Shown here piece by piece: positions 1-64,000 of a stretch of DNA of 64,000 nt. The stretch covers positions 2,671,668 to 2,735,667 of the forward strand of contig NZ_CP072943.1 in assembly GCF_018069705.1 (NCBI RefSeq), read 5' to 3'. Origin of the DNA: Aminithiophilus ramosus. Its GTDB lineage: Bacteria > Synergistota > Synergistia > Synergistales > Aminithiophilaceae. The stretch's first letter is position 1. Every line of letters starts with the position of its first letter. The notes under the pieces were generated by a model. It was not told where the DNA came from. It saw nothing but the letters and a program-made list of their open reading frames with translations, and did not search any database. The translations under genes and the position numbers were made by a program.

Positions 1-353
1 AGGCCGTCTTCATGGCCGGCCGCCTCCACGACGTCGGCAAGATCCGCGTCCCCTCGGAGATCCTCAACAAACCGGGACGTCTCTCTCCCCTGGAGCTCGC
101 CATCGTCCGCGAACACCCCCAATCGGGATGGGAGATCCTCAGGGACATCGACTTTCCCTGGCCCGTCGCCGACGTCGTCGAGGCCATGAGCGCCCATCGC
201 CCCTACCGCTCCGCCCCGGGCCTCGAGGCGGCCCTCGACGAGATCCGCCGGGGCGCGGGGACGATCTACGACGAGAGGGTCGTCACGGCCTGTTTCGAAC
301 TCTTTCGGAAGGGCTTCGATTTCGACGGCGAAAACCCCTTTATCTCTTCCTGA
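1..353 (+). CDS. HD-GYP domain phosphodiesterase, C-terminal fragment (5' end truncated by the window)
   Basis: The translation HDVGKIRVPSEILNKPGRLS...EHPQSGWEIL carries the HD-GYP signature. The reading frame is open to the window start. It is a paralog of the HD-GYP protein at 10061..11803. Confidence 0.6.
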   Translation, partial: AVFMAGRLHDVGKIRVPSEILNKPGRLSPLELAIVREHPQSGWEILRDIDFPWPVADVVEAMSAHRPYRSAPGLEAALDEIRRGAGTIYDERVVTACFELFRKGFDFDGENPFISS

Positions 354-698
354 AAGAAAGGACCTGCGTTTAGCCTTTTTTTCAGACTACAAACGACAAC
401 TGTGCCGCCGCAAAAATCGTCAAAAGCCTCTCCCGAAAGGCCTTTTTTCTTTTTGCCTCCCCCCTTTTTGCCCCTGATTCCTCTCCTAGCCGCCTCTGAG
501 ACCCATTCGCCCTTTTCGTCACTACATACTGCATATTGACGATCAATTTTTAAGAAATCTGTACTATTGACGACGATTCTCCGGCGCTCTAAGCTTTTCC
601 CCAACGTAATCTCCTGACATTTTCGTCCTCCAGAGAAAGATCGTAGATACTCTCGACGAGGGCATGGCAGGACCGGATTGCAAGGGGAGGGATTGCGC

Positions 699-2645
699 AT
701 GGGACAGACCGTTGCAGAGAAGATTCTCAGCCGTCACCTCGTTTCAGGCGATATGGAGCCGGGCAGACCTATCGCCCTTCGCATGGATCAGACCCTGACC
801 CAGGACGCCACGGGGACGATGGCCTATCTCCAGTTCGAGGCCATCGGCGTCGACAGGGTCCGGACGGAGCTTTCCGTCAGCTACGTCGATCACAACATGA
901 TCCAGGGCGACTACCGCAACCCCGACGATCACCGTTACCTTCAGGATGTGGCCGCCAAGTACGGCATCCTCTTCTCCCCCGCCGGCAACGGCATCTGCCA
1001 CCAGCTCCACCTGGAGCGTTTCGCCGTTCCCGGCAAGACTCTCATCGGCAGCGACTCCCATACTCCCACGGCGGGCGGGCTGACCATGATCGCCATCGGA
1101 GCGGGAGGCCTCGACGTGGCCCTGGCCATGGCTGGCGAACCCTTCGTCACGCCTATGCCCAGGATCACCCTCGTCCGCCTCGTGGGAACCCTCCAGCCCT
1201 TCGTCTCGGCCAAGGACGTCATCCTCGAGGTGCTCCGCCGCATCACCGTCAAGGGCGGCGTGGGACGCATCCTCGAGTACGGCGGTCCCGGCGTGGAGGG
1301 TCTCTCCGTCCCCGATCGGGCGACGATCACCAACATGGGCGCCGAGACGGGCGCCACGTCGTCGGTCTTCCCCAGCGACGAGGTGACGCGCCGCTGGCTC
1401 CGCTCCCAGGGGCGGGAGTCCTCCTGGGTGGAACTTTCCGCCGACGCCGACGCCCGCTACGACACGGTCATCGACATCGACCTTTCGACGCTGGAGCCCC
1501 TGGTGGCCCAGCCCTTCCAGCCCGACCGGGTCGTCCCGGTCCGCGAGCTGGCCGGCCTTCCCGTCGATCAGGTCATGTTCGGCTCCTGCACCAATTCGTC
1601 GCTGCGGGACATCGAGTCGGTGGCCCACATCCTCGAGGGCAGGCGGATCGCTCCCACCGTCGACGCCGGAATCTCTCCGGGGAGTCGCCAGGTGATCCTC
1701 GAGGCCGCCAGGACGGGAGCCTTCGCGACGCTCGTCGCCTCAGGCGTGCGCCTCCTCGAGGTGAGCTGCGGCGCCTGCATCGGCATGGGATTCGCCCCTC
1801 CCACGGAGGGCGTTTCGCTGCGGACGATCAACCGCAACTTCCTGGGCCGCTGCGGCCACAAGACGGGCAAGGTCTACCTCGTCAGCCCCGAAGTCGCCGC
1901 CGCCTCGGCCGTCACGGGCGTCCTCACCGATCCCCGCGATCTGGCCCGGGAAGAGGGAATCGAGCCCTTCTCCTTCGCCCAGCCCGATGCGTTCCTCGTC
2001 GACGACAGCCGCTTCGTCGCTCCCGCCGACGAGCCGGAGACGGTCACGATCCGCCGCGGCCCCAACATCGCCCCCCTGCCGCCCATCGAGGCCATGGCCG
2101 AGACGGTCCGGGGCGAGGTCCTCCTCAAGGTGGGCGACGACATCACGACGGACCACATCATGCCCGCCGGGGCCAAGATCCTTCCCCTGCGCTCCAACAT
2201 CCCCGCCATCGCCCGTCACGTCTTCGAGGTCGTCGACGCCTCCTTCCACGACAGGGCCCTGGCCAAGGGGGGCGGCTTCGTCGTCGGAGGGGCCAACTAC
2301 GGCCAGGGGTCGAGCCGGGAGCATGCCGCCCTGGCGCCGCGTTACCTGGGCGTCCGGGCCGTTTTGGCCAAGAGCTTCGCCCGCATCCATCTGGCCAACC
2401 TGGTCAACTGCGGCATCCTGCCCCTTCTCTTCCAGGACCCTTCCGATTATGACGCCGTCGAGGCGGGCGACGCCCTGAGCCTGAACCGCCGGGAGGTCGT
2501 GACGGCAGGCTCCTTCCCGGTCCGCAACGAACGATCGGGCCGCGACATTCCCTGCACGACGCCGATCTCGGAAGAGGATCTCGCCGTCGTCCTCGCCGGC
2601 GGGAAGCTGAACTGGGTCCGTTCGAAAAAAGCCGAACGTCTCTGA
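699..2645 (+). CDS. Aconitate hydratase (about 650-aa aconitase-family enzyme)
   Basis: An AGGGGAGGGA Shine-Dalgarno (SD) sequence precedes the ATG at 699. The protein has aconitase Fe-S cluster-ligand and substrate motifs (GSDSHT, SCTNSS, CGACIGMG, NRNFLGR). Start chosen over the ORF-track start at 678. Confidence 0.85.
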   Translation: MGQTVAEKILSRHLVSGDMEPGRPIALRMDQTLTQDATGTMAYLQFEAIGVDRVRTELSVSYVDHNMIQGDYRNPDDHRYLQDVAAKYGILFSPAGNGICHQLHLERFAVPGKTLIGSDSHTPTAGGLTMIAIGAGGLDVALAMAGEPFVTPMPRITLVRLVGTLQPFVSAKDVILEVLRRITVKGGVGRILEYGGPGVEGLSVPDRATITNMGAETGATSSVFPSDEVTRRWLRSQGRESSWVELSADADARYDTVIDIDLSTLEPLVAQPFQPDRVVPVRELAGLPVDQVMFGSCTNSSLRDIESVAHILEGRRIAPTVDAGISPGSRQVILEAARTGAFATLVASGVRLLEVSCGACIGMGFAPPTEGVSLRTINRNFLGRCGHKTGKVYLVSPEVAAASAVTGVLTDPRDLAREEGIEPFSFAQPDAFLVDDSRFVAPADEPETVTIRRGPNIAPLPPIEAMAETVRGEVLLKVGDDITTDHIMPAGAKILPLRSNIPAIARHVFEVVDASFHDRALAKGGGFVVGGANYGQGSSREHAALAPRYLGVRAVLAKSFARIHLANLVNCGILPLLFQDPSDYDAVEAGDALSLNRREVVTAGSFPVRNERSGRDIPCTTPISEEDLAVVLAGGKLNWVRSKKAERL

Positions 2646-2711
2646 CCACAAGAGTTGCCATAGAGGGGCCCCCCGGGGGGAACGAGAGTGGATCGAAAGG
2701 GAGGAAAAAAG

Positions 2712-3974
2712 ATGAGCCGTTTTGCCGACCTGGAGCTGAAGAACTACAAGGAGCCCGAACGGGGCGAGAGAATCGAAGTGAAGGGGGGGCGCCTCGTCGT
2801 TCCCGACGAGCCCGTCATCCCCTACGTCGAGGGCGACGGGATCGGCGTCGACATCACGCCGGCCATGAAGGCCGTCGTCGACTGCGCCGTCAGGAAGGCC
2901 TACGGCACCCGACGCCGTCTCGCCTGGTGGGAGATCTTCGCCGGTGAGAAGGCCATGGGGCTCTACGACACGGCCATCCCCGACGACTCCTTCGCCGCCC
3001 TCCGGTACTTCCGCATCGGCATCAAGGGTCCCCTGACCACCCCCGTCGGCGGCGGCTTCCGAAGCCTCAACGTCGCCTTCCGCCAGGTCCTGGACCTCTA
3101 CGCCTGCGTCCGGCCCGTGCGCTGGTTCGACGGCGTCCCGGCCCCTCTCAAGCGCCCTCAGGACGTGGACATGGTCATCTTCCGCGAAAACACGGAGGAC
3201 CTCTACGCCGGCATCGAGTGGGAACAGGGGACGGCCGCCTGCGAGAAGATGATCCGCTTCATCAAGGAGGAGATGGGGGCCAGGCAGTTCCGCGACGACT
3301 CGGGCATCGGCATCAAGCCCATCTCCATCACGGGGACGAAGCGCCTGGTCCGCATGGCCATCCAGTACGCCGTCGACCACAAACGTCCCTCGGTGACGCT
3401 CGTCCACAAGGGCAATATCATGAAGTTCACCGAAGGGGCCTTCCGCAAGTGGGGCTACGAAGTGGCCCGCGAGGAGTTCGGCTCCGTCTGCATCACCGAA
3501 GAGGAGCTCTTCGGGACCTACGGCGGGAAGTGCCCCGAGGGGAAGATCGTCGTCAAGGACCGCATCGCCGACGCCATGTTCCAGCAGATCCTCCTCCGCC
3601 CCGCCGAGTACGACGTGCTGGCCACGGCCAACCTGAACGGCGACTACATCTCCGACGCCCTGGCCGCCTCCGTCGGAGGCCTGGGTCTGGCCCCCGGAGC
3701 GAACATGAACGACGAGGTGGCCTTCTTCGAGGCCACTCACGGGACGGCGCCCAAATACGCCGGCCAGGACAAGGTCAACCCGGGCTCTCTCATCCTCTCG
3801 GCCGTCCTCATGGTGGAGCACCTGGGCTGGCAGGAGGCCGCCGACCTCATCGTCGGCGGCATGGAGAAGGCCATCAGCGAGGGCATCGTCACCTACGACC
3901 TGGCCCGTCAGCGTCAGGGGGCCCAGGAGGTCTCCTGTTCCCGATTCGCCGAGGCCATCTGCGACAAGATGTAG
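2712..3974 (+). CDS. icd: NADP-dependent isocitrate dehydrogenase
   Basis: An AGGGAGGA SD precedes the ATG at 2712. The protein aligns along its full length to the prokaryotic homodimeric IDH family (motifs [28 protein letters not shown]). Confidence 0.85.
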
Positions 3975-3982
3975 TCTGACGG

Positions 3983-4012
3983 GGAGAGGAGGAAGTCCCT
4001 CCTCTCCCTCTT
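3983..4012 (+). terminator. Intrinsic terminator-like hairpin after icd
   Basis: GGGAGAGGAGG-aagtc-CCTCCTCTCCC stem-loop lies immediately downstream of the icd stop, followed by a T/C-rich run. Confidence 0.45.
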
Positions 4013-4122
4013 CTCTCCCTGACCGCAGGGAAAGCAAGGGGCCTGCCGGTCTCCGCATCGAAGTCGCAGAAGTGACGGAGAGACGGAGCCGGGAGCGCCC
4101 CTTTGCGCTATGATCGACAGCG

Positions 4123-4434
4123 ATGAATCGACGATCTCCTCCGATCGTCAGAAGGAGCGTGATATTCGTGATCGAAACAATCGCCCAGGCGGGAACGCTG
4201 GAGTCGTCGGACTGTCTCGTGACGGTCTCGCCGTCGCCGACGCTGGAGCTGGAGTGTCGCGGCGCGACGGCGGGGCTTTTCGCCGAGCGTAACCGCGCCG
4301 TCGTCGAATCGGTCCTGCGAGAGCGGGGTCTGACGGGAGCGAAGGTGCAGATCCAGGATCAGGGGGCGCTGGAGCTGACCCTCCGGGCCCGGATCGGCAC
4401 GGCCCTGGACCGGGCCCGGGGAGGCGCGCGATGA
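4123..4434 (+). CDS. citD: Citrate lyase acyl carrier protein (gamma subunit)
   Basis: The AGTLESSD motif contains the conserved prosthetic-group serine. The size matches CitD. The stop overlaps the citE start (ATGA). The true start may instead be a GTG at 4159 or 4168, 3'/downstream of the AGGAG SD at 4152-4156. Confidence 0.7.
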   Translation: MNRRSPPIVRRSVIFVIETIAQAGTLESSDCLVTVSPSPTLELECRGATAGLFAERNRAVVESVLRERGLTGAKVQIQDQGALELTLRARIGTALDRARGGAR

Positions 4435-5303
4435 GGCTCCGCTCCATGCTCTACATCCCCGGCAACAGCCCGGCCATGATCCAGCAGGCTCCCGTCTTCG
4501 GGGCCGACAGCATCCTCCTCGACCTGGAGGACGCCGTGGCCCTCTCGGAGAAGGACAGCGCCCGCGATCTGGTCTGCGCCTTCCTGAAGGGCCTCGACTT
4601 CGGCACGGTCGTCGTCACGGTCCGCCTCAACGGATCGGACACGCCCTTTTTCGACGGTGACCTCCGGGCCGTGATCCCCTGTCGCCCCGCCGCCGTCCGT
4701 CTGCCCAAGTGCTCGTCGCCTCAGGACGTCCTGGCCTGCGACGCCCTCATGGCCGAGCTGGAGAGGGAGTCGGGCCTCGACGTCGGCACGGTGAAGCTCC
4801 ACGCCATGATCGAGACGGCCCGGGGCCTGTCCAACGCCCAGGCCATCGCCGACTGCTGTCCCCGCGTTACGGCCCTCACCCTGGGCGGCCAGGACCTGAC
4901 GGCCGACATGGGGGTGAGGAAGACCCGCGAGGGGAAGGAACTCTTCACGGCCCGGACCCTGGTGGCCCTGGCGGCCCGCGCCGCGGGGATCGACGCCTTC
5001 GACACGGTCTGGACCGACGTGAACGACAACGAAGGACTCCTGGAGGAGACGAAGGCCGTCGTCGGCCTGGGCTTTTCGGGCAAGGCGGCCATCCATCCCG
5101 GCCAGATCGAGTGGATCCACAAGGCCTTCGTCCCCGAGGCCAAGGAGATCGTCAGGGCCCGACGCATCGTCGAGGCGGCCCAGGCCGCCGAGGCCGAGGG
5201 CAGAGGCGTCGTCTCCGTCGACGGCAGGATGGTCGACGCTCCCGTGGTGAAGCGGGCCCTTCACACCCTCGAGATGGCCCGACTGGCCGAGGAGGTGCTC
5301 TAG
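4431..5303 (+). CDS. citE: Citrate lyase beta subunit (citryl-CoA lyase)
   Basis: HpcH/HpaI aldolase/CitE-family signatures (LDLEDAV, MIETA, ALTLGGQDL) and a GGGGAGG SD. Confidence 0.85.
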   Translation: MRLRSMLYIPGNSPAMIQQAPVFGADSILLDLEDAVALSEKDSARDLVCAFLKGLDFGTVVVTVRLNGSDTPFFDGDLRAVIPCRPAAVRLPKCSSPQDVLACDALMAELERESGLDVGTVKLHAMIETARGLSNAQAIADCCPRVTALTLGGQDLTADMGVRKTREGKELFTARTLVALAARAAGIDAFDTVWTDVNDNEGLLEETKAVVGLGFSGKAAIHPGQIEWIHKAFVPEAKEIVRARRIVEAAQAAEAEGRGVVSVDGRMVDAPVVKRALHTLEMARLAEEVL

Positions 5304-6875
5304 ATGACACGTGACAGAGGACGGGTCGTCAACGGGCTGGGACGTCGCGTCCCGGCCTTCATCGAAGGGCTCGGCGCCTTCGATCCCTACGAGGGCCCCT
5401 GGAGCCGCCTCGAGCGGGGCTACGAGGCGCCCCGCCTCGTCCCGCCCCTGCGGGGGTCGATGCCGCGGAAGACGAAGGTCGTCGAAAGCCTCCGCCGTGC
5501 CATCGAGGCCTCGGGCCTTCAGAGCGGCATGACCCTCTCCTTCCACCATCACCTGCGCAACGGCGACGCCCTTCTCATGGCCGTCCTGAACGAATGCGAG
5601 GCCATGGGGATCGGAAACCTCACCCTCGCCCCCAGCTCCCTGACCGACGCCCACGACGGGGTGGCCGACCTGGTGCGGCGGGGCGTCGTGAGCCAGATCC
5701 ACACCTCCGGCGTCCGCGGCGCCGTGGGCAGGGCCATCTCGAAGGGGGAGGTCCCCTTTCCCGTCGTCATCCGCAGCCACGGGGGGAGGGCGCGGGCCAT
5801 CGAGGAGGGCTCCATCTCCATCGACGTGGCCTTCCTGGCCGCCCCGGCCTGCGATCCCCAGGGGAACCTGACGGGGGCCCTGGGCCCCTCGGGGTGCGGC
5901 TCCCTGGGCTACGCCCAGATCGACGCCCGCCACGCCCGCCACGTCGTGGCCGTCACGGACCACCTCGTCCCCCAGCCGCTGAACCGCATCTCCATCCCCC
6001 AGTACCTCGTCGACCAGGTCGTCGTCGTCGAGAGCCTGGGAGACGCCTCGAAGATCGCCACCGGGGCGGCGCGGATCACGCGGAGTCCCGTGGACCTCAA
6101 GATCGCCCGCGACGCCTACCGCCTCATCGCCGCCTCGGGGCTGCTCGCCCCGGGCGTCTCCTTCCAGGTCGGCGCCGGAGGAGCCAGCCTGGCCGTGGCG
6201 GCCTTCGTCCGGGACCACATGAAGGAGAAGGGAATCAAAGGGAGCTGGGGCTGCGGCGGGATCACGGGCTACATGGTCCGGATGCTCGAGGAGGGACTCT
6301 TCGAGGCCCTCTACGACGTCCAGAGCTTCGACGCCGCCGTCCGTGACTCGCTGGTGCGCAACGGCAACCACATCGAGATCGACCAGTCCTGGTACGCCAA
6401 CCCCCTCAACCGGGGCTGCGTCGTCCACAACCTGGACGTCGTCGTCCTGGCGGCCCTGGAGGTGGACGTGGCCTTCAACGTCAACGTCATGACGGGACAC
6501 GACGGCGTCCTCCGCGGCGCCTCGGGGGGCCACTGCGACACGGCGGCCGGGGCCAAGCTGGCCGTCGTCGTCGTCCCCTCCTTCCGCGGCGGCGTCCCCT
6601 CCATCCTCGACCGGGTCCAGACCGTCGTCACGCCCGGCGAGACCGTCGACGCCATCGTCACCGAGCGGGGCCTCTGCATCAACCCCCGGAGGAGCGATCT
6701 CATCGAGGCGGCCCGCTCCGCCCGGCTGCCCCTGAAGGAGATCGCCGACCTCAAGAGGGAGGTCGAGGCTCTCACGGGAGTCCCCCGCCCGAACGAGCCC
6801 GATTCGGACCGCGTCGTCGCCGTCGTCGAGTACCGCGACGGCACCCTCATCGACAGCGTCTTCCAGGTCAAGTAG
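5304..6875 (+). CDS. citF: Citrate lyase alpha subunit (citrate CoA-transferase)
   Basis: Aligns along its length with E. coli CitF (GMTLSFHHH, HTSGVRG, CGSLGY, VQSFD, LRGASGGHCDTA, VVEYRDG). Confidence 0.9.
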   Translation: MTRDRGRVVNGLGRRVPAFIEGLGAFDPYEGPWSRLERGYEAPRLVPPLRGSMPRKTKVVESLRRAIEASGLQSGMTLSFHHHLRNGDALLMAVLNECEAMGIGNLTLAPSSLTDAHDGVADLVRRGVVSQIHTSGVRGAVGRAISKGEVPFPVVIRSHGGRARAIEEGSISIDVAFLAAPACDPQGNLTGALGPSGCGSLGYAQIDARHARHVVAVTDHLVPQPLNRISIPQYLVDQVVVVESLGDASKIATGAARITRSPVDLKIARDAYRLIAASGLLAPGVSFQVGAGGASLAVAAFVRDHMKEKGIKGSWGCGGITGYMVRMLEEGLFEALYDVQSFDAAVRDSLVRNGNHIEIDQSWYANPLNRGCVVHNLDVVVLAALEVDVAFNVNVMTGHDGVLRGASGGHCDTAAGAKLAVVVVPSFRGGVPSILDRVQTVVTPGETVDAIVTERGLCINPRRSDLIEAARSARLPLKEIADLKREVEALTGVPRPNEPDSDRVVAVVEYRDGTLIDSVFQVK

Positions 6876-6991
6876 GCCGGGCCTCCGAGGCGGGCCCCGC
6901 CCGACGAAGCCCGTTCCTCTTCGACGATTCCGCCCTGTTTTGTCGGCCCGAGCCGGTGCCGTCACCCTAACCCTTCCCGGAGGTGTTCCCG

Positions 6992-7759
6992 ATGAAACTC
7001 ATCCGTTTTCTCCCCTCAGGCAGCCAGGCCCCCCTCTGGGGCCTCATCGACGGCGAATCGGTCGTCGTCACCGACGGTCCCGGCGGCGACGGGACGTCCA
7101 TCTCCTTTCCCCTCGACTCGGTGCGCCTCCTCGCCCCGGCCGAAACGCCCAAGATCGTCTGCGTCGGCCGGAACTACCTGGACCACATCCGCGAGCTGGG
7201 CAACGACGACCAGAACCTCCCCGCGGAGCCGGGCCTCTTTCTCAAGCTTCCCAACACCCTGGCCGACCCCGGAGCGGTCGTCCCCTACCCCGCCTTTACG
7301 GAGAACTTCCACTACGAGGGAGAGCTGGCCGCCGTCATCGGCCGGACGATGAAAGACGTCTCCGAGGAGGAGGCCCTCGGCCACGTCCTCGGCTACAGCT
7401 GCGCCGTCGACCTGACGGCTAGGGACCGCCAGAAAAGCGACCTCCAGTGGACCCGGGCCAAGAGCGCCGACCTCTTCTGCCCCCTCGGCCCCTGGATCGA
7501 GACCGAACTGGACCCGGCGAAAAGCCGCGTCACGACGCGCGTCAACGGCGAGGTGCGCCAGGACGGGACGACGGATCTCATGATCTTCCCCGTCGCCCGC
7601 GTCCTGAGCTACATCTCGACTTTCATGACCCTAGAACGGGGCGACGTGGTCCTCACCGGAACGCCCTGCGGCGTCGGCGAGCTTCACCCCGGAGACAGGG
7701 TCGACGTCACCGTCGACGGCGTGGGCACCCTCTCCGTTTCCATCGGCGAGAGGGCCTGA
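6992..7759 (+). CDS. Fumarylacetoacetate hydrolase (FAH) family protein; candidate soluble oxaloacetate decarboxylase (FAHD1/YcgM-like)
   Basis: FAH-fold motifs ([25 protein letters not shown]). It lies directly downstream of citDEF, which suggests an oxaloacetate decarboxylase role. A GGAGGTG SD sits 5 nt before the ATG at 6992. Confidence 0.7.
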
Positions 7760-7770
7760 CGCCGTCCCTC

Positions 7771-7823
7771 GGCCATGAATGCAGGAAGGGCCCCCGATGG
7801 GGGGCCCTTCCTGCATTCATGGC
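7771..7823. terminator. Bidirectional terminator between convergent genes (perfect 24-bp-stem hairpin)
   Basis: GGCCATGAATGCAGGAAGGGCCCCC-gatg-GGGGGCCCTTCCTGCATTCATGGCC lies between the FAH (+) and DUF4276 (-) 3' ends. Confidence 0.6.
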
Positions 7824-7885
7824 CTCCTGCTCCCTCGACAGGACCTGCCGTCGCGGAGGCGGACCGCCCCGGGAGAGAGTCTCCC

Positions 7886-8569
7886 TCACCGTGCCCCTCC
7901 GGCCAGGCCTTCCAGCGACGTCACCCAGGCGTCGAAAAGGGGACAGGCGCGACGCATCGCGTCGATGCCGACGGCCTTGGCGATCCCGATTCCCGTGACG
8001 GTTTTCTTGAACGTCGGGGAGAGGGCTTTCAGCCTTTTCGACGGGGCTCCGTCGGGGCGATCGTTGATCCCTTCCGGCTCTCGGCACTCGCCGAGAATGG
8101 CGTCGATCCCCTTCCGCGCGACGCCCAGCCCGGCCGCCAGAGTGGCGGGATCGCTGAAATAAAGGGCCTCCGTCTCATGCATGGAGACGTAAGGGATGAA
8201 GCGTCGATCCGGGTCCCGATCCGCGAAGAGCGTTTGGACCTCTCGGGCCGTGGCGCCGTTCATGACCGACGCCTTTGCGGCGGAATCGGCCTGCCGCTTC
8301 GATTCGGCATATCCCGGCCAATCCGTCCCGATGCCGTAATAATCGATCATGAGGGTCACCCACGTATCGCTCCGCTGCTTGAGAAGGTTTCTGATGTCCT
8401 TTTGGGCCCTTGCGAACCGGACGTCGCCGCCCTTTGCTCCCGGCTTGGAGAGGATGACCGCTTCGAGCCAGATCCCCTTCTCTCCCAGGTAAGGAGCGAG
8501 AAGATCTCGTACAAAGTACCGCTCCGTGGCCCCTTCGACGAGGGCGACCACCGTCGCCGTCTCACTCAT
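7886..8569 (-). CDS. DUF4276-family protein, Toprim-like (putative nuclease partner of the AAA_21 ATPase)
   Basis: An N-terminal VVALVEGATE motif (Toprim-type acidic strand) and an AGGGAGG SD. Its ATG overlaps the stop of the upstream ATPase (ATGAGTGA), indicating translational coupling. Confidence 0.7.
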   Translation of the reverse strand: MSETATVVALVEGATERYFVRDLLAPYLGEKGIWLEAVILSKPGAKGGDVRFARAQKDIRNLLKQRSDTWVTLMIDYYGIGTDWPGYAESKRQADSAAKASVMNGATAREVQTLFADRDPDRRFIPYVSMHETEALYFSDPATLAAGLGVARKGIDAILGECREPEGINDRPDGAPSKRLKALSPTFKKTVTGIGIAKAVGIDAMRRACPLFDAWVTSLEGLAGGAR

Positions 8570-9695
8570 GGTTCGAGCCTCCCTGGATCACATTTCTGAC
8601 CCAGAGATCACCGAGGGAGTATTCCTCGAGCCATCGGCTGAAAGCATCGCGATCGAGCCGTTCGAAAAGGGATTGGCCCTCTTTCCGGTTGACCACCACC
8701 ACCTCTTCGACGGAGAACTGATCGATGAGCAGAGGCGATTGGGTGGCGACGATGATCTGCGTCCGCTCCGCCCCGTCCCGGATCAGCTCTCCCAGGACAC
8801 GGATCGCCTCGGGGTGGAGCCCCAGCTCGGGCTCGTCGATGACGATCGTCGACGGAGGCCGAGGCTGGAGAAGGGCCGTGGCCAGGCAGATGAAACGGAT
8901 GGAGCCGTCCGAGAAGTGGTAGGGCTGCATGGGAAAATCGGAGCCCCTCTGGCTCCAGCTCAGCCTCACCTTTTCGGCCTCGCCCATCGTCACCGCATCG
9001 AGAAGGAAGTCGTCGAAAAAGGGAAGGATCAGACGGGTCGCCTCGACGATCTCCCGATAGAGGGCGCGGTGGTCATCGCTGTTTTTCAGCCCCAGCAGGA
9101 AGGGGGCGATATTGGCGCCGTCGCTCCGGAGAATCCTGTTGTCCTCGACGATCTCCGAACGGCGCATGGGGGCCGTTGAACTCGTGTCGTGGAAGTGATA
9201 GACCATCCAGCTCGCGATGGCCTCGTAGACGTAATGGCCGACACCGGGGCTTTTCCCGCTGAGGGAGGTTTCGCCCCGTTCGTCGAAGAGGCGGCTCTCC
9301 GACGAGGGGCCTCCGTAGGAGCGCCAGCTGCTCGTCACATACTTGCGCTCCTCGCTGACGAGAAAGGTCTCGTCCACGGTGGGCGCCAGCTCCAGGCGGT
9401 AGGCATTCGGGCCCTGGGCGGAGTCGCTGAGAGAGGCGAACTCGAAGGCCATCCTGATGGAAGAGGTCTGTCTGGGCCCGTTGTGGAGGAAGTTATCGGC
9501 GCCACCGTTTTCCCGGACGAACTTCTGCAGATTTTTTCGCGTCATCGCCATAAGCAGGCGAAAGATCTGAATGAAGTTGCTTTTGCCCGAGCCATTGGCA
9601 CCGACGATGACGTTCACCTCTCCGAGATCGAAATCCTTCAGCTCCCTGATGGATTTGAATCCCTCGACGCTGATTCTGCTGACGGCCCCTCTCAT
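8562..9695 (-). CDS. AAA_21/AAA_15-type ABC-like ATPase (SMC/RecF-like; OLD/AbiLi/PARIS-AriA-like architecture)
   Basis: N-terminal Walker A (GANGSGKSN) and C-terminal Walker B plus signature (IVIDEPELGLHPEA ... TQSPLLI). A GAGGGAGG SD. The gene has somewhat lower GC than its surroundings (visual estimate ~60% vs 68-70%). Confidence 0.75.
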   Translation of the reverse strand: MRGAVSRISVEGFKSIRELKDFDLGEVNVIVGANGSGKSNFIQIFRLLMAMTRKNLQKFVRENGGADNFLHNGPRQTSSIRMAFEFASLSDSAQGPNAYRLELAPTVDETFLVSEERKYVTSSWRSYGGPSSESRLFDERGETSLSGKSPGVGHYVYEAIASWMVYHFHDTSSTAPMRRSEIVEDNRILRSDGANIAPFLLGLKNSDDHRALYREIVEATRLILPFFDDFLLDAVTMGEAEKVRLSWSQRGSDFPMQPYHFSDGSIRFICLATALLQPRPPSTIVIDEPELGLHPEAIRVLGELIRDGAERTQIIVATQSPLLIDQFSVEEVVVVNRKEGQSLFERLDRDAFSRWLEEYSLGDLWVRNVIQGGSNHE

Positions 9696-10060
9696 CGCGA
9701 GCCTCCCTCGATCCTATGAGTCTCGCTCTTTGCAGAGGGACCAGGAGGCGCAGGACCGCGAGGGCCGGCACCTCCGGTAAGCGATTTCTGCGCGCCGTGA
9801 TCGCGACGAGCGTTCCCGGTCATTCTCCCGATCATCTCCTCGTCAAAGTCCTTTTCGAAAGACATCTTCCGAGAAAGAACCGATAAGAAATCCTTCGGCG
9901 ACGGGCATCCGCCTTTCGCGACTCCATGATAACCGACGGCGCCTCTGCGCCCAAGGCCCTCTTTCGGTTTCCCTCGCGGCAATCGATCGGGGCAACGCGG
10001 GCCTTCGGGTTCCGTCGCCGCAAAGGCGGGCCCCCGGTGAAAGGAGTATCGACGGTGGCG

Positions 10061-11803
10061 TCACGGGTCGGGGAAGCGCTCCCTGACGGCCAGGAAGGCC
10101 TCCATGTCGTTCAGGACGAGGTCCACCAGGTCGGGATCGAACTGGCGCCCCCTCTGGGTCCGGAAGTAGTCGGCCACGGCCTCGGCCGTCCAGGGCTCCT
10201 TGTAGCAGCGGCGGCTCAGGAGGGCGTCGAAGACATCGGCCACGGCCACGAGGCGCCCCATGATGTGGATCCCCTCTCCGGCCAGTCTCCGGGGGTAGCC
10301 CGATCCGTCCCAGCGCTCGTGGTGCTGGCCGGCGATGAGGGCCGCCACCTGAAGGGCTCTCCTCCGCGACCGCCCCAGGAGGGCGGCGCCGATGGCGGCG
10401 TGTTTTTTCGCCTCCTCGAACTCCTCGTCGCTGAGCCTGCCCGGCTTGGAGAGGACGGCATCGGGAACGGCGATCTTGCCCAGGTCGTGAAGGGGAGCCG
10501 CCCGGCGCAGCAACTCCACGTCCGAGGCGTCGAGTCCCCTCTTCTCGCCCAGGAGGGCCGCCACTTCGGCGACGCGTCGGACGTGATTGGCCGTCTCGTG
10601 GGACCGCCCTTCGATGGCGTCTCCGATGAGGTCGATCGTCTCCTCCTGGGCATCGAGAAGCTCCTTCTGGAGGGACTGGAGCTCGGCCCTGTGGCGCAGG
10701 AGGCGGTTCTTGCGGCTCAGGGCCCCCATAAGGAGGGCGATGACGACGAGCAGAAGGGCGATGACGACCGCCGCGACGAGAAGAATCTCGCGATGGCGCT
10801 CGTAGAGGGAGGGAGGACGGCCGACGATGACCGTTCCCGGAGGGAAGTCTCCTTCGTCGAGGCCGAAACGCCTCATGACGGCGTAGTCGGCGAAGTAGCC
10901 GGCCTGGAGGTCGACGGCACGGGAGAGGACGGCGGGAGCCTGCCCCCGCCAGAGCCCCTCGAGGTAGCGGGCTCCCGTATAACCGACGTTACGGGGCGAG
11001 AGCATGTAGCCTCCCAGCGTCCCGAAACCCAGGAAGTGCGTCCATGGAGAGTAGAGGGGAGCGGGGGCGACGAGGGAGAGGGTCCCGACGACCTCGCGGG
11101 GCGTCACGCCCCGGTTGTCGCGCTCGTCGCGGGAGAAGGCCAGAAGCAGGAGGATGTCCTCTTCCGTCGTCTCTCCCAGGGCCGATTCCGCCTCGGCCAG
11201 GGAGGCGCAGCCGCGGATCTCCCAGGAGATCCCTCGCCCCTCGCGGGCGACGAGAAGGGGTCGGATCTCCTCCTCCACGGCACGCCCCGTCTCGGTGCCG
11301 TCGTGAAAGGCGCGGATCCGCCTGGCCCCGGGGTTCTGCCTCAGGGCCAGATCGAGGGTCCTCTCCAGGTGAAGCTCCTCGGGAATGACGTGGACGTTGG
11401 GCGGAAGGGGGGGGATGGAGCCGTTGTAGCCGACGGCCACGACGGGCACGTCGGAGAAGAGAGAAGACAGGTGGCGCCGATAGAAATCGAAGGCCCCGTT
11501 GTCGGAGAGGATGACGCCGTCGATGGCGACGCCGCGGAACTTGTAGCGCAGAAGGGCGCCGAGGCGGTCGAGGTAGTCCGGCGCCAGGCGGTGCTTCATG
11601 TCGAGATACTCGACGCGCAGGTCGGGCCTCTCGCCCGACTGCCGAAAGGCTTCGACGATGCCCTGGTGAAGCTCCTCCGTCCAACTCAGGTCCCGTCCGT
11701 AGGAGTGGACGACGAGCACCGTTCCGGGGGCCGCCTCCCCTCTGAGGGGCGGCGGAAGGAGGATAACGGCGGCGAAGAGCAGGAGGACAAGGCGCCTCAT
11801 CAT
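10061..11803 (-). CDS. Periplasmic-sensor HD-GYP phosphodiesterase (c-di-GMP signalling)
   Basis: Signal peptide, a periplasmic ABC-substrate-binding-like domain, a transmembrane helix (LLVAAVVIALLLVVIALLMGA), a coiled coil, then an HD-GYP domain (HDLGKIAVP ... HHERWDGSGYP). Confidence 0.8.
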   Translation of the reverse strand: MMRRLVLLLFAAVILLPPPLRGEAAPGTVLVVHSYGRDLSWTEELHQGIVEAFRQSGERPDLRVEYLDMKHRLAPDYLDRLGALLRYKFRGVAIDGVILSDNGAFDFYRRHLSSLFSDVPVVAVGYNGSIPPLPPNVHVIPEELHLERTLDLALRQNPGARRIRAFHDGTETGRAVEEEIRPLLVAREGRGISWEIRGCASLAEAESALGETTEEDILLLLAFSRDERDNRGVTPREVVGTLSLVAPAPLYSPWTHFLGFGTLGGYMLSPRNVGYTGARYLEGLWRGQAPAVLSRAVDLQAGYFADYAVMRRFGLDEGDFPPGTVIVGRPPSLYERHREILLVAAVVIALLLVVIALLMGALSRKNRLLRHRAELQSLQKELLDAQEETIDLIGDAIEGRSHETANHVRRVAEVAALLGEKRGLDASDVELLRRAAPLHDLGKIAVPDAVLSKPGRLSDEEFEEAKKHAAIGAALLGRSRRRALQVAALIAGQHHERWDGSGYPRRLAGEGIHIMGRLVAVADVFDALLSRRCYKEPWTAEAVADYFRTQRGRQFDPDLVDLVLNDMEAFLAVRERFPDP

Positions 11804-11984
11804 ATCCCTCCAGACGGGACTGTACCTTTTTCAAAGTATAAAGCTTTCCATCTTCTCTTGCCCTCACGAAAAGGAGTCCATAATGTATCCGCAAGAGGGA
11901 CCTCCCCGAGCGTCCCCTCTCCATGCAGAGATCTCCGCCAGGAGGTATGATTTCCCGAGAATCTCAGAACAGGAGGCGAACCCC

Positions 11985-13526
11985 ATGAAACTCTCCCGGC
12001 TTCTGGCCCCGACGAGCCGCAACAACCCCTCCAAGGTCCGCGACGAGGCGGCGATCCGCCTCGTCCGGGGAGGCTACGGCCTTTACGAGCCCTCCTCGGA
12101 GGAGCTGCTCCTTCTCCCCCTGGGAGAGGTGACCCTCGGCAACATTTTCGACCTCTTCGACGATCTCTGCCGCGACGAGGGGGGCCAATCCGTCGACAGC
12201 GCCTCCCTTCCGGGCGGCGCCCTGTCCATCGCCGTCCGCATCGTCAAGCAGGAGGAACAGCTCCCCCTCCTCCTCTTCGAGCGGCGCGGAAGGGGTCTGG
12301 ACCTCCTCTCCATCGACGGAGCGTCGGCCCCCGATCCCGACGGCGACCCGATCCTGGAGCGTCTCGGGGAGGAACTTCGCGACAGGGGGCTGGAGCCGGT
12401 CCTTCTGGAGAAAGAGCCGGGAGGGACGATCCGCCTGGCCCTGAAGGGCTCCCCGAAGGCCCGCAGAGCCGTCGAGGGGCTGGTCTGTCCCCACTGCGGC
12501 TGGGCGGGGACGGCCCACTCGCCCGCTCCGGGACGGATCGTCGATTACGGCCCGAGCCAAGAAGCCCTGAAAGAGGTCCGCACGCCGGGGGCGGACACCA
12601 TCGCCGAACTCTGCCGTCAGCTCGACCTCCCGCCGGAGCGGACGCTGAAGACGATGTTCTACAGCCTCCCCGCCCCTGACGGAGAGGGACGGCGGGTCGT
12701 CGTCGTCCTCATGAGAGGGGACTGCAAGATCAGCGAGGCCAAGGTGGCCGCCTTCTTCGGCGTCGACGAGGTCCGCTTCGCCACGGCCGTCGAGCTTCAC
12801 GAGACGATGGGCAGCCTGGGGGGCTATCTGGGCCCCGTGGGGCTCCCCGAGGGCGTCACCGTCATCGCCGACGAGAACGTCCAGGGCCTCGCCGACGTGG
12901 CCGTAGGGGCCAACAGGGCCGATCACCATCGCACCGGAGCGGCCTGGGGGCGCGACTTCCGGGCCGTCGTCACCGATCTGATCGCCCTCGAGAAGGGAAA
13001 GCCCTGTCCGGCCTGCGGCGCCTCCCTCGAAGAGGCGACGTGGCGCGTCATCGCCGAAAGGACCCCTCTCGGCACCCTGCCCGAGGGCATGGATCTCTCC
13101 TACCGGGACAGCGACAGGAAGCCCCGCAGACCCCGCCTCGCGACGACGCGCCTCGACGCCGAAGCCCTCCTGATGGCCTTCTTCGACGGAGACACGCTCC
13201 CCCTCGACATCGCCCCCTTCCAGGTCCTCGTCACTCCCTGGGGGGAGGGGGAAAGCTCCTCGGCCGAAGCGGCCGAAAGCCTCCACGACGAACTGAGCGA
13301 GGCGGGGTTCGCCGTCCTCCTCGACGATCGTTTCGCCAAGGCGCCCCTCAGGGAGGCCGACTTCGACGGCCTGTCCCTGCCGGTCCGCATCGCCCTCCAC
13401 GACGAGGCGGACTCGGTCCGGGCGACCCTCCACATCGACGGGGAGACGGCCGATCTGCCCCTCGACGACGCCGCCCACTTCCTCTTCCACGCCCTTGGCG
13501 GGTCCTGCAGCTGCTGCGACTCCTGA
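11985..13526 (+). CDS. Prolyl-tRNA synthetase-like protein with a degenerate catalytic core and a retained INS/YbaK-like editing domain
   Basis: The N-terminus (MKLSRLLAPTSRNNPSKVRDEAAIRLVRGGY) parallels bacterial ProRS. The editing domain is conserved (TLKTMFY ... VVVLMRGDCKISEAK ... GSLGGYLGPVGLP). The anticodon-binding region is conserved (APFQVLV ... AVLLDDR). Class II motifs 2 and 3 are not recognisable. An AGGAGG SD precedes the start. Confidence 0.65.
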   Translation: MKLSRLLAPTSRNNPSKVRDEAAIRLVRGGYGLYEPSSEELLLLPLGEVTLGNIFDLFDDLCRDEGGQSVDSASLPGGALSIAVRIVKQEEQLPLLLFERRGRGLDLLSIDGASAPDPDGDPILERLGEELRDRGLEPVLLEKEPGGTIRLALKGSPKARRAVEGLVCPHCGWAGTAHSPAPGRIVDYGPSQEALKEVRTPGADTIAELCRQLDLPPERTLKTMFYSLPAPDGEGRRVVVVLMRGDCKISEAKVAAFFGVDEVRFATAVELHETMGSLGGYLGPVGLPEGVTVIADENVQGLADVAVGANRADHHRTGAAWGRDFRAVVTDLIALEKGKPCPACGASLEEATWRVIAERTPLGTLPEGMDLSYRDSDRKPRRPRLATTRLDAEALLMAFFDGDTLPLDIAPFQVLVTPWGEGESSSAEAAESLHDELSEAGFAVLLDDRFAKAPLREADFDGLSLPVRIALHDEADSVRATLHIDGETADLPLDDAAHFLFHALGGSCSCCDS

Positions 13527-13629
13527 GTCGTCCCCGGAGGGAAAGGGACATGGAGCCCCTTCCCTCCGGGGGCTCTCTGCCTTAGGATAGGAGCGCTCCT
13601 CACTCCATCTGCCGGGAGGTCCTTTCATC

Positions 13630-14520
13630 GTGACCCTTTCCTTCGCCTGGGGCGTCTTGCTGGCCCTGGCCGCCGCCGCCATCTGGGCTTTGGCCCCCGT
13701 CCTCTACCGCCGTTCCCTCGATCACGTTTCGTCTCTCGAACTGGGCGCCCTGCGCACCATCGGCTCCGTGGCCGGAGCCGCCCTCTTCCTGGCCTGGAGG
13801 GAAGGGCTCCCGGCCTTTTCCCCGCCCCCTCTTCCCCTGCTGGCGGCCATCGTCGTCTCCTCCACCGTCTGGCTCGTCGTCGGCGACTTCCTCTACTTCC
13901 TGGCCCTGCCCCGGCTGGGCGTCTCCATCGGCGTCCCCTTCACCTCGGCCTATCCCCTCCTGGCCGTCCCCGCCTCGTGGATCTTCCTGGGCGAGCCCTT
14001 CCGCCCCATCGTCTTTTTGGCGACGCTCCTCATCGTCGCCGGCCTCGTCCTCCTGACGCTCCGCCTCGACGAAGAGAAGGGCGACGGGAAATCCCTCACG
14101 GCGGGCCTCCTTTTCGCCTTCGGCACCATCTGCTGCTGGAGCTTCGGCATCATCACCAACCGTCTTCTCATGGGGCACATCGCCGTCGCCGGCCTCGAAT
14201 GGTGGCGGGCCCTCTCCGTCCTCGCCGGCTCCTGGATCGTCTACGCCCTGGGAGAACGGGACAAAAGACCCCTCGGGCGGATCGGGGGAAGACTTCTTTT
14301 CGAGATCCTCCTCTCGGGCCTTCTGGGCCTCACCGTGGGCAATCTTTTCTTCACCTACAGCATGAATCACGTCTCCGTCGACGTGGCGACCTGCATCGCC
14401 TCCCTGCGCCCCTTTCTGGCGGCGCTTTTTGCCGTCGTCGTCCTGGGCGAATCCTTCTCTCTGCGCAAGGGAGCGGCCATCGCCCTCGTCGTCTCGGGGG
14501 CGCTGCTGTTATCCTTTTGA
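13630..14520 (+). CDS. DMT-superfamily (EamA-like) permease
   Basis: About ten predicted transmembrane helices with a duplicated EamA topology. GTG start with a GGGAGG SD. Confidence 0.7.
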   Translation: MTLSFAWGVLLALAAAAIWALAPVLYRRSLDHVSSLELGALRTIGSVAGAALFLAWREGLPAFSPPPLPLLAAIVVSSTVWLVVGDFLYFLALPRLGVSIGVPFTSAYPLLAVPASWIFLGEPFRPIVFLATLLIVAGLVLLTLRLDEEKGDGKSLTAGLLFAFGTICCWSFGIITNRLLMGHIAVAGLEWWRALSVLAGSWIVYALGERDKRPLGRIGGRLLFEILLSGLLGLTVGNLFFTYSMNHVSVDVATCIASLRPFLAALFAVVVLGESFSLRKGAAIALVVSGALLLSF

Positions 14521-14626
14521 AACGGCGGCAGGAGCCCTTCTTTTACCCTTCCCTCTGGCGCGAGAGCCCCTTTGCTGTTAGGCTCCAGATGCCCCTCAGG
14601 GGGGACTCTTGATCCGGGAGGAACCG

Positions 14627-15412
14627 ATGACACCCACCTATCGAACGGTCTTCATCTCCGATCTCCACCTGGGGCTCCGCTGGTGTCAGGCCGAAAACCT
14701 CGCCTCCTTTCTGGAGCAGCTTCAGTGCCGAACCCTCTATCTGGCAGGAGACATCGTCGACAGCTGGAAGATGGGTCATCGCCGCCTCCTGCCTCCGTCT
14801 CACCTCCGCGTACTCCGGCTCATCGGAGCCATCGCCGGGAAAAGCCGCGTCGTCTACCTCCGGGGCAACCACGACGACCTTCCCGACGACGTCCTGGGGC
14901 AGCACGCCGAGGGCATCGAATTCCTCCGCCGCGACATTCACGAGACGGCCGACGGGCGACGCTTTCTCGTCGTTCACGGCGACGAGTTCGACCTCTTCCA
15001 GAGGGGACGGTGCCGGCTGGCCCGGATGGGAGCCCGGGCCTTCGACGCCCTCATGTGGTTCGACGCCTGTCACAACCGCCTGCGACGCCTCCTGGGGCTG
15101 CAACGCCGCTATCTGGCCTCTTTCCTGAAGCGCGCCATCAAGGATATGGCCGGATCCATGACGGGTTTCGAGGACTCTCTGGCCCGGGCCGCCCACAGAC
15201 TGGGCCTGGAAGGCGTCATCTGCGGCCATCTCCACCACCCCGCCCTCCGGCACATCGACGACCTCTCCTACTTCAACTGCGGCGACTGGATCCACCACTG
15301 CTCGGCCCTGGTGGAGCAGGAGGACGGCCATCTCGATCTCATCGGCTGGAGAGGGCGGGGGCTGACGGCCCTTCCCCTGGCCGGAGAAAGGCCCTTTCTC
15401 CCCTTGGGATGA
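14627..15412 (+). CDS. Calcineurin-like metallophosphoesterase (LpxH/UDP-2,3-diacylglucosamine hydrolase-like)
   Basis: Motifs FISDLHLG, GDIVD and GNHD; the GGGAGGAA SD ends 3 nt before the ATG at 14627. Confidence 0.7.
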   Translation: MTPTYRTVFISDLHLGLRWCQAENLASFLEQLQCRTLYLAGDIVDSWKMGHRRLLPPSHLRVLRLIGAIAGKSRVVYLRGNHDDLPDDVLGQHAEGIEFLRRDIHETADGRRFLVVHGDEFDLFQRGRCRLARMGARAFDALMWFDACHNRLRRLLGLQRRYLASFLKRAIKDMAGSMTGFEDSLARAAHRLGLEGVICGHLHHPALRHIDDLSYFNCGDWIHHCSALVEQEDGHLDLIGWRGRGLTALPLAGERPFLPLG

Positions 15413-15416
15413 GAAC

Positions 15417-15460
15417 GGCCTGCGAAAAAGGGCGGCTACGGCCGCCCTTTTTCGCAGGCC
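15417..15460. terminator. Bidirectional terminator (perfect 20-bp-stem hairpin) between convergent genes
   Basis: GGCCTGCGAAAAAGGGCGGC-tacg-GCCGCCCTTTTTCGCAGGCC. Confidence 0.6.
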
Positions 15461-15467
15461 GGAAACG

Positions 15468-16412
15468 TCAGACCCTGCCTGCCAGGTCCCGCGGGGCCGG
15501 AAGGCCTGCCAGTGACGAGGCCTGGGAGACGGCGTCGACGACGGCTCGCTCCACGGCCCGGACGGCCAGGATCCCCACGACGGAGAGGTCGGCCTCGACG
15601 ACGGGACGGGAGAGGGCGAAGATCGTATCGCCGTCGACCATGGAATGGGCGGGTCGGAGCGTCCTTCCGTAGCCGTCGTGGGCCATCGAGGCCAGCTTGC
15701 CCATCTGGGCCTTGGTGAAGGCCCCGTTGGTGAGGACGACGCCCAGCGTCGTGTTGCCGCCGAAGAGGTCGCGCTTCTCCCTCCAGGCGGCGATCATCTC
15801 CCTTTCCGTGTCGCCCTGCCGCCCCTGTCCGTCGCGAAGACCGGCCACGAGACATCCCCTCTCGGGATCGAAGACATCGCCGAGACAGTTGACGGCCACG
15901 AGGGCCGCCACTTCCAGCTCCCCCTCCTTCTGGAGGGACCAGCCGATGCCGCTTTTCATGGCCCGCTCCATTCCCAGGAATTTCCCCACCGAGGCCCCCG
16001 TTCCGGCGCCGACGGACCCTCTCGCAGGCTCTTCCTCGACGGCATCGAGGCAGGCCTGATAGCCCATGAACCGATCGGGACGGACGCGGCCGTCGCCGAC
16101 GGTGAGGTCGAAAAGGGCCGCTCCGCAGACGATGGGCACCGTCGTCACCGCCACGTCGAAACCGACGCCCCGCTCCTCCAGGTAGGTCATGATGCCCGAC
16201 GCCGCGTCGAGGCCGAAGGCGCTCCCTCCGGCGAGAAAGACGGCGTGGACCTTTTCGACGAGATTGACGGGCGCCAGAAGGTCCGTCTCCCGCGTCGCCG
16301 GGGCGCCTCCGCGAACATCGACGCCCGCCGAGGCCCCCTCCTCGCAGAGGACGACGGTGACGCCCGTCGCCGCCGCCCTGTCCTGTCCGTGGCCGATGCG
16401 AAATCCCTTCAC
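15468..16412 (-). CDS. DmpA/S58-family (P1) aminopeptidase
   Basis: Motifs VKGFRIGHGQD, TGVTVVL and LAGGSAFGL. A GTG start follows a GGAGG SD (chosen over the upstream ORF-track start at 16535). Confidence 0.7.
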   Translation of the reverse strand: MKGFRIGHGQDRAAATGVTVVLCEEGASAGVDVRGGAPATRETDLLAPVNLVEKVHAVFLAGGSAFGLDAASGIMTYLEERGVGFDVAVTTVPIVCGAALFDLTVGDGRVRPDRFMGYQACLDAVEEEPARGSVGAGTGASVGKFLGMERAMKSGIGWSLQKEGELEVAALVAVNCLGDVFDPERGCLVAGLRDGQGRQGDTEREMIAAWREKRDLFGGNTTLGVVLTNGAFTKAQMGKLASMAHDGYGRTLRPAHSMVDGDTIFALSRPVVEADLSVVGILAVRAVERAVVDAVSQASSLAGLPAPRDLAGRV

Positions 16413-16561
16413 TGCCTCGCCTCCTCTGTGCCTGACGACTCGAGGACCGCCATCGAGACGGCCCCGCCCATTATACCGTCGGTTTTCCCCAGGCCATTTC
16501 CAAAAAGGCTTCTTCCCTCTATACTCTAGATGCAAATCATTCGCATAAGGAGGAGAGTCCC

Positions 16562-17455
16562 TTGAAACGTCCCGTTCTGTCCGGCATCCTGACGGTCATC
16601 GCCCTTCTGGCCGTCGTCCTTCCCGCCTCGGCCGACCCCCTGTCGGTCTTCGTCAGCGTCCTGCCCCAGAAGTTCTTCGTCGAGGCCATCGGCGGCCCGT
16701 CCCTGACCGTCCACGTCATGGTCCCCCCCGGAGCGAGCCCCGCCACCTACGAGCCCAAGCCCCAACAGATGGTCGAGCTCTCCGGCGCCGCCCTCTACTT
16801 TTCCATCGGAGTCCCCTTCGAAAAGGCCTGGATGAAGCGTCTCTCTTCGGCCAACGCCTCTCTTAAAATCGTCGCCACCGACGAGGGAACGGAGAAACGG
16901 GCCATGGCCGCCCACCACCACGACGGAGACGACGGCCACGATCACCACCACGGCCACGGCCTCGATCCCCACATCTGGCTTTCGCCCCGATCGGTCCTGA
17001 CTCAGGGACGCGTCATCCTCAGGGCCCTCGTCGCCGCCGACCCCGAGAGGGCCTCCCTCTATCGGGAGAACTACCGCCGCTTCGCCGCCTCCGTCGTCGC
17101 CCTCGACCTGGAGCTTATGGAACGCCTCTCCGTCCTTCCCGAGGGGACGCCCTTCATGGTCTTCCACCCCTCCTGGGGCTACTTCGCCGATGATTACGGT
17201 CTGGAGCAGCTTCCCATCGAGGTCGAGGGGAAAGAGCCCAAGGCGGGCGAGCTGACGGCCCTCGTGGAACGGGCCAAGGCCGAGAAGATCGGCGTCATCT
17301 TCGTCCAGCCCCAGTTCTCCCGCAAGGCGGCCGAGGCCCTGGCCCGCTCGGCGGGAGCGGCGGTGGAGATCCTCGATCCCCTGGCCGAGGATTGGGACGA
17401 AAACCTGCGCCGCGTCGCCGAGGCCCTCGTCGTCTCCGCCTCCCGGCGGCAATAG
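16562..17455 (+). CDS. znuA: Metal (zinc/manganese) ABC transporter substrate-binding protein with a His-rich loop (ZnuA/TroA-like)
   Basis: Signal peptide, the HHHDGDDGHDHHHGHGLDPHIW His-rich loop, and a TTG start with an AAGGAGGAG SD. Confidence 0.75.
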   Translation: MKRPVLSGILTVIALLAVVLPASADPLSVFVSVLPQKFFVEAIGGPSLTVHVMVPPGASPATYEPKPQQMVELSGAALYFSIGVPFEKAWMKRLSSANASLKIVATDEGTEKRAMAAHHHDGDDGHDHHHGHGLDPHIWLSPRSVLTQGRVILRALVAADPERASLYRENYRRFAASVVALDLELMERLSVLPEGTPFMVFHPSWGYFADDYGLEQLPIEVEGKEPKAGELTALVERAKAEKIGVIFVQPQFSRKAAEALARSAGAAVEILDPLAEDWDENLRRVAEALVVSASRRQ

Positions 17456-17506
17456 CCCCTATCGAAGGGCACGCCGAAGGCGCCGTCGACGGCCTTTGCC
17501 GCCACA

Positions 17507-17564
17507 GGCGGAGGGACACGAAGGAGGGGAGGCGAAAGCCTCCCCTCCTTCGTGTCCCTCCGCC
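17507..17564. terminator. Bidirectional terminator, perfect 27-bp-stem hairpin with a GAAA loop
   Basis: GGCGGAGGGACACGAAGGAGGGGAGGC-gaaa-GCCTCCCCTCCTTCGTGTCCCTCCGCC lies between the convergent znuA-like and tamB-like genes. Confidence 0.6.
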
Positions 17565-17633
17565 GATTCCGCCCTCGGGCCTTCTCCGGCGGAAGGTCGG
17601 GCCTCGCGACGATGTCGGGCTCCCCGCCCTCCC

Positions 17634-20600
17634 TCAGTTGCCGAGAATCTTCTGGAGGATCTGCTGCTGAAGGATCTGGCCCGGATCGGTGGGTTGGACC
17701 TTCTCCGGAACGGCCTGGACGTCCTTGCCCTGGGCGGGGGCCTCCTCCCTTTTCGGCTCCAGAGGCTGTTCGATCCTGATGTTGGAGACCTTGGGCGCCT
17801 CCGTCGTGCCCCCCACGTCGAGGGTGACGTTGCGGAAGTCCCGCTGGGAGGCGCTCCCGGTGACGCCCTGGAAAAGCCCCTTGAGGAGGGCCTCCGGCGT
17901 CTGCCCACCGCTGGTCAGAAGGCCCTCGATGCCGCCGAGGAAGGCGTTGAGAGCCTGGACGTTGACGTTGCCCCTCACGTCGAGGTCGAGTTTCTTGTCG
18001 AACCCGACGGAGCCTTCCGCCTCGAGGGTGCGGTAGAGGGCGTCGTCGGGCTGAGCGAGGGCCCGCGTTCCCGGAAGGAGCTGCAGCCCCGAGCTGTCGA
18101 CGGTGTAGTTGGCCAGGATCGACCGGTAGCGGATGCGGGGAGAGCCGTGGAGCTTGGCCAGAAGCTCGGCCGACCGGAAGCCCTCAAGCTCCCCCTCGCC
18201 GACGGAGAGGACGCCGCTGCCCAGGACGGTGCCGAAAGTGACGTTGCCGTTGCCCTTGAAGGAGAGGTCGGCCGGACCGCTGAGGCTGCCCTTCCCCTCG
18301 GCGAAAAGCCGCGTGACGGCCTTGAGGTCCGCCCCCTTGACGGAGGCCTCGGCCGTCCAGGTCCCGCGCTCCAGGACCACCGACGCCGATCCCTTGGCCT
18401 CGCCGCCGGCGACGTTCGCCCGGGCCCCGTCGATCTTCAGGGAATCCCCGCCGAGAAGGAGGGGGACCTTGAGGTTCGAGACCTCCATGCCCCGGACCCG
18501 CAGCGACGACGACGAGAGGTCTCCCCGGCCGGAGAGGACCTTGCCGTCGGCCGATCCCGAGAGGGAGAAGTCGACCTTGCCGGCCATGGCCAGCTCTTCG
18601 GCCCCGGGGAGTTTCGCCGTCAGCAGGGCCACGTCGACGGCCGAGGCCTGGGCCGAGAAGGTGCCGCCGTAGCCCTCGCCGACCCGGGACAGATCGGCCT
18701 TGGCCGAGAAGGGGGCTCCGCCCACCGTGGCCTCCGCCCGTGAGACCGTGAGGGTCGAAGGCGTCCCCGACGCCTCGACGGCCAGGGCCGTCACGGCCAG
18801 ATCGGCCACGGTCAGAGCCGGCGATGAGGCCTTGACGGAGAAGGAGGGCGCTTCCGTCGTCCCCGAGAGGGAGACGTCGCCGTCGATCCTGCCGGCGACG
18901 ACGACGGGAAGGAGGTCCTTCGTCAGGACCTTCGAGAGATCGACGCCCTTCACCGTCCCCTTCAGGTCCAGAGCCTGAGGGGCTTTGGCCGTGTCGATCG
19001 TCCCCGAAGCCGCCAGGCTTCCCCCTCCGAGGCGGGCCGAGAGATCGGAGAGGCGGATACGGGAGCCCTCCATCTGGACCGACGCGGAAAGGGCCTCGAC
19101 GACGGCCCCCGAGGCGCCGATCTTATCGACGGCGACGTCGAGGGGAGCGGCCAGGAGGGCCTTGCCTCCGGGACTGAAACTCCCCGAGGCCCGGACCCCC
19201 TCGAGGCGGATCGCCGGCTCGGCGTCGAGACGGGACGAGGTCGCCGTGACGGCGAAGGTGGGCGAGGCGACGGGACCGTCGGCCTTCCAGTCCAGGGAGA
19301 CCTTCCCCGAGGGGCGGACCGATCCCAGGGCCGGGGCAAAGGCGACGAGGGAGGCCACGTCGAGGTTCGTCACCTTGCCCGAGAGGGCAAGGTGGGCCTT
19401 GCCCCCGGCGAGGCCCGTCACCTTTCCCGAGGCCGACAGGGCCGCCTGCCCCCAGCGGGACTGAAAATCCTTCAGGTCCAGCCCCGAAGCGGCGTAGGAG
19501 AACTCGGCCTTCGTCCCCTCGAAGAGCTCGCCCTGGAGGCGGGCCCGGGCCGACTCGGCCCTGCCCGTCACGGTGTAGGCCGACGGGTTCCCCTGAAGCT
19601 TCAGGGTGACCGAGGCCTTTCCCTGAGGCTTCTGTGCCGCGAGGGCCTCGTCGAGGGCGCCGAGGCCCGAAAGATCGATCTCGGGAGCCCGCAGGGAGAG
19701 GCCGAAGCGGATCTCGGGCGAGTAGACGACATCGCCCTCGACGGTCAGGGCCGTCCCCATCCAGGAGGCCCCGCCCGACACCTTCGCCCGGCCATCGGTT
19801 CCGAAGAGGGCGTCGACGGAGAGGCCCGTGACGGTCTGCCCTCCGTAGGCGAAACGGGGCGCCCGAAGGAAGGCCTTTCCCTTGAGGGAATCGGCCCGCC
19901 CGCCGAGGGTGACGGTGACGGCCTCGATCGTCCCCGTGGCGCCTTCGAGGCCCGGGAAGGTCGAGACCAGGTCGGCGACGGCCACGTCACGGGCCGAAAG
20001 GCCGATATCCAGATCGGGAGGGAGCTGGCCGAGGCCGAAGGCCATCCGCCCCGTCAGCGGGATGGCGGCCACTCGGGCCTTCACGTCGGGAAAGCTCAGG
20101 GACTTCACGTCATAGCTCCACGAAGTCCGGGCCACGTCGAAGGGGATTCCGGAAAGGCGGCCTCCCTCGAAAAGCAGATCCCCCTCCAGACGGGGGTCGG
20201 ACCAGGCTCCCCGGGCCTTCAGGGTCGTCGCGAAGGTCCCGGCGAATCCGCGCTCGGCCAGGTCGGGCCAGAGTCGGCCCAGATCGGCCAGGTCAAAGCC
20301 CTTGAGATCGGCCGTCACGTCCAGAAGGGGCTCGACGGTCCCCTTCCCCTCGATGCGCCCCTTCCCCACGGCGACGTCCAGATCGGCGACGACGGTCTTC
20401 CCGGAAAAGTCGAGGGCGACCTCGCCCTTGACGGGAAGCTCGCGGAAGAGGACATCGACATCGACGTCCAGTCCCCTCTCCCCGAAGGAGGCCTTTCCCG
20501 AGGCGAGGTGGAGAGCCCCCCCCGGCGTGGCCAGATCGACGCGGCGCATCGTCAGCCTGGAGAGGGGAAAGGAGACGGCCCCCCTGTCGTGAATCTCGTC

Positions 20601-21008
20601 GAGAAAGGCCTCCAGGGGAGAGGGGCCCTCCGAGGGAGGCAGAGCGGCCAGAAAGGCGGCCACATCGCCCGAGACCCCCTCGACGGAGAGTTCGTCCAGG
20701 GCGGGAGAACCCGAGAAAAGAGAGGAGAAGGCGATCGAAGCGCCGACCCTCTCCGCCGCAAGAAGGGACCGTCCCTCCCCATCGCGGAGGGCAAGCCCTT
20801 CGAGGGTGAAACCGGCCAGGGGATTTCCCCGCACCGATCCCATGTCGAGCCGCAGCCCCGTCGCCTCCTCCACGGCCTCCGTGACCTTGCGACCGATCAG
20901 ATCGGTGACCACGTCGATTCGGGAAAGGGCGAAAAGGGCCACGATGGCGGCTCCCGCGAGAGAGCCGAGGAAAACGAGGCGTTTTTGTCTCTTTTCCACG
21001 ACCTTCAC
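17634..21008 (-). CDS. tamB: Translocation and assembly module TamB-like (DUF490/AsmA-like) large envelope protein
   Basis: A 1124-aa protein with an N-terminal membrane anchor and a long beta-rich, Gly/Ser/Ala/Leu-repetitive body typical of TamB. Confidence 0.7.
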   Translation of the reverse strand: MKVVEKRQKRLVFLGSLAGAAIVALFALSRIDVVTDLIGRKVTEAVEEATGLRLDMGSVRGNPLAGFTLEGLALRDGEGRSLLAAERVGASIAFSSLFSGSPALDELSVEGVSGDVAAFLAALPPSEGPSPLEAFLDEIHDRGAVSFPLSRLTMRRVDLATPGGALHLASGKASFGERGLDVDVDVLFRELPVKGEVALDFSGKTVVADLDVAVGKGRIEGKGTVEPLLDVTADLKGFDLADLGRLWPDLAERGFAGTFATTLKARGAWSDPRLEGDLLFEGGRLSGIPFDVARTSWSYDVKSLSFPDVKARVAAIPLTGRMAFGLGQLPPDLDIGLSARDVAVADLVSTFPGLEGATGTIEAVTVTLGGRADSLKGKAFLRAPRFAYGGQTVTGLSVDALFGTDGRAKVSGGASWMGTALTVEGDVVYSPEIRFGLSLRAPEIDLSGLGALDEALAAQKPQGKASVTLKLQGNPSAYTVTGRAESARARLQGELFEGTKAEFSYAASGLDLKDFQSRWGQAALSASGKVTGLAGGKAHLALSGKVTNLDVASLVAFAPALGSVRPSGKVSLDWKADGPVASPTFAVTATSSRLDAEPAIRLEGVRASGSFSPGGKALLAAPLDVAVDKIGASGAVVEALSASVQMEGSRIRLSDLSARLGGGSLAASGTIDTAKAPQALDLKGTVKGVDLSKVLTKDLLPVVVAGRIDGDVSLSGTTEAPSFSVKASSPALTVADLAVTALAVEASGTPSTLTVSRAEATVGGAPFSAKADLSRVGEGYGGTFSAQASAVDVALLTAKLPGAEELAMAGKVDFSLSGSADGKVLSGRGDLSSSSLRVRGMEVSNLKVPLLLGGDSLKIDGARANVAGGEAKGSASVVLERGTWTAEASVKGADLKAVTRLFAEGKGSLSGPADLSFKGNGNVTFGTVLGSGVLSVGEGELEGFRSAELLAKLHGSPRIRYRSILANYTVDSSGLQLLPGTRALAQPDDALYRTLEAEGSVGFDKKLDLDVRGNVNVQALNAFLGGIEGLLTSGGQTPEALLKGLFQGVTGSASQRDFRNVTLDVGGTTEAPKVSNIRIEQPLEPKREEAPAQGKDVQAVPEKVQPTDPGQILQQQILQKILGN

Positions 21009-21283
21009 CTGCCTTTGCAGTCTAGAAAGATTCCTGAAAAATGACCTCTCTCAATAGTACCATGGAAAGCCCAAGGGGGCCCCGCCGGAATCGGGGCCCC
21101 CTTGGATGGTGAAGAGGAGGAGTTCTGTCGTCGTTGGTCGACGAGGTGTGGTTATCTTAGGCCCCTCGTCCCTTTCCCGCCTCCGTCGAATGGCCTATCT
21201 TCAGGCAGAGGCGGAGGTGGACAGGATCGCGCCGTCTTCTTAAAATGAATTAAATAGTCTCCGAAAAGGAAGGTGGTTACGCC

Positions 21284-22645
21284 ATGACCAGAAAACGGCT
21301 GATCGTCGTCGGCGGCGACGCGGCGGGAATGAGCGCCGCATCTCAGATGAGACGCCTCGATCGGGACCGGGAGATCGTCGTCTTCGAGAGGGGCCCCCAC
21401 ACCTCCTACGCCGCCTGCGGCATCCCCTACTTCGTGGCCGGTCTCATCGAAAAGCCCGACGCGCTCATCGCCCGGACTCCCGAGACCTTCCGGGAGAGGT
21501 ACGCCATCGACGCCCGTACCCTTCAGGAGGTGACGGCCATCGACGTCCGGGGCAGGACGGTCCAGATCGAAGACCGCCGCGAGGGACGGGCCTACGCCAT
21601 GGACTACGACGACCTCCTCATCGCCACGGGGGCCCTCCCCTTCGTTCCCGACGTCCCCTCCATCGACGCCGAAGGCGTCTTCGGCGTCAACACCCTGGAG
21701 AGCGCCATCGCCCTCAGGCGGTTTCTCGAAAACAGGCAGCCGAGGAAGGCCGTCGTCGTCGGAGGAGGCTACATCGGCCTCGAGATGGCCGAGGCCCTCA
21801 ACTGCCACAGGGGGCTGTCGGTGGCCCTCGTCGAGAGGGCGCCTCAGGTGATGGGCACCCTCGACCCCGACATGGCGGCCCTCGTCGGCGAGGCGATCCG
21901 GGACGTCGGCATCACCTTGCGTCTGGGCGAGACCCTCTCGGCCGTCGAGACCGACGATCAGGGACGGGTGCGGGCCGTCGTCACCGACAGGGGAACCGTC
22001 GAGGCCGACCTCGTCGTCCTCGGCCTGGGCGTGAGGCCCAACACGGCCCTGGCCGCCGATGCCGGCCTCTCCCTGGGCGTCAGAGGAGCCATCCGCGTCG
22101 ACGACAGGATGGCCACGCCGACGGAGGGGATCTGGACCGCAGGCGACTGCGCCGAGACCTTCCATCTCGTGAGCCGCCAGCCCTTCCACGTCGCCCTCGG
22201 CACGGTGGCCAACAAGATGGGCCGCGTGGCCGGCATCAACCTCGCCGGAGGCGAGGCCCGTTTCCCCGGCGTCGTCGGCACGGCCGTGAGCAAGATCTGC
22301 AAGTACGAGGTGGCCCGCACGGGCCTCCTCGAGGCCGAGGCCACCAAGTTCGGCCTCGACTTCACCATGGCCACCGTCAAGACGCGGACCCGGGCCGGCT
22401 ATTACCCCGGAGCGGGGAGAATCCACGTCAAGCTCCTGGCCGAGAAGGGGACGGGGCGCCTCCTGGGGGGCCAGATCGTCGGCGTCGAGGGGGCGGCCAA
22501 GCGGATCGACGTTCTCGCCGCCTGCCTACACGGCCGGATGACCGTCCAGAATCTCGTCGACATGGACCTCAGCTACGCCCCTCCCTTCTCTCCCGTCTGG
22601 GACCCCGTCCAGGTCGCCGCCCGGGCCCTGCTCAAGGAGGTCTGA
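21284..22645 (+). CDS. FAD-dependent pyridine-nucleotide-disulfide oxidoreductase (NADH oxidase / CoA-disulfide reductase family)
   Basis: GGDAAGMSAA FAD site, redox Cys (SYAACGIPY), and an NAD-binding VVGGGYIGLE motif. Confidence 0.8.
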   Translation: MTRKRLIVVGGDAAGMSAASQMRRLDRDREIVVFERGPHTSYAACGIPYFVAGLIEKPDALIARTPETFRERYAIDARTLQEVTAIDVRGRTVQIEDRREGRAYAMDYDDLLIATGALPFVPDVPSIDAEGVFGVNTLESAIALRRFLENRQPRKAVVVGGGYIGLEMAEALNCHRGLSVALVERAPQVMGTLDPDMAALVGEAIRDVGITLRLGETLSAVETDDQGRVRAVVTDRGTVEADLVVLGLGVRPNTALAADAGLSLGVRGAIRVDDRMATPTEGIWTAGDCAETFHLVSRQPFHVALGTVANKMGRVAGINLAGGEARFPGVVGTAVSKICKYEVARTGLLEAEATKFGLDFTMATVKTRTRAGYYPGAGRIHVKLLAEKGTGRLLGGQIVGVEGAAKRIDVLAACLHGRMTVQNLVDMDLSYAPPFSPVWDPVQVAARALLKEV

Positions 22646-22655
22646 TCGCGCCGGC

Positions 22656-23387
22656 TCAGCCGATCTGACGGAGGAAAGCCGTAACGTCGAACTCCCGGAG
22701 CCCCTGGCTCGTCCCGTCCAGGTGCTCCTCCATGGCCGCCATGGCCGCCTCCGGATTCTGTCCCGCAATGGCCTCGACGATCCGCTGATGCTGGGAGAAG
22801 ACCCGCTTCGACCAGAGCAGGGGCTGTTCGACGATGCGGCGCCTTCGGAGGGGGACGATGACGCGCTCCGTTATGCCCACGAGCCCCTCGTGGACGCGCA
22901 GGAGGAGGACGTTCCGGGCCGCCTGGACGATCGTCCCGTGGAGGAGGGAGTTCCAGTGCGTCCCCTCCTCCACGTCGCGTTCCCCCTCGGCGTTGCTGAG
23001 GCGGAAGAGCTGATCCAGACAGGCGCGCAGTCGGGCCACATCCTCGTCGCTCCGTCGCGTCGCCGCCAGAGCCGCGGCGGGAACTTCGACGATGCGGCGC
23101 ATCTCCACGGCCTGGGGGAGAATATCTTCGGGCCAGGCGATGAGAGAATCCAATCCCTGCGTCAGGTCGGCGCCGTCGACGGCCTTGACGAAAATGCCCT
23201 GGCGCTCGCGAACCTCCAGAAACCCCCAGGCCTCCAGGGCGATGACCGCCTCCCGGACAAGCTGACGGCTCTCCTGAAGGATATCGACGAGTTCCCGCTC
23301 CGTCGGCAGCTTGCCGTCGCAGACCAGCTGCCCTTCCCGCACCAGCCGGAGAATCCTCTCCGCCAGCGCCTTGCGCTTGGCATTCAC
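22656..23387 (-). CDS. GntR-family (FadR/FCD-type) transcriptional regulator
   Basis: An N-terminal winged-HTH (LPTERELVDILQESRQLVREA) plus an FCD domain; divergent from the GlpA-like operon. Confidence 0.75.
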   Translation of the reverse strand: MNAKRKALAERILRLVREGQLVCDGKLPTERELVDILQESRQLVREAVIALEAWGFLEVRERQGIFVKAVDGADLTQGLDSLIAWPEDILPQAVEMRRIVEVPAAALAATRRSDEDVARLRACLDQLFRLSNAEGERDVEEGTHWNSLLHGTIVQAARNVLLLRVHEGLVGITERVIVPLRRRRIVEQPLLWSKRVFSQHQRIVEAIAGQNPEAAMAAMEEHLDGTSQGLREFDVTAFLRQIG

Positions 23388-23481
23388 GCCCCGTCACACC
23401 CCCACATGGCATCGAAGAAACTCTTGCGGAAATTGCATGCTTGCCCTCTTCCCGCAGCAATGCTATTATAACCTCGGTCCC

Positions 23482-23505
23482 TCTGATCAATCATGGTTGA
23501 CCAGA
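23482..23505. promoter_or_regulatory. Imperfect inverted repeat, candidate operator in the divergent GntR / GlpA-like promoter region
   Basis: TCTGATCAA-tcatgg-TTGACCAGA, just downstream of a TTGCCC-17-TATTAT promoter-like element at ~23437-23470. Confidence 0.35.
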
Positions 23506-23575
23506 GACGCAAGCCCCCTCAAGGGCCACAATTCGAAAGGTTTCGGATACGACGCGAGAAAGCAGGTGTCCTCCT

Positions 23576-25057
23576 TTGAGAAAAGCCTACGACGTACTCA
23601 TCATCGGGGCGGGCGTCATCGGCTGCGCCATCGCCCGGGAGCTGTCGCGCTACAGACTGCGCGTCGCCGTTGTGGAAAAAGATCTCGACGTGGGCCTCGG
23701 AACAAGTTCCCGCAACAGCGGCGTCCTCCACGCGGGCTTCAATTACAGGCCGGGAACGCTCCAGGCCCGCCTCGACGTCGAAGGAAACGCCCTCATGAGC
23801 GGTCTCTGCCGCGACTTGAAGGTGAAGATCCGACGGATCGGCAAGCTGACGGTGGCCCGCGATGCCTCGGAGATCGGGGCGCTGGAGGCCCTGAGGGAAC
23901 AGGGCGAGACCAACGGCGTCCCGGGGCTGGAGATCGTCGATCCCCGCTCCATGGAAAAGATCCAGCCCGGAATCCGGGGCGCGGCGGCGCTCTGGTCGCC
24001 GACGAGCGCCATCGTCTGCCCCTACGGCCTGACGACGGCTCTGGCCGACAACGCCTTCCGCAACGGCGTCCATTTCCACCTGGGGCAGGAAGTGGTCGCC
24101 ATCGACCGCGAGGACCCCTCTCCCTTTCAGGTTTCCTCGCGCCGCGGCGATCGATGGGAGGCGAAGGTTCTCGTCAACGCCGCCGGTCTCTTCGCCGACG
24201 CCGTCGCTTCCATGGCGGGCGTCGGGACCTACCGTCTCTATCCCTGCCGGGGAGAGTACTACATCCTCGACAAGCGTCTCGGCGGAAGCCTGTCGACGCT
24301 GGTCTATCCCGCTCCCCGGAAGAACGCCCCGGGGCTGGGGATTCACCTGACGCCCACCGTGGACGGGAACATCCTCATCGGCCCCAGCGCCGAGTACGTC
24401 GACGCCCCCGAGGATTACGCCTGCACCGCCTCCGTCATGGCCAGGCTCCAGGCCGAGGGGAGAGGCCTTTTCCCAAAGCTTTCGACGGCGGACTTCATCG
24501 GCAACTTCGCCGGCATCCGGCCCAAGCGGACCTCCCCCGACGAGGGGGGCAATCGCGACTTCGTCATCGAAGACCGCCTGGACGTCCGGGGCTTCATCAA
24601 CCTCGTCGGCATCGAGAGCCCCGGCCTGACCAGCGCTCCGGCCATCGCCGCCATGGTGCGCGGAATGATCGGCCGCCATCTCGACCTCGAAGAAAATCCC
24701 TCCTTCACGGCCCGGCGGGAGGGTCTGGAGGGGCGTTTCAGCGAGCTTCCTCCGGAGGAGAGGGCCGATCTCATCGCCTCCAACGGCAACTACGGCGAGG
24801 TGATCTGCCGCTGCGAACAAATCACCCGGCAGGAGATCATCGACGCCATCGGCAACCCCATCGGCGCCCGCACCCTCGTGGGAATCAAATACCGGTCCCG
24901 AGCCATGATGGGACGCTGTCAGGGAGGGTTCTGCATGCCCCGCATCATCCGCATCCTGAAAGAGGAGTTCGGCTACGACCCGAAAGACTTCCTGCTCCGA
25001 GGGACGGCGTCGCCCCTTTTCGTCGGCTCCCTCCGCGACGGGAGGGTCGACCGATGA
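23576..25057 (+). CDS. FAD-dependent oxidoreductase, GlpA-like, with a C-terminal BFD-like [2Fe-2S] domain
   Basis: DVLIIGAGVIGCAIAREL dinucleotide-binding fold. The C-terminal CRCEQITRQEIIDAI ... MGRCQGGFC motif is BFD-like. Confidence 0.75.
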   Translation: MRKAYDVLIIGAGVIGCAIARELSRYRLRVAVVEKDLDVGLGTSSRNSGVLHAGFNYRPGTLQARLDVEGNALMSGLCRDLKVKIRRIGKLTVARDASEIGALEALREQGETNGVPGLEIVDPRSMEKIQPGIRGAAALWSPTSAIVCPYGLTTALADNAFRNGVHFHLGQEVVAIDREDPSPFQVSSRRGDRWEAKVLVNAAGLFADAVASMAGVGTYRLYPCRGEYYILDKRLGGSLSTLVYPAPRKNAPGLGIHLTPTVDGNILIGPSAEYVDAPEDYACTASVMARLQAEGRGLFPKLSTADFIGNFAGIRPKRTSPDEGGNRDFVIEDRLDVRGFINLVGIESPGLTSAPAIAAMVRGMIGRHLDLEENPSFTARREGLEGRFSELPPEERADLIASNGNYGEVICRCEQITRQEIIDAIGNPIGARTLVGIKYRSRAMMGRCQGGFCMPRIIRILKEEFGYDPKDFLLRGTASPLFVGSLRDGRVDR

Positions 25058-26292
25058 ACGTCCGGAAACGCGATCTCGTCGTCATCGGAGGGGGACCGGC
25101 GGGGTTGGCCGCGGCCATCGCCGCAAAAGAGGCCGGCTGCGACGACGTCCTTCTCGTCGAGCGGGACCGCATCCTGGGGGGCATCCTGAACCAGTGCATC
25201 CACGACGGCTTCGGCCTCCACACCTTCAACGAGGCCCTGTCGGGGCCCGAATACGCCTCCCGCTACATCGATCGCCTTCGCGGGCTCCCCATCGACGTCT
25301 GCGAGGGAACGATCGTCCTCAACCTCTCCAGGGATCGCCGTCTCCAGATGAGTTCCCGCCGCGGCTACGAGATCGTCGAGGCCAAGGCCGTCGTCCTGGC
25401 CATGGGATGCCGTGAGCGTCCGAGGGGAGCCCTCTCCATCCCGGGGACGCGGCCCGCCGGGATCTTCACGGCCGGGGCGGCCCAGAACCTGATCAACATG
25501 GAGAACGTCATGGTGGGGCGTCAGGCCTGCATCCTCGGCTCCGGCGACATCGGCCTGATCATGGCCCGGAGGATGACCCTTGAGGGAGCCCGGGTCGAAG
25601 CCGTCTTCGAGATCCTCCCCTATTCGAGCGGCCTGCCCCGCAACATCCGGCAGTGCCTCGACGATTACGGCATTCCCCTCTTCCTGGGCACCACGGTGAC
25701 GCAGATTCACGGCCGAGACCGGCTCGAGGGGATCTCCGTCGCCCCTGTCGGCCCGGACCGCCTGCCCTGCGGGACGGAACGTTTCGTCCCCTGCGACACG
25801 CTTCTTCTCTCGGTGGGGCTCATCCCGGAAAACGAACTCTCCCGGGAGGCTCGAGTCCCCCTCGACGGCCGGACCAACGGAGCCGTCGTCGACGACACCT
25901 TCATGACGGAGGTCCCGGGGATCTTCGCCTGCGGCAACGTGCTCCACGTCCACGATCTCGTCGACTGGGTCTCCCTGGAGGCTTCCCGGGCCGGAGCCTT
26001 CGCGGCCCGCTACGTGGCCGAGGGAGGACCGGCAGGAGAGGCGACCGTCGAGGTCCGCCCCGGCGAGGGGGTGCGCTACACCCTCCCCCAGAAGATCGGC
26101 GGACGGAGGGACTGCTGCCTCTCGCTGCGCGTCACGGCTCCGGCCCGCAACCGTTCCGTCGCCGTCAGGGAGGGGGAGCGCCTCGTCAAGAGTCAGCGCT
26201 TCGCCCGTCTCCATCCGGCCGAGATGATCCGCCTCGATCTCAGGGCGGCCGACGTCGAAGGCTGCCACCGTCTGGAGGTAACCGTGGAATGA
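25054..26292 (+). CDS. NAD(P)/FAD-binding pyridine-nucleotide-disulfide oxidoreductase (partner of the GlpA-like protein)
   Basis: Motifs VVIGGGPAGLAAA and GSGDIGLIMA. The ATG at 25054 overlaps the upstream stop. Confidence 0.7.
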   Translation: MNVRKRDLVVIGGGPAGLAAAIAAKEAGCDDVLLVERDRILGGILNQCIHDGFGLHTFNEALSGPEYASRYIDRLRGLPIDVCEGTIVLNLSRDRRLQMSSRRGYEIVEAKAVVLAMGCRERPRGALSIPGTRPAGIFTAGAAQNLINMENVMVGRQACILGSGDIGLIMARRMTLEGARVEAVFEILPYSSGLPRNIRQCLDDYGIPLFLGTTVTQIHGRDRLEGISVAPVGPDRLPCGTERFVPCDTLLLSVGLIPENELSREARVPLDGRTNGAVVDDTFMTEVPGIFACGNVLHVHDLVDWVSLEASRAGAFAARYVAEGGPAGEATVEVRPGEGVRYTLPQKIGGRRDCCLSLRVTAPARNRSVAVREGERLVKSQRFARLHPAEMIRLDLRAADVEGCHRLEVTVE

Positions 26293-26663
26293 GCCTTCGC
26301 GAGTTCGTCTGCGTCGTCTGCCCCAACGGCTGTCTCCTTTCCCTGGAGATTTCCGCAGAAAAGCCCGCCAAGCTCCTCTCCCTTTCCGGTCAGGGCTGTC
26401 CGCGGGGGGAAATCTGGGCCCGCCAGGAGATCGAAAACCCCCTGCGCACCATCGCCAGCAGCGTCCTCGTCGCGGACGGCGATTTCCCCCTGGTCAGCGT
26501 GCGCACCGACGCCCCCATACCCCTGGCTTCCGTCCCGGCCGTCATGGCCGAGATCCGTCGCCTTTCCGTCGAGGCCCCGGTGAGGATCGGCGACGTGCTC
26601 CTCGCCGGTCCGGCGGGAACGGCGTGCAACGTCATCGCCACCCGCTCCGTCAGACGCATCTGA
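26289..26663 (+). CDS. DUF1667-domain protein (third member of the GlpA-like / oxidoreductase / DUF1667 triad)
   Basis: CVVCPNGC ... GQGCPRGE Cys motifs; the ATG overlaps the upstream stop. Confidence 0.65.
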   Translation: MSLREFVCVVCPNGCLLSLEISAEKPAKLLSLSGQGCPRGEIWARQEIENPLRTIASSVLVADGDFPLVSVRTDAPIPLASVPAVMAEIRRLSVEAPVRIGDVLLAGPAGTACNVIATRSVRRI

Positions 26664-26794
26664 AAGGGCGGGACCGTGCCGGACCGCGCAGGAGACAGAG
26701 CCGCGTCGCAGGAGGAACGTTTTTCAGCGAGTCCCGTCGGGAACGCCGCCCCCCTCGGGCCTCCGAAGCGGAAAGAGGAAAGGAGCGTTTCGGA

Positions 26795-27523
26795 ATGGCA
26801 AACAGCGTCGACGTCCTTTTTTCCGGCTTCCCCGGAAAGGCGGAGCAGACCTATCTGGGGTGGAGCACCGTCGCCCTCGTCCATACGGACGAGGGTCCCC
26901 TCCTCGTCGACACGGGAGGGCACGGGGCAAGGCCCTTCCTCGTCCGCGCCCTGGCGGAGCGGGGCCTGCGCTGCGAGGATATCGGCCACGTCTTCCTGAC
27001 CCACCTTCACTTCGACCACTGCGCCAACCTATCCCTTTTCCCCAAGGCCCTCTTCTATCTGAGTCGGGCCGAGTGGGAACATGCCTGGACGGGAGAGGAC
27101 CCCTGCACGCTCGAGGGGGTCTTGCCCCCCCTGAAAGGGGAATACGCCAAAAGGCTCGTCGAAACCGACGGCGAGGAGATTCTGCCCGGCCTTCGGGCCT
27201 ACCTCACTCCGGGCCACACTCCGGGATGCCTCTCCCTGGTGGGCCGCGAGGGCCGTCAAAGGTGGGCCGTCTGCGGAGACAGCGTCAAGAACCGCATCGA
27301 GTTGATCCGTGAGGAGGTGGCCATGACCCGATCGCCCGAGGCGAGCGCGGAAAGCATCAGGAAGGTCAAGAAGATGGCCGACAGGGTTCTTCCCGGCCAC
27401 GACTGCTGGTTGCGGATCGAAGAGGGGGCGATCGTCCCGGAAGGAGGAAACGACATCGAGATAACGTTGCCGGAGGGCATGTCGATGGGAGGCAGACGGA
27501 TCATAACCCTGTCGTTGGATTGA
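26795..27523 (+). CDS. MBL-fold metallo-hydrolase
   Basis: HLHFDH zinc motif; an AGGAG SD precedes the ATG at 26795. Confidence 0.7.
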   Translation: MANSVDVLFSGFPGKAEQTYLGWSTVALVHTDEGPLLVDTGGHGARPFLVRALAERGLRCEDIGHVFLTHLHFDHCANLSLFPKALFYLSRAEWEHAWTGEDPCTLEGVLPPLKGEYAKRLVETDGEEILPGLRAYLTPGHTPGCLSLVGREGRQRWAVCGDSVKNRIELIREEVAMTRSPEASAESIRKVKKMADRVLPGHDCWLRIEEGAIVPEGGNDIEITLPEGMSMGGRRIITLSLD

Positions 27524-27537
27524 GGGAGGGATTCACC

Positions 27538-27645
27538 GTGGAGTACCTCGGGATAGGAGAGTATTTCGTCGTGTTCGTGGGCCCCGCCATAGCCCCGATT
27601 CTGGTGTTGTGCTGGTTTTTAGCGAAAGACGGATCGAACCCCTAG
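27538..27645 (+). CDS. Candidate 35-aa single-TM membrane peptide (possible small accessory subunit of the downstream symporter)
   Basis: A GGGAGGGA SD lies 7 nt before the GTG. The translation is VEYLGIGEYFVVFVGPAIAPILVLCWFLAKDGSNP. It ends 23 nt before the symporter start. It is absent from the ORF track because of its size. Confidence 0.3.
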   Translation: MEYLGIGEYFVVFVGPAIAPILVLCWFLAKDGSNP

Positions 27646-27668
27646 AAGAAAGAGGAGGTGTCTTTCTC

Positions 27669-29102
27669 GTGAACGGAATCGCCTTCGGGCTTGTCGGCTA
27701 TTTCGTCATCATCGTCGCGATCAGCTATGCCTCGACGCGGCTTCGGCCCATCGAGAATCAGAGCGACTACATCATCGGCAAGGGCTTCGGAAGCGTCGTC
27801 ACGGGGCTGGCCTGCGCCTCGACCCTGGCCAGCGGCTATGCCTTCATCGGCCTCGTCGCCCTGGGCTACCACATGGGGTTCCTCGCCCTCTACCAGGCCA
27901 TCCTGGCCCCCCTTTTCGACTTTCTCTGCTGGCGCTTCGTGGCTCCCAAGGTCAAGGCCTTATCTTCCAAACACCGTTCTCTTACGGCCGTCGACCTCCT
28001 GGCCTCCCTCCGCGGAGACCCGACCCATCTGATCCGCATCCTCAGCGGCATTACCGTCGCCCTCTTCATGTTCGCCTACCTGGGCTCCAACATCATCGCC
28101 GCGGGGAAGGCGGCCGGAGCCCTGAAAATCGACTACACGACGGCCATCCTGGGCTCTTCGGTCCTCGTCATCCTCTACGTCATGTTCGGAGGCGTCACCG
28201 CCGCCTACTGGGCCGAGGCCTTCCAGGGACTCATCATGGTCTGCATGTGCCTTTTCATGCCCGTCGCCGCCATCGTCCACATCGGCGGCCTCGGGGCATT
28301 CTTCACGAAGCTGCACCAGATCGACCCCCTCCTCGTCTCCTGGTCGGGAGGTCGGGCCGGCTGGCCCCTTTTCGCCGCCCTCTGGCTCTGGCTCGGCGTC
28401 GCCCTGGGCTTTCTGGGACAGCCTCAGGGGCTGCAGAAATTCGTGGCCATCGAGTCGGCCGGCAAAATCAAAGGGGCCGCCCTGATCGCCGTGACCTTCA
28501 ACACCATGCGCCAGTATTTCCCCCTCATCCTGGGCCTCTGCTGCAGGATTCTCTTCCCCTCCCTCCAGGACGCCGAACTCTCCACGCCGACTTTCATCAG
28601 CTCTTTTTTCCCCAACTTCATGGGCGGCCTCATGCTGGCCGCCGTCTTCGCCGCCATCATGTCGACGAATTCCTCTCTTCTGTTGCAGGGAACGGCCGAA
28701 CTCTCCGTCAACGTCCTGAGAAAGGGCTTTTTCCGCAACATCCCGAAGAGCGAGAGGTTCTACAAGCTCTTCAGCCAGATCTGCACCCTGATTTTCGGCG
28801 CCGTCGCCCTTCTTCTGGCCATGATGAAAGTCGATTCCGTCTTCAGCCTCAACCTTCTGGCCTGGGCCGGCCTGGCCGCCTCTTTCGGCCCGGGGCTCAT
28901 CCTGGCCATCTACTGGAAGAAGACGACGCACCAGGGCATCCTGGCCGGCATCGTCACCGGAACGCTCTCGGCCTTCCTGTGGTACCACGGGGGGAAACCC
29001 CTCCTGGGACTCCATCAGGGAACGGCCTCCTTTTTCATCGCCTCGGCCGTGGTGATCGCCGTCAGCCTCGTCACCTACAGGGAAGAGGTCCGCGCCCTCT
29101 GA
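27669..29102 (+). CDS. Sodium:solute symporter (SSF family, PutP/PanF-like)
   Basis: SSF N-terminal pattern (SDYIIGKGFGS) and about 13 TM helices. The GTG at 27669 follows a GAGGAGG SD and is preferred over the ORF-track start at 27609. Confidence 0.75.
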   Translation: MNGIAFGLVGYFVIIVAISYASTRLRPIENQSDYIIGKGFGSVVTGLACASTLASGYAFIGLVALGYHMGFLALYQAILAPLFDFLCWRFVAPKVKALSSKHRSLTAVDLLASLRGDPTHLIRILSGITVALFMFAYLGSNIIAAGKAAGALKIDYTTAILGSSVLVILYVMFGGVTAAYWAEAFQGLIMVCMCLFMPVAAIVHIGGLGAFFTKLHQIDPLLVSWSGGRAGWPLFAALWLWLGVALGFLGQPQGLQKFVAIESAGKIKGAALIAVTFNTMRQYFPLILGLCCRILFPSLQDAELSTPTFISSFFPNFMGGLMLAAVFAAIMSTNSSLLLQGTAELSVNVLRKGFFRNIPKSERFYKLFSQICTLIFGAVALLLAMMKVDSVFSLNLLAWAGLAASFGPGLILAIYWKKTTHQGILAGIVTGTLSAFLWYHGGKPLLGLHQGTASFFIASAVVIAVSLVTYREEVRAL

Positions 29103-29802
29103 CCCACCGGTCTCCTCCGACGAAAGCGCCTCCCCCGGAAGGAACTCCACTTCCCGGGCAAAGGCGGAGGAAGCGTCGGCTTTCCCGTCCTTCCGGGGAA
29201 AAGGCGCGTCGCGAAACCGACGATTCCACGCGGCCCGTCCTTCGATCGCCCTCGACGATCGGAGGACGGGCCGTACCCGTCGGTTGCCCGTGACCGGAAG
29301 GTCGCGCCTCGGCAGACCGTGCCGTCCCCCGCAGGCGACGACGCGCCACCGCCCACGGGGGACGGGGAGAGAGGCTCCGCCCCGTCCGAGGCCGCGCCGG
29401 ATCTCGCCCCCGGGGAAAAGGCTCGAGCTCGAGCACCGCCGATTCTGAGCGGGGCGGCCCCTCGAGCGCACCTCGCTTCAGGGGCCGAATGTCCTTCCTG
29501 CCCGTCGCCGTCGGAAGCGACGGAAGAACCTTCGAACCGGCCATCCCCCGCCTCTCCCGACACCGTCTCATGGGACCAGGCAGGCCCGTGAGACGGACAA
29601 GAGAGGCGAATCCTTTATTCGGACGACATCGACCGAGATCCGCCGAGGCAGGAAGGGAGGTTTTTCGAAGGGGTATTTGATAGAATAGCCTGAAGAAGTG
29701 AACTTTTCGCGGAAAGGAGGAACGGGATCGACGGACTGCCTCGCCCCGCGGCGGCAGGAAACCGGAAACCATTTCGCTGTTCAGAGGAGGATTCGTCATA
29801 AG

Positions 29803-31518
29803 ATGAAAAGAAGAAGCCCCATCACCGCCCTGGCCCGTCTCCTTCTGGCCCTGGTCCTCGCCTTCTCCCTCTCCGCCGAGACGCTGGCCTGCACCTCCGT
29901 CTTCGTCGGCAAGGAGGCCTCGGCGACGGGCAAGGTCCTCATCGCCCGCAACGAGGATTACCGGTCCGGATGGGCCAAGCACTTCATCGTCAACGAGGCC
30001 GTCGACGTCGCCTCCGGAGACGTCCAGACCCTATGGAGCGGCATGGAACTGGGCTATCCCGAAGGGATGACGAAGACGCTCAAGTACTTCTCCGTCCCCG
30101 ACTGGGTCTACCTGGAAGACGACGAGTACGTCCCCATGGACGAGGTGGGCATCAACGAGGCCGGCGTGGCCGTCTCGGCCACGGAGACTCAGGGACAGAA
30201 CGACACGGTGCGCACCCTGGGAATCAACCCCCTCGACGGCCTCATCGAGGAATCGCAGATCCCGTCGATCATCCTGCCCAGGGCCCGCACGGCCCGCGAG
30301 GGCGTGACGATCTTCGGAGCCGCCATCGAGACCTTCGGCGCCGAGGAGTCGGGCGGGTTCGCCATCGCCGACAAGGACGAAGTCTGGTACATCGAGTACT
30401 CGGGACGGCTCTGGGCGGCGGCCCGCGTCCCCGACGACCGCTACATCATCGTCCCCAACGAGAACGTCCTCTCCAACTTCAACCCCGCCGACGGGGAGAA
30501 CTTCCTCGGAGCCGCCGACGTCCTGCCTCTGGCCCGGGAGAACGCCCTTCTGCCCGAGGCGGAGATGACCGACGCCTACGTCGCCGCCTACGGCTTCAAC
30601 TTCGCCAAGGCCTTCGGCTCGGTGGGCAACTTCGCCGGCAACGGCGTCCGCGTCTGGTGGGGCCATCAGCATTTCACCCCCTCGCTCGTCCAGAAGCCCG
30701 CCCAGGAGCAGTACCCCTTCTTCATGAAGCCCGACGAGAAAATCACGAAGAAGGCCATCATGGACTTCCTCAAGTCCGACAACTACTACGGCACGACCTA
30801 CGAGAACGCCAGGCCCGCCGTGAGGGACGTGGCCCGTCCCATCGCCGTCAGGACCAACATCGAATCGCACATCGTCGAAATGGGCCAGGACGACGAGACG
30901 CCCGGCGCCATCGGCAACGTCCTCTGGCTCGCCATGGGCAACGTCCACGACAGCGTCTATCTCCCCTTCTGCTCCGGCATCACCGAGATCCCCGAGGCCT
31001 ACGGCAAGGGGACCGACGTCCGCGACGAAGAGTCGGCCTTCTGGGCCTTCTACGGACCGGCCAAGGATGCCCAGGGAAGCGACGACGCCTACGGGACCAA
31101 GCTGGAGAGGGCCCTCCAGGCCTACTGGAACCCCTACCAGGAGGCCCTCCTGGAGGCCCATGACGACTTCATCGCCTCGGCGAAGCGCAAATGGAGCGCC
31201 ATCGGCACCGCCGACGCCGCCTCGGACCTCACGGCCTACCTGAACGACCAGGCCCGGGTCTTCTCCGAAAAGGCCCTGGCCAAGTCCCAGGAGTTCGCCG
31301 TCGAAATCGCGGCGATCGTCGACGTCGTCTCCGACGACCCGACGGTCTCCGACGACTTCGCGCCCCTCTTCGACGAGGCCGACGCCCCCAAGGCCGAAGA
31401 CGTGGCGGGCTACGTCACCGCTTCGGGCTCCTCGTCGGGCGGATGCAGCGCCGGGGCCTTCGCTCCCGCGGCCCTGCTGCTGCTGGCACCTCTCGCCTTT
31501 CTCCGCCGCAGGAGCTGA
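29803..31518 (+). CDS. Secreted C69-family dipeptidase with a C-terminal Synerg-CTERM-like sorting signal
   Basis: Signal peptide followed by the catalytic N-terminal nucleophile (LACTSVFVG ... ARNEDY). The C-terminus SGSSSGGCSAGAFAPAALLLLAPLAFLRRRS has a Gly/Cys motif, a hydrophobic helix and a basic tail. Confidence 0.75.
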   Translation: MKRRSPITALARLLLALVLAFSLSAETLACTSVFVGKEASATGKVLIARNEDYRSGWAKHFIVNEAVDVASGDVQTLWSGMELGYPEGMTKTLKYFSVPDWVYLEDDEYVPMDEVGINEAGVAVSATETQGQNDTVRTLGINPLDGLIEESQIPSIILPRARTAREGVTIFGAAIETFGAEESGGFAIADKDEVWYIEYSGRLWAAARVPDDRYIIVPNENVLSNFNPADGENFLGAADVLPLARENALLPEAEMTDAYVAAYGFNFAKAFGSVGNFAGNGVRVWWGHQHFTPSLVQKPAQEQYPFFMKPDEKITKKAIMDFLKSDNYYGTTYENARPAVRDVARPIAVRTNIESHIVEMGQDDETPGAIGNVLWLAMGNVHDSVYLPFCSGITEIPEAYGKGTDVRDEESAFWAFYGPAKDAQGSDDAYGTKLERALQAYWNPYQEALLEAHDDFIASAKRKWSAIGTADAASDLTAYLNDQARVFSEKALAKSQEFAVEIAAIVDVVSDDPTVSDDFAPLFDEADAPKAEDVAGYVTASGSSSGGCSAGAFAPAALLLLAPLAFLRRRS

Positions 31519-31600
31519 GCCACGGCGCGACGGCGAAGGAGGCGGCGCCTGGGGCGCCGCCTCCTTATCTTTGCGTTTCTGCCGCGGGAATCGGGTCGGC

Positions 31601-32401
31601 TCAGACGATCCGGAAGGGAACGACGGCCGTGGGGTCGATGACGCGGAAGGTGAAGGACTCGGAGAGGAAGAAGCGGACCTTGCCGTTGCTGGCCTCTTCG
31701 AAGCCGATGGAGTAGTCCTGGCCGACGACGAGCTCGAAGTCGCCGCCGCGGAGGGAGACGACGAGAGCGCCGTCGAAATGGGGCGCCAAGATGACTTCGT
31801 CGACGAGGGATTCGACGCGCTTGCGCAGGGGATAGCCCTCGGAGCGGGTCTGAAGGACGTCCCAGAGGGCGGGACCGGCCACGAGGGCGTAGGGCCCCTC
31901 GACGGCACCGGCCTGGAGACGGCGCACGGCCTGGGCCAGTCCGGCCAGGATGGTCGCCCCCGTCTCGCAGGAAAGATCCAGGGCCTGATCGGCGCCGGCC
32001 TCGACGAGGCCGACGACGCAACCCCTTTCGAAGCCTTCGAAGACGGCCTTCTCCTCGAAACGGGCCATTTTCACGGCCGCCTCGACGACGGGGGCCAGAT
32101 CGGGATCCTTGGCCCCACGCTCGATGTTGTCCAGCTCCCAGCGATCGAGCTCGAAGGAGACGCGGGCCTCGACGAGGGGCTGAACGGCGTGCACGCCGAA
32201 GCAGACGTCGCCCTCGCAGCGATTTTCGGGCATGTTCAATCTTCCCAGGGGAACGGCGGCGTAGTCCCAGCCCTTGGGACCGGCCACGTCGACGAAGCGC
32301 CGCGCCGAAAGATGGGCCTTGAGGGCCCGGCGTGCCTGCTCGTCGATCTCCTCCCAGGCGCTTGCCGTGATGGGGGCCAGAGAACGCTTGAGAATGTCCA
32401 T
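31601..32401 (-). CDS. Family 1 encapsulin nanocompartment shell protein (linocin M18-like)
   Basis: MDILKRSLAPITASAWEEIDEQARR ... VDVAGPKGWDY ... EGPYALV ... GGDFELVVGQDYSIG aligns along its length with the Thermotoga maritima encapsulin pattern. Confidence 0.85.
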   Translation of the reverse strand: MDILKRSLAPITASAWEEIDEQARRALKAHLSARRFVDVAGPKGWDYAAVPLGRLNMPENRCEGDVCFGVHAVQPLVEARVSFELDRWELDNIERGAKDPDLAPVVEAAVKMARFEEKAVFEGFERGCVVGLVEAGADQALDLSCETGATILAGLAQAVRRLQAGAVEGPYALVAGPALWDVLQTRSEGYPLRKRVESLVDEVILAPHFDGALVVSLRGGDFELVVGQDYSIGFEEASNGKVRFFLSESFTFRVIDPTAVVPFRIV

Positions 32402-32431
32402 GGAATCGATGCCTCCTTTCTCCAGAAAAAC

Positions 32432-32785
32432 CTAGCGGCCCAGCCTGCCGATGCCCAGGCTTCGGGTTCCCGCAGAGCTGGCCGGAGCTTCGTCTCCGGT
32501 GGCACTCTCTTCGATCTCGGTGATGGGAGCCTCGGTGAAGAGATACGTCCGGAGAGCCTCGTCAACCTCGGGCATCGTCCGGCGAAGCCATTCGAGCACC
32601 ATAGCGGCGTGCTCGATCTCTTCGTCGCGGTTGTGCTTCAGGATGGCCTTGATGGCCTCGTCCTGGCTCGCCGTCAGCCGCTGATGGTACCAATCGACGG
32701 CCTCGATCTCCTCCTTGAGGCTGTTCAGAGCCCTGACGATGTCGCGCGCCTCGGAAGTCAGTTCCGCCACAGGTTCGTGATACAT
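32432..32785 (-). CDS. Encapsulated ferritin-like protein (EncFtn) cargo with a C-terminal targeting peptide
   Basis: EncFtn di-iron ligand pattern (EEIEAVDWYH ... EEIEH). The C-terminal TRSLGIGRLGR matches the SLGIGxL encapsulin cargo-loading peptide. It lies directly upstream of the shell gene. Confidence 0.8.
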   Translation of the reverse strand: MYHEPVAELTSEARDIVRALNSLKEEIEAVDWYHQRLTASQDEAIKAILKHNRDEEIEHAAMVLEWLRRTMPEVDEALRTYLFTEAPITEIEESATGDEAPASSAGTRSLGIGRLGR

Positions 32786-32884
32786 CCCTTTCGGACCTCC
32801 TTTCGGATCGGCCTGGCCGATCGTTCCCGTCCCCTATCATAGAGCAGAGAGGGCGTGAAGGCAAAAGGCAGGGGCCGAGAGACC

Positions 32885-33613
32885 CTACTTCCACTTGCGG
32901 GCCAGTTCGGCAAGCAGTCCCTCGTCGCGGAGGGCCTGCAGGGCCTCGTTGACGGCGTCGAGCCTGTCGCAGGCCTCCCTGGGCAGGGCCAGGGCCTTTT
33001 CGGCCCCGATCAGCTTGAGGGTGAAGGCGAGACGGAAGGAACCTCGGTGGAGGGCGCCGGCGGCGTAGCTCGCGGCGACGGGCTCATCGACGAAGACGGC
33101 ATCGACCTCCCCCGCCGCCAGGGCCGCGAAGGCCTCGTCGAGACGATCGAAGGCCCTGCGGAGAGGAAACTTGAGGTCGATGACATAGCGATCCTCCGCC
33201 GTTCCGGGCTGAACGGCGACGACCCGGCCCCGGAGCGCCTCGGGCCCTGTGGGGAAGTAGTCGCCTACGGCGACGACGAAGGCGCTGGGCGTGATCTCGT
33301 AGGGATCGCTGAAGGCGACGTGACGGGCTCTCTCCGGCGTGCAGCTCAGGCAGGCGGCGACGAGATCGATCTCGCCCCGCTCCAGAGCCGGGATGAGGGC
33401 GTCGAAGGGCATCTCCACCCACTGCACGGCCCACCCCAGCCGCTCGGCCAGAGCGGCGACGAGGTCGACGTCGAAACCGACGAGAGATCCCGAGACGTCT
33501 CGGAACTCGTAGGGCGGGTAGGTGCTTTCCGTCCCCACGCGAACAACGACCCCCTCGGCGGAGGCCACGGAGCAGGCCAAAAGGAGGGCCGCCAGAAAGA
33601 GGAGGACTCGCAT
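32885..33613 (-). CDS. Amino-acid ABC transporter substrate-binding protein (PBP type 3), orphan
   Basis: Signal peptide and GFDVDL, VDAV motifs. There are no adjacent permease or ATPase genes. Confidence 0.7.
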   Translation of the reverse strand: MRVLLFLAALLLACSVASAEGVVVRVGTESTYPPYEFRDVSGSLVGFDVDLVAALAERLGWAVQWVEMPFDALIPALERGEIDLVAACLSCTPERARHVAFSDPYEITPSAFVVAVGDYFPTGPEALRGRVVAVQPGTAEDRYVIDLKFPLRRAFDRLDEAFAALAAGEVDAVFVDEPVAASYAAGALHRGSFRLAFTLKLIGAEKALALPREACDRLDAVNEALQALRDEGLLAELARKWK

Positions 33614-33903
33614 CGCCCGACCTCCCTTCCCTGATAATGGAAATGCAATTGGATAGATGAACAGTTTCTAATATACCCTGAACGGAGCGGATGCGCAAGA
33701 GAGCCACGAAGGGGCAACGGCGCTCCTCTGACTGCAACGGAAGCGCCTGATCGATCAGGCCTCCGCGATCTCTCCGAGCAAGCCGATAGCTGCCGGAAGC
33801 TCCGTTCGATCTGAAAAGCCTCCCCGATCGCTGACGCGACTTCATGAAAGGCGCTTTTTTCAGAGATTCCTTAGTGTCCCTTGACACATTTCACAAACCT
33901 CCC

Positions 33904-35394
33904 TGTCAAGGGACACTAAAAATGTCATCTAAAAAGAGGGTCTGAGGGACAATGAAAGTGTCGCTTTCGAGGGGCTGAAATCGCCCCCGTCAACAGCCCG
34001 CCTTGGCTTTCCTCCGCGGCGGATGTCCTTTTAGGGAGGGGAACCCGTCCCTTGCTCGGAGCCGACCGCCGCGGCAGGAGGAGCGGGATTCTGTCGCCAG
34101 GGATGGTCTGCCGCCGGCTTCCTCTGCTTCTTCGTTTTGCATGGAGTGCCTGTTTTCGTCTCGATGACAGGCGGGGGAGTCGCAGGGGGCTCTTTGTCGA
34201 CGGCTGCGAGATCGTAGAGCCCGTCATGGACAAGAGCCAGGAGTTTCCCGTCGAGCTTCTCGATGACCTTGACCGCCTGTCCCCTGGCAAGAAGCAGGGG
34301 GCGTCTGCGGGGGCCTATCAGGGAGTACAGTTTTCCGTCGAGGGAAATCGTCGAGTCTCCCGAGGCCTTCCGGTCGGTCTGGCGAGTCAGGAGGAGATCG
34401 AGAGCGGGGCCGTCCGGCGGAGGGAGAAAGGCAGATGCCCCCTCTGCGGGAGGACGAGCGAACCTCGGGTTATGGACCTCTCCCGGGTAGGCGGCGAGCA
34501 GGACGTTGGCCTCTTCGATCGTTTTCACTCCGGCCCGTCGGAAGGCGACGACGAGACGATCCTGAAGAGTTCCCCAGAGCCTTTCGATCCGCCCCTTCGC
34601 CTGGGGAGACCCTGCAGGGACATAGCGAGTTCCGAGAACCTCCAGAGCGCGGCCGAACTGGGTTACAGGCGCCGAGTCCTCCAGCTCCTCCTTGATCGTC
34701 AGTTTTTCCGACTTGGGAGAAAGGAAGATGGTGTGGCGGTCGGCGTAAAGCTCGCGAGGCACGCCGTGGCGATCAAGCATCTGACGGAGCACGCGGAAGT
34801 AGCCGAAGAGGCACTCATTCCTGGCCATCCACAGACCGAGGACCTCTCCTGTGGCATCGTCAATCACGCCGTGGAGAGTGCAACGCTCACCGATCTCGAA
34901 CCAATCGAAAGGAGAGGCGTCCATCTGGACCAGATCGCCTCGTCGGGACCGTCGGACCCTGCGGGAACGCCGCTTCGGGGCCCGGTGGCGATGAACGAGG
35001 GACAGGTTCTCCGCGCGAAGGAAACGGGCGATGCTCTTGGCGCTCAGCACGAGATCATGCTCTTCGGCAAGGAGTTCGGCCATGTGCTGACAGCTCGTAT
35101 CCCTGTAAAGACCCTTGGCCAGACTGACGACGAAATCCCGTGTCTCCTGAGAGATTCTGCGCCGGGACGGTTTGCCTCGTCCCTTGTGCAGGAGCCCCTG
35201 CGCTCCTTCTTCCCGGTAGCGTCGTTTGAGCCGAAAGACCTGACGGCGGCTCAGACCGAGCCGATCGGCCACCTCCTGAACCGTCAGGTTGCCCGCGACA
35301 GCCTCTTCCACCAACCCCAAGCGCCTTGCTTCTTTTGTCTTCATGAGTAGGTCTCTCCTGGTCGTCATAAGTGACATTTTCCCTGTCCTCTTCA
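33904..35394 (-). mobile_element. ISNCY-family insertion sequence (about 1.49 kb) with imperfect terminal inverted repeats beginning 5'-TG and ending CA-3'
   Basis: Left repeat TGTCAAGGGACACTAAAAATGTCATC matches the right repeat's reverse complement TGAAGAGGACAGGGAAAATGTCACT (GGACA...AAAATGTCA core). The element encloses a single transposase gene. Confidence 0.55.
34031..35344 (-). CDS. ISNCY-family transposase (N-terminal HTH plus DDE integrase core)
   Basis: HTH (LTVQEVADRLGLSRRQVFRLKRRY) followed by an rve-like core. A GGAGAG SD precedes the ATG at 35344, which is preferred over the upstream ORF-track start. Confidence 0.75.
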   Translation of the reverse strand: MKTKEARRLGLVEEAVAGNLTVQEVADRLGLSRRQVFRLKRRYREEGAQGLLHKGRGKPSRRRISQETRDFVVSLAKGLYRDTSCQHMAELLAEEHDLVLSAKSIARFLRAENLSLVHRHRAPKRRSRRVRRSRRGDLVQMDASPFDWFEIGERCTLHGVIDDATGEVLGLWMARNECLFGYFRVLRQMLDRHGVPRELYADRHTIFLSPKSEKLTIKEELEDSAPVTQFGRALEVLGTRYVPAGSPQAKGRIERLWGTLQDRLVVAFRRAGVKTIEEANVLLAAYPGEVHNPRFARPPAEGASAFLPPPDGPALDLLLTRQTDRKASGDSTISLDGKLYSLIGPRRRPLLLARGQAVKVIEKLDGKLLALVHDGLYDLAAVDKEPPATPPPVIETKTGTPCKTKKQRKPAADHPWRQNPAPPAAAVGSEQGTGSPP

Positions 35395-35696
35395 CGAGTG
35401 ACAATACCATTGTCCGGCGACAATTTCACAAACCTCCCTTGACCGGCGGCGGCGACCGTGCTATAAGTATTCCAATCGTCATCGGTCTTTCGATGGCGGA
35501 TCGTCCGGCAAGAGCCAACGGAGGTTTTCTCATGTCACGTCGCTGCGTCTTCTCCATGGGTTATTTTTTTACCAACGCGGGTCCCGCTCCGGGGTCGGCG
35601 TGAAGACGCGCTGAACCCAGCGAGCGAAGGGCCCTCACGAAAGTGAGGGCCCTTTTTTGTTTCCCCGTTTCCCAAAACAGTCAGGAGGAACGACAC

Positions 35697-36932
35697 ATGA
35701 CAGCCGAGCAGAGAACGTCCCAACTTCGCGCCCTCATCGAACGTCTGTATGACAGGGTCCCCCTCTACAGGGAACGCATGGAGGCCCTGGGCATCGTCCC
35801 CGAAGACCTCCGTTCCCCCGAGGACCTCCGGAAATTTCCCTTCACCGTCAAGCAGGACCTCCGCGACGCCTATCCCTACGGGCTTCTGGCCTGCGACCGG
35901 TCCGATCTGGCCCGCCTCCACGCCTCGTCGGGGACGACGGGCAAGCCCACCGTCGTCGGCTACACCCGAAAAGACCTCGATCTCTGGGCGGAAGCCGTCA
36001 AGAACTGCATGGAGACGGCCGGCGTGGGGCCTCGCGACATCGTTCAGGTCACGTTCGGCTACGGTCTCTTCACGGGCGGCCTGGGCATCCACGACGGCGC
36101 CGAAGCCCTGGGGGCGACGGTCATTCCCGCCTCGGGAGGCTTCTCGGAACGGCAGCTTCTCCTCATGGAGGACCTGGGGACGACGGTCATCGCCTGCACG
36201 CCCTCTTACGCCCTCCATCTGGCCGACCTCATCGAGGCGCGGGGGCTGAAACTCAAGCTGCGGCTGGGAATCTTCGGAGCCGAGCCCTGGTCGGAGGCCC
36301 TCAGGAAGAAGATCGAGGAGCGTCTGGGCATCAGGGCCATCGACATCTACGGGCTCTCGGAGGTCATGGGACCCGGCGTCGCCATCGAATGCCCCTGCCA
36401 GGCGGGCCTCCACCTCCAGGAGGACCTCTTCCACGCCGAAATCGTCGATCCCGAGACGGGCCTGCCCCTTCCCGACGGCGAAGAGGGCGAACTGGTCCTG
36501 ACGACGCTCGGCAAGGAGGGCATGCCCCTGCTCCGCTACCGGACCCGCGACGTCACCCGCATCCTGCCCGGAACCTGCGCCTGCGGTCGAGAGGGAACCC
36601 GCCTGGCCCGGATCAGGGGGCGCAGCGACGACATGCTCATCATCCGCGGCGTCAACGTCTACCCCTCCCAGATCGAGACGGCCCTGGGCCGCGTCGAGGG
36701 ACTCTCCCTCCACTACCTCCTCGAGGTAAGCGACAAGGAAGGCCTCAAAGAGCTGACCGTCTGCTGCGAGCCCCTCGAAACGCTCGACAGGGAGGGCATG
36801 GCCCAACTGACCCGCAGGAGCCAGCAGGAACTTCTGGCCCTCCTGGGCGTCCGGGTCGGCTTCCGCCTCGTCGAGCCGGGAAGCCTGAGCCGCTCCGAGG
36901 GCAAAGCCGCCCGCGTCCGCAACGTGGCCTGA
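35697..36932 (+). CDS. paaK: Phenylacetate-CoA ligase (PaaK family adenylate-forming enzyme)
   Basis: Motifs SSGTTGKPT and YGLSE; PaaK-length. A GGAGGAA SD precedes the ATG at 35697. Confidence 0.8.
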   Translation: MTAEQRTSQLRALIERLYDRVPLYRERMEALGIVPEDLRSPEDLRKFPFTVKQDLRDAYPYGLLACDRSDLARLHASSGTTGKPTVVGYTRKDLDLWAEAVKNCMETAGVGPRDIVQVTFGYGLFTGGLGIHDGAEALGATVIPASGGFSERQLLLMEDLGTTVIACTPSYALHLADLIEARGLKLKLRLGIFGAEPWSEALRKKIEERLGIRAIDIYGLSEVMGPGVAIECPCQAGLHLQEDLFHAEIVDPETGLPLPDGEEGELVLTTLGKEGMPLLRYRTRDVTRILPGTCACGREGTRLARIRGRSDDMLIIRGVNVYPSQIETALGRVEGLSLHYLLEVSDKEGLKELTVCCEPLETLDREGMAQLTRRSQQELLALLGVRVGFRLVEPGSLSRSEGKAARVRNVA

Positions 36933-37165
36933 CGGAGAGATTCCCTTTTCGAGCAAGAGCGAAGACGAGCCGAGAGGAGGCCATACCGTGCAACGGAAGG
37001 AAACGGAAAGAGGAGAAGAGGACAGAAGAGAACGCTACGCGAGCTGCTGCGAGGACTGGGGCGAGATCGCCCTGGGCTACGTCGAGGCCAGGAAGAGGGC
37101 GGAAGAGGCGAAAGAGGGGGAAAGGGCCTGAGAAAGGGGTCCGCTCCCGGCGCGCCGGAGCCATG

Positions 37166-37202
37166 GAAAGGGAGAGGGCCCCGACGGGGCCCTCTCCCTT
37201 TC
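37166..37202. terminator. Terminator hairpin (perfect 17-bp stem) between the convergent paaK and flavodoxin genes
   Basis: GAAAGGGAGAGGGCCCC-gac-GGGGCCCTCTCCCTTTC. Confidence 0.5.
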
Positions 37203-37207
37203 TCGTC

Positions 37208-37699
37208 TCAGAGTTCCGACCGAAGCCGCTCGATCCAGCCCTTGACCCGTTCGGCCGTCGCCTCGGACTGGTTGTTGTCGTCGAGGGGAAGGCCGACGAA
37301 GGAGCCGTCGCGCACGGAAAGGCCCCGCCCCTCGTAGCCGTCGACGGGGCAGGAACCGACCACTTCGGCTCCCGCCTTGACGGCGGCATCGTAGAGAATG
37401 CCCAGGGCATCGACGAAGGTGTCGCTGAAGCCCACCTGGTCGCCCGTGCCGAAGAGAGCCACCTTCTTCCCCTTCAGGGAGAGCTTCTCGAAGGCGGGCA
37501 GAAAGGCCGCCCAGTCATCCTGAAGCTCGCCGAAACCCCACGTCGACGATCCCAGAAGAAGGGCCTCGTAGGACTCGAGGTCCTTGACGTCACACTGGGC
37601 CACGTCGACGACCGGGATCTGAAGGGCCTCCGCGATCGTCTCCGCCACCGCCTTGGTGGCTCCTGTCGTGCTGCCGTAAAGAACGATGCTCTTCTTCAA
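37208..37699 (-). CDS. Flavodoxin (long-chain)
   Basis: Motifs KKSIVLYGSTTGATK (FMN phosphate loop), ALLLGSSTWG and FGTGDQ. A TTG start follows an AAGGAGG SD. Confidence 0.75.
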   Translation of the reverse strand: MKKSIVLYGSTTGATKAVAETIAEALQIPVVDVAQCDVKDLESYEALLLGSSTWGFGELQDDWAAFLPAFEKLSLKGKKVALFGTGDQVGFSDTFVDALGILYDAAVKAGAEVVGSCPVDGYEGRGLSVRDGSFVGLPLDDNNQSEATAERVKGWIERLRSEL

Positions 37700-38083
37700 T
37701 GCCGTTCCTCCTTGCTCGAAACTCTTCCGGAAGGGTGTCCCTCCGGAACCGATGAAAGCGCCCTCAGTTTGATGCTTCAAACAAAGGCTACCACAAGAGA
37801 TCGGAAAGGACAAGAAGCATTCCCCCCCAATCGGCGGGCAAAGAAGGTCAGACACTCCGCCGATCCGGCCGGCGGCTCCGGCGTCGACGATCGGGCCTCG
37901 CGTCCACGTCGACGAGGGGGAGAGGGCTCCCGTCGACAGCCCCGGAGGGACGACGCCCGGGGCCTGTGTCTTCATGGACGTCGGGCGCCGCCGAAAGGGA
38001 CAAGTTCCGAAGAAATCCGTCCTCCCTCCAGGAGGCCGGAGCGGCAGGACCGACGAGAGAGGAGACGGCTCCGAGGCCGCCCT

Positions 38084-38135
38084 TGACGCCCCTAAGGCGG
38101 AGGCGTATGATCGTCACGTAAACTCGACTTAAGTG
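38084..38135 (+). promoter_or_regulatory. Sigma-70-like promoter (TTGACG-17-TATGAT) with a downstream IscR-box-like palindrome (GACTTAAGTGG) upstream of the Rrf2 gene
   Basis: Seen directly in sequence; this resembles the autoregulatory architecture of isc operons. Confidence 0.45.
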
Positions 38136-38157
38136 GTTGGGTATAGGAGGCGATCTC

Positions 38158-38583
38158 ATGAAGCTCTCGACGAAGACGCGCTACGGCCTGAGGGCCCTCC
38201 TCGATCTGGCCCGTCAGGACGGCACTCTGCCCGTCCCTCTCCGGGAGATCGCCGAAAGGCAGGGCCTCTCCGAGGCCTATCTGGAGAAGCTTCTCGGCCT
38301 CCTGCGACGGAAGGGGCTGGTCGAGACGGTCCGAGGCGTCCAGGGAGGCTACAGGCTGGCGACGACGGCCTCGAACATCACCGTCGCCCAGGTGCTCGAC
38401 GTTCTCGACGGGCCCATCCGTTTTTCCGACTGTGCCTCCGGCGGTCACTGCCGGCTGAGGGAGGCCTGCCCCGCCAACAGCCTCTGGACCCGTCTTCAGG
38501 CCGGCGTCGAACAGGTTCTGCGGGAGACGACGCTGGAGGATCTCATCAACGACAGCTTCGCTTCAAGGGAGGGGTTCGAATGA
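38158..38583 (+). CDS. iscR: Rrf2-family transcriptional regulator (IscR-like)
   Basis: MKLSTKTRYGLRAL Rrf2 HTH and a Cys cluster (DCASGGHCRLREAC). A GGAGG SD precedes the start. Confidence 0.75.
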   Translation: MKLSTKTRYGLRALLDLARQDGTLPVPLREIAERQGLSEAYLEKLLGLLRRKGLVETVRGVQGGYRLATTASNITVAQVLDVLDGPIRFSDCASGGHCRLREACPANSLWTRLQAGVEQVLRETTLEDLINDSFASREGFE

Positions 38584-39767
38584 AAGCCGGAATCTACATG
38601 GACTACGCCGCGACGACCTTCGCGGCACCGGAAGTGGTCGAGGCGATGATGCCCTACTTCACCGATTCCTTCGAGAATCCGTCGTCGCTCTATTCCCGTT
38701 CCGACGGGAACAAAAAGGCCCTGGCCGAGGCACGACGCCGCGTCGCCGCCGTGATCGGCGCCGCGCCCGAGGAGATCTACTTCACCGGCAGCGGGTCGGA
38801 GGCCGACAACTGGGCCCTCAAGGGCGCCGCCTTCTCGCCCCGCCGCAGGGGGAAACACGTCGTCACCACGGCCGTGGAGCACAAGGCCATCCTCGAGACG
38901 GGCCATTTCCTGGAGCGCAACGGCTTCGACGTGACCTACCTCCCCGTCGACGGGAAAGGGCTCGTCAGGCTTGACGACGTGAAGGCGGCCCTTCGGGACG
39001 ACACGGTCCTTCTTTCCGTCATGTTCGCCAACAACGAGGTGGGAGCCGTCCAGCCCGTCGCCGAGCTGGGAGCCCTCTGCCGGGAGAGGGGAATCCTCTT
39101 CCACACCGACGCCGTCCAGGCCGCCACCCACCTTTCCATCGACGTCGAGGCCATGAAGATCGACCTTCTCTCCATGGCGGCCCACAAGTTCTACGGCCCC
39201 AAGGGGGTCGGAGCCCTCTACATCCGCAGGGGCGTCGTCCTGGACAATCTCGTCCACGGCGGCGGCCAGGAGAAGGGGCGCCGGGCCGGGACGGAGAACG
39301 TCCCCCTCATCGTCGGGATGGGGAAGGCGGCCGAAATGGCCATGGCCGAGATGGAGGTTGAGAGAGGACGCATCGCCTCCCTGAGGGACGATCTCATCGC
39401 CAAGCTCCGTCGGGCCATCCCCTACGCCCGCCTCAACGGCCCCGAGGGAGAAAGCCGCCTGCCGAACAACGTCAACATGAGCTTCATCGGCGTCGAGGGC
39501 GAGACGCTCCTTCTCGACCTCGATCTGGCGGGGATCTCGGCCTCGACGGGAAGCGCCTGCGCCTCGGCCTCTCTCGAACCCTCCCACGTCCTCATGGCCA
39601 TGGGACTCTCCCACGAGGAGGCCCACGGCTCGGTGCGGCTCACGCTCGGGAGGCGCACCACGATCGCCGAGATCGACGCCGTCGTGACGGCCCTGACGGA
39701 GATCGTCGCCCGGAGACGGGCCATGTCCCCCCTCTGGGAGGACTTTCTGAAGACGAAGGAGGCCTGA
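38580..39767 (+). CDS. iscS: Cysteine desulfurase (NifS/IscS class V aminotransferase)
   Basis: Motifs YMDYAATT, SGSEA, AHKFYGPKG and the active-site SASTGSAC. The ATG overlaps the upstream stop. Confidence 0.85.
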   Translation: MKAGIYMDYAATTFAAPEVVEAMMPYFTDSFENPSSLYSRSDGNKKALAEARRRVAAVIGAAPEEIYFTGSGSEADNWALKGAAFSPRRRGKHVVTTAVEHKAILETGHFLERNGFDVTYLPVDGKGLVRLDDVKAALRDDTVLLSVMFANNEVGAVQPVAELGALCRERGILFHTDAVQAATHLSIDVEAMKIDLLSMAAHKFYGPKGVGALYIRRGVVLDNLVHGGGQEKGRRAGTENVPLIVGMGKAAEMAMAEMEVERGRIASLRDDLIAKLRRAIPYARLNGPEGESRLPNNVNMSFIGVEGETLLLDLDLAGISASTGSACASASLEPSHVLMAMGLSHEEAHGSVRLTLGRRTTIAEIDAVVTALTEIVARRRAMSPLWEDFLKTKEA

Positions 39768-39772
39768 GAGCC

Positions 39773-40213
39773 ATGCTTTACAGCGAAATCGTCATGGACC
39801 ACTTCCGCAATCCCCGCAACGTGGGAGAGATCGAGGACGCCGACGGCATCGGCGAGGTGGGCAACGCCAGGTGCGGCGACATCATGAAGATGTACATCAA
39901 AGTCGACGACGACCGCATCGTCGACGTCAAGTTCAAGACCTTCGGCTGCGCCTCGGCCATCGCCTCGTCGAGCATGGCCACGGAGATGATCCTGGGCAAA
40001 ACGATCGGCGAGGCCTGGGAGCTCTCGAACCGGGCCGTGGCCCAGGCCCTGGACGGCCTGCCTCCGGTGAAGATGCACTGCTCCGTCCTGGCCGAGGAGG
40101 CCATCCACAAGGCCATCAACGACTACCGGCGCCGCAGGGGCCTCGAGGCCTGGGAGGAGAAGAGCCACGACGACCTCGTCGAGGGGCACAGCCATCAGGG
40201 CTGCGGCATGTGA
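39773..40213 (+). CDS. iscU: Fe-S cluster assembly scaffold IscU/NifU
   Basis: Motifs NPRNVGE, GNARCGD, KFKTFGCASAIASSS and LPPVKMHCS. Confidence 0.85.
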   Translation: MLYSEIVMDHFRNPRNVGEIEDADGIGEVGNARCGDIMKMYIKVDDDRIVDVKFKTFGCASAIASSSMATEMILGKTIGEAWELSNRAVAQALDGLPPVKMHCSVLAEEAIHKAINDYRRRRGLEAWEEKSHDDLVEGHSHQGCGM

Positions 40214-40650
40214 AGAATCCCGTGCCTGTTGCCGGGAACATCTTCGGCGGCAGGCACGCAGGAAGACCGGGTGCGACACCCCCTTCAGCTGCCGTCTTCG
40301 TAGGACTTCCGGGACGGGCCCGGCCCTTTGCAAAAACTTTTTTCAAAACCTGGTTCCTGCGGTGATCGGAACGATTCTGAAACCATGACACAAAGGCACG
40401 TTCGTTTCGGAAGGCCGGCAAAGCCCGTTCGCTAAGCCTTGCAATCACCGAGGCATCGGGGTACCCGAAACCCATGGGGCCGCGCTGAAGCTGGCGAAAA
40501 AGCCCGACGCTGACACCTGGCGAAAGACACAGGATCTTTCCCCTGTCAGTCGGCGATAGGGTCCACAGAAAGCCACTAGATTAAGAAAAAATTCATATTC
40601 TCGTTCAATCGATCTTCTCGCTGGAATGACACCTGATATTTTGAATTCCC

Positions 40651-40691
40651 ATCGAAGAGGTTTAGGCGACCACCGCCTAAACCTCTTCGAT
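40651..40691 (+). terminator. Perfect 18-bp-stem hairpin (ATCGAAGAGGTTTAGGCG-accac-CGCCTAAACCTCTTCGAT) followed by GTTTTAT; intrinsic-terminator-like
   Basis: Seen directly. It lies inside a 700-bp low-GC non-coding island between iscU and the Ysc84-like gene. Confidence 0.5.
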
Positions 40692-40957
40692 GTTTTATCG
40701 CCATTGCTTACGGAGCGGAATACCACAGAAGCGCCCGTCCGCCCACGAGGCGGCCGTGGAAAGCAGAGAAAGGCACCTCGGACCCACGCCGACGAGGTCA
40801 TGCGAGCGGACCTCGAAGCAGCGAACCCGACAGAGTTTATCTTGACGGACCTGCGGGTTCAGCACAAAGATCAACTCTGGTCAAAAAGTCGATTTTGTGC
40901 TAAAATAAAGAAAGATCATTCTATTTAAAGGTTAAAAAATTGAAAGGGGATGTTTTT

Positions 40958-41647
40958 ATGGTTCGAATCATTAAGATCCTGTCTGTCTTTTTGGCCCTCC
41001 TGTTGGCGGCAGGGGCCCTTCCCGTCTCGGCCGATTCTCCGGAGGAGCGGATCTCCGGCTCCGTCAAAACCCTCAGAGCGATGATCCAGCAACAGGACGT
41101 GGAGCAAATGGCTCATCTGCTCTCCAACGCCCGAGGCGTCGTCATCTTTCCCGCCGTCTATAAGGCCGGATTCGTCTTCGGCGGTCGTTACGGCGAGGGA
41201 CTCCTCCTCAAGTACGATCCCAAGACGCGGCGCTGGTACGGCCCCAGCTTCATGACCATAGCCGGAGCCTCCTGGGGGCTCCAGATCGGCGTCCAATCGA
41301 CGGCCCTCGTCCTGGTCATCACCAATGATCGGGGGATGGAGGGCTTCATCGGCAACAAGGTGACGCTGGGCGGCGATTTCGCCGTCGCCGCCGGACCCGT
41401 CGGACGAAGCGCGCAAGCCGCCACGGACGGCAAGTTCGAGGCTTCCATCTACAGCTACTCCATGAGCAAGGGGCTCTTCGCCGGACTCTCCCTGGAGGGA
41501 GCCGCCGTCAGCGTCGACGAGAACGCCAATCGCGCCTATTGGGGAAGCCCTATGACCTCCCGTCAGGCCATGGATAAGCGGGCCACGTCGTCGAAGATGC
41601 AGGCTCTGTTGAAGGAGCTCAACGCACTCATCCGCAAGGCCAAGTAA
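40958..41647 (+). CDS. Ysc84/SYLF (DUF500) lipid-binding-domain protein with a signal peptide
   Basis: Signal peptide (LSVFLALLLAAGALPVSA) and SYLF-domain motifs (GGRYGEGLLL, GASWGLQIG, LGGDFAVAAGPVGR). Confidence 0.65.
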   Translation: MVRIIKILSVFLALLLAAGALPVSADSPEERISGSVKTLRAMIQQQDVEQMAHLLSNARGVVIFPAVYKAGFVFGGRYGEGLLLKYDPKTRRWYGPSFMTIAGASWGLQIGVQSTALVLVITNDRGMEGFIGNKVTLGGDFAVAAGPVGRSAQAATDGKFEASIYSYSMSKGLFAGLSLEGAAVSVDENANRAYWGSPMTSRQAMDKRATSSKMQALLKELNALIRKAK

Positions 41648-41795
41648 CGCCGATCGGACGTTCAACGCCTCCGCCGAAGGCGCAAAAAGACGGAGAGAAG
41701 GGTTTTCCCTCGCCTTTCCTATCTTCACCCCCCGCAGAAGACTCAGGGGGCGGCCCGCCGGGCCGCCCCCTGAGTCTTGAAGTCCGGAAGATCGC

Positions 41796-42983
41796 TCACA
41801 GGCTGTAGCTTCGGAGGACCTTGCCCATGAGCCCGATGCCGTCGCGGATCCGCTCGGGCGGCATGTTGGAGAAATTGAGGCGCAGCGTGTTCTCGTGGCC
41901 GCCGTTGGGATAGAAGGCGCCGCCGGGAACGAAGGCGACCTTCTCCTTCAGGCACCGGGAGAGGAGGTCTCTGGCGTTGATCCCCTCGGGCAGTTCGACC
42001 CAGGTGAAAAGCCCCCCGTCGGGTCGGACGAAGCGCACCGACGGGGGGAACTCCCTTTCCATGGCCTCGAGCATGACAAAGCAGCGTTCGCGGTAGAGGG
42101 CGACGAGTTTCTCCACGTGTTCCTCGATGTCGTAGGCCTCCAGGTAGGCGTCGATCTCGCGTTGGCTGATCGTCGACGTGTGGAGGTCGCCGGCCTGTTT
42201 GACGAAGACGAACTTCTCCATGATCTCCGGAGAGGCGGCGATCCAGGCGATGCGCATGCCGGGGCAGAAGACTTTCGAGAAGGTGCCCTGGAGGATGACC
42301 TGCCCCCGGGTGTCCATGGATTTGAGGGCCGGAAAGATCGGCCCCTGGAAGCGCAGCTCCCCGTAGGGGTTGTCCTCGACGACGACGACGTCGAACTGCC
42401 GGACGACATCCATGAAGGCCTCGCGGCGCTCGACGGACCAGGTGCGCCCCGTGGGGTTCTGGAAGTCGGGGATGACGTAGATGATCCTGGCCCGAGGTTC
42501 CGACCGAAGGACCCGCTCCAGGTCCCGGGGATCCATGCCGTCGTCGTCGGTGGCCACCTCGACGAAGCGGGGCGAATAGCCCAGGAAGGCCGAGATGGCC
42601 CCCAGGTAGGTGGGGCTCTCGCAGATGACGGCGTCGCCGTCGTCGAGGAAGACCTTGCCGGCATAGTCCAAGGCCTGCTGGGAACCGGACATGACGAGGA
42701 TGTCCCCGCCTTCGAGAGCCGTCCCGAACTTGGCGTTCGTCCTGGCGGCGATCTTCTCCCTCAGGGGGAGATAGCCCTCGGTGGTGGAGTACTGGAGCGC
42801 CTCCCGACCGCACCGTTCGAGCACCTCCGCCGTCACCGTCTTGAGCTCCTCGATGGGGAAGAGCTCCGGCGCCGGCAGCCCTCCGGCGAAGGAGATGATC
42901 TCGGGATCGGCCGTCACCTTGAGGATCTCCCGGATGTCCGATGCCCTGAAATGGCCCATCCTGTCGGCGAACTTGATTTTCAC
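41796..42983 (-). CDS. PLP-dependent aminotransferase (class I/II)
   Basis: PLP-lysine region (GTFSKVFCPGMRIAW) and DNPYGEL. A GTG start follows a GGGAGG SD and is preferred over the longer ORF-track start. Confidence 0.75.
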   Translation of the reverse strand: MKIKFADRMGHFRASDIREILKVTADPEIISFAGGLPAPELFPIEELKTVTAEVLERCGREALQYSTTEGYLPLREKIAARTNAKFGTALEGGDILVMSGSQQALDYAGKVFLDDGDAVICESPTYLGAISAFLGYSPRFVEVATDDDGMDPRDLERVLRSEPRARIIYVIPDFQNPTGRTWSVERREAFMDVVRQFDVVVVEDNPYGELRFQGPIFPALKSMDTRGQVILQGTFSKVFCPGMRIAWIAASPEIMEKFVFVKQAGDLHTSTISQREIDAYLEAYDIEEHVEKLVALYRERCFVMLEAMEREFPPSVRFVRPDGGLFTWVELPEGINARDLLSRCLKEKVAFVPGGAFYPNGGHENTLRLNFSNMPPERIRDGIGLMGKVLRSYSL

Positions 42984-43197
42984 TCTATCCAGCCTCCCTC
43001 GGAACGTTTGGCGGCCATTATACCCCCTTTGCATACGGACCAGGTAGGACCTTTCTCCCCCTCCTTCCAGCGCCTCAGATAAGCGGCTAAGATAAAAACA
43101 AAGGATTGTTCCCGCCAGGCCGTCGCGGCCCGCCCTTCGGGGGGATCTCGCGGCCGCCGGGAGACCGAAGCTCGACACTCGAAAGGGAGGCGGTACT

Positions 43198-44736
43198 GTG
43201 AAGCGCGTCAGCATCCTGAACCACGTCATCGGCCCCATCATGCGGGGCCCCTCCAGCTCCCACACGGCCGGCCCCCACCGCATCGGCCGCATCGCCCGCG
43301 ATCTTCTGGGCGAAAAACCCCTTCGGGCCGATTTCTTCTTCCACCCCTCGAGCTCCCTGGCCGTCTGCTACCACGATCAGGGAAGCGACCTGGCCTTCGT
43401 CACGGGGCTGCTGGAGCGGGAACTGACCGACGGGGCCTTTCACGTCATGTTCGACGAGGCCCGGGCCGAAGGTCTGGAACTCTCCTTTTCGCTGGAGCCC
43501 TTCGACGAGGCCGACCACCCCAACAGCGCCCTCATCCGCCTCGGCGGAACGGGAGGGGCCTCGGTGACGCTCCACGCGCGCTCCGTCGGCGGCGGCTCCA
43601 TCGAGATCGCCTCCGTCGACGGCTTCCCCCTATGCCTCGTCGGAGACAGCCACGAGCTCCTCGTCGAGGTCGAGAAGGGCTTCGAGGCCGCCGCTCTGGA
43701 GAGACTCACCGCCTGGGACGCCAAGGCCGAGAGGATCGAGGGGGCGACGTCGACGCTCCTTCACGGCTCCTCCTGTCGCGAACCGGGGGAATCCCTGCTG
43801 GAGAGCCTCCGAAAAGACCCGGGGCTGCGCAACCTCCGCCGCGCCCGTCCCGTCATGCATCCCCTCTGCGGAGACCCTCTCTTCGCCGACACGGCCGAAC
43901 TTCTCGCCCTGGCCGACGGAGAGGGATGGAGCCTGGCCGAGGCGGCCCTGGCCTACGAGGGACGCCTTCTTGGCCTCTCGCGTGAGGAGCTCATGCAGGC
44001 GATGGACCGACGCCTTGCGGTCATGATCGAATCGGTCCGCCAGGGGCTGGAGGAGAGGCCCGCCATGAGGCTTCTCGAGCCCACGGCCGCCAAGCTCTTC
44101 GCCGCCGAAAGGGGGGGAAAGACCTTCCTGGGAGGCCCCCATGTCCGGGCCGCCGCACGGGCCCTGGCGGCCATGCACGCCAACGGCGGCAGCGCCGTCG
44201 TCTGCGCCGCCCCGACGGGAGGCTCGGCAGGCGTCATCCCCGCCGTGGCGACGACCCTCATGGAGGATCTCGGCCTATCGCGGGAGGCGACGGTGAAGGC
44301 CCTCTGGGCTGCGGGAGCCGTCGGCCTGGCCCTCGACCGGAGGAGCACCTTCGCCGCCGAAGTCTGCGGCTGCCAGGTCGAAATCGGCGCGGCCGGCGCC
44401 ATGGGCGCCGCCGCCGTCGTCGAAGCCGCCGGCGGAAGCGCCTCTCAGGCCTGCGACGCCGCCGCCACCGTCTTCCAGAACGTCATGGGCTCCGTCTGCG
44501 ATCTCGTCCAGGGCATCGTCGAGATTCCCTGCCACAGCCGCAACGCCGCCCTGGCCTCACAGGCCTTCCTCTGCGCCGACATGATTCTCGGCGGCTACGA
44601 GAATCCCGTCCCCCTCGACGAGACGATCGACGCCGTCGATTCGACGGGACGGATGCTCCCCGAGGAACTGCGCTGCACCGCCCGCGGGGGGCTGGCCCTC
44701 TGCCCCTCTGCCAGAGCCATGAGACGCCGCCCTTAA
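43198..44736 (+). CDS. L-serine dehydratase, iron-sulfur-dependent, single-chain (beta + alpha fusion)
   Basis: N-terminal beta-chain motif (ILNHVIGPIMRGPSSSHTAGP) fused to an alpha-chain region (GGSAGVIPA, CGCQVEIGAAGAMGAA). Confidence 0.8.
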   Translation: MKRVSILNHVIGPIMRGPSSSHTAGPHRIGRIARDLLGEKPLRADFFFHPSSSLAVCYHDQGSDLAFVTGLLERELTDGAFHVMFDEARAEGLELSFSLEPFDEADHPNSALIRLGGTGGASVTLHARSVGGGSIEIASVDGFPLCLVGDSHELLVEVEKGFEAAALERLTAWDAKAERIEGATSTLLHGSSCREPGESLLESLRKDPGLRNLRRARPVMHPLCGDPLFADTAELLALADGEGWSLAEAALAYEGRLLGLSREELMQAMDRRLAVMIESVRQGLEERPAMRLLEPTAAKLFAAERGGKTFLGGPHVRAAARALAAMHANGGSAVVCAAPTGGSAGVIPAVATTLMEDLGLSREATVKALWAAGAVGLALDRRSTFAAEVCGCQVEIGAAGAMGAAAVVEAAGGSASQACDAAATVFQNVMGSVCDLVQGIVEIPCHSRNAALASQAFLCADMILGGYENPVPLDETIDAVDSTGRMLPEELRCTARGGLALCPSARAMRRRP

Positions 44737-44819
44737 GAGCCGAGAGAATCCGCTTCGCGAATGAGTCCCGAAGAGCCGCGTCAAGCGGGCAAGGTCGAGG
44801 AAAGAGAGGCTGAAAAGAG

Positions 44820-46094
44820 ATGAACGTGACGAAGAGACAGATGATCGCCGCGGCGGTCCTCGCCGCCGCCCTGGGGTTTTTCCTCACCCTCGGGGGGCGC
44901 GAGACGCCTCAGGAGACGACGAAGGCCGCCCGCCCCGTCAAGACCGTCGTCGTCGGCGTCGGCGAAGGAGGTACCCTGAGGACCTTCCCGGCCCGGGTCC
45001 AGGCCAACCAGCGCGTCGATCTGGCCTTCCGCGTCTCCGGTCCTCTCGTCGAACTGCCCGCCTCGAAGGGCAAGCCCGTCGCGGAAGGCGAGCTGCTGGC
45101 CCGCATCGATCCCCGCGACTTCGACATACGCCTGGCCAACACCCGAAGCGCCCTCGACAACGCCAAGGCTCAGCTTTCGGCCATGAGGGCCGGCGCCCGC
45201 AAGGAGGACATCGCCGTCCTCCAGGCCCAGCTCTCGTCGGCCAAGGCCCGGCTTGCCGAGGCCCAGTCCCAGTTCAGCCGCTACGAGGCCCTCTACCGCG
45301 ACGGAGCCGTATCGGCCGCCGAGTACGACCGGGTCAAGTCGAACTACGAGGTCGCCAAGGCCCAGGTGGACCAGGCCGCCCAGGATCTGCGCAAGGGGCA
45401 GTCCGGCTCCCGCCCCGAGGACATCCAGGCCATGGAATCGACGATCCGAGGCCTCCAGTCCCAGGTCGACGCCTCCCAGGCGGCCCTGAAGGACACCGAG
45501 CTTCGGGCTCCCTTCTCGGGCGTCGTGGCCGATCGCTACGTCGACAACTTCCAGATGGTCCGGGCCGACTCGCCCGTCGTGACCCTCCAGGATCTGGACG
45601 CCATCGAGCTCGTCATCGCCCTTCCCGAGAGGGACCTGGCCCGGGCACGGGCCATCGGCAAGCCCCGCATCCGGGCCCGCTTCGACGCCCTCGAGGGACG
45701 GACCTACGCCGTGGCCCTCAAGGAAGTCTCCACTCAGACCGACCCCCAGACCCAGGCCTACAGCGTCTCCTTCGTCATGGCCAAGCCGAAGGAGCTCCTC
45801 CTCCTGCCGGGGATGACGGCCGAGATCCTCATCGATCTCGAAGGCGGAGGCAGCGACGCCACGCTCTTCGCCATCCCCCCTTCGGCTCTGATGGCCGACG
45901 GCGGCGAGAGCCAGTCGGTCTGGAAAGTCGACGAGGCGGCTCTCACCGTCCATCGCACCGCCGTCACGGCCGAGGGCTACAAGGGCGAGAGCGTCCTCGT
46001 CCGGGGGCTCTCGGCGGGCGACCGCATCGTCACGGCCGGAGTGAACCTCCTCTCCGAGGGCGACGTCATCACCCTCTTCGACGAATCGAACTGA
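44820..46094 (+). CDS. Efflux RND transporter periplasmic adaptor subunit (HlyD/MFP)
   Basis: Membrane anchor, coiled-coil hairpin, and beta-barrel/MP domain pattern. Confidence 0.8.
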   Translation: MNVTKRQMIAAAVLAAALGFFLTLGGRETPQETTKAARPVKTVVVGVGEGGTLRTFPARVQANQRVDLAFRVSGPLVELPASKGKPVAEGELLARIDPRDFDIRLANTRSALDNAKAQLSAMRAGARKEDIAVLQAQLSSAKARLAEAQSQFSRYEALYRDGAVSAAEYDRVKSNYEVAKAQVDQAAQDLRKGQSGSRPEDIQAMESTIRGLQSQVDASQAALKDTELRAPFSGVVADRYVDNFQMVRADSPVVTLQDLDAIELVIALPERDLARARAIGKPRIRARFDALEGRTYAVALKEVSTQTDPQTQAYSVSFVMAKPKELLLLPGMTAEILIDLEGGGSDATLFAIPPSALMADGGESQSVWKVDEAALTVHRTAVTAEGYKGESVLVRGLSAGDRIVTAGVNLLSEGDVITLFDESN

Positions 46095-46104
46095 GGCGGC
46101 GGAC

Positions 46105-49100
46105 ATGAACATCGCCTCCTTCGCCATCAGAAAAAAGACGGTCACCCTCTTCCTGACGGTCCTCATGGTCGTCGGCGGCATTCTGGCCTACGGCCGCCTG
46201 GGCAAGCTCGAGGACCCCGAATTCACCATCAAGACGGCCGTCGTCGTCACCACCTATCCCGGCGCCACCCCTCGCGAGGTGGAGGAAGAGGTCACCGACG
46301 CCGTCGAGACGGCCGTCCAGCAGCTGGGCCAGGTCAAGCGGGTCCGCTCCATCTCTCAGGAGGGCATGTCGACGGTCTACGTCGACATCAAGGACACCTA
46401 CACGGCCCAGGACCTCCCCCAGATCTGGGACGAGCTGCGTCGCAAAGTCAACGACGGGCAGAGGAACCTCCCGCCCGGAGCGGGCCCCTCTCTGGTCAAC
46501 GACGACTACGGAGCCGTCTACGGCGTCTACTTCGCCCTCACCGGCGAGGGGTACTCCCTGGAGGAGCTCCGCCGGACGGCCGACTTCCTGCGCAAGGAGC
46601 TCCTCCTCGTCGACGGCGTCGCCCGCGTCGAGATCGGAGGCATCCAGAAAGAGGGCGTCTTCGTCGAGATCGCACGGGCCACCCTGGCCCAGCTCGGCAT
46701 CCCCCTGAACCAGATCGTCCAGAGCCTTCAGGCCCAGAACCTCGTCGTCTCGACGGGCAAAGTCGACGTCGGGGCCGAGCGCCTCCGCATCGATCCCACG
46801 GGGGCCTTCACCTCCGTCGAGCAGATCGGCGGCCTCCTCCTCCGGGGCTCCACGGGAAACCTCATCCGCCTCGACGACATCGCCGTCATCAGCCGCGAAC
46901 CCGTCACGCCCTCCCAGTCCCTCATGCGCTTCGACGGCAGACCCGCCATCGGCCTGGGCGTGGCCAACGTGGCCGGAGGCAACGTCATCACCATGGGAGA
47001 GGCCGTCAAGAAACGCCTGGCCGAACTGGAGGGGCAGATCCCCCTGGGCATGGACCTGGGCCTCATCTACTACCAGTCCGACACGGTCCAGGCGTCGATC
47101 GACAACTTCGTCGTCAACCTCATCGAGGCCGTCGTCATCGTCATCGCCCTCCTCCTCGTCTTCATGGGCCTCCGGACGGGCCTCCTCATCGGCGTCATCC
47201 TCCTGCTGACGATCCTGGCCACCTTCGTCGCCATGAAGACCATGGCCATCGACCTCCAGAGCATCTCTCTGGGAGCCCTCATCATCGCCCTGGGCATGCT
47301 CGTCGACAACGCCATCGTCGTCGCCGACGGCATGCTCGTCCGCATCGAGACGGGTCAGGACGGGGAACAGGCCGCGGCGGCCGTCGTGAGCCAGACCCAG
47401 CTGCCCCTCCTGGGCGCCACCTTCATCGCCATCCTGGCCTTCGCTCCCATCGGACTCTCGCCGGATTCGACGGGCGAGTTCTGCCGGAGCCTCTTCCTCG
47501 TCGTCGCCATCTCTCTCTCTTTGAGCTGGATTCTGGCCGTCACCGTCACCCCCCTTCTGGGCGTCATGACCCTCCGGTCCTCGCCGGCCATGGAGGGCAA
47601 GGATCCCTACGGCGGCAGGCTCTACGACCTCTACCGCTCCGTCCTCCTTTTCTGCCTGAGGAGACGGGCCGCCACCGTCGCCGTGACCATGGGACTTCTG
47701 GCGCTGGCCTTTTTCGGCTTCGGCCGCGTCCCTCAGACCTTCTTCCCCGACTCGTCCAGCCCCCAGTTCTCCATGGACTTCTGGTGGCCCCAGGGGACGC
47801 GCATCGAGGAGACGTCCGATCAGATCCGGCGCGTCGAGACCTTTCTCCTCGAACAGCCCGAGACGGAGTCGGTGACGACCTTCGTCGGCCAGGGAGCGCT
47901 CCGCTTCATCCTCAACTACACGCCGGGCGACCCGGGCAGCAACTACGCCCAGATCATCGTCAAGACCCGCGACGCCGCCTTCACCCGTCCCCTCATGGAG
48001 AAGGTCCGCACGGCCGCCCAAAGGGACCTGCCCGACGTGGAGCCGCGCATCAAGGCCTTCGCCAAGGGAACGTCGAGCGGAGCCAAGGTCCAGGTCCGCC
48101 TCGTCGGATCCGACAACGACGTCCTCCGCCGACTGGGCGAGGAGGCCCGGGGCCTCATGATCGCCGACGGCAGGACCGTCAACATCCGCAACGACTGGGA
48201 AAACCGCGTCAAGGTCATCCGCCCCGTCATCGACGAGGCCCGGGCCCGCCAGGCGGGCCTGAGCCGGCCCGACATCGCCGGAGCCCTCGAACTGGCCTTC
48301 GGCGGCACCCGGTCGGGACTCTACCGCGAGGGCGACCGCCTGATCCCCATCATCGCCCGCTTTCCCGCCGCCGAGCGGGACAACGTCGAGACCCTGCCCG
48401 ACACGCCCGTCTGGAGCCCCCTCGTGGGACGCTACATCGCCCTCAGCCAGGTCACGGAGCGACTGGCCACCGTCGCCGAAGATCCCGTCATCCGCCGCAG
48501 GGACCGGATGAAGACCCTCACCGTCGAGTGCGACGCCGGGGACGGCGACGCCAACGCCCTCCTCGAGCGCCTCCGCCCCCGCGTCGAGGGGCTCTCCCTT
48601 CCCCAGGGCTACCGCATGGAGTGGGGCGGCGAATACGAGAGCTCCCGAGACGCCCAGAAGGGGCTCATGGGGATGATCCCCCTGGGCTTTCTGGCCATCG
48701 TCGTCATCCTCGTCGTCCTCTTCAACGGCCTCAGGGAGACGGGGCTCATCCTCCTCTGCCTTCCCCTCTCCCTCATCGGCATGACGGCGGGACTCCTCCT
48801 CATGGGCCAGCCCTTCAGCTTCATGGCCCTCCTGGGCTTCCTCAGTCTGGCCGGCATGCTCATCAAGAACGCCATCGTCCTCCTGGACCAGTTCAATCTC
48901 GAGATCGGCCAGGGCAAGCCGCCCTTCCAGGCCATCGTCGACTCCTCCGTGAGCCGGACCCGGCCCGTCCTCATGGCGGCCCTGACGACGGTCCTGGGCA
49001 TGATTCCTCTCTACTTCGACGCCCTCTTCGCCTCCATGGCCGTGACGATCATGTTCGGCCTCTCCTTCGCCACGGTCCTGACGCTCCTCGTCGTCCCCGT

Positions 49101-49143
49101 CCTCTACGTCCTCTTCTTCCGCATCAAGGAGGAGAATGCCTGA
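46105..49143 (+). CDS. Efflux RND transporter permease (AcrB/HAE1 family)
   Basis: A 1012-aa protein with 12 TM helices and large periplasmic loops; AcrB family. Confidence 0.85.
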   Translation: MNIASFAIRKKTVTLFLTVLMVVGGILAYGRLGKLEDPEFTIKTAVVVTTYPGATPREVEEEVTDAVETAVQQLGQVKRVRSISQEGMSTVYVDIKDTYTAQDLPQIWDELRRKVNDGQRNLPPGAGPSLVNDDYGAVYGVYFALTGEGYSLEELRRTADFLRKELLLVDGVARVEIGGIQKEGVFVEIARATLAQLGIPLNQIVQSLQAQNLVVSTGKVDVGAERLRIDPTGAFTSVEQIGGLLLRGSTGNLIRLDDIAVISREPVTPSQSLMRFDGRPAIGLGVANVAGGNVITMGEAVKKRLAELEGQIPLGMDLGLIYYQSDTVQASIDNFVVNLIEAVVIVIALLLVFMGLRTGLLIGVILLLTILATFVAMKTMAIDLQSISLGALIIALGMLVDNAIVVADGMLVRIETGQDGEQAAAAVVSQTQLPLLGATFIAILAFAPIGLSPDSTGEFCRSLFLVVAISLSLSWILAVTVTPLLGVMTLRSSPAMEGKDPYGGRLYDLYRSVLLFCLRRRAATVAVTMGLLALAFFGFGRVPQTFFPDSSSPQFSMDFWWPQGTRIEETSDQIRRVETFLLEQPETESVTTFVGQGALRFILNYTPGDPGSNYAQIIVKTRDAAFTRPLMEKVRTAAQRDLPDVEPRIKAFAKGTSSGAKVQVRLVGSDNDVLRRLGEEARGLMIADGRTVNIRNDWENRVKVIRPVIDEARARQAGLSRPDIAGALELAFGGTRSGLYREGDRLIPIIARFPAAERDNVETLPDTPVWSPLVGRYIALSQVTERLATVAEDPVIRRRDRMKTLTVECDAGDGDANALLERLRPRVEGLSLPQGYRMEWGGEYESSRDAQKGLMGMIPLGFLAIVVILVVLFNGLRETGLILLCLPLSLIGMTAGLLLMGQPFSFMALLGFLSLAGMLIKNAIVLLDQFNLEIGQGKPPFQAIVDSSVSRTRPVLMAALTTVLGMIPLYFDALFASMAVTIMFGLSFATVLTLLVVPVLYVLFFRIKEENA

Positions 49144-49320
49144 ACGAAAGACCTCTTTCCCTGTGCCCGGTCGGCCCCGTCTCGTCCGCAAGTGATATAT
49201 TAGATCGCCTCGGAGCGGATCGAAAAGAAGAGATTCTTCTCGAAAAACCTTCGGCCAGAGGAAGGCGAAAGAGCCACAACCCCCTCGACGAGGCCGAAAA
49301 GGAGCCGGTCGGGCGGGCGG

Positions 49321-49395
49321 GACGCCTCGGTCCGACGGAGAAAGGGCGATTGTGAGAGCTCCCGACGGGACCGGGATCGGCCGGAGGCGTCTTTT
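49321..49395 (+). terminator. Nested GC-rich hairpin (GACGCCTC...GAGGCGTC) followed by TTTTTGT; possible terminator of the RND operon
   Basis: Seen in sequence; the large loop makes the assignment uncertain. Confidence 0.3.
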
Positions 49396-49417
49396 TGTCC
49401 GATAGGACGATAACCCC

Positions 49418-49446
49418 TTGACCTTTTTCCCCCCTTGCCCTATATT
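49418..49446 (+). promoter_or_regulatory. Sigma-70 promoter of the GRE gene (TTGACC-17-TATATT)
   Basis: Near-consensus -35 and -10 boxes with a 17-nt spacer, about 130 nt upstream of the GRE start. Confidence 0.55.
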
Positions 49447-49454
49447 GTAGATAC

Positions 49455-49464
49455 ATCACATACT
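49455..49464 (+). promoter_or_regulatory. Shared 10-mer ATCACATACT, 8 nt downstream of the -10 box; candidate operator
   Basis: The identical 10-mer occurs at the identical offset from the -10 box in the GntR/activase promoter at 59144..59153. Confidence 0.45.
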
Positions 49465-49578
49465 AAACAGAACTTGGAGAGCTTTCTTTCTCTTCTTCTC
49501 GGTCCTGCGGCGCTCCAGGCGGGACCGGCTCTCCGAAGCCCCGCGGCAACGGTCTTTTTTTATCGCCAAGATTGGGGG

Positions 49579-51948
49579 ATGACGGACATGAACGAACGCG
49601 TCAGAAGGTTGAGAAGAAAGAGTTTCGAGGCCCAGCCCCGCATCTCCGTCGAGAGGGCTCTTATCGAGACGGAGTTCTACCGCGAGAATTACGGCAAATA
49701 CCCTCTCCCCGTGCTGAGAGGCCTCAATTTCAAGAACCTCTGCGAGAAGCAGACCCTCTACATCGGAGAGGACGAGCTCATCGTCGCCGAGCGGGGACCG
49801 GCTCCCAAGACGGTCTCGACCTTTCCCGAGCTGACCTGTCATTCCGCCGAAGACCTTCAGATCCTCAACTCGCGCGAGATGGCCCGCTACCTCGTCGACG
49901 AAGCCGACATCAAAGCCTACGAGGAGAAGGTCATCCCCTACTGGCGGGGCCGGAGCATGCGGGACCGGGCCTTCGCCCACATCCCCCAGGAGTGGAAGGA
50001 CCTCTACGAGGCCGGCGTCTTCACCGAGTTCATGGAGCAGCGCGCTCCGGGCCACACCACCCTGGACGGCAAGATCTACCAGAAGGGCATGCTCGACTTC
50101 AAGGCCGACATCGAGAAGTCCCGAGCCGCCCTGGACTGGCACAACGACCCCGAGGCCACGGCCAAGGACGAGGAGCTTCAGGGCATGGCCCACTCCTGCG
50201 ACGCCATCATGATCTTCGCCCGCCGCCATGCCGAGCTGGCCGAGAAGATGGCCGCCGAGGAGAGCGACCCCGTCCGCAGGGCCGAGCTGGAGCGGATCGC
50301 CGCCAACTGCCGCTGGGTTCCCGCCCATGCCCCCCGCGACTTCTGGGAGGCCATCCAGATGTACTGGTTCGTCCACCTCGGAACGATCATGGAGCTCAAC
50401 GGCTGGGACGCCATGAACCCGGGCCATTTCGACCAGCACCTGACCCCCTTCTACGAGAGGGGCATCGCCGACGGCACTCTGGACCGGGAGAAGGCCAAGG
50501 AGCTCCTCTCCTGCTTCTGGATCAAGGTCAACAACCAGACGGCCCCTCCCAAGGTGGGCGTCACGGCCAAGGAGAGCGGGACCTACAACGACTTCACCAA
50601 CATCAACCTGGCCGGGCTGAAGCGAGACGGCTCCGACGGCAGCAGCGAGGTGACCTACCTCATCCTCGAGGTGGGCGACGAGCTTCATCTCCTTCAGCCC
50701 CAGTTCAACGTCCAGGTGAGCCGCAAGACGCCCGACCGGGTCCTCAAGGCCGCGGCCAAGGTGATCCGCAAGGGTTACGGCTACCCCTCGATCTTCAACG
50801 CCGACGAGGTCGTCATGGAGCAGGTCCTCAAGGGCAAGACCGTCGAGGACGCCCGCGAGGGCGGCACAAGCGGCTGCATCGAGACGGGCTGCTTCGGCAA
50901 GGAGGCCTACATCCTCACGGGCTACCTCAACGTTCCCAAGATCTTCGAGCTGACCCTCAACGACGGCGTCGATCCTCTGACGGGCAAGCGGATCGCCCCC
51001 GCCACGGGCGACGCGACGGCCTTCAAGAGCTTCGAGGAGCTCTACGAGGCCTTCGAAAAACAGCTCAAGTACGCCGTCGACTGGAAACTGCGCGTCAACA
51101 ACTTCCTCGAGCAGATGTACGCCACCTATGCCCCGGCCACCTTCCTCTCCGTCGTCATGAGCGACTGCATCGAGAAGGGTCGGGACTACTACAACGGCGG
51201 CCCCCGGTACAACACCAACTACATCCAGTGCTGCGGCATCGGCACCGTCACCGACAGTCTCTCCGTCATCAAGAAACACATCTTCGAGGAGCAGAGCCTC
51301 ACCATGGAGAAGCTCCTCGAGGTCCTGGCCAAGGACTTCGAGGGCGAAGAGGCCCTTCGCCAGAAGTTCATGAACAAGACGCCCTTCTTCGGCAATGACG
51401 ACGACTACGCCGACTCCCTGGCCAAGCGGGTCTGGAACAGCCTGACGGGCGAGATCAACGGCAGGCCCAACACGAAGGGCTCCCGCTACTACATGGACGG
51501 CCTCTCGACGACGTGCCACGTCTACTTCGGCAAGATGCTGGGGGCCACGCCCAACGGCCGCCTCGCCCATCTGCCCGAATCGGACGGGACGTCGCCCTCG
51601 CACGGCGCCGACCGCAAGGGCCCCACGGCCGTCGTCAAGTCCCTGGGCAAGCTGGACCAGGTCAACTCGGGCGGAACCCTTCTCAATCAGCGCTTCCTGC
51701 CCCAGGTCCTGGCCGACGACACGGGCCTCGACAACCTCGTCCACCTCGTCCGGACCTACTTCAGCCTCGACGGCCATCACATCCAGTTCAACATCGTCGA
51801 CACGGCCACCCTCGAGAGGGCCCAGGCCGATCCCGACAGCTACAGGGATCTGCTGGTCCGCGTCGCCGGCTACAGCGACTACTTCGTCGACCTCGACATC
51901 TTCCACCAGAACGAGATCATCAGCCGCACCGCCCAGGAGAGCTTCTAG
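49579..51948 (+). CDS. Glycyl radical enzyme (PFL2 / glycerol-dehydratase-type, single active-site Cys); substrate unknown
   Basis: The C-terminal glycyl-radical motif RVAGYSDYF, the Cys loop GGTSGCIETG, and a roughly 790-aa size. The start could instead be the ATG at 49588. Confidence 0.85.
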   Translation: MTDMNERVRRLRRKSFEAQPRISVERALIETEFYRENYGKYPLPVLRGLNFKNLCEKQTLYIGEDELIVAERGPAPKTVSTFPELTCHSAEDLQILNSREMARYLVDEADIKAYEEKVIPYWRGRSMRDRAFAHIPQEWKDLYEAGVFTEFMEQRAPGHTTLDGKIYQKGMLDFKADIEKSRAALDWHNDPEATAKDEELQGMAHSCDAIMIFARRHAELAEKMAAEESDPVRRAELERIAANCRWVPAHAPRDFWEAIQMYWFVHLGTIMELNGWDAMNPGHFDQHLTPFYERGIADGTLDREKAKELLSCFWIKVNNQTAPPKVGVTAKESGTYNDFTNINLAGLKRDGSDGSSEVTYLILEVGDELHLLQPQFNVQVSRKTPDRVLKAAAKVIRKGYGYPSIFNADEVVMEQVLKGKTVEDAREGGTSGCIETGCFGKEAYILTGYLNVPKIFELTLNDGVDPLTGKRIAPATGDATAFKSFEELYEAFEKQLKYAVDWKLRVNNFLEQMYATYAPATFLSVVMSDCIEKGRDYYNGGPRYNTNYIQCCGIGTVTDSLSVIKKHIFEEQSLTMEKLLEVLAKDFEGEEALRQKFMNKTPFFGNDDDYADSLAKRVWNSLTGEINGRPNTKGSRYYMDGLSTTCHVYFGKMLGATPNGRLAHLPESDGTSPSHGADRKGPTAVVKSLGKLDQVNSGGTLLNQRFLPQVLADDTGLDNLVHLVRTYFSLDGHHIQFNIVDTATLERAQADPDSYRDLLVRVAGYSDYFVDLDIFHQNEIISRTAQESF

Positions 51949-51954
51949 CTCCCG

Positions 51955-52020
51955 CGGTCGCGACGAAGACAAGGGGGGGGGAGGGCCCGCACTCCGGGCC
52001 CTCCCCCCCTTGTCGCGGCT
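51955..52020. terminator. Bidirectional terminator hairpin between the GRE (+) and dctP (-) genes
   Basis: CGCGACGAAGACAAGGGGGGGGGAGGGCCCG-cact-CCGGGCCCTCCCCCCCTTGTCGCG (the stem has one bulge). Confidence 0.5.
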
Positions 52021-52026
52021 GTGACC

Positions 52027-52100
52027 TTACTTGCCGGGAGCCATGTTGACGCGGAACTCGTCCATGAGCTCCTTGGTCATGTTCTTCTCGAGGGCCTGCC
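52027..52100. repeat. Near-identical about 70-bp 3'-end segment shared by the two dctP paralogs (second copy at 57664..57740)
   Basis: TTACTTGCCGGGAGCCATGTTGACGCGGAACTCGTCCAT.AG.TCCTTGGTCATGTTCTTCTCGAG is present at both loci, indicating a dispersed gene duplication. Confidence 0.7.
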
Positions 52101-53040
52101 AGGTGGTGGCGCAGGCCTCGGCGAGAGGCGTCAGCTCCTCCTGGGTGTAGGTGTGGACCTCGATGCCGTAGTCGCGCATCATCTGCATGTACTTGGCGTC
52201 GACCTCTTCGGCCATCTCGATGCTCTTGGCGGCGCCGCGGCTGACGGCGTCCTGGAGGATCTTCTGGTCCTCGGGCTTCATGGAGGCCCAGGTCTTGCCG
52301 CTGATCATGATGTTGAGGCACTCCAGGGAGTAGTTGGTCATGTACCAGTGCTTGAGCACGTCGCGGAGGGCCGTATAGGCGGCGGCGACGGGGTAGCCGT
52401 TGACGCCCTCGCAGACGCCGGTCTGCATGGCCTGGTAGACGTCGGCGTAGGGGATCGTCACGGTCCGGTAGCCCATGGCCTCGGCGGCCAGCTTGTAGAC
52501 ATCCATGTTGGGGACGCGGACGAGGACCTCCTTGGCGACGGCGGGATTGAGGGGATCGACGGCGGGCTTCGTCGTTCCCGTGCCGATCATCCCCTCGATG
52601 AAGAAGCCGAGGAGGTTGACGCCGAGACGGCTGATCAGCTCGTCCATCTTGCCGAAGAGCCAGCCGTCGGGGGCGAAGACGCGCTTGGCGTCATCGTAGC
52701 CGCGGACGAAGCCGTTGACGTAGACCAGCTCGAGACGGGGGTCGAACTGGCTGGGAACGGAGATGCACCCCATCTCGATCGTTCCCCTGATGAGCTCCTC
52801 GAAGACCAGCGTGTAGTCGCCGAGCTGGTTGGCCGGATAGACCTTGAGTTCGATGCGGCCGTTCGACTTCTCGGCCACCTCGGCGGCGATCTGGTTCATG
52901 ACGGCCGTGGCGGGATGGTCGGCCGGATTCTGACCGGCGAACTTGAAGCTGTATTCGGGAGCGGCGAAAGCGGAACTGACCATGAAGACGACGAGAGCGA
53001 GAAGAAGCGGCACCACCTGAAAGGCTTTCCTCAACACCAT
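52027..53040 (-). CDS. dctP: TRAP transporter substrate-binding protein (DctP family), paralog 1
   Basis: Signal peptide and DctP fold. An AAGGAGG SD. About 80% identical to the gene at 57664..58683. Confidence 0.8.
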   Translation of the reverse strand: MVLRKAFQVVPLLLALVVFMVSSAFAAPEYSFKFAGQNPADHPATAVMNQIAAEVAEKSNGRIELKVYPANQLGDYTLVFEELIRGTIEMGCISVPSQFDPRLELVYVNGFVRGYDDAKRVFAPDGWLFGKMDELISRLGVNLLGFFIEGMIGTGTTKPAVDPLNPAVAKEVLVRVPNMDVYKLAAEAMGYRTVTIPYADVYQAMQTGVCEGVNGYPVAAAYTALRDVLKHWYMTNYSLECLNIMISGKTWASMKPEDQKILQDAVSRGAAKSIEMAEEVDAKYMQMMRDYGIEVHTYTQEELTPLAEACATTWQALEKNMTKELMDEFRVNMAPGK

Positions 53041-53536
53041 TCCCCTCCTTGTCAAAACCCCAAGAACCCCCTGGGCCTCCCTGACGGAACGCCCCACCCC
53101 ATACTCCTTTTTCTTCATTGTGTCCATGACAGGCCTGTCTATTGTATGGTACCACAACAAGTATATTCTGGACAGAGTCTTTTTTGGATTAAAAATTAAG
53201 GAACATGACGTTCCCGATGGGGTGGAGAATTATGAAAGGCTTCTCTTTCGTCGAGAGGGGACAACCGCTTGGGGCCTCCGACGGGAGGCCCCAAGGAGGG
53301 GACTGGCAGGGAACTGCGAAGGCGAGTCCACAGGCAAAAGGGATGCCCCGACCCGACAGGGAAACGGCAGAAGGGCCGGGACGTCGCCTTGGACCGGCAC
53401 CGACGGGACGATTGAGGCGGACCTCAAAGCGGGGTGCGACGGAACGTGCCCTGACCCGTCCGCGGGGCCGGGCCGCAAGCGGCGGGAGGCGTTCAGGTAC
53501 CGGGAGGCATCGAGCCCGACGGACCGTCGAGGTCCT

Positions 53537-54223
53537 TCAGGAGCCTTCCACGGAGGGAGCCTCTCCTCGGATGAAGCGGATATCGCCGTAGAGGGTGTAG
53601 CGGCTCTTGCCCGTCTCCTTGACGAGACGGGGAATGGCCTCCTTGAGGCGGAAGAATCCCTTTCCGTCGAGCCAGCGGACCAGATCGATCCGCTCCTCGC
53701 GGGAGAGGAAGCGCAGCGGCTTCCCGCGAAGGCGACGGGCCTCGGCCAGCAGATCGCCGAGCCGGTCGCCGCGAAGACCGACGAAACGCTCGATCTCGCC
53801 TCCCGCGGAGACAGGGGGCGTCAGCGTCGTGAGGAACTCGGCCATATCGCGGATGACGACGGCCCGCGTCGTATCGTAGTTGAGACAGAGGAGGCCGACG
53901 AGACAGCCCCTCTCGTCGCGGACGAGAGCCACCGAGGAGCGCAGGGTCCGGCCGTCGTCGGCCTCGGAGGCGTAGTTGGCCAGATAGTCCAGCTCGCCGC
54001 GTCGTTCCCGTTCCATGAGCTTAAGACCGAAATCGGTGATGGGCGTCTCCATGTCGCGGCCCGTCACGTCGCCGTGCTCCATGGCCACGGTGACGGGTTC
54101 TTCCCCCGAGACGTCGTGGAGGACGATCTCATAATCCCTCCCCAGAGTGGCCCCCAACATCTTGACGACGGGCAGGAGGGGGAGGAGAAGGGGGTGGCAG
54201 GGCCGGCCCGACAGCTCGGTCAT
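53537..54223 (-). CDS. YheO-like transcriptional regulator (PAS-like N-terminal domain plus C-terminal HTH)
   Basis: The architecture and length match YheO-family regulators, which are commonly adjacent to amino-acid-metabolism genes. Confidence 0.6.
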   Translation of the reverse strand: MTELSGRPCHPLLLPLLPVVKMLGATLGRDYEIVLHDVSGEEPVTVAMEHGDVTGRDMETPITDFGLKLMERERRGELDYLANYASEADDGRTLRSSVALVRDERGCLVGLLCLNYDTTRAVVIRDMAEFLTTLTPPVSAGGEIERFVGLRGDRLGDLLAEARRLRGKPLRFLSREERIDLVRWLDGKGFFRLKEAIPRLVKETGKSRYTLYGDIRFIRGEAPSVEGS

Positions 54224-54227
54224 CCCC

Positions 54228-55217
54228 TCAGAGGGAGATCCGGCTGCCGACGCCTGCGGCCTCGGCCTTGGCGACGATCTCGTAGGCCGTGACGACGTCG
54301 AGCGTCGCGAAGCCCACCGTCTTCATGACGGTGATCTCCTCGTCGTTCCGGCGCCCGTCGATCTCGCCGAGAAGGAGCTGGCCCAGTTCGCCGGCGATGA
54401 TCTCCTCGCCGAAGCGCCCCTCCCTGATGGGCGTCATGAGATCGCCCGCCTCGGCCAGGACGGCCTCGCGGTTGTCGACGTAGACCCGGCCGGCCCGCTC
54501 CAGAACTTCGGGAGGAAGCTCCTCCATGGCCGGGGTGTAGGCGCCGATGCCGTTGATGTGAGCGCCGGGTTTCACCCGCCCGCCGTCGAAGACGGGCCTG
54601 GCCGACGTCGTCACGGCCGTGATGACGTCGGCTCCGTCGACGGCCTCGTCGGAGGACCGGGCGGCGACGAGGCGGGTTCCGAAACGCCCGGCCAGAGAGG
54701 CATTGGCCTCGACGAAGGCCCGCACCCGCTCCGAAGCGACGTCGAAGACCCGGACCTCCTTCAGATTCCGGACCGTCAGAATCGCCTCGAGCTGCGCCGG
54801 AGCCTGACCGCCGGTGCCGAAAAGGGCCCCGACGGAGCTCTCGGGACGGGAGAGAAGCTCCGTCGCCGCCCCCGCGATGGCCGCCGTCCGCATCTGCGTC
54901 AGCGTCGTCCCCTCGATGAGGGCGGCGACCTCCCCCGTCTCGCCGTCGAGGAGGATCACCGTGGCGGGAACGACGGGAATCCCCCTGGCCCCGTTGCCGG
55001 GGAAGACGGAGACGATCTTGATCCCCGCCCTCTCGATCCCTCCGGCGTAGGCGGGCATGAAAAGGTACTGCCCCCTCCCCTCGGCGGCGTCGAAGTTGAT
55101 TCTCAGAGGAACGCGGCACTTCCCCTGAGAATGGAGAATGAAGGCTCTCTTGTCGGCCTCGATGGCGTCCCTCATGGAAAAGACGGACAGGATCTCGCTG
55201 CGGGACAGAATCAGCAT
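54228..55217 (-). CDS. Ornithine cyclodeaminase / mu-crystallin family enzyme (OCD, ketimine or Pyr2C reductase, or lysine cyclodeaminase-like)
   Basis: OCD-family Rossmann motif (GALFGTGGQA) and a length of 329 aa. An AGGAGG SD precedes the ATG at 55217. Confidence 0.75.
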   Translation of the reverse strand: MLILSRSEILSVFSMRDAIEADKRAFILHSQGKCRVPLRINFDAAEGRGQYLFMPAYAGGIERAGIKIVSVFPGNGARGIPVVPATVILLDGETGEVAALIEGTTLTQMRTAAIAGAATELLSRPESSVGALFGTGGQAPAQLEAILTVRNLKEVRVFDVASERVRAFVEANASLAGRFGTRLVAARSSDEAVDGADVITAVTTSARPVFDGGRVKPGAHINGIGAYTPAMEELPPEVLERAGRVYVDNREAVLAEAGDLMTPIREGRFGEEIIAGELGQLLLGEIDGRRNDEEITVMKTVGFATLDVVTAYEIVAKAEAAGVGSRISL

Positions 55218-55392
55218 GGATCTTCCTCCTTTCGTGACTCCACGGCGGCCCGAAGAACCGCCACAGCCATTTTCGGGTAAATACACACTTTTGTCAATAA
55301 TCAACAATAGGTGATTTTCCCCGAAAAAGAGAGGGCCGCCGAAGAAGAAGCGACCCTCGAAGAACCCCGGCATCTCCCGTCCGAGGACGAAG

Positions 55393-55632
55393 TCAGTCCG
55401 CGCCGCGGCGGAAGAGGAACGAAAGGAGAGGACGGAGGCGCCGCCGCAGCGTCTCGGCGTAGAGCGGATCGGGCCACTGCTTCTTCATGGCCGTCCGGGA
55501 AAAGGCGCCGCAGACCATGCAGCCCCAGAAGGCCCTGGCGGAACCGAAGCGGAGGCCGGCCAGCAGGAAGATAAAGCAGAGGCCGGCGAAGAGGTTCCGG
55601 TAGAAGGTGGGGCGGCGCCGCTCCTCGCTCAC
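55393..55632 (-). CDS. Hypothetical 79-aa membrane protein, possibly translationally coupled to dctM
   Basis: A GTG start 4 nt after the dctM stop. GC3 is very high (about 90%) in this frame, and there is one predicted TM helix (FAGLCFIFLLAGL). No SD. Confidence 0.35.
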   Translation of the reverse strand: MSEERRRPTFYRNLFAGLCFIFLLAGLRFGSARAFWGCMVCGAFSRTAMKKQWPDPLYAETLRRRLRPLLSFLFRRGAD

Positions 55633-55636
55633 GCCG

Positions 55637-56953
55637 CTACCAGGGCGTCCCCAGGATGACGTGGGGCAGGAAGAGGACGACCTTGGGGATGTAGGCCGTG
55701 ACGAGAAGGACCGGGAGCCAGCAGAGCAGCATGAACCAGAGGGCCGGCTTCATGATCTCGTTGATGGGGGCGTTGTTCAGCCGCCCTCCCAGATAGAGGA
55801 CGGGCGCCGCCGGAGGCGTGATGCAGCCCAGCCCCGTGTTGACGCCGACGATGGCGGCGTAGTGGATGGGGTTGAAGCCCAGCTCGAGGATGATGGGCAT
55901 CAGGATCGGCGTCGTCAGGACGACGACGCTGATGTCGTCCATGAGCATGCCCATGATGACGAGGAAGACGTTGATCATGAAGAGGATGACCCAACGGTTC
56001 TCCGAGACCGATTTGAGAAGGACGAACATCCGTCCCGGAAGGTCCTCCAGGAGGTAGAGACGGCTCAGCATGGCGACGGAGAAGAGCATGGCCATGATGA
56101 CGCCCGTCGTGACGGCCGATTCGGCGACGACCTCCAGAAGGTCTTTGACCTTGAGCCCCTTGTAGACGAACATCCCGACGGGAATGGAGTAGAGGACGGC
56201 AACGGCCGAGGCCTCCGTCGTCGTCATGACGCCGCCGTAGATGCCGCCGAGGACGATGACGGGCAGCATCAAGGCCGGGATGGCCAGACGCCCCCGCTCC
56301 TTGAAGAGGCGCCACTTCTCCTCGCGGGTCCGGTTGTGGGCCACCAGGACCTGTTCGTTGTTGCGCAGGAGCCACATGTTGACGACGCAGATGAGGATCG
56401 TCGTCACGATGCCGGGGCCGACGGTGGAGAGGAAGCAGGCCAGGACGGGCTGGCCGCTGATCCAGGCGAAGATGATCAGCGTGGCGTTGGGCGGGATGAG
56501 GAGGCCCAGAAGGGAGGCGTTGGACATGAGGGCCGCCGAGTGCCCCCGGGGATAGCCCCCCTCGCGGAGACGGGGGAACATGATGGAGCCGATGCAGGAG
56601 AGGGTGGCGCAGGCCGCGCCCGAGATGGAGCCGAAGACGGCGCAGGAGATGGTTCCCACGACGCCGAGGCCGCCGCGGAGATGGCCGACGAAGACGTCGA
56701 CGAAGTCGATGAGCTTCTCGCCGATGCGGCCCCTCTCCATGATGCCTCCGGCCATGATGAAGAGGGCGATGGCGATGAGGGAGACGGAGTTCATCTGCGT
56801 GAAGGCGTAGGGAAGGAGCTGACTGGCCGTATAGCCCGCCCCGTCGGGACCGCCGAAGAAGATGAGCCAGCCCGCCGAGGCCATGAAGCTCACGGGGACG
56901 GGAACGCCGACGACGAGACAGAAGAGAAGGATGAGGATGGCGATGTAAATCAT
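55637..56953 (-). CDS. dctM: TRAP transporter large permease (DctM)
   Basis: A 438-aa polytopic membrane protein of the DctM family. Its start overlaps the dctQ stop (ATGA). Confidence 0.85.
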   Translation of the reverse strand: MIYIAILILLFCLVVGVPVPVSFMASAGWLIFFGGPDGAGYTASQLLPYAFTQMNSVSLIAIALFIMAGGIMERGRIGEKLIDFVDVFVGHLRGGLGVVGTISCAVFGSISGAACATLSCIGSIMFPRLREGGYPRGHSAALMSNASLLGLLIPPNATLIIFAWISGQPVLACFLSTVGPGIVTTILICVVNMWLLRNNEQVLVAHNRTREEKWRLFKERGRLAIPALMLPVIVLGGIYGGVMTTTEASAVAVLYSIPVGMFVYKGLKVKDLLEVVAESAVTTGVIMAMLFSVAMLSRLYLLEDLPGRMFVLLKSVSENRWVILFMINVFLVIMGMLMDDISVVVLTTPILMPIILELGFNPIHYAAIVGVNTGLGCITPPAAPVLYLGGRLNNAPINEIMKPALWFMLLCWLPVLLVTAYIPKVVLFLPHVILGTPW

Positions 56954-57477
56954 GGTTTCCCTCCGAGGAAAAGGACCTTCGCGCTGACGAAAAGCTCGAC
57001 GGCGAAGTAGTAGAGCATGAAGATGAAGCCCAGGAAGATGCCCAGGTAGGACGTCCAGAGGGGGATGCGCCAGATCGTCGTCATGGGGATGGCGACGCGC
57101 GTCCCCAGGGGGCCCATGAAGCCGAACATGAAGAAGTCGTAGCCGTACCAGACGTAGAGGGCCGTGACGGAGACGGTGATGAGGCACTTGAGGAAGACGA
57201 GGAACCGCTTAAGGAACCCCTCGGGCACGTAGGCGTTGACCAGGTCGGCCGAGACGTGCGTCCCGTTGTAGGCGCCTATGGCGGCGCCGGAGAAATAAAG
57301 CCAGAAGGCGATGAGCTTGACCCACTCCTCGTAACCGTAGAGGTCTCCGTGAAGAACGTAACGGACGAAGGTCGCCGCGCTGATCAGGACGGTCAGAGCG
57401 AAGGCGGAGACCACTGCGATGGAAGAGAAGGAACCGATGACGACCTTGTCGAAAAGATTCTTCTTCGGTCCTCCCAT
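56950..57477 (-). CDS. dctQ: TRAP transporter small permease (DctQ)
   Basis: Four TM helices and DctQ size. The start is placed at MGGPKKNLFDKV; alternative upstream starts exist at 57537 and 57555. Confidence 0.7.
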   Translation of the reverse strand: MGGPKKNLFDKVVIGSFSSIAVVSAFALTVLISAATFVRYVLHGDLYGYEEWVKLIAFWLYFSGAAIGAYNGTHVSADLVNAYVPEGFLKRFLVFLKCLITVSVTALYVWYGYDFFMFGFMGPLGTRVAIPMTTIWRIPLWTSYLGIFLGFIFMLYYFAVELFVSAKVLFLGGKP

Positions 57478-57663
57478 TCCACTGCCTGATTCACAAATCG
57501 TATTCTCGGACACGAAATTTCCCCCTCCCCGTGGCATTATCAAATCTGTGTTCATTGTACAACGTGATATCCCCGTTGGCGATAGGCCATAGAGAGAAAA
57601 AGAGCGACGAAAAGCGTCCCGGAAGGCTTGCGGTCTTCCGGGACGCCGGAACGCCTTTTACGT

Positions 57664-58683
57664 CTACTTGCCGGGAGCCATGTTGACGCGGAACTCGTCC
57701 ATCAGTTCCTTGGTCATGTTCTTCTCGAGCTGGCCCCAGGTGGTGGCGCAGGCCTCGGCCAGGGGGAGAAGCTCCTCCTCGGAGTAGGTGTGGACTTCGA
57801 TGCCGTAGTCGCGCATCATCTGCATGAACTTCTCGTCTTCGGCCTTGGCCTGGACGATGCTCTTGGCGGCGGCGTGGCTGACGGCGGTCTGGACGATCTG
57901 GCGATCTCCCTCGCTGAGCTTCTCCCAGATCTTGCCGCTGAACATGTAGTTGATGACTTCAAGGGAGTAGTTGGTCATGTACCAGTGCTTGAGCACGTCG
58001 CGGAGCATGGTGTAGGCGGCGGCGGTGGAGTAGCCGTTGACGCCCTCGCAGACGCCGGTCTGCATGGCCTGGTAGACGTCGGAGTAGGGGATCGTCACGG
58101 TCCGGTAGCCCATGGCCTCGGCGCCGAGCTTGTAGACGTCCATGTTGGCGACGCGGACGAGGACGCCCTTGTTGACGGAGGGGTCAAGAGGCTCGGCGGC
58201 GGGCTTGGTCGTGCCCGTTCCGATCATGCCCTCGACGAAGAAGCCCAGGAGCTTGACGCCGAGGCGGTTGTTGAGCTCGTCCATCTTGCCGAAGAGCCAG
58301 GCGTCGGGGGCGAAGACCTTCTTGACATCCTCGTAGCCCTTGACGTAACCATTGACGTAGAGCAGCTCCAGGCGAGGATCGAACTGGGAGGGAACGGAGG
58401 TGCAGGACATGTCGATGGTGCCGCGGATGAGCTCCTCGTAGACGAGAGTGTAGTCGCCGAGCTGATTCATGGGGTAGACCTTGATCTCGATGCGGCCGTC
58501 GGACTTCTCGGCCACTTCGGCGGCGATCTCCTCCATGAGAAGCGTGGCGGGGTGATCGGCGGGATTCTGACCGGCGAACTTGAGGGTGATCTCGGCCGCA
58601 AAGGCCGAGCCGGCCACGAGGACGAGGGAAAGAGCGAGCAATCCGGCGACGAAGGACGACTTCCTGAACAGAGCCAACGACAT
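57664..58683 (-). CDS. dctP: TRAP transporter substrate-binding protein (DctP family), paralog 2
   Basis: Signal peptide and DctP fold. An AAGGAG SD. About 80% identical to the gene at 52027..53040. Confidence 0.8.
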   Translation of the reverse strand: MSLALFRKSSFVAGLLALSLVLVAGSAFAAEITLKFAGQNPADHPATLLMEEIAAEVAEKSDGRIEIKVYPMNQLGDYTLVYEELIRGTIDMSCTSVPSQFDPRLELLYVNGYVKGYEDVKKVFAPDAWLFGKMDELNNRLGVKLLGFFVEGMIGTGTTKPAAEPLDPSVNKGVLVRVANMDVYKLGAEAMGYRTVTIPYSDVYQAMQTGVCEGVNGYSTAAAYTMLRDVLKHWYMTNYSLEVINYMFSGKIWEKLSEGDRQIVQTAVSHAAAKSIVQAKAEDEKFMQMMRDYGIEVHTYSEEELLPLAEACATTWGQLEKNMTKELMDEFRVNMAPGK

Positions 58684-59106
58684 CCACTCCTTACGAAATT
58701 TTACGAAATTGTGTGCTCGTTACAACCACCACTCCCGGCCCGCCGTCACCGGCGAACCATAACTGCCTTTCGACGCCCTAACACCCTCCCTTCTCACCGT
58801 TATCGCGATGGCTGAGGGCGACTGCCTCCCCCCCCCGGAAGGGAGCCGAGCGGGGTCGTTACTGAAGCGTGATATTTCATCCATCTTCATATGCATCCTA
58901 GATAATTCAGTCCTTTCTGTCAACCCTTTACGTTCGGCAAAGAGAGACAGGGTGGGAAAAAAAACTACGAACCACGAAACGTCCCTTGAAGGGCCCCCCA
59001 TCTCTTGAAAGGGGGAGCATAGGCCTCCTCATCGCGGCGTCTTTTCGCTTCCGTGCCTCATCTTTTTCTCTTGTTTTTATTCTTTTCAATTTAAAGACGG
59101 CTTCCC

Positions 59107-59135
59107 TTGACACCTCTCGGCTCTAAGTCTATAGT
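59107..59135 (+). promoter_or_regulatory. Sigma-70 promoter of the GntR / GRE-activase operon (TTGACA-17-TATAGT)
   Basis: Consensus -35 box, 17-nt spacer, and a good -10 box. Confidence 0.55.
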
Positions 59136-59143
59136 TTTGATGT

Positions 59144-59153
59144 ATCACATACT
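59144..59153 (+). promoter_or_regulatory. Second copy of the ATCACATACT 10-mer, 8 nt downstream of the -10 box; candidate operator
   Basis: Identical sequence and spacing to the copy at 49455..49464. Confidence 0.45.
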
Positions 59154-59191
59154 CTCGGCTGTTCCAGTGTTGCGAAAAAGGAGACTTCCTG

Positions 59192-59902
59192 ATGTATCAA
59201 GAAAGCCTGTCCCTGTCCACCGTCAAGTCTCTGAGGCAGCAGGTCTACGACTTCCTCCGCGAGGAGATGAACTCCGGTCGCATCCTGCCCGGCTCCTTCC
59301 TGAACCTGAATGAGATGAGCCATCACCTCGGCATCAGCAAGACGCCCCTCCGCGACGCCCTCCTTCACCTCGAAGTCGAGGGCTTCGTGACCATCTTTCC
59401 CCGGAGGGGGATCATGGTCAATCTCCTGTCCCTGGAGAAGATCCGCAACATCTACGAGATCATCGGCGCCCTCGAGGCCCAGGTCGTCGCCGCCCTTTCC
59501 GGCCGCTTCGGCGAGGCCGACGTCGACGACATGGACGCCCTCAACGAGGGCATGCGCCGGGCCCTGGACGAGGACGACTTCAATCTCTACTACGAGAAGA
59601 ACCTGGCCTTCCACGACACCTACCTGAACAAAACGGAGAACGAGGACCTTCTCAAGACCGTCCAAACCCTGAAGGAGCGCCTCTACGACTTCCCCCGCAA
59701 GAAGGGCTTCGTCAAGGAGTGGGAGGTCCGCTCGACGGGCGAACATGCCGACATCATCGCCCGCCTCCGTCGGGGCGATTTCGCCTCCGCCTCGGACTAT
59801 ATCCGCGACGTCCACTGGTCCTTCCAGGTCCAGGAGCGCTACATCCGCCGCTACTACTTCCTCCAGAACGGCGAGGGGGAAAGAGGAGAGGACCTCCGAT
59901 GA
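59192..59902 (+). CDS. GntR-family (FCD-type) transcriptional regulator
   Basis: wHTH (LNLNEMSHHLGISKTPLRDAL) plus an FCD domain. Its stop overlaps the activase start. Confidence 0.75.
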   Translation: MYQESLSLSTVKSLRQQVYDFLREEMNSGRILPGSFLNLNEMSHHLGISKTPLRDALLHLEVEGFVTIFPRRGIMVNLLSLEKIRNIYEIIGALEAQVVAALSGRFGEADVDDMDALNEGMRRALDEDDFNLYYEKNLAFHDTYLNKTENEDLLKTVQTLKERLYDFPRKKGFVKEWEVRSTGEHADIIARLRRGDFASASDYIRDVHWSFQVQERYIRRYYFLQNGEGERGEDLR

Positions 59903-60804
59903 CGAAGGGACTCGTCTTCGACTTCAAGCGCTACTCCATCCACGACGGTCCGGGACTGAGGACGACGGTCTTCCTCAAGGGGTGCCCCCTCTCCTGCTGG
60001 TGGTGCCACAACCCCGAGAGCCAGTCCTCTCTGGCCGAGATCATGGTCCGCCCCGAGCGCTGCATCGGCTGCGGCGAATGCGTCAAGGCCTGCCCGAAGG
60101 GAGCCCTCGCCTTCGGGGCCTACGGCATCCTGACCGACATGGCCCTCTGCAACCGCTGCGGAACCTGCACCGACGTCTGCCCCACCGAGGCGCGGCGCCT
60201 CGTGGGGCGGGAGATGTCCGTCGCCGAGGTCATGGACGAGGTCGAACGGGACCGTCTCTTCTACGACCGTTCCGGCGGCGGCATGACCGTCTCGGGAGGC
60301 GAGCCCCTCATGCAGCCCCGGTTCCTCCTCGATCTGCTGCGCGAGGCCGGCCGCGTCGAGATCCACCGCGCCGTGGACACGACGGGCTTCGCCCAGACCT
60401 CGCTTCTCCTCGACGTCGCCGCGGAGACGGACCTCTTCCTCTACGATCTCAAGCACATGGACCCCGAAAAGCACCGCCTCTACACGGGCGTCTCCAACGA
60501 GCTGATCCTCCACAACCTGAGGACTCTGGCCGAGTCGGGAGCGGCCCTCAACGTCCGCATGCCCGTCATTCCCGGCGTCAACGACGACGCGGCCAACATC
60601 GAGGCCTCGGGGGCCTTTCTGGCCGCCCTCCCCGGCGCCCCTTCCGTCAACGTCCTCCCCTACCACAAGTCGGGGCTGGAGAAGTTCCGCCGCCTGGGCC
60701 TGGAGTACCGCCTGGCCGAGACGGAAGAGCCCTCGCCGGAGGCGATGGCCTCCGTCCGCGACAGGCTGCTGAGCTTCGGCCTCTCCGTCAGGGTCGGCGG
60801 CTAG
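59899..60804 (+). CDS. Glycyl-radical enzyme activating protein (radical SAM, PFL-AE family with a ferredoxin-like insert)
   Basis: The CPLSCWWCHNPE radical-SAM CX3CX2C motif, two additional Cys clusters (CIGCGECVKACP, CNRCGTCTDVCP), and GGEPL. Confidence 0.85.
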   Translation: MTKGLVFDFKRYSIHDGPGLRTTVFLKGCPLSCWWCHNPESQSSLAEIMVRPERCIGCGECVKACPKGALAFGAYGILTDMALCNRCGTCTDVCPTEARRLVGREMSVAEVMDEVERDRLFYDRSGGGMTVSGGEPLMQPRFLLDLLREAGRVEIHRAVDTTGFAQTSLLLDVAAETDLFLYDLKHMDPEKHRLYTGVSNELILHNLRTLAESGAALNVRMPVIPGVNDDAANIEASGAFLAALPGAPSVNVLPYHKSGLEKFRRLGLEYRLAETEEPSPEAMASVRDRLLSFGLSVRVGG

Positions 60805-60900
60805 GCGAACCGGCCCCTGCTCCCCTCGGAGGGACTGGGCGCACGAAGGCCAGGGGCTCCCCGACGGGGAGCCCCTGGCCTTCGTGCGCCCTCAAAAGCC

Positions 60901-62061
60901 TCAGTTTCCGGTCGGGGGGTCGTAGCAGACGGCGTCGCCCTCCTTGAGGGAGGAGGCGCCGGTGACGACGACGAGCTCGCCCTCGGAGAGGCCCTCGCGG
61001 ATCTCGACGAGCCCCGAGGCCTCGATGCCCGTCTCGACGGGCCGGACGGCGATTCGGCCGTCGTCGACGACGAAGACGGAGCCGGAACGGAGGGCCTCGA
61101 CGGGGAGGACCAGGGCATCGTCGACCTCCTCCTCGACGAGAAAGACGGTGGAGAACATGCCCGGCTTGAGGCGGCCTCCGCCGTTGTCGACGGCCACCTC
61201 GACCTGGACGGTCCGCGTCGACGTGTCGACGTAGGGGCGGATGCGGAGGATCTCTCCCGCGACGCCGGAGAAGGAGTCTCCCGCAAGAAGGGCCTTCATC
61301 CCCTCTTTCAGACGGCCGCCGCGGGTCTCCGGGACCTGGAGGACGGCCTTCAGGACGGCGATCTTCCCGATCTTGACGACGGCCGTCGACGTGGAGATCA
61401 TCGTTCCCTCCGTCAGGGAATAGTCGTCGAGGACCGTCCCGTCGATGGAGGCCGTCAGGATGTACTCCGACCGCTGGACCTCCTGCGTCTTCAGGTTGGC
61501 CCTCTGCTGCCCCACCGAGGCCTGGGTCTTTCGGTAGGCGGCCTGGGCCGACTGGTAGGTCGTCTCGCGGGAGTCCAGCTCCTGCTGCGTGGCGAATCCC
61601 TCGGCCAGGAGCTTGCGGTAGCGATCCCTCTCCCTGAGGGCATCGTCGAGGGTGACTTTGGCCTGGGCCGATTCGGCCTCGGCGACGGCGATCTGGGCCT
61701 TGAGGGCGGCGACCTGGGCGTCCTGATCGCGGTGGTCGAGGACGGCGACGACGTCGCCTCGGGCGACCCGATCTCCCTGACGGGCCCGAAGCTCGACGAG
61801 GCGTCCCGTCACCTTGGAAAGAAGGGTCACCTCTTCGAGGGCCTCCAGCGTGCTGGCGGACTGGAAGCCCTGGGAGAGCCTCTCGGCACGGCGGGCGACG
61901 GTGACGGTCACCTTGGCGGCGGCCGCCTCCGTCGCCGGAGGGCTCTCTTCCGCCACGGCCCGACGATTGCCGCGAACGATCATGAAGCCCCCCGACGCGA
62001 GGCCGAGACAGAGCAGAGCGGCGAGGAGCCTGAGTCCCCACCCTTTGGCCTTTCCGGACAT
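60901..62061 (-). CDS. Efflux RND periplasmic adaptor subunit (MFP)
   Basis: Lipoprotein-like signal, coiled coil, and beta-barrel domains. Start taken at MSGKAKGW (62061), immediately after the TolC-like stop. Confidence 0.75.
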   Translation of the reverse strand: MSGKAKGWGLRLLAALLCLGLASGGFMIVRGNRRAVAEESPPATEAAAAKVTVTVARRAERLSQGFQSASTLEALEEVTLLSKVTGRLVELRARQGDRVARGDVVAVLDHRDQDAQVAALKAQIAVAEAESAQAKVTLDDALRERDRYRKLLAEGFATQQELDSRETTYQSAQAAYRKTQASVGQQRANLKTQEVQRSEYILTASIDGTVLDDYSLTEGTMISTSTAVVKIGKIAVLKAVLQVPETRGGRLKEGMKALLAGDSFSGVAGEILRIRPYVDTSTRTVQVEVAVDNGGGRLKPGMFSTVFLVEEEVDDALVLPVEALRSGSVFVVDDGRIAVRPVETGIEASGLVEIREGLSEGELVVVTGASSLKEGDAVCYDPPTGN

Positions 62062-62078
62062 CCGGTCTTCCCCCTTCA

Positions 62079-63440
62079 TCAGTCGAGGACCTTCTCGCGA
62101 AGCGTCCCTTCGGCCCTCCAGAGACGGGCACGGTAGACACGATAGTTCTTGAGCGCCTCGGCCAGTTTCTGCCGTGCCTCGGTGAGGCTCGTCCTGGCAT
62201 CGAGGACATCGAGCTGGACGTTGACCCCCTCCCGGTACCCCACGTCGGCCAGGCGGAGGCTCTCTTCGGCGATGCCGAGATTCCGGCGGGCCACGTCGAC
62301 GAGGGCTGCGGCATTCTCCAGATTGAGATAGGCCTGGGCGATCTCGGCCCGAATGGACTCCTCCCGGGACGTGACGTCGTTTTCGATCTGCCTGAGCCGG
62401 GCCTGGGCCTCCTCGACCTTGCCCTTCGTGAGGCCTCCGTCGAAGAGAGGAACCTCGACGTTGAGCGTGGCCGTCCACTCGTCGTCATCGGCGCCGCCGC
62501 GGGAGGAGTCATCCTTGGCGCCGTAGGAGGCATTCAGTTTCACCGTGGGACGGAGACCGCCTCGGGTGATCTCGATCTCCTCCTTTTGGATGGCCAGATC
62601 GGTTCGCAGGCCGACCAGATCGGGGCGAAGGGTCAGGGCCCGCTCCACCGAGGCCTCCCTGTCTCCGAAGAAGGATGCCCTTTCGAGGGAGTCGGCGACG
62701 TGCCGCTCCCCGCTCGGCTCGAGACGGAGGCGCGTGAGGAGGTCGATGGAGAAGGACTCCATTTCGAGGTCGCCGACGATGTCCCGCTCCGCGTCCGGCT
62801 CCAGACGCAGGAGGGTGAAAAGATCGATGCGGGCCGCGTCGAGGGCGTTCGTCGCCTGGAGGAGGTCCGATCGGCTCGTGGCGGCCTGCTGTTCGGCCCT
62901 GTTGACGTCGAGATTCGTCGAAAGGCCCACTTCGCGCCGTTTCGTCAGCTCGGCCAGGAATCCCTCGGCGTAGGTCAGGGCCTCCCGGGCCGTCTCCAGA
63001 TCGGCCCGGGCGAGGAGGACGGAGCAGAAGGCCTCGTAGACCTTGAGGGCCACGGCCTCTTCGCTGTCCGAGGCCGTCAGCGTCGCCCTCTCGAGATTGG
63101 CCAGGGCCTGACGTTCACCGGCCCGCACGACGCCGCCGGCGTAGATCCACTGGGAGAGGGTCAGGGCCCCGACCGTCTCCTCGTCGGGACGGGATGACGT
63201 GGCGTGCTGGCGGCTGTGACTCCCCGTGAGGCTCACCGTCGGGACCAGCCCCGACCGGGCCGCCCGGTAGAGCCCCTCGGCCCGGGCCCTCTCCTCCCGG
63301 GCCGAGAGAACCTCCAGGTTGCTCTCCAGGGCCAGGGAGAGGGCCTCCTCCAGAGAGAGGGGCTGACCGGCCCCGGCAGGGGGAACAGCCGAGACAAGAA
63401 GGACGGCGAGAAGAGCGGACAAAAATCGGTGGCGGCTCAT
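62079..63440 (-). CDS. TolC-family outer-membrane efflux protein
   Basis: Signal peptide and the twofold repeat of the TolC alpha/beta architecture. It contains an internal 23-aa tandem duplication. Confidence 0.8.
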   Translation of the reverse strand: MSRHRFLSALLAVLLVSAVPPAGAGQPLSLEEALSLALESNLEVLSAREERARAEGLYRAARSGLVPTVSLTGSHSRQHATSSRPDEETVGALTLSQWIYAGGVVRAGERQALANLERATLTASDSEEAVALKVYEAFCSVLLARADLETAREALTYAEGFLAELTKRREVGLSTNLDVNRAEQQAATSRSDLLQATNALDAARIDLFTLLRLEPDAERDIVGDLEMESFSIDLLTRLRLEPSGERHVADSLERASFFGDREASVERALTLRPDLVGLRTDLAIQKEEIEITRGGLRPTVKLNASYGAKDDSSRGGADDDEWTATLNVEVPLFDGGLTKGKVEEAQARLRQIENDVTSREESIRAEIAQAYLNLENAAALVDVARRNLGIAEESLRLADVGYREGVNVQLDVLDARTSLTEARQKLAEALKNYRVYRARLWRAEGTLREKVLD

Positions 63441-64000
63441 TGTTTCCCTCCCTGTTTTTCCGTCTCGAAAGCAAGGACACGTCGAGAAGAACGTCGGGAA
63501 AGACGGGCCCTGGCGAAGCGGGCCAGAAGGACCACCCTGTCCCGGATATCGTCGAGGATGAGATAGACGACGGGGATGACGTAGAGAGTGAGGAAGGTCG
63601 ACGTGAGCAGCCCGCCGACGACGGCCGTCGAAAGGGGCTGACGGAACTCGCTTCCCTCGCTCAGCCCCAGTGCGACGGGCAGGGAACCGACGACCGTCGA
63701 CAGGGCCGTCATCAGAATGGGACGGAGCCGCATAGGACCGGCGGCGAGAACGGCCGTGACTTTGTCCTCCCCCGCCTCCCGCCGCTGGTTGATGAAATCG
63801 ACGAGGAGGATGGCGTTGTTCACGACGATGCCGACGAGAAGGATGATCCCCATGAAGCTCATCAGGTCCAGGTTCATCCCCGTCAGGTAGAGAATCCCGA
63901 AGGCGCCCGGCGTGAGCAGGGGCAGGGAGAACATGACCGTGAAGGGATGAAGGAAGGACTCGAACTGGACGGCCATGACCATGTAGACGAGGACGATGGC
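63437..64000 (-). CDS. RND efflux permease, C-terminal portion (gene continues beyond the window end)
   Basis: The AcrB-family C-terminal TM bundle (VMAVQFESFLHPF ... IILLVGIVVNNAILLVDF). The stop at 63437 overlaps the TolC-like start. Confidence 0.7.
   Translation of the reverse strand, partial: AIVLVYMVMAVQFESFLHPFTVMFSLPLLTPGAFGILYLTGMNLDLMSFMGIILLVGIVVNNAILLVDFINQRREAGEDKVTAVLAAGPMRLRPILMTALSTVVGSLPVALGLSEGSEFRQPLSTAVVGGLLTSTFLTLYVIPVVYLILDDIRDRVVLLARFARARLSRRSSRRVLAFETEKQGGKQ

Follow-up and report, generated by a model that had tools for sequence, protein, structure and literature searches.

Two forms of Ala-tRNAPro proofreading are known: the built-in INS domain of bacterial prolyl-tRNA synthetase (ProRS) and small single-domain factors such as ProXp-ala. 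According to the literature, species whose ProRS lacks INS rely on a separate Ala-tRNAPro deacylase. Within INS, L266 and H369 (E. coli numbering) have been reported to determine Ala-versus-Pro specificity, and K279A is the standard editing-dead ProRS mutant. Published work also indicates that INS on its own lacks tRNA specificity and depends upon the anticodon-binding domain (ABD) instead of the acceptor stem or motif 2, and that ProXp-ala reads the acceptor stem (G72/A73). All free-standing members of the INS superfamily are listed as single-domain proteins in a 2024 review. A separation of synthesis and editing is described for crenarchaea, in which threonyl-tRNA synthesis is split between ThrRS-cat and ThrRS-ed (Korencic et al. 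2004, cited by PMC3592468 and PMC11295145); the ThrRS-ed model in the review contains the editing domain together with an anticodon-binding domain. In the literature searched we found no description of a pseudo-enzyme resembling ProRS, whether from Synergistetes or from other organisms.

The window analysed in this study (the whole stretch of 64,000 nucleotides from Aminithiophilus ramosus) carries a gene whose product, referred to below as pseudo-ProRS, combines a degenerate aminoacylation core with a complete editing site. The following features of this gene were distinguished.

11972..11976, + strand: Shine-Dalgarno sequence GGAGG, 8 nt 5' of the ATG (direct sequence reading)
11985..13526, + strand: complete coding sequence of the pseudo-synthetase derived from ProRS, 513 aa and a stop codon (profiles, structure matches, AlphaFold model)
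11985..12545, + strand: class II core remnant, N-terminal part, aa 1-187 (alignment to E. coli ProRS and canonical matches; PF00587 absent)
12486..12497, + strand: first CxxC (C168, C171), at the entry of the INS insertion, family-invariant
12546..12989, + strand: INS (YbaK-like) editing domain, aa 188-335 (PF04073; 16 of 16 canonical invariants)
12648-12650, + strand: K222 of INS, equivalent to E. coli K279
12927-12929, + strand: H315 of INS, equivalent to E. coli H369
12990..13199, + strand: class II core remnant, C-terminal part, aa 336-405 (alignment to canonical ProRS)
13005..13016, + strand: second CxxC (C341, C344), at the exit of the INS insertion, family-invariant
13200..13493, + strand: class IIa anticodon-binding domain, partly degenerate, aa 406-503 (sub-threshold PF03129; predicted fold)
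13497..13523, + strand: C-terminal tail GGSCSCCDS (direct reading)

The ATG at 11985 is backed as the start by the Shine-Dalgarno sequence and by the position at which all relatives begin; a longer open reading frame beginning at 11883 lacks support. A sigma-70-like promoter was sought for this gene and none was found, and an Rfam scan of the whole window at gathering thresholds, in which a leader RNA or T-box was looked for, gave zero matches.

The homology of pseudo-ProRS to bacterial ProRS is far above chance: the solved structures 5ucm and 2j3l match residues 188-501 with E values of 3e-28 to 1e-26. According to its AlphaFold model (pLDDT 94.4, pTM 0.90), which Foldseek superposes on the entire ProRS of E. 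faecalis (2j3l; TM 0.78-0.80), the predicted fold is that of a full-length bacterial (P-type) ProRS. The structure match and the superposition bear out an earlier note on this DNA, in which the protein had been described as a full-length ProRS paralog. The 513-aa protein reaches about a quarter of the cut-offs of the curated P-type proS models (142.8 versus 558 for NF006625, and 76.6 versus 306.7 for TIGR00409), and only residues 189-490 are aligned.

In class II enzymes, ATP is bound by the arginine residues of the motif 2 loop and by the arginine of motif 3. The N-terminal core remnant of pseudo-ProRS retains the motif 1 region (P45, G47); it has lost the substrate loop as well as the motif 2 loop, the deletions covering residues 72-108 of E. 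coli ProRS and its motif 2 loop (139-156). The motif 3 signature GxGxGxxR is replaced by ATTRLDAEA, and the class II core model PF00587 gives no match to the protein at E<=1, in agreement with the earlier statement that motifs 2 and 3 were unrecognisable. We scored 14 catalytic positions (E. coli T109, E111, R140, E142, R144, R151, R153, F155, E410, G412, F415, G445, G447 and R450). The canonical residues have been lost from pseudo-ProRS; the single coincidence (1 of 14) results from chance alignment within a degenerate region. No more than two of these positions match in full-length members of the family, and up to five in Synergistaceae forms devoid of the ABD, while 13 or 14 are kept in every canonical ProRS match. 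The residues which now occupy the lost positions vary within the family. On the basis of these sequence comparisons, proline activation and the charging of tRNAPro are predicted to be lost. The core beta-strands are still present in the AlphaFold model, and the N-terminal remnant has family-specific invariants of its own (P9, D20 and G30); the conservation of the degenerate core and of this N-terminal motif is left unexplained by the trans-editing model discussed below.

The INS domain presents the opposite picture to this core. PF04073 (tRNA_edit) matches residues 200-322 with 81.1 bits (gathering threshold 25.5; E 9e-23), and all 16 residues that are invariant in canonical INS domains are present, so the impression of an intact editing domain given in the earlier note was correct. 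The same 16 residues are kept in nearly every family member (three members deviate, at one position each). As hallmarks of the INS superfamily we scored the strictly conserved lysine (K279 of E. coli ProRS, K45 of ProXp-ala), the G-x-x-x-P loop and the gatekeeper histidine (H369); the corresponding K222, the Gly-rich loop G280-P284 and H315 are invariant across the family. Further landmarks are L209 (equivalent to E. coli L266), D296 and G308-A309-N310, and the specificity determinants L266 and H369, as well as I263 (E. coli numbering), are unchanged in 100% of the family. Other invariants of the family (C210, Q212, M224/F225 and W321-G322) differ from canonical INS. The YbaK models TIGR00011 and NF007951 score below their cut-offs (22.8 versus 153.25 and 15.1 versus 243, respectively).

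The two invariant CxxC pairs which bracket INS had been overlooked previously. The first of them is found in 65% of canonical ProRS matches, and the two pairs could come together as a zinc clasp.

The C-terminal part of the protein has been preserved less faithfully. The earlier note stated that the anticodon-binding region parallels that of ProRS, and this holds for the LLDDR motif and for the fold, which AlphaFold predicts with high confidence. It does not hold for 8 of the 18 canonical ABD invariants: 10 are kept, and G517, K519 and F520 (the G-x-K-F motif) and R549 (E. coli numbering) are among the residues that are gone; PF03129 reaches 18 bits against a cut-off of 21. The Cys-rich tail GGSCSCCDS is present as previously read, although it is not a family feature, because just a CxC motif is shared, and with the closest relatives only.

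Pseudo-ProRS is a conserved family and not a case of isolated decay. It is represented by about 55 protein clusters, by roughly 58 GTDB species and by about 70 metagenome contigs. All members with a taxonomic name belong to the Synergistota (the families named include Synergistaceae and Thermovirgaceae), which confirms the placement in Synergistetes suggested earlier. The ABD is nearly intact in Thermovirgaceae-like clades, half-degenerate in the clade of the window and absent in Synergistaceae. Of 30 family-invariant columns, 21 lie inside INS. The gene is under purifying selection: dN/dS of the coding sequence against its relatives is 0.17-0.44 and is below 1 in every domain (INS 0.17-0.30, core remnants 0.11-0.63, ABD 0.21-0.50), the low ends of the core and ABD ranges coming from a 98%-identical pair with very few substitutions. 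Constraint is clearly strongest on INS in the two informative comparisons (75% and 66% identity). Annotation pipelines name members of the family “proline--tRNA ligase”, “YbaK/EbsC family protein” or “hypothetical protein”, and such names amount to a systematic annotation error.

Proteins with a similarly degenerate core also occur outside the Synergistota. They form more than 80 clusters, with Chloroflexota and Armatimonadota among those named (names were recovered for a minority only), and the nearest canonical relatives of similar degenerate-core proteins are INS-containing ProRS of Anaerolineae. Some lineages might therefore hold both the paralog and an editing-competent ProRS, and such coexistence would speak for a function that goes further than mere complementation.

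The immediate neighbours of the gene in the window, which are not related to translation, are the following.

10061..11803, - strand: HD-GYP-type (HD_5) sensor protein, divergent from pseudo-ProRS (context; adjacency kept only within the sub-clade of the window)
13630..14520, + strand: EamA-family transporter, 103 bp downstream (context; kept in the sub-clade L083, L084, L003)

No terminator-like site was found in the gap between the pseudo-ProRS and EamA genes. In other clades the neighbours are dnaK-dnaJ-clpB, a gene for a LivJ-like binding protein, or ahcY, and a search for synteny conserved across the whole family revealed none. The genes downstream in Thermovirgaceae were considered as a possible rimP-nusA-infB cluster, the mark of an ancestral proS locus; this identification was rejected, as they are dnaK, dnaJ and clpB.

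A candidate partner enzyme was identified on two Synergistaceae contigs (L155 and L156), where the paralog and an intact archaeal/eukaryote-like (E-type) ProRS are encoded 1.4 and 3.9 kb apart; these contigs are closely related to each other, and they lie outside the genome and the sub-clade of the window. The two enzymes score 527 and 531 on TIGR00408 (cut-off 437) and are 53% identical, over their full length, to the ProRS of T. thermophilus. No inserted editing domain was detected in them, either by the NCBIfam scan or by full-length alignment to the Thermus enzyme, which itself has no INS. In the 64-kb window there is no canonical proS: queries with the ProRS of E. coli, a canonical match and T. 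thermophilus ProRS (a sequence identical to 1h4q) recover only this open reading frame. Similarly, about 2.2 Mb of Synergistota flanking sequence yielded no intact P-type ProRS, and no second ProRS was found close to P0011, P0130 and P0164. A protein search with T. thermophilus ProRS was uninformative for Synergistota, as the named proteins among the best 120 matches were from Thermaceae and Trueperaceae, plus one Pseudonocardiaceae MAG, with no Synergistota. An E-type ProRS is presumably also present in the genome from which the window derives.

The loss of the charging motifs and the strict conservation of the editing residues support the proposal of the earlier note, a pseudo-synthetase that may retain trans-editing. 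In our opinion, pseudo-ProRS probably acts as a free-standing Ala-tRNAPro deacylase; we infer the deacylase activity and its specificity for both alanine and tRNAPro. The protein would be a catalytically dead descendant of P-type ProRS, which has lost proline activation and tRNA charging and keeps the hydrolytic site of INS complete. It would proofread in trans, hydrolysing Ala-tRNAPro made by the real ProRS of the cell, which in this phylum would be an E-type enzyme without an editing domain. The mischarged CCA end may enter the INS pocket, guided by K222, and L209 together with H315 would let alanine in and keep proline out, with the core remnant and the ABD serving as a scaffold and tRNA-binding surface. 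Since half of the ABD invariants or so are lost here and the whole domain is absent in Synergistaceae, the ABD-guided recognition of tRNAPro by canonical INS may not apply.

The same state of the ABD leaves the specificity for tRNAPro unassured, and a deacylase with another substrate has to be considered: Cys-tRNAPro (the task of YbaK), Ser- or 2-aminobutyryl-tRNA (the tasks of ProXp-x and ProXp-ST), or several tRNAs. The diverse and relaxed specificities reported for the INS superfamily, as well as the INS invariants peculiar to this family, would be compatible with such a role. We nevertheless regard it as unlikely, because the residues equivalent to L266, H369 and I263 have not changed in any member, and because the INS region, scored as ProRS, reaches 143 bits, compared with 22.8 bits for the YbaK model (cut-off 153). 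Another alternative is that the protein is a non-enzymatic regulator or adaptor, e.g. one that senses tRNAPro in its uncharged or mischarged state, or one that partners the HD-GYP protein. There is a precedent in SadB, where a YbaK/ProRS-like domain linked to an HD-type domain serves as an adaptor without catalysis, and in the sub-clade of the window the gene is always divergent from the HD-GYP sensor gene and upstream of the EamA gene; moreover, conservation extends to the core remnant and the N-terminal motif, for which no catalytic role is apparent. However, the adjacency to HD-GYP is confined to this one sub-clade, and the retention of INS catalytic and pocket residues throughout the phylum is what would be expected of a hydrolase and not of a binding scaffold, which makes a purely regulatory function quite improbable.

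The two remaining explanations are, in our judgement, hardly tenable. The protein could still be a working prolyl-tRNA synthetase (the only one or a second one) with an unconventional active site, as its full length, its well-folded model and the label of ligase given to some relatives might suggest. This is contradicted by the deletion or replacement of the ATP-binding arginines of the motif 2 loop and motif 3 by residues that are not themselves conserved, by scores at a quarter of the model cut-offs and by the genuine E-type ProRS on related contigs. Equally remote is the idea of a decaying pseudogene or functionless relic. The dN/dS values of the core and ABD are fairly high (0.36-0.63) in the more divergent comparisons, but they stay below 1, as in all domains, the reading frame is intact and preceded by a strong Shine-Dalgarno sequence, and the gene has been retained in roughly 58 species of several families, with 30 invariant columns and a confidently predicted fold.

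If the deacylase interpretation is true, a full-length ProRS, catalytically dead and with nothing but the editing site retained, present throughout a phylum, would constitute a third form of Ala-tRNAPro proofreading and a bacterial ProRS counterpart of the crenarchaeal split between ThrRS-cat and ThrRS-ed. It also suggests a way in which a synthetase could evolve into a stand-alone editor following displacement by an E-type ProRS. The degenerate-core clusters outside the Synergistota indicate that the phenomenon may be general. Tentatively, we propose that full-length pseudo-ProRS are a widespread, undescribed proofreading class which arose repeatedly in several phyla, with the Synergistota showing stepwise reduction; taken as a whole, this broader proposal is possible and not yet probable. 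The sequence of events would be displacement of P-type ProRS by another ProRS, followed by decay of the charging site with the INS site frozen, and the successive steps might be represented by an intact ABD (Thermovirgaceae-like clades), a degenerate ABD (the window) and no ABD (Synergistaceae). Such a series is a natural experiment on the requirements of INS in trans and, if the proposal is true, it would document how single-domain factors like ProXp-ala could arise from whole synthetases.

Compared with P-type ProRS (E. coli ProS and E. faecalis 2J3L), pseudo-ProRS has the same order of domains (first core part, INS, second core part, ABD) and identical INS active-site residues, and it has inherited the CxxC pairs on either side of INS from canonical ProRS, many of which possess them; it differs in being about 60 aa shorter, in having no ATP/proline site and in its partly degenerate ABD. 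With crenarchaeal ThrRS-ed it would share the logic of a synthetase-derived editor acting in trans beside an editing-less synthetase. The two systems are analogous and not homologous; they differ in the amino acid, the domain of life and the editing fold (INS/YbaK-like versus ThrRS N2 or DTD-like), and the proposed partner of pseudo-ProRS is a phylogenetically distinct E-type ProRS, in contrast to the split of one gene that produced ThrRS-cat and ThrRS-ed.

A homologous catalytic fold with a conserved lysine is found in ProXp-ala (PrdX), YbaK, ProXp-x, ProXp-ST1/2 and ProXp-7/8/9. The proposed task, clearing Ala-tRNAPro for an INS-less ProRS, would be like that of ProXp-ala; however, these trans-editing factors consist of a single domain and have about 160 aa, whereas pseudo-ProRS is a multi-domain protein of 513 aa with an INS of the ProRS type. 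Finally, HisZ, the HisRS-like domain of GCN2 and SadB (YbaK/ProRS-like plus HDOD) are, like pseudo-ProRS, derived from synthetases or editing domains and have lost the original catalysis. Those proteins are regulators or adaptors, whereas pseudo-ProRS strictly preserves its hydrolytic site, which, judging from the pattern of conservation, points to retained enzymology.

The interval 11985-13526 (forward strand) contains an intact gene of 513 codons. A longer open reading frame beginning at 11883 was considered and rejected, since a Shine-Dalgarno sequence (GGAGG, 11972-11976) lies upstream of the ATG at 11985 and the N-termini of all relatives (M-K/R-L/M-S) are equivalent to a start at this position. 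The encoded ProRS paralog contains the aminoacyl-tRNA editing domain, INS (Pfam PF04073; residues 200-322, 81 bits, E 9e-23). In the same analysis the anticodon-binding domain (ABD; PF03129) remained below threshold (18 bits, cut-off 21), and the class II core (PF00587) gave no match. The NCBIfam proS models aligned with residues 189-490 alone (scores of 143 and 77, with cut-offs of 558 and 307, respectively), and solved structures of bacterial ProRS enzymes matched residues 188-501 (E 3e-28 to 1e-26). The AlphaFold2 model, generated from 74 homologues (pLDDT 94.4, pTM 0.90), superposes over its full length on the ProRS enzymes of E. faecalis, S. aureus and P. aeruginosa (query-normalised TM 0.78-0.80). 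On the strength of this confident, whole-length superposition, the N-terminal 187 residues, which escape detection by HMMs, are predicted to still fold as a reduced class II core.

The fate of the charging site was examined by aligning the paralog with E. coli ProS (locus L001) and the canonical ProRS hits. E. coli residues 72-108 and the motif 2 loop (139-156, fRDEvRPRfGvmRsREF) are deleted, the residues preceding the TxE motif have been replaced, and motif 3 reads ATTRLDAEA instead of GxGxGxxR. The substituting residues show no conservation within the Synergistota family to which the paralog belongs. Of 14 catalytic positions invariant in canonical bacterial-type (P-type) enzymes, the full-length family members match at most two, by chance, and forms from Synergistaceae that lack the ABD match up to five; every canonical hit retains 13 or 14. 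When compared with the ProRS equivalog families, the paralog fails on both score and catalytic motifs. A working synthetase is essentially excluded.

All 16 canonical-invariant positions of INS (E. coli T257, P258, K279, R299, G300, K308, G336, P340, D350, G362, A363, N364, H369, R377, D378 and D386) are present in the paralog and in nearly every family member, the exceptions being three proteins that each differ at one position; L266 and I263 are likewise invariant in the family. The K279A substitution is the standard editing-dead ProRS mutation, and the equivalent lysine guides A76 into the active site throughout the INS superfamily, while L266 and H369 adjust the pocket to alanine and exclude proline. 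The features that define membership of this superfamily (PF04073, the lysine, the loop and the histidine) were all found in the paralog. Moreover, INS holds 21 of the 30 family-invariant columns; it is the constant feature of the family, everything else being eroded.

Two CxxC pairs, C168/C171 (12486-12497) and C341/C344 (13005-13016), flank the INS insertion. These are invariant in the family and occur in 65% of the canonical P-type hits; the E. coli and E. faecalis enzymes lack them. The pairs probably constitute an inherited structural zinc site, or clasp, at the base of INS, clamping both of its linkers. We know of no prior description of such a site in P-type ProRS. Within the C-terminal tail (GGSCSCCDS, 13497-13523) the CxC alone is common to the closest relatives; it recurs in protein clusters P0001-P0004 and P0009, and more distant members carry acidic, D/E-rich tails in its place.

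A word-indexed search revealed about 55 clusters without PF00587, and all of the named ones originate from Synergistota (Thermovirgaceae, Synergistales and Synergistaceae), under annotations as varied as "proline--tRNA ligase", "YbaK/EbsC family protein" and "hypothetical". With one genome scanned per GTDB species, the family was identified in roughly 58 species of this phylum, including Acetomicrobium hydrogeniformans, Aminiphilus and Thermovirga. Since the best match among these representatives is only 65-67% identical, the species of the window appears to be absent from the set. About 70 further contigs carrying the family were found in a metagenome scan, and a copy 98% identical to the paralog, with the same neighbours, is present in Logan assembly SRR29667957. 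The dN/dS ratios, computed against relatives of 98%, 75% and 66% identity, were 0.17-0.44 for the whole gene, 0.17-0.30 for INS, 0.11-0.63 for the core remnants and 0.21-0.50 for the ABD, where the minima come from the 98%-identical pair, with its very few substitutions; at 75% and 66% identity, constraint is clearly strongest on INS. A dying pseudogene is essentially excluded. Retention of the canonical ABD invariants is graded across the family: 79-83% in Thermovirgaceae-like clades, 53% in the clade of the window (LLDDR kept, G-x-K-F lost) and 35% in the Aminiphilus-like clade, the ABD being absent from the 410-425 aa forms of Synergistaceae.

The 64-kb window contains no further ProRS gene, about 1.2 Mb of sequence flanking the GTDB loci likewise yielded none, and about 2.2 Mb of Synergistota flanks contained no intact P-type enzyme. 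Two metagenome contigs bear a second ProRS near the paralog:

L155: paralog at 3023-4267, forward strand; archaeal/eukaryote-like (E-type) ProRS at 5647-7134, reverse strand; 1.4 kb apart
L156: paralog at 10001-11260, forward strand; E-type ProRS at 15131-16609, reverse strand; 3.9 kb apart

The paralogs on these contigs share 58-60% identity with their counterparts in three named Synergistaceae MAGs (L051, L054 and L056). Against TIGR00408 (cut-off 437) the second ORFs reach 527 and 531 bits, and they end in the E-type terminal AKAY/AKSY. Aligned end to end with T. thermophilus ProRS, that of L156 is 53% identical, and the full-length alignment with this INS-less enzyme leaves no space for an inserted editing domain. 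By these sequence features both are unmistakably E-type. Because they lack INS, at least this Synergistaceae branch of the family is, as judged from sequence, found together with a synthetase incapable of editing; the two sightings are syntenic and thus not independent. We infer a similar E-type partner in the genome of the window.

The surroundings of the paralog in the window are as follows:

5304-7759 and 14609-17455: ordinary neighbours, namely CitF (citrate lyase alpha subunit), an FAA-hydrolase family protein, a calcineurin-like phosphoesterase, a DmpA-like peptidase S58 and a ZnuA-type metal-binding protein with a His-rich loop
7886-9695, reverse strand: two-gene pair matching HEC-01, a PADLOC candidate anti-phage system, and lying just beyond the HD-GYP gene (HEC-01A, AAA_15/AAA_21 ATPase, 443 bits; HEC-01B, DUF4276 protein, 231 bits)
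10061-11803, reverse strand: HD-GYP-type HD_5 protein of 580 aa (N-terminal periplasmic/transmembrane part, C-terminal HD_5), divergent from the paralog
13630-14520, forward strand: EamA/DMT-family transporter, 103 bp downstream of the paralog

The adjacency of the HD_5 protein is kept in L083, L003 and L004, and the EamA gene holds its position in relatives as distant as 66% identity (L083, L084 and L003). Given this kept position and a 103-bp gap in which no terminator-like site was found, co-transcription of the paralog with the transporter gene is possible. The G+C content of the window is 60-71%, and no Rfam match, hence no tRNA or riboswitch, was obtained within its 64 kb at gathering thresholds.

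In L014 (CP159918.1, 9953-18165), and in a further 15-17 or so Thermovirgaceae-like loci, the paralog is directly followed by a small secreted 152-aa ORF on the same strand and then by dnaK, dnaJ and clpB, so that a putative translational quality-control gene adjoins a protein quality-control cluster. The ABD-less form is part of a conserved run in one sub-clade of Synergistaceae, represented by metagenome contigs Ga0099364 and related MAGs:

L156, 4513-16609: alaS (opposite strand), ahcY, amidohydrolase, paralog, 405-aa protein

The run is shared by L156, L049, L052-L054, L070, L153, L155, L157 and L158. The 405-aa protein, without a Pfam match, starts 5 bp past the paralog stop, and in L155 and L156 an E-type proS lies less than 4 kb further on.

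ProRS enzymes mischarge alanine, and where INS is lacking a separate deacylase, ProXp-ala, performs the editing. INS itself has no tRNA specificity; that of E. coli relies on the ABD, which reads anticodon G35/G36, whereas neither the acceptor stem nor the motif 2 region is needed. Because of this dependence, the paralog, as an INS on a ProRS scaffold, would retain the elements named in the literature for editing (INS and ABD), and the lost charging elements would be dispensable. On balance, it probably acts in trans on behalf of an E-type ProRS, hydrolysing Ala-tRNAPro. This explanation has weak points: the ABD is decayed in the clade of the window and lost in Synergistaceae, and therefore tRNA selection is not accounted for; neither are the conserved N-terminal motif (P9, D20, G30) and the core remnant.

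Several family-specific INS substitutions, together with the ABD decay, leave room for a deacylase acting on another substrate; however, the INS pocket determinants are unchanged, and we consider such an activity unlikely. Slightly less probable still is a non-enzymatic regulator or adaptor, for which SadB of Pseudomonas, a proteolysis adaptor with a YbaK/ProRS-like domain fused to the HD-related HDOD, offers a precedent. The HD_5 protein beside the paralog recalls this fusion, and the sub-clade of the window always has the divergent HD-GYP sensor and the downstream EamA transporter next to the paralog. Against this, the gene neighbourhood is different in other clades, and the full, phylum-wide preservation of the INS catalytic residues favours enzymology.

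When 1.84 billion cluster representatives were searched exhaustively with HMMER, 83 more near-full-length clusters (50% identity) with a degenerate core were found, distinct from the Synergistota family. They fall within P0109-P0234 (e.g. P0130, L086 10001-11683; P0135; P0164, L085 10001-11626), encode proteins of 440-610 aa, and retain nearly all INS invariants but never more than six of the 14 catalytic residues. A sample of 13 kept 95% of the ABD invariants, and PF00587 was absent or weak in all four examples scanned with Pfam. The named examples belong to Anaerolineae (Chloroflexota) and Armatimonadota, and a profile built from 72 of the clusters found its nearest relatives in the canonical P-type ProRS of Anaerolineae. 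These look like independent cases of a degenerate core combined with an intact INS, and the type of any further ProRS in their genomes, E-type or INS-containing, bears directly on the generality of the trans-editing explanation.

The free-standing INS families described to date are all single-domain, and the paralog fits none of them. Functionally, the nearest parallel is the crenarchaeal division of ThrRS into ThrRS-cat and ThrRS-ed; no ProRS equivalent of this division was found described in the literature searched.

Follow-up and report, generated by a model that had tools for sequence, protein, structure and literature searches.

The locus described here is read, with moderate confidence, as a hydroxyproline utilisation locus built around the known glycyl radical enzyme HypD, with a split regulon, TRAP-type uptake, an OCD-family reductase module and a speculative step by a serine-dehydratase-like (SDH-like) enzyme; substrates beyond the HypD family are assigned from homology and gene neighbourhood. 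The window, meaning the whole stretch of 64,000 nucleotides of DNA that was analysed, carries hypD on the forward strand, then an island of genes on the reverse strand, and then a gntR-activase pair on the forward strand (Table 1). The genes described in an earlier note on this DNA are all present where that note had placed them, and the motifs GCIETG and RVAGYSDYF are both found in its glycyl radical enzyme (GRE) at 49588-51948. The enzyme is a known one in a modestly new context, as HypD chemistry, structure and presence in Synergistetes have already been published. Contig JAIVOV010000141.1 (NCBI assembly GCA_053528775.1) is near-identical to the window (97-100% per protein), and an Rfam scan of positions 40000-64000 gave no match to RNA families.

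Table 1. Features of the locus, with positions in the window (labels beginning with L denote related loci)
Feature	Position	Strand	Remarks
Serine-dehydratase-like Fe-S enzyme, fused beta-alpha, 512 aa	43198..44736	+	Pfam SDH_alpha; outside 49418-60804
Promoter-like site of hypD	49418..49446	+	TTGACC-17-TATATT
Operator-like site GATACATCACATACT just after hypD -10 box	49450..49464	+	kept upstream of hypD in L002
hypD, glycyl radical enzyme, 786 aa	49588..51948	+	PFL-like and Gly_radical domains
G+C-rich hairpin with 15-bp stem between convergent hypD and dctP2, likely bidirectional terminator	51975..52009	.	
dctP2, second TRAP solute-binding protein gene	52027..53127	-	alone after yheO; DctP2 79% identical to DctP1
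yheO, YheO-type regulator	53537..54223	-	PAS_6 and HTH_22; paired with OCD gene also in L084, L085, L086
ocd, OCD/mu-crystallin family gene, LhpI-like, 329 aa	54228..55217	-	Pfam, NCBIfam, PDB comparison
Promoter-like site for ocd-yheO	55269..55297	-	TTGACA-17-GAAAAT
Terminator-like hairpin after orf79, splitting TRAP operon from ocd-yheO	55331..55358	-	
orf79, small two-helix membrane protein gene, 79 aa	55393..55632	-	conserved; always follows dctM in this TRAP family
dctM, TRAP large permease	55637..56953	-	Pfam, NCBIfam
dctQ, TRAP small permease	56950..57477	-	Pfam DctQ
dctP1, TRAP solute-binding protein	57664..58683	-	Pfam DctP
Promoter-like site for dctP1QM-orf79	58895..58923	-	TTGACA-17-TAGGAT
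Promoter-like site for gntR-activase	59107..59135	+	TTGACA-17-TATAGT, 11/12 matches
Operator-like site GATGTATCACATACT just after gntR -10 box	59139..59153	+	upstream of gntR in L087, L088; variants in L090, L095, L096
GntR/FCD-family regulator	59192..59902	+	absent from earlier note
Radical-SAM enzyme, predicted HypD-activating, 301 aa	59899..60804	+	CX3CX2C and two ferredoxin-like Cys motifs

The GRE scores 1188.1 bits against the NCBIfam equivalog model for trans-4-hydroxy-L-proline dehydratase (NF043068, cut-off 1100), and the next model reaches 620. Comparison with the PDB gives 970 bits for C. difficile HypD (6vxc) and 494 for the next GRE, glycerol dehydratase; aligned with C. difficile HypD, the protein shows 52% identity across 781 residues without a single gap. 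It has retained each of the 12 HypD residues that had been tested for function (Arg156, His160, Asp278, Lys326, Ser334, Asp339, Phe340, Cys434, Glu436, Tyr450, Thr645 and Gly765). Their roles are described in PMC7077986, and nine of them (all but Cys434, Glu436 and Gly765) were shown by mutagenesis or structure to bind Hyp or relay protons. The segment RVAGYSDYF fits the glycyl radical motif RVxG[FWY] (Pfam Gly_radical E = 1.4e-34), with the codon of the radical glycine, equivalent to Gly765, at 51868-51870. In the GCIETG loop, Cys and Glu align with Cys434 and Glu436 of the CXE motif, and the codon of the thiyl cysteine lies at 50875-50877. The deposited gene begins at 49588, a start with better spacing from the GGGGGA ribosome-binding site than the upstream ATG at 49579. 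Judged by its sequence, the GRE is an ordinary member of the characterised HypD family, and family membership predicts that it would dehydrate trans-4-hydroxy-L-proline to delta-1-pyrroline-5-carboxylate (P5C) by the established mechanism, in which the glycyl radical gives rise to a cysteine thiyl radical.

The earlier note had held that the GRE matches no characterised specificity and had proposed an uncharacterised radical catabolic pathway, and it had named tight clustering of the GRE with a characterised family as an outcome that would speak against this. The GRE does cluster in this way, with HypD, and both statements fail, while the note's general idea of a cyclic imino acid ('for example a hydroxyproline isomer') was right. 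A GRE of new specificity that forms a new radical catabolic pathway with the TRAP/OCD island would account for the unusual distance of the activase and for intervening enzymes of uncertain substrate, but it is extremely improbable and, as far as the HypD scores and residues can tell, already essentially refuted. The protein passes a curated HypD equivalog with every functional residue in place, its HypD score is about twice that of any other GRE, and HypD of Synergistetes is already in the literature (PMC6219649). The other hydroxyproline GREs (HplG, HpyG and HpzG) score 395-412 bits, and identities as HplG, HpyG, HpzG, IslA, CutC or GDH were rejected because their scores, about half of that for HypD or less, lie far below it.

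The window enzyme and C. difficile HypD (6vxc, 6vxe) have in common their fold, domain order, Gly-radical motif, CXE loop and substrate and proton-relay residues, and the Cys loop reads CIE in the window enzyme and CVE in C. difficile. The window activase is of the same class as C. difficile HypD-AE, with two auxiliary ferredoxin-like motifs, but unlike in C. difficile it is not adjacent to hypD and lies 8 kb off behind a GntR gene. The window hypD also differs in having no adjoining proC, with a TRAP transporter and an OCD-family reductase instead. A GRE, its activase, a GntR-family regulator and TRAP uptake are likewise combined in the IseKLM/IslA-type loci of sulfate reducers, which have the same architecture as the window locus. 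However, the window GRE scores 408 bits to IslA as against 970 to HypD, and the TRAP binding protein is no more than a remote relative, the isethionate-binding DctP 8t9t being a distant match to the window DctP at 66 bits.

The activase starts 7.95 kb past the GRE stop, in agreement with the roughly 8 kb given in the earlier note, which nevertheless overlooked the GntR/FCD gene that directly precedes the activase and overlaps its start by 4 bp. The activase contains the CX3CX2C motif CPLSCWWC and the auxiliary ferredoxin-like motifs CIGCGECVKACP and CNRCGTCTDVCP, and it passes the general GRE-activase model TIGR02494 (358, cut-off 174). Its best NCBIfam model is that of the HypD activase, NF043069, at 378.6 bits and under the cut-off of 425. 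Activase and hypD are no more than about 200 bp apart in 71 of 80 related HypD loci, where an orthologous GntR gene often precedes the activase, and the window activase is 44-59% identical to the HypD-adjoining activases of those loci. These HypD-adjacent orthologs, together with a shared operator, suggest that the window activase pairs with HypD, which it would activate. The usual order in related loci is gntR-activase-hypD, as opposed to hypD-island-gntR-activase in the window. The idea of an island simply inserted between the activase gene and hypD was considered and rejected, as the gene order requires more than one rearrangement.

The operator is a 15-nt sequence, GATRYATCACATACT, with exactly two exact matches in the 64-kb window, one after the -10 box of hypD and the other after that of gntR. 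It was spotted by eye and confirmed by a pattern search; an automatic 12-mer comparison of five promoter regions missed it. None of 100 shuffles gave three or more matches at three or fewer mismatches. In related loci (1.9 Mb), 17 of the 23 matches to the motif lie upstream of hypD, activase, gntR or dctP, and in two loci (L095, L096) the operator stands before both dctP and gntR. Since hypD and gntR-activase carry the same 15-nt operator after their -10 boxes, the split genes are probably co-regulated and, to judge from these sites, probably form one regulon. No copy with up to three mismatches was found in the window upstream of dctP1, ocd, dctP2 or the SDH-like gene, so operator support for co-regulation reaches hypD and gntR-activase and not the island. 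The regulator encoded beside the activase has a GntR winged helix (E = 1.5e-13) and an FCD domain (E = 1e-17; both Pfam). Its orthologs (44-83% identity) are located upstream of activase-hypD elsewhere, and it is the usual companion of the activase in related genomes. The operator sequence itself is observed, and its putative binder is the GntR/FCD protein, which would control hypD and gntR-activase through it. The region delimited in the earlier note begins at 49418, which is also the first position of the promoter-like site of hypD.

The TRAP genes match Pfam DctP (two genes), DctQ and DctM, as well as TIGR00786 (323, cut-off 268), and orf79 is a real gene, with conserved counterparts immediately behind dctM in over 20 related loci. 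The best solved relatives of the window DctP reach only 66-74 bits and have varied ligands. In 7 of 80 HypD loci this TRAP transporter adjoins HypD, with HypD-flanking DctM relatives of 72-74% identity in L034, L038, L049, L059, L060 and L070; in the reverse direction, HypD and/or its activase occur in 5 of 27 TRAP-seeded loci (L087, L095, L096, L099, L111). Other TRAP-seeded loci contain ProDH and ALDH (L100, L111, L112) or AcnX (L111), and TRAP relatives with long flanks are mostly without nearby HypD (L089, L098, L101, L109, L110). Because relatives are found beside HypD, ProDH/P5C dehydrogenase or AcnX, the TRAP transporter probably imports hydroxyproline or proline. On the strength of such neighbourhoods in several phyla, dctP1-dctQ-dctM with orf79 and dctP2 would most likely serve as an importer of hydroxyproline- or proline-type imino acids. 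A literature search found no report of a TRAP hydroxyproline transporter.

The OCD-family protein has the OCD_Mu_crystall fold (Pfam E = 6.7e-67), and its best solved relative is the Pyr2C reductase of T. litoralis (6t3e; 226 bits, about 37% identity). The NCBIfam Pyr2C-reductase models all score under their cut-offs (234/322, 144/266 and 126/400). Resemblance to the Thermococcus Pyr2C reductase points to an imine reductase that would make L-proline from a pyrroline carboxylate. By homology the protein is probably an NAD(P)H-dependent cyclic imine (Pyr2C-type) reductase, for which Pyr2C derived from 3-hydroxyproline is the probable substrate. The Synergistota protein Tlie_1581 has been placed near TlLhpI, a multifunctional enzyme that also has alanine dehydrogenase activity (PMC4141209). 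A true ornithine/lysine cyclodeaminase, forming proline from an imported diamino acid, would agree with the annotation of homologs as 'ornithine cyclodeaminase' in sources and would make transporter, enzyme and regulator a self-sufficient module. Such an assignment is very unlikely and was rejected because the catalytic residues are absent: where P. putida OCD has its catalytic Asp228 the window protein has Tyr, and in place of the ornithine delta-amino ligand Glu56 it has Leu, corresponding to Leu52 of TlLhpI. The NCBIfam OCD models likewise give 99-127 bits where their cut-offs are 337-350.

The regulator gene that accompanies the reductase gene encodes PAS_6 (E = 1.5e-30) and HTH_22 (E = 2.5e-13) domains, and OCD-YheO forms a portable unit of its own, with a separate promoter. 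Orthologs of the OCD gene (55-70% identity) are usually beside a TauE permease and without hydroxyproline genes, and other OCD-family genes adjoin HypD or TRAP in L049, L097 and L001. An OCD-family NAD(P)H-dependent imine/keto-acid reductase gene also stands beside a YheO-type regulator in dauBAR of Pseudomonas aeruginosa, where DauR presumably belongs to the same PAS_6 and HTH_22 type. The window differs from dauBAR in having no D-amino-acid dehydrogenase partner and a different OCD subfamily. L-arginine dehydrogenase is one such subfamily (PMC4141209).

It is also conceivable, though improbable, that the OCD-family protein replaces ProC and reduces the HypD product P5C to L-proline, so that 4-hydroxyproline would yield proline in two steps. 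Colocalisation of proC with hypD is known from many Clostridia (PMC6219649). No ProC-like cluster stood out among the clustered neighbours of the 80 related HypD loci, and OCD-family genes adjoin HypD in three lineages. However, the same OCD type pairs with the SDH-like dehydratase in loci without HypD (L118, L119), which points to a 2-imine from beta-elimination. As far as is known, characterised OCD-family reductases act on 2-imines next to a carboxylate (Pyr2C, Pip2C, iminosuccinate), whereas P5C is a 5-aldimine. The OCD family is not known to include a P5C reductase, and the literature covered mentions none.

For the preferred Pyr2C-type reductase, the imine may be supplied by the SDH-like Fe-S enzyme, although this step is speculative. 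Its gene is situated 5 kb upstream of hypD, with an RND efflux operon in between. The fold and Cys motifs are conserved, and the Cys motifs align with those of the Legionella L-serine dehydratase 4rqo. The protein scores under all NCBIfam L-serine ammonia-lyase cut-offs (alpha 198.5/243.2, beta 107.6/161.2, single-chain 122.9/345.1), as do four orthologs. The SDH-like gene is directly downstream of HypD in seven Desulfobacterales loci, between TRAP and gntR-activase-hypD in L095 and L096, and beside TRAP and GntR in L092 and L117. In L118 and L119 the next gene after it is an OCD gene that shares the GAY/Leu signature of the window protein, and it also occurs in unrelated contexts (L116, L120, L121). 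The enzyme could simply be an L-serine dehydratase, and its assignment as a 3-hydroxyproline dehydratase is speculative; a literature search found no report of a 3-hydroxyproline dehydratase of the serine-dehydratase type.

A second hydroxyproline branch beside HypD can be proposed tentatively, as a possibility that is rather doubtful at present. In this branch, the SDH-like [4Fe-4S] enzyme would convert 3-hydroxyproline to Pyr2C, the GAY-type OCD reductase would convert Pyr2C to proline, and entry would be by an uncharacterised imino-acid TRAP family with orf79 as a fourth small subunit. The SDH-like and OCD pair seems to occur in no fewer than four phyla (Synergistota, Desulfobacterota, Acidobacteriota and Armatimonadota) and, if the proposal is true, would be the Fe-S equivalent of the routes known for LhpH/LhpI and AcnX. 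As in the LhpH/LhpI pathway for trans-3-hydroxy-L-proline, the window OCD protein has the Leu52 of TlLhpI and is without the OCD catalytic Asp, but its signature is GAY where TlLhpI has GWV. Unlike in that pathway, the annotated parts of the window showed no T3LHyp dehydratase of the proline-racemase type, and the candidate imine supplier is a serine-dehydratase-like Fe-S enzyme. The same logic is known from the beta-hydroxyaspartate cycle, in which BhcB dehydrates a beta-hydroxy amino acid to a 2-imino acid and the OCD-family enzyme BhcD (6rqa) reduces this to an amino acid. The window OCD protein matches the BhcD model weakly (125 bits, cut-off 500), the window dehydratase is of the Fe-S type whereas BhcB is PLP-dependent, and the genomic context in the window points to imino acids.

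Co-conservation of the island with the GRE, a check suggested in the earlier note, holds in part. TRAP recurs near HypD at the frequencies given above, but L002, the closest relative, is the only locus to retain the island in full, there with extra IlvD/EDD and DsbD-like genes, and OCD-YheO is mostly found elsewhere. One locus of Desulfofustis glycolicus (L049) has an activase, hypD, an OCD-family gene, TRAP, GntR/FCD and an SDH-like gene, the same gene families as the window, with divergent OCD (40% identity), GntR and SDH-like (35% identity) copies. HypD and its activase might function as described next to an island that is an unrelated insertion and lies beside hypD by accident, with the TRAP transporter importing another organic acid and OCD-YheO acting on an unrelated imine or keto acid. 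That substrate could be pyruvate, giving alanine, or a sulfur-containing cyclic ketimine, the latter because the usual partner of OCD-YheO is TauE. Such independence is unlikely. In its favour, OCD-YheO has its own promoter after a terminator, TauE permeases rather than HypD accompany its orthologs, the shared operator is absent from the island, many TRAP relatives have no HypD nearby, and island content varies even in L002. Against it, the TRAP genes seem to share operons with activase-hypD in members of the Aminobacteriaceae and Synergistaceae (L038, L059, L060, L070), accompany ProDH/P5CDH and AcnX elsewhere, and carry the gntR-type operator in L095 and L096. In three divergent lineages, OCD-family genes are at most two genes away from HypD or its TRAP.

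Under the favoured reading as a hydroxyproline locus, the island appears to encode uptake of imino acids from collagen, together with a reductase that forms proline from them. A cultured organism, Desulfofustis glycolicus DSM 9705, carries the same gene families. The context of HypD in the window provides candidates for three HypD-related steps that are poorly defined outside Clostridia. For hydroxyproline uptake in anaerobes, the candidate is a TRAP family in which a fourth, small protein is conserved, and for the regulation of hypD it is a GntR/FCD protein together with a defined operator of 15 nt. For the fate of the minor collagen imino acid 3-hydroxyproline in anaerobes, the candidate is an SDH-like Fe-S dehydratase that may act together with an LhpI-like reductase.

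The glycyl radical enzyme (GRE) of the window is a trans-4-hydroxy-L-proline dehydratase (HypD), a new member of a known family. Against solved structures it scores 970 bits with C. difficile HypD (6vxc) versus 494 bits with the next GRE, glycerol dehydratase, and 395-412 bits with the other hydroxyproline-acting GREs HplG (7vua), HpyG (8id1) and HpzG (8iof) (named as in PMC13450708). With C. difficile HypD it aligns over 781 residues without a single gap, at 52% identity. The NCBIfam HypD equivalog model assigns the protein 1188 bits, above its curated cut-off of 1100, and all remaining NCBIfam GRE models score it far under their own cut-offs. The 11 HypD residues that bind hydroxyproline or relay protons (Arg156, His160, Asp278, Lys326, Ser334, Asp339, Phe340, Cys434, Glu436, Tyr450 and Thr645; eLife structure paper, PMC7077986) are all identical in the window enzyme, as is Gly765. 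Within the CXE motif the sole difference is the middle residue, which is Ile in the window and Val in C. difficile. HypD had already been reported in Synergistetes (PMC6219649). Because of these scores, the gapless alignment, the conserved residues and the published occurrence, the earlier note's reading of a GRE that fits no characterised specificity is wrong; the enzyme clusters tightly with HypD.

Reading frames were picked by third-position G+C (the window has 65% G+C) and domain matches. Every gene in the earlier note's list, namely the GRE, its activase, dctP, dctQ, dctM, a 79-aa ORF (orf79), an OCD-family gene, a YheO regulator and a second dctP, is found in the window, together with a GntR/FCD regulator gene that the list lacked.

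Features of the hypD locus, in window positions
Feature	Position	Strand	Remark
Serine-dehydratase-like (SDH-like) gene	43198-44736	+	RND efflux operon between it and hypD, likewise in L002
GRE (hypD)	ORF 49435-51948	+	Likely start 49588
dctP2 (second dctP)	52027-53127	-	
YheO-type regulator	53537-54223	-	
OCD/mu-crystallin gene (ocd)	54228-55217	-	
orf79	55393-55632	-	
dctM	55637-56953	-	
dctQ	56950-57477	-	
dctP1	57664-58683	-	
GntR/FCD regulator (gntR)	59192-59902	+	Stop overlaps activase start
Radical-SAM activase	59899-60804	+	
Promoter-like site of hypD	49418-49446		
Promoter-like site of ocd	55297-55269	-	
Promoter-like site of dctP1	58923-58895	-	
Promoter-like site of gntR	59107-59135		

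Contig JAIVOV010000141.1 (assembly GCA_053528775.1) is almost identical to the window, and the closest relative among species representatives is a Synergistaceae MAG (locus L002; HypD identity 92%). Its version of the island (in the window, the minus-strand stretch between hypD and activase) has extra genes between dctP2 and yheO (L002 12548-17538: a DsbD_2/HMA/cupredoxin protein, a possible third dctP and an IlvD/EDD-family dehydratase), so island content is fluid. The locus stands between two RND efflux systems: HlyD-AcrB (44820-49143, plus strand), which stands upstream of hypD and separates it from the SDH-like gene, and MFP-OEP-AcrB (60903-64000, minus strand), convergent with the activase gene. 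Elsewhere in the window, a plus-strand cluster (678-7759) encodes aconitase, isocitrate/isopropylmalate dehydrogenase, citrate-lyase beta-like and alpha (CitF) subunits and an FAA-hydrolase-family protein, and genes for a DUF4276 protein and an AAA_21/AAA_15 ATPase lie side by side at 7886-9695 (minus strand) with a G+C of 0.61, under that of their surroundings.

The activase carries a CX3CX2C motif and two ferredoxin-like motifs and clears the general GRE-activase model; its best model is that of the HypD activase, yet it falls under the cut-off (378.6 versus 425). Among 80 loci collected by similarity to the window HypD, the activase gene lies no more than about 200 bp from hypD in 71, and the split found here is therefore unusual. 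In these loci it is usually upstream of hypD in Synergistota and Desulfobacterota, often with a GntR gene before it, and downstream in Bacteroidota. The divergent gntR-activase / dctP order of the window recurs in related loci L087 and L088, and separation of hypD from activase is common to close relatives.

Nine promoter-like sites were found, compared with 1.4 in shuffles. One shared sequence follows directly behind the -10 boxes of hypD and gntR (GATACATCACATACT and GATGTATCACATACT), and exact matches to GATRYATCACATACT in the 64 kb are confined to these two operator-like sites. L002 keeps the site 5' of hypD, and L087 and L088 keep it 5' of gntR. A slightly degenerate motif has 23 matches in 1.9 Mb of related loci, and 17 of these matches lie just 5' of hypD, activase, gntR or dctP; L095 and L096 carry a gntR-type operator 5' of dctP as well. 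This arrangement suggests that the GntR/FCD protein controls both the hypD and gntR-activase units through the shared putative operator, so that with one predicted regulator HypD and its activase would stay co-regulated although split.

The TRAP genes of the island encode two binding proteins, DctP1 and DctP2, that share 79% identity; solved TRAP binding proteins score at most 74 bits and are too distant to hint at a ligand. In over 20 related TRAP loci orf79 comes directly 3' of dctM; its conserved core of some 55 residues (FYRNxFAxLCF...GALSRTAxKKxWPDP) contains two hydrophobic helices, and it is therefore a genuine fourth gene specific to this family. Its product, a small two-helix membrane protein, may be a fourth TRAP component. 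The TRAP genes (DctM 72-74% identity) adjoin hypD in six HypD-seeded loci (L034, L038, L049, L059, L060 and L070), four of them with an apparent activase-hypD-dctPQM operon. With DctP1 as seed, 27 metagenome loci were collected; five of them have HypD and/or activase (L087, L095, L096, L099 and L111), and three have a HypD-type GntR (L088, L090 and L092). Proline dehydrogenase and aldehyde dehydrogenase genes stand beside the TRAP in L100, L111 and L112. None of these hydroxyproline- or proline-linked genes is near the TRAP in the long loci L089, L098, L101, L109 and L110, so the link is recurrent, not universal. The theme shared by the TRAP neighbourhoods is the proline ring, which points to an imino-acid importer for hydroxyproline and/or proline. 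A literature search found no description of a TRAP hydroxyproline or proline importer of this type.

A single metagenome cluster (L111, 394-12987) joins hypD-activase, a P5C-dehydrogenase-like aldehyde dehydrogenase (P5C, delta-1-pyrroline-5-carboxylate), proline dehydrogenase, GntR, AcnX (the cis-3-hydroxyproline dehydratase family) and the TRAP, and looks like a complete proline/hydroxyproline catabolic island. In Aminobacteriaceae/Aminivibrio loci (L059, 5089-9042; L070; L078), genes for a DAO-family flavoprotein, a small ORF and an aldehyde:ferredoxin oxidoreductase lie directly 5' of activase-hypD; the oxidoreductase could produce glutamate by oxidising glutamate semialdehyde, which is P5C in its open form.

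Between orf79 and ocd lie a terminator-like hairpin (55358-55331) and a promoter-like site. Synergistota orthologs of the OCD-family protein (66-70% identity) occur in the order TauE-permease / OCD / YheO with neither TRAP nor HypD nearby, and those of Paenibacillus and Clostridium (55-56% identity) in the order TrmB / TauE / OCD. The OCD-YheO pair is therefore a portable unit that was placed behind the TRAP in the window lineage. Of the GRE, OCD and TRAP association that the earlier note had proposed, the TRAP and HypD part recurs, though not universally, whereas the OCD-YheO pair is found elsewhere in Synergistota without either. Such occurrences would fit an island unrelated to hypD, but divergent OCD-family genes recur no more than two genes away from hypD or its TRAP, both in Desulfofustis glycolicus (L049 and L097; 40% identity) and in a Desulfobacteraceae MAG (L001; 25% identity), which argues for a functional link and not chance.

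The closest solved relative of the OCD-family protein is the Thermococcus litoralis reductase of the 2-imine pyrroline carboxylate (Pyr2C), TlLhpI (6t3e; 226 bits), itself multifunctional; Watanabe et al. (PMC4141209) grouped a Synergistota protein, Thermovirga Tlie_1581, with TlLhpI. The window protein shares Leu52 with TlLhpI where true OCD has Glu56, carries Tyr at the catalytic Asp228 position and shows Met in place of the Lys of OCD and AlaDH. A true cyclodeaminase is rejected on these residues, and with TlLhpI as nearest solved relative the protein is, judged by sequence, most likely an imine reductase. It scores under the cut-off of every curated Pyr2C-reductase model. Its substrate would most plausibly be Pyr2C; less plausibly, it would substitute for ProC and reduce P5C.

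When the neighbours of the 80 HypD loci were clustered, one protein recurred: the SDH-like protein, about 515 aa long, in which serine-dehydratase beta and alpha domains are fused. In seven Desulfobacterales loci its gene lies directly 3' of hypD; in L095 and L096 it has the TRAP on one side and gntR-activase-hypD on the other. L097 and L049 have it next to GntR and the TRAP-OCD operon, and L092 and L117 next to TRAP and GntR but without HypD. The protein was noted in L005, L025, L028, L035, L036, L042, L055, L092, L095, L097, L117, L118 and L119. An OCD-family gene stands immediately 3' of it in contigs from Acidobacteriota (L118) and Armatimonadota (L119), and both OCD-family proteins have the Leu and the 'GAY' signature that mark the OCD-family proteins of the window and of Desulfofustis. 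In the LhpH/LhpI (3-hydroxyproline) and BhcB/BhcD (beta-hydroxyaspartate) systems, a beta-hydroxy amino acid dehydratase is followed by an OCD-family reductase of the 2-imine, and the SDH-like/OCD pairing has the same logic. The SDH-like protein is thus a candidate, though a rather doubtful one, for a 3-hydroxyproline (beta-hydroxy imino-acid) dehydratase, with 3-hydroxyproline the most attractive substrate because of the HypD, TRAP and GntR context. All members checked score under every curated L-serine ammonia-lyase threshold, although the Fe-S Cys motifs are retained. The family is also found in unrelated contexts (L116, L120 and L121), and it may instead be nothing more than a serine dehydratase. 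No paper on a serine-dehydratase-type 3-hydroxyproline dehydratase was found in a literature search.

Divergent from the SDH-like ORF, with slight overlap, is a MocR-type (aminotransferase-domain) regulator gene (41796-43292, minus strand), and a similar gene is close to the SDH-like gene in L121. At 22656-25057 the window has a second GntR/FCD regulator gene, divergent from the gene of a DAO-family flavoprotein that also carries a BFD-like [2Fe-2S] domain; Thermanaerovibrio (L116) has a similar DAO / Pyr_redox / DUF1667 set some 5 kb away from its SDH-like gene.

In the proposed working of the locus, hydroxyproline from collagen or peptide breakdown would be taken up, probably via the TRAP transporter. 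The distal activase would activate HypD for conversion of trans-4-hydroxy-L-proline to P5C, with the GntR/FCD protein acting on hypD and gntR-activase through their putative operator. The LhpI-like reductase, under YheO control, would convert a pyrroline carboxylate to L-proline, Pyr2C from 3-hydroxyproline being the most plausible substrate and P5C a less plausible one. Of this picture, the sequence analysis itself establishes the family to which HypD belongs, the gene order, the operator pair and the neighbourhood counts, whereas every substrate but that of HypD, the match of regulator to operator and the part played by the SDH-like protein are predictions. Modest novelty lies in the context: the split activase, the shared operator, a TRAP family with a small fourth gene, and the SDH-like/OCD pairing. 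The finding is largely accounted for by existing knowledge, and it offers concrete leads on hydroxyproline uptake, on regulation and on a possible Fe-S route that would deal with 3-hydroxyproline.
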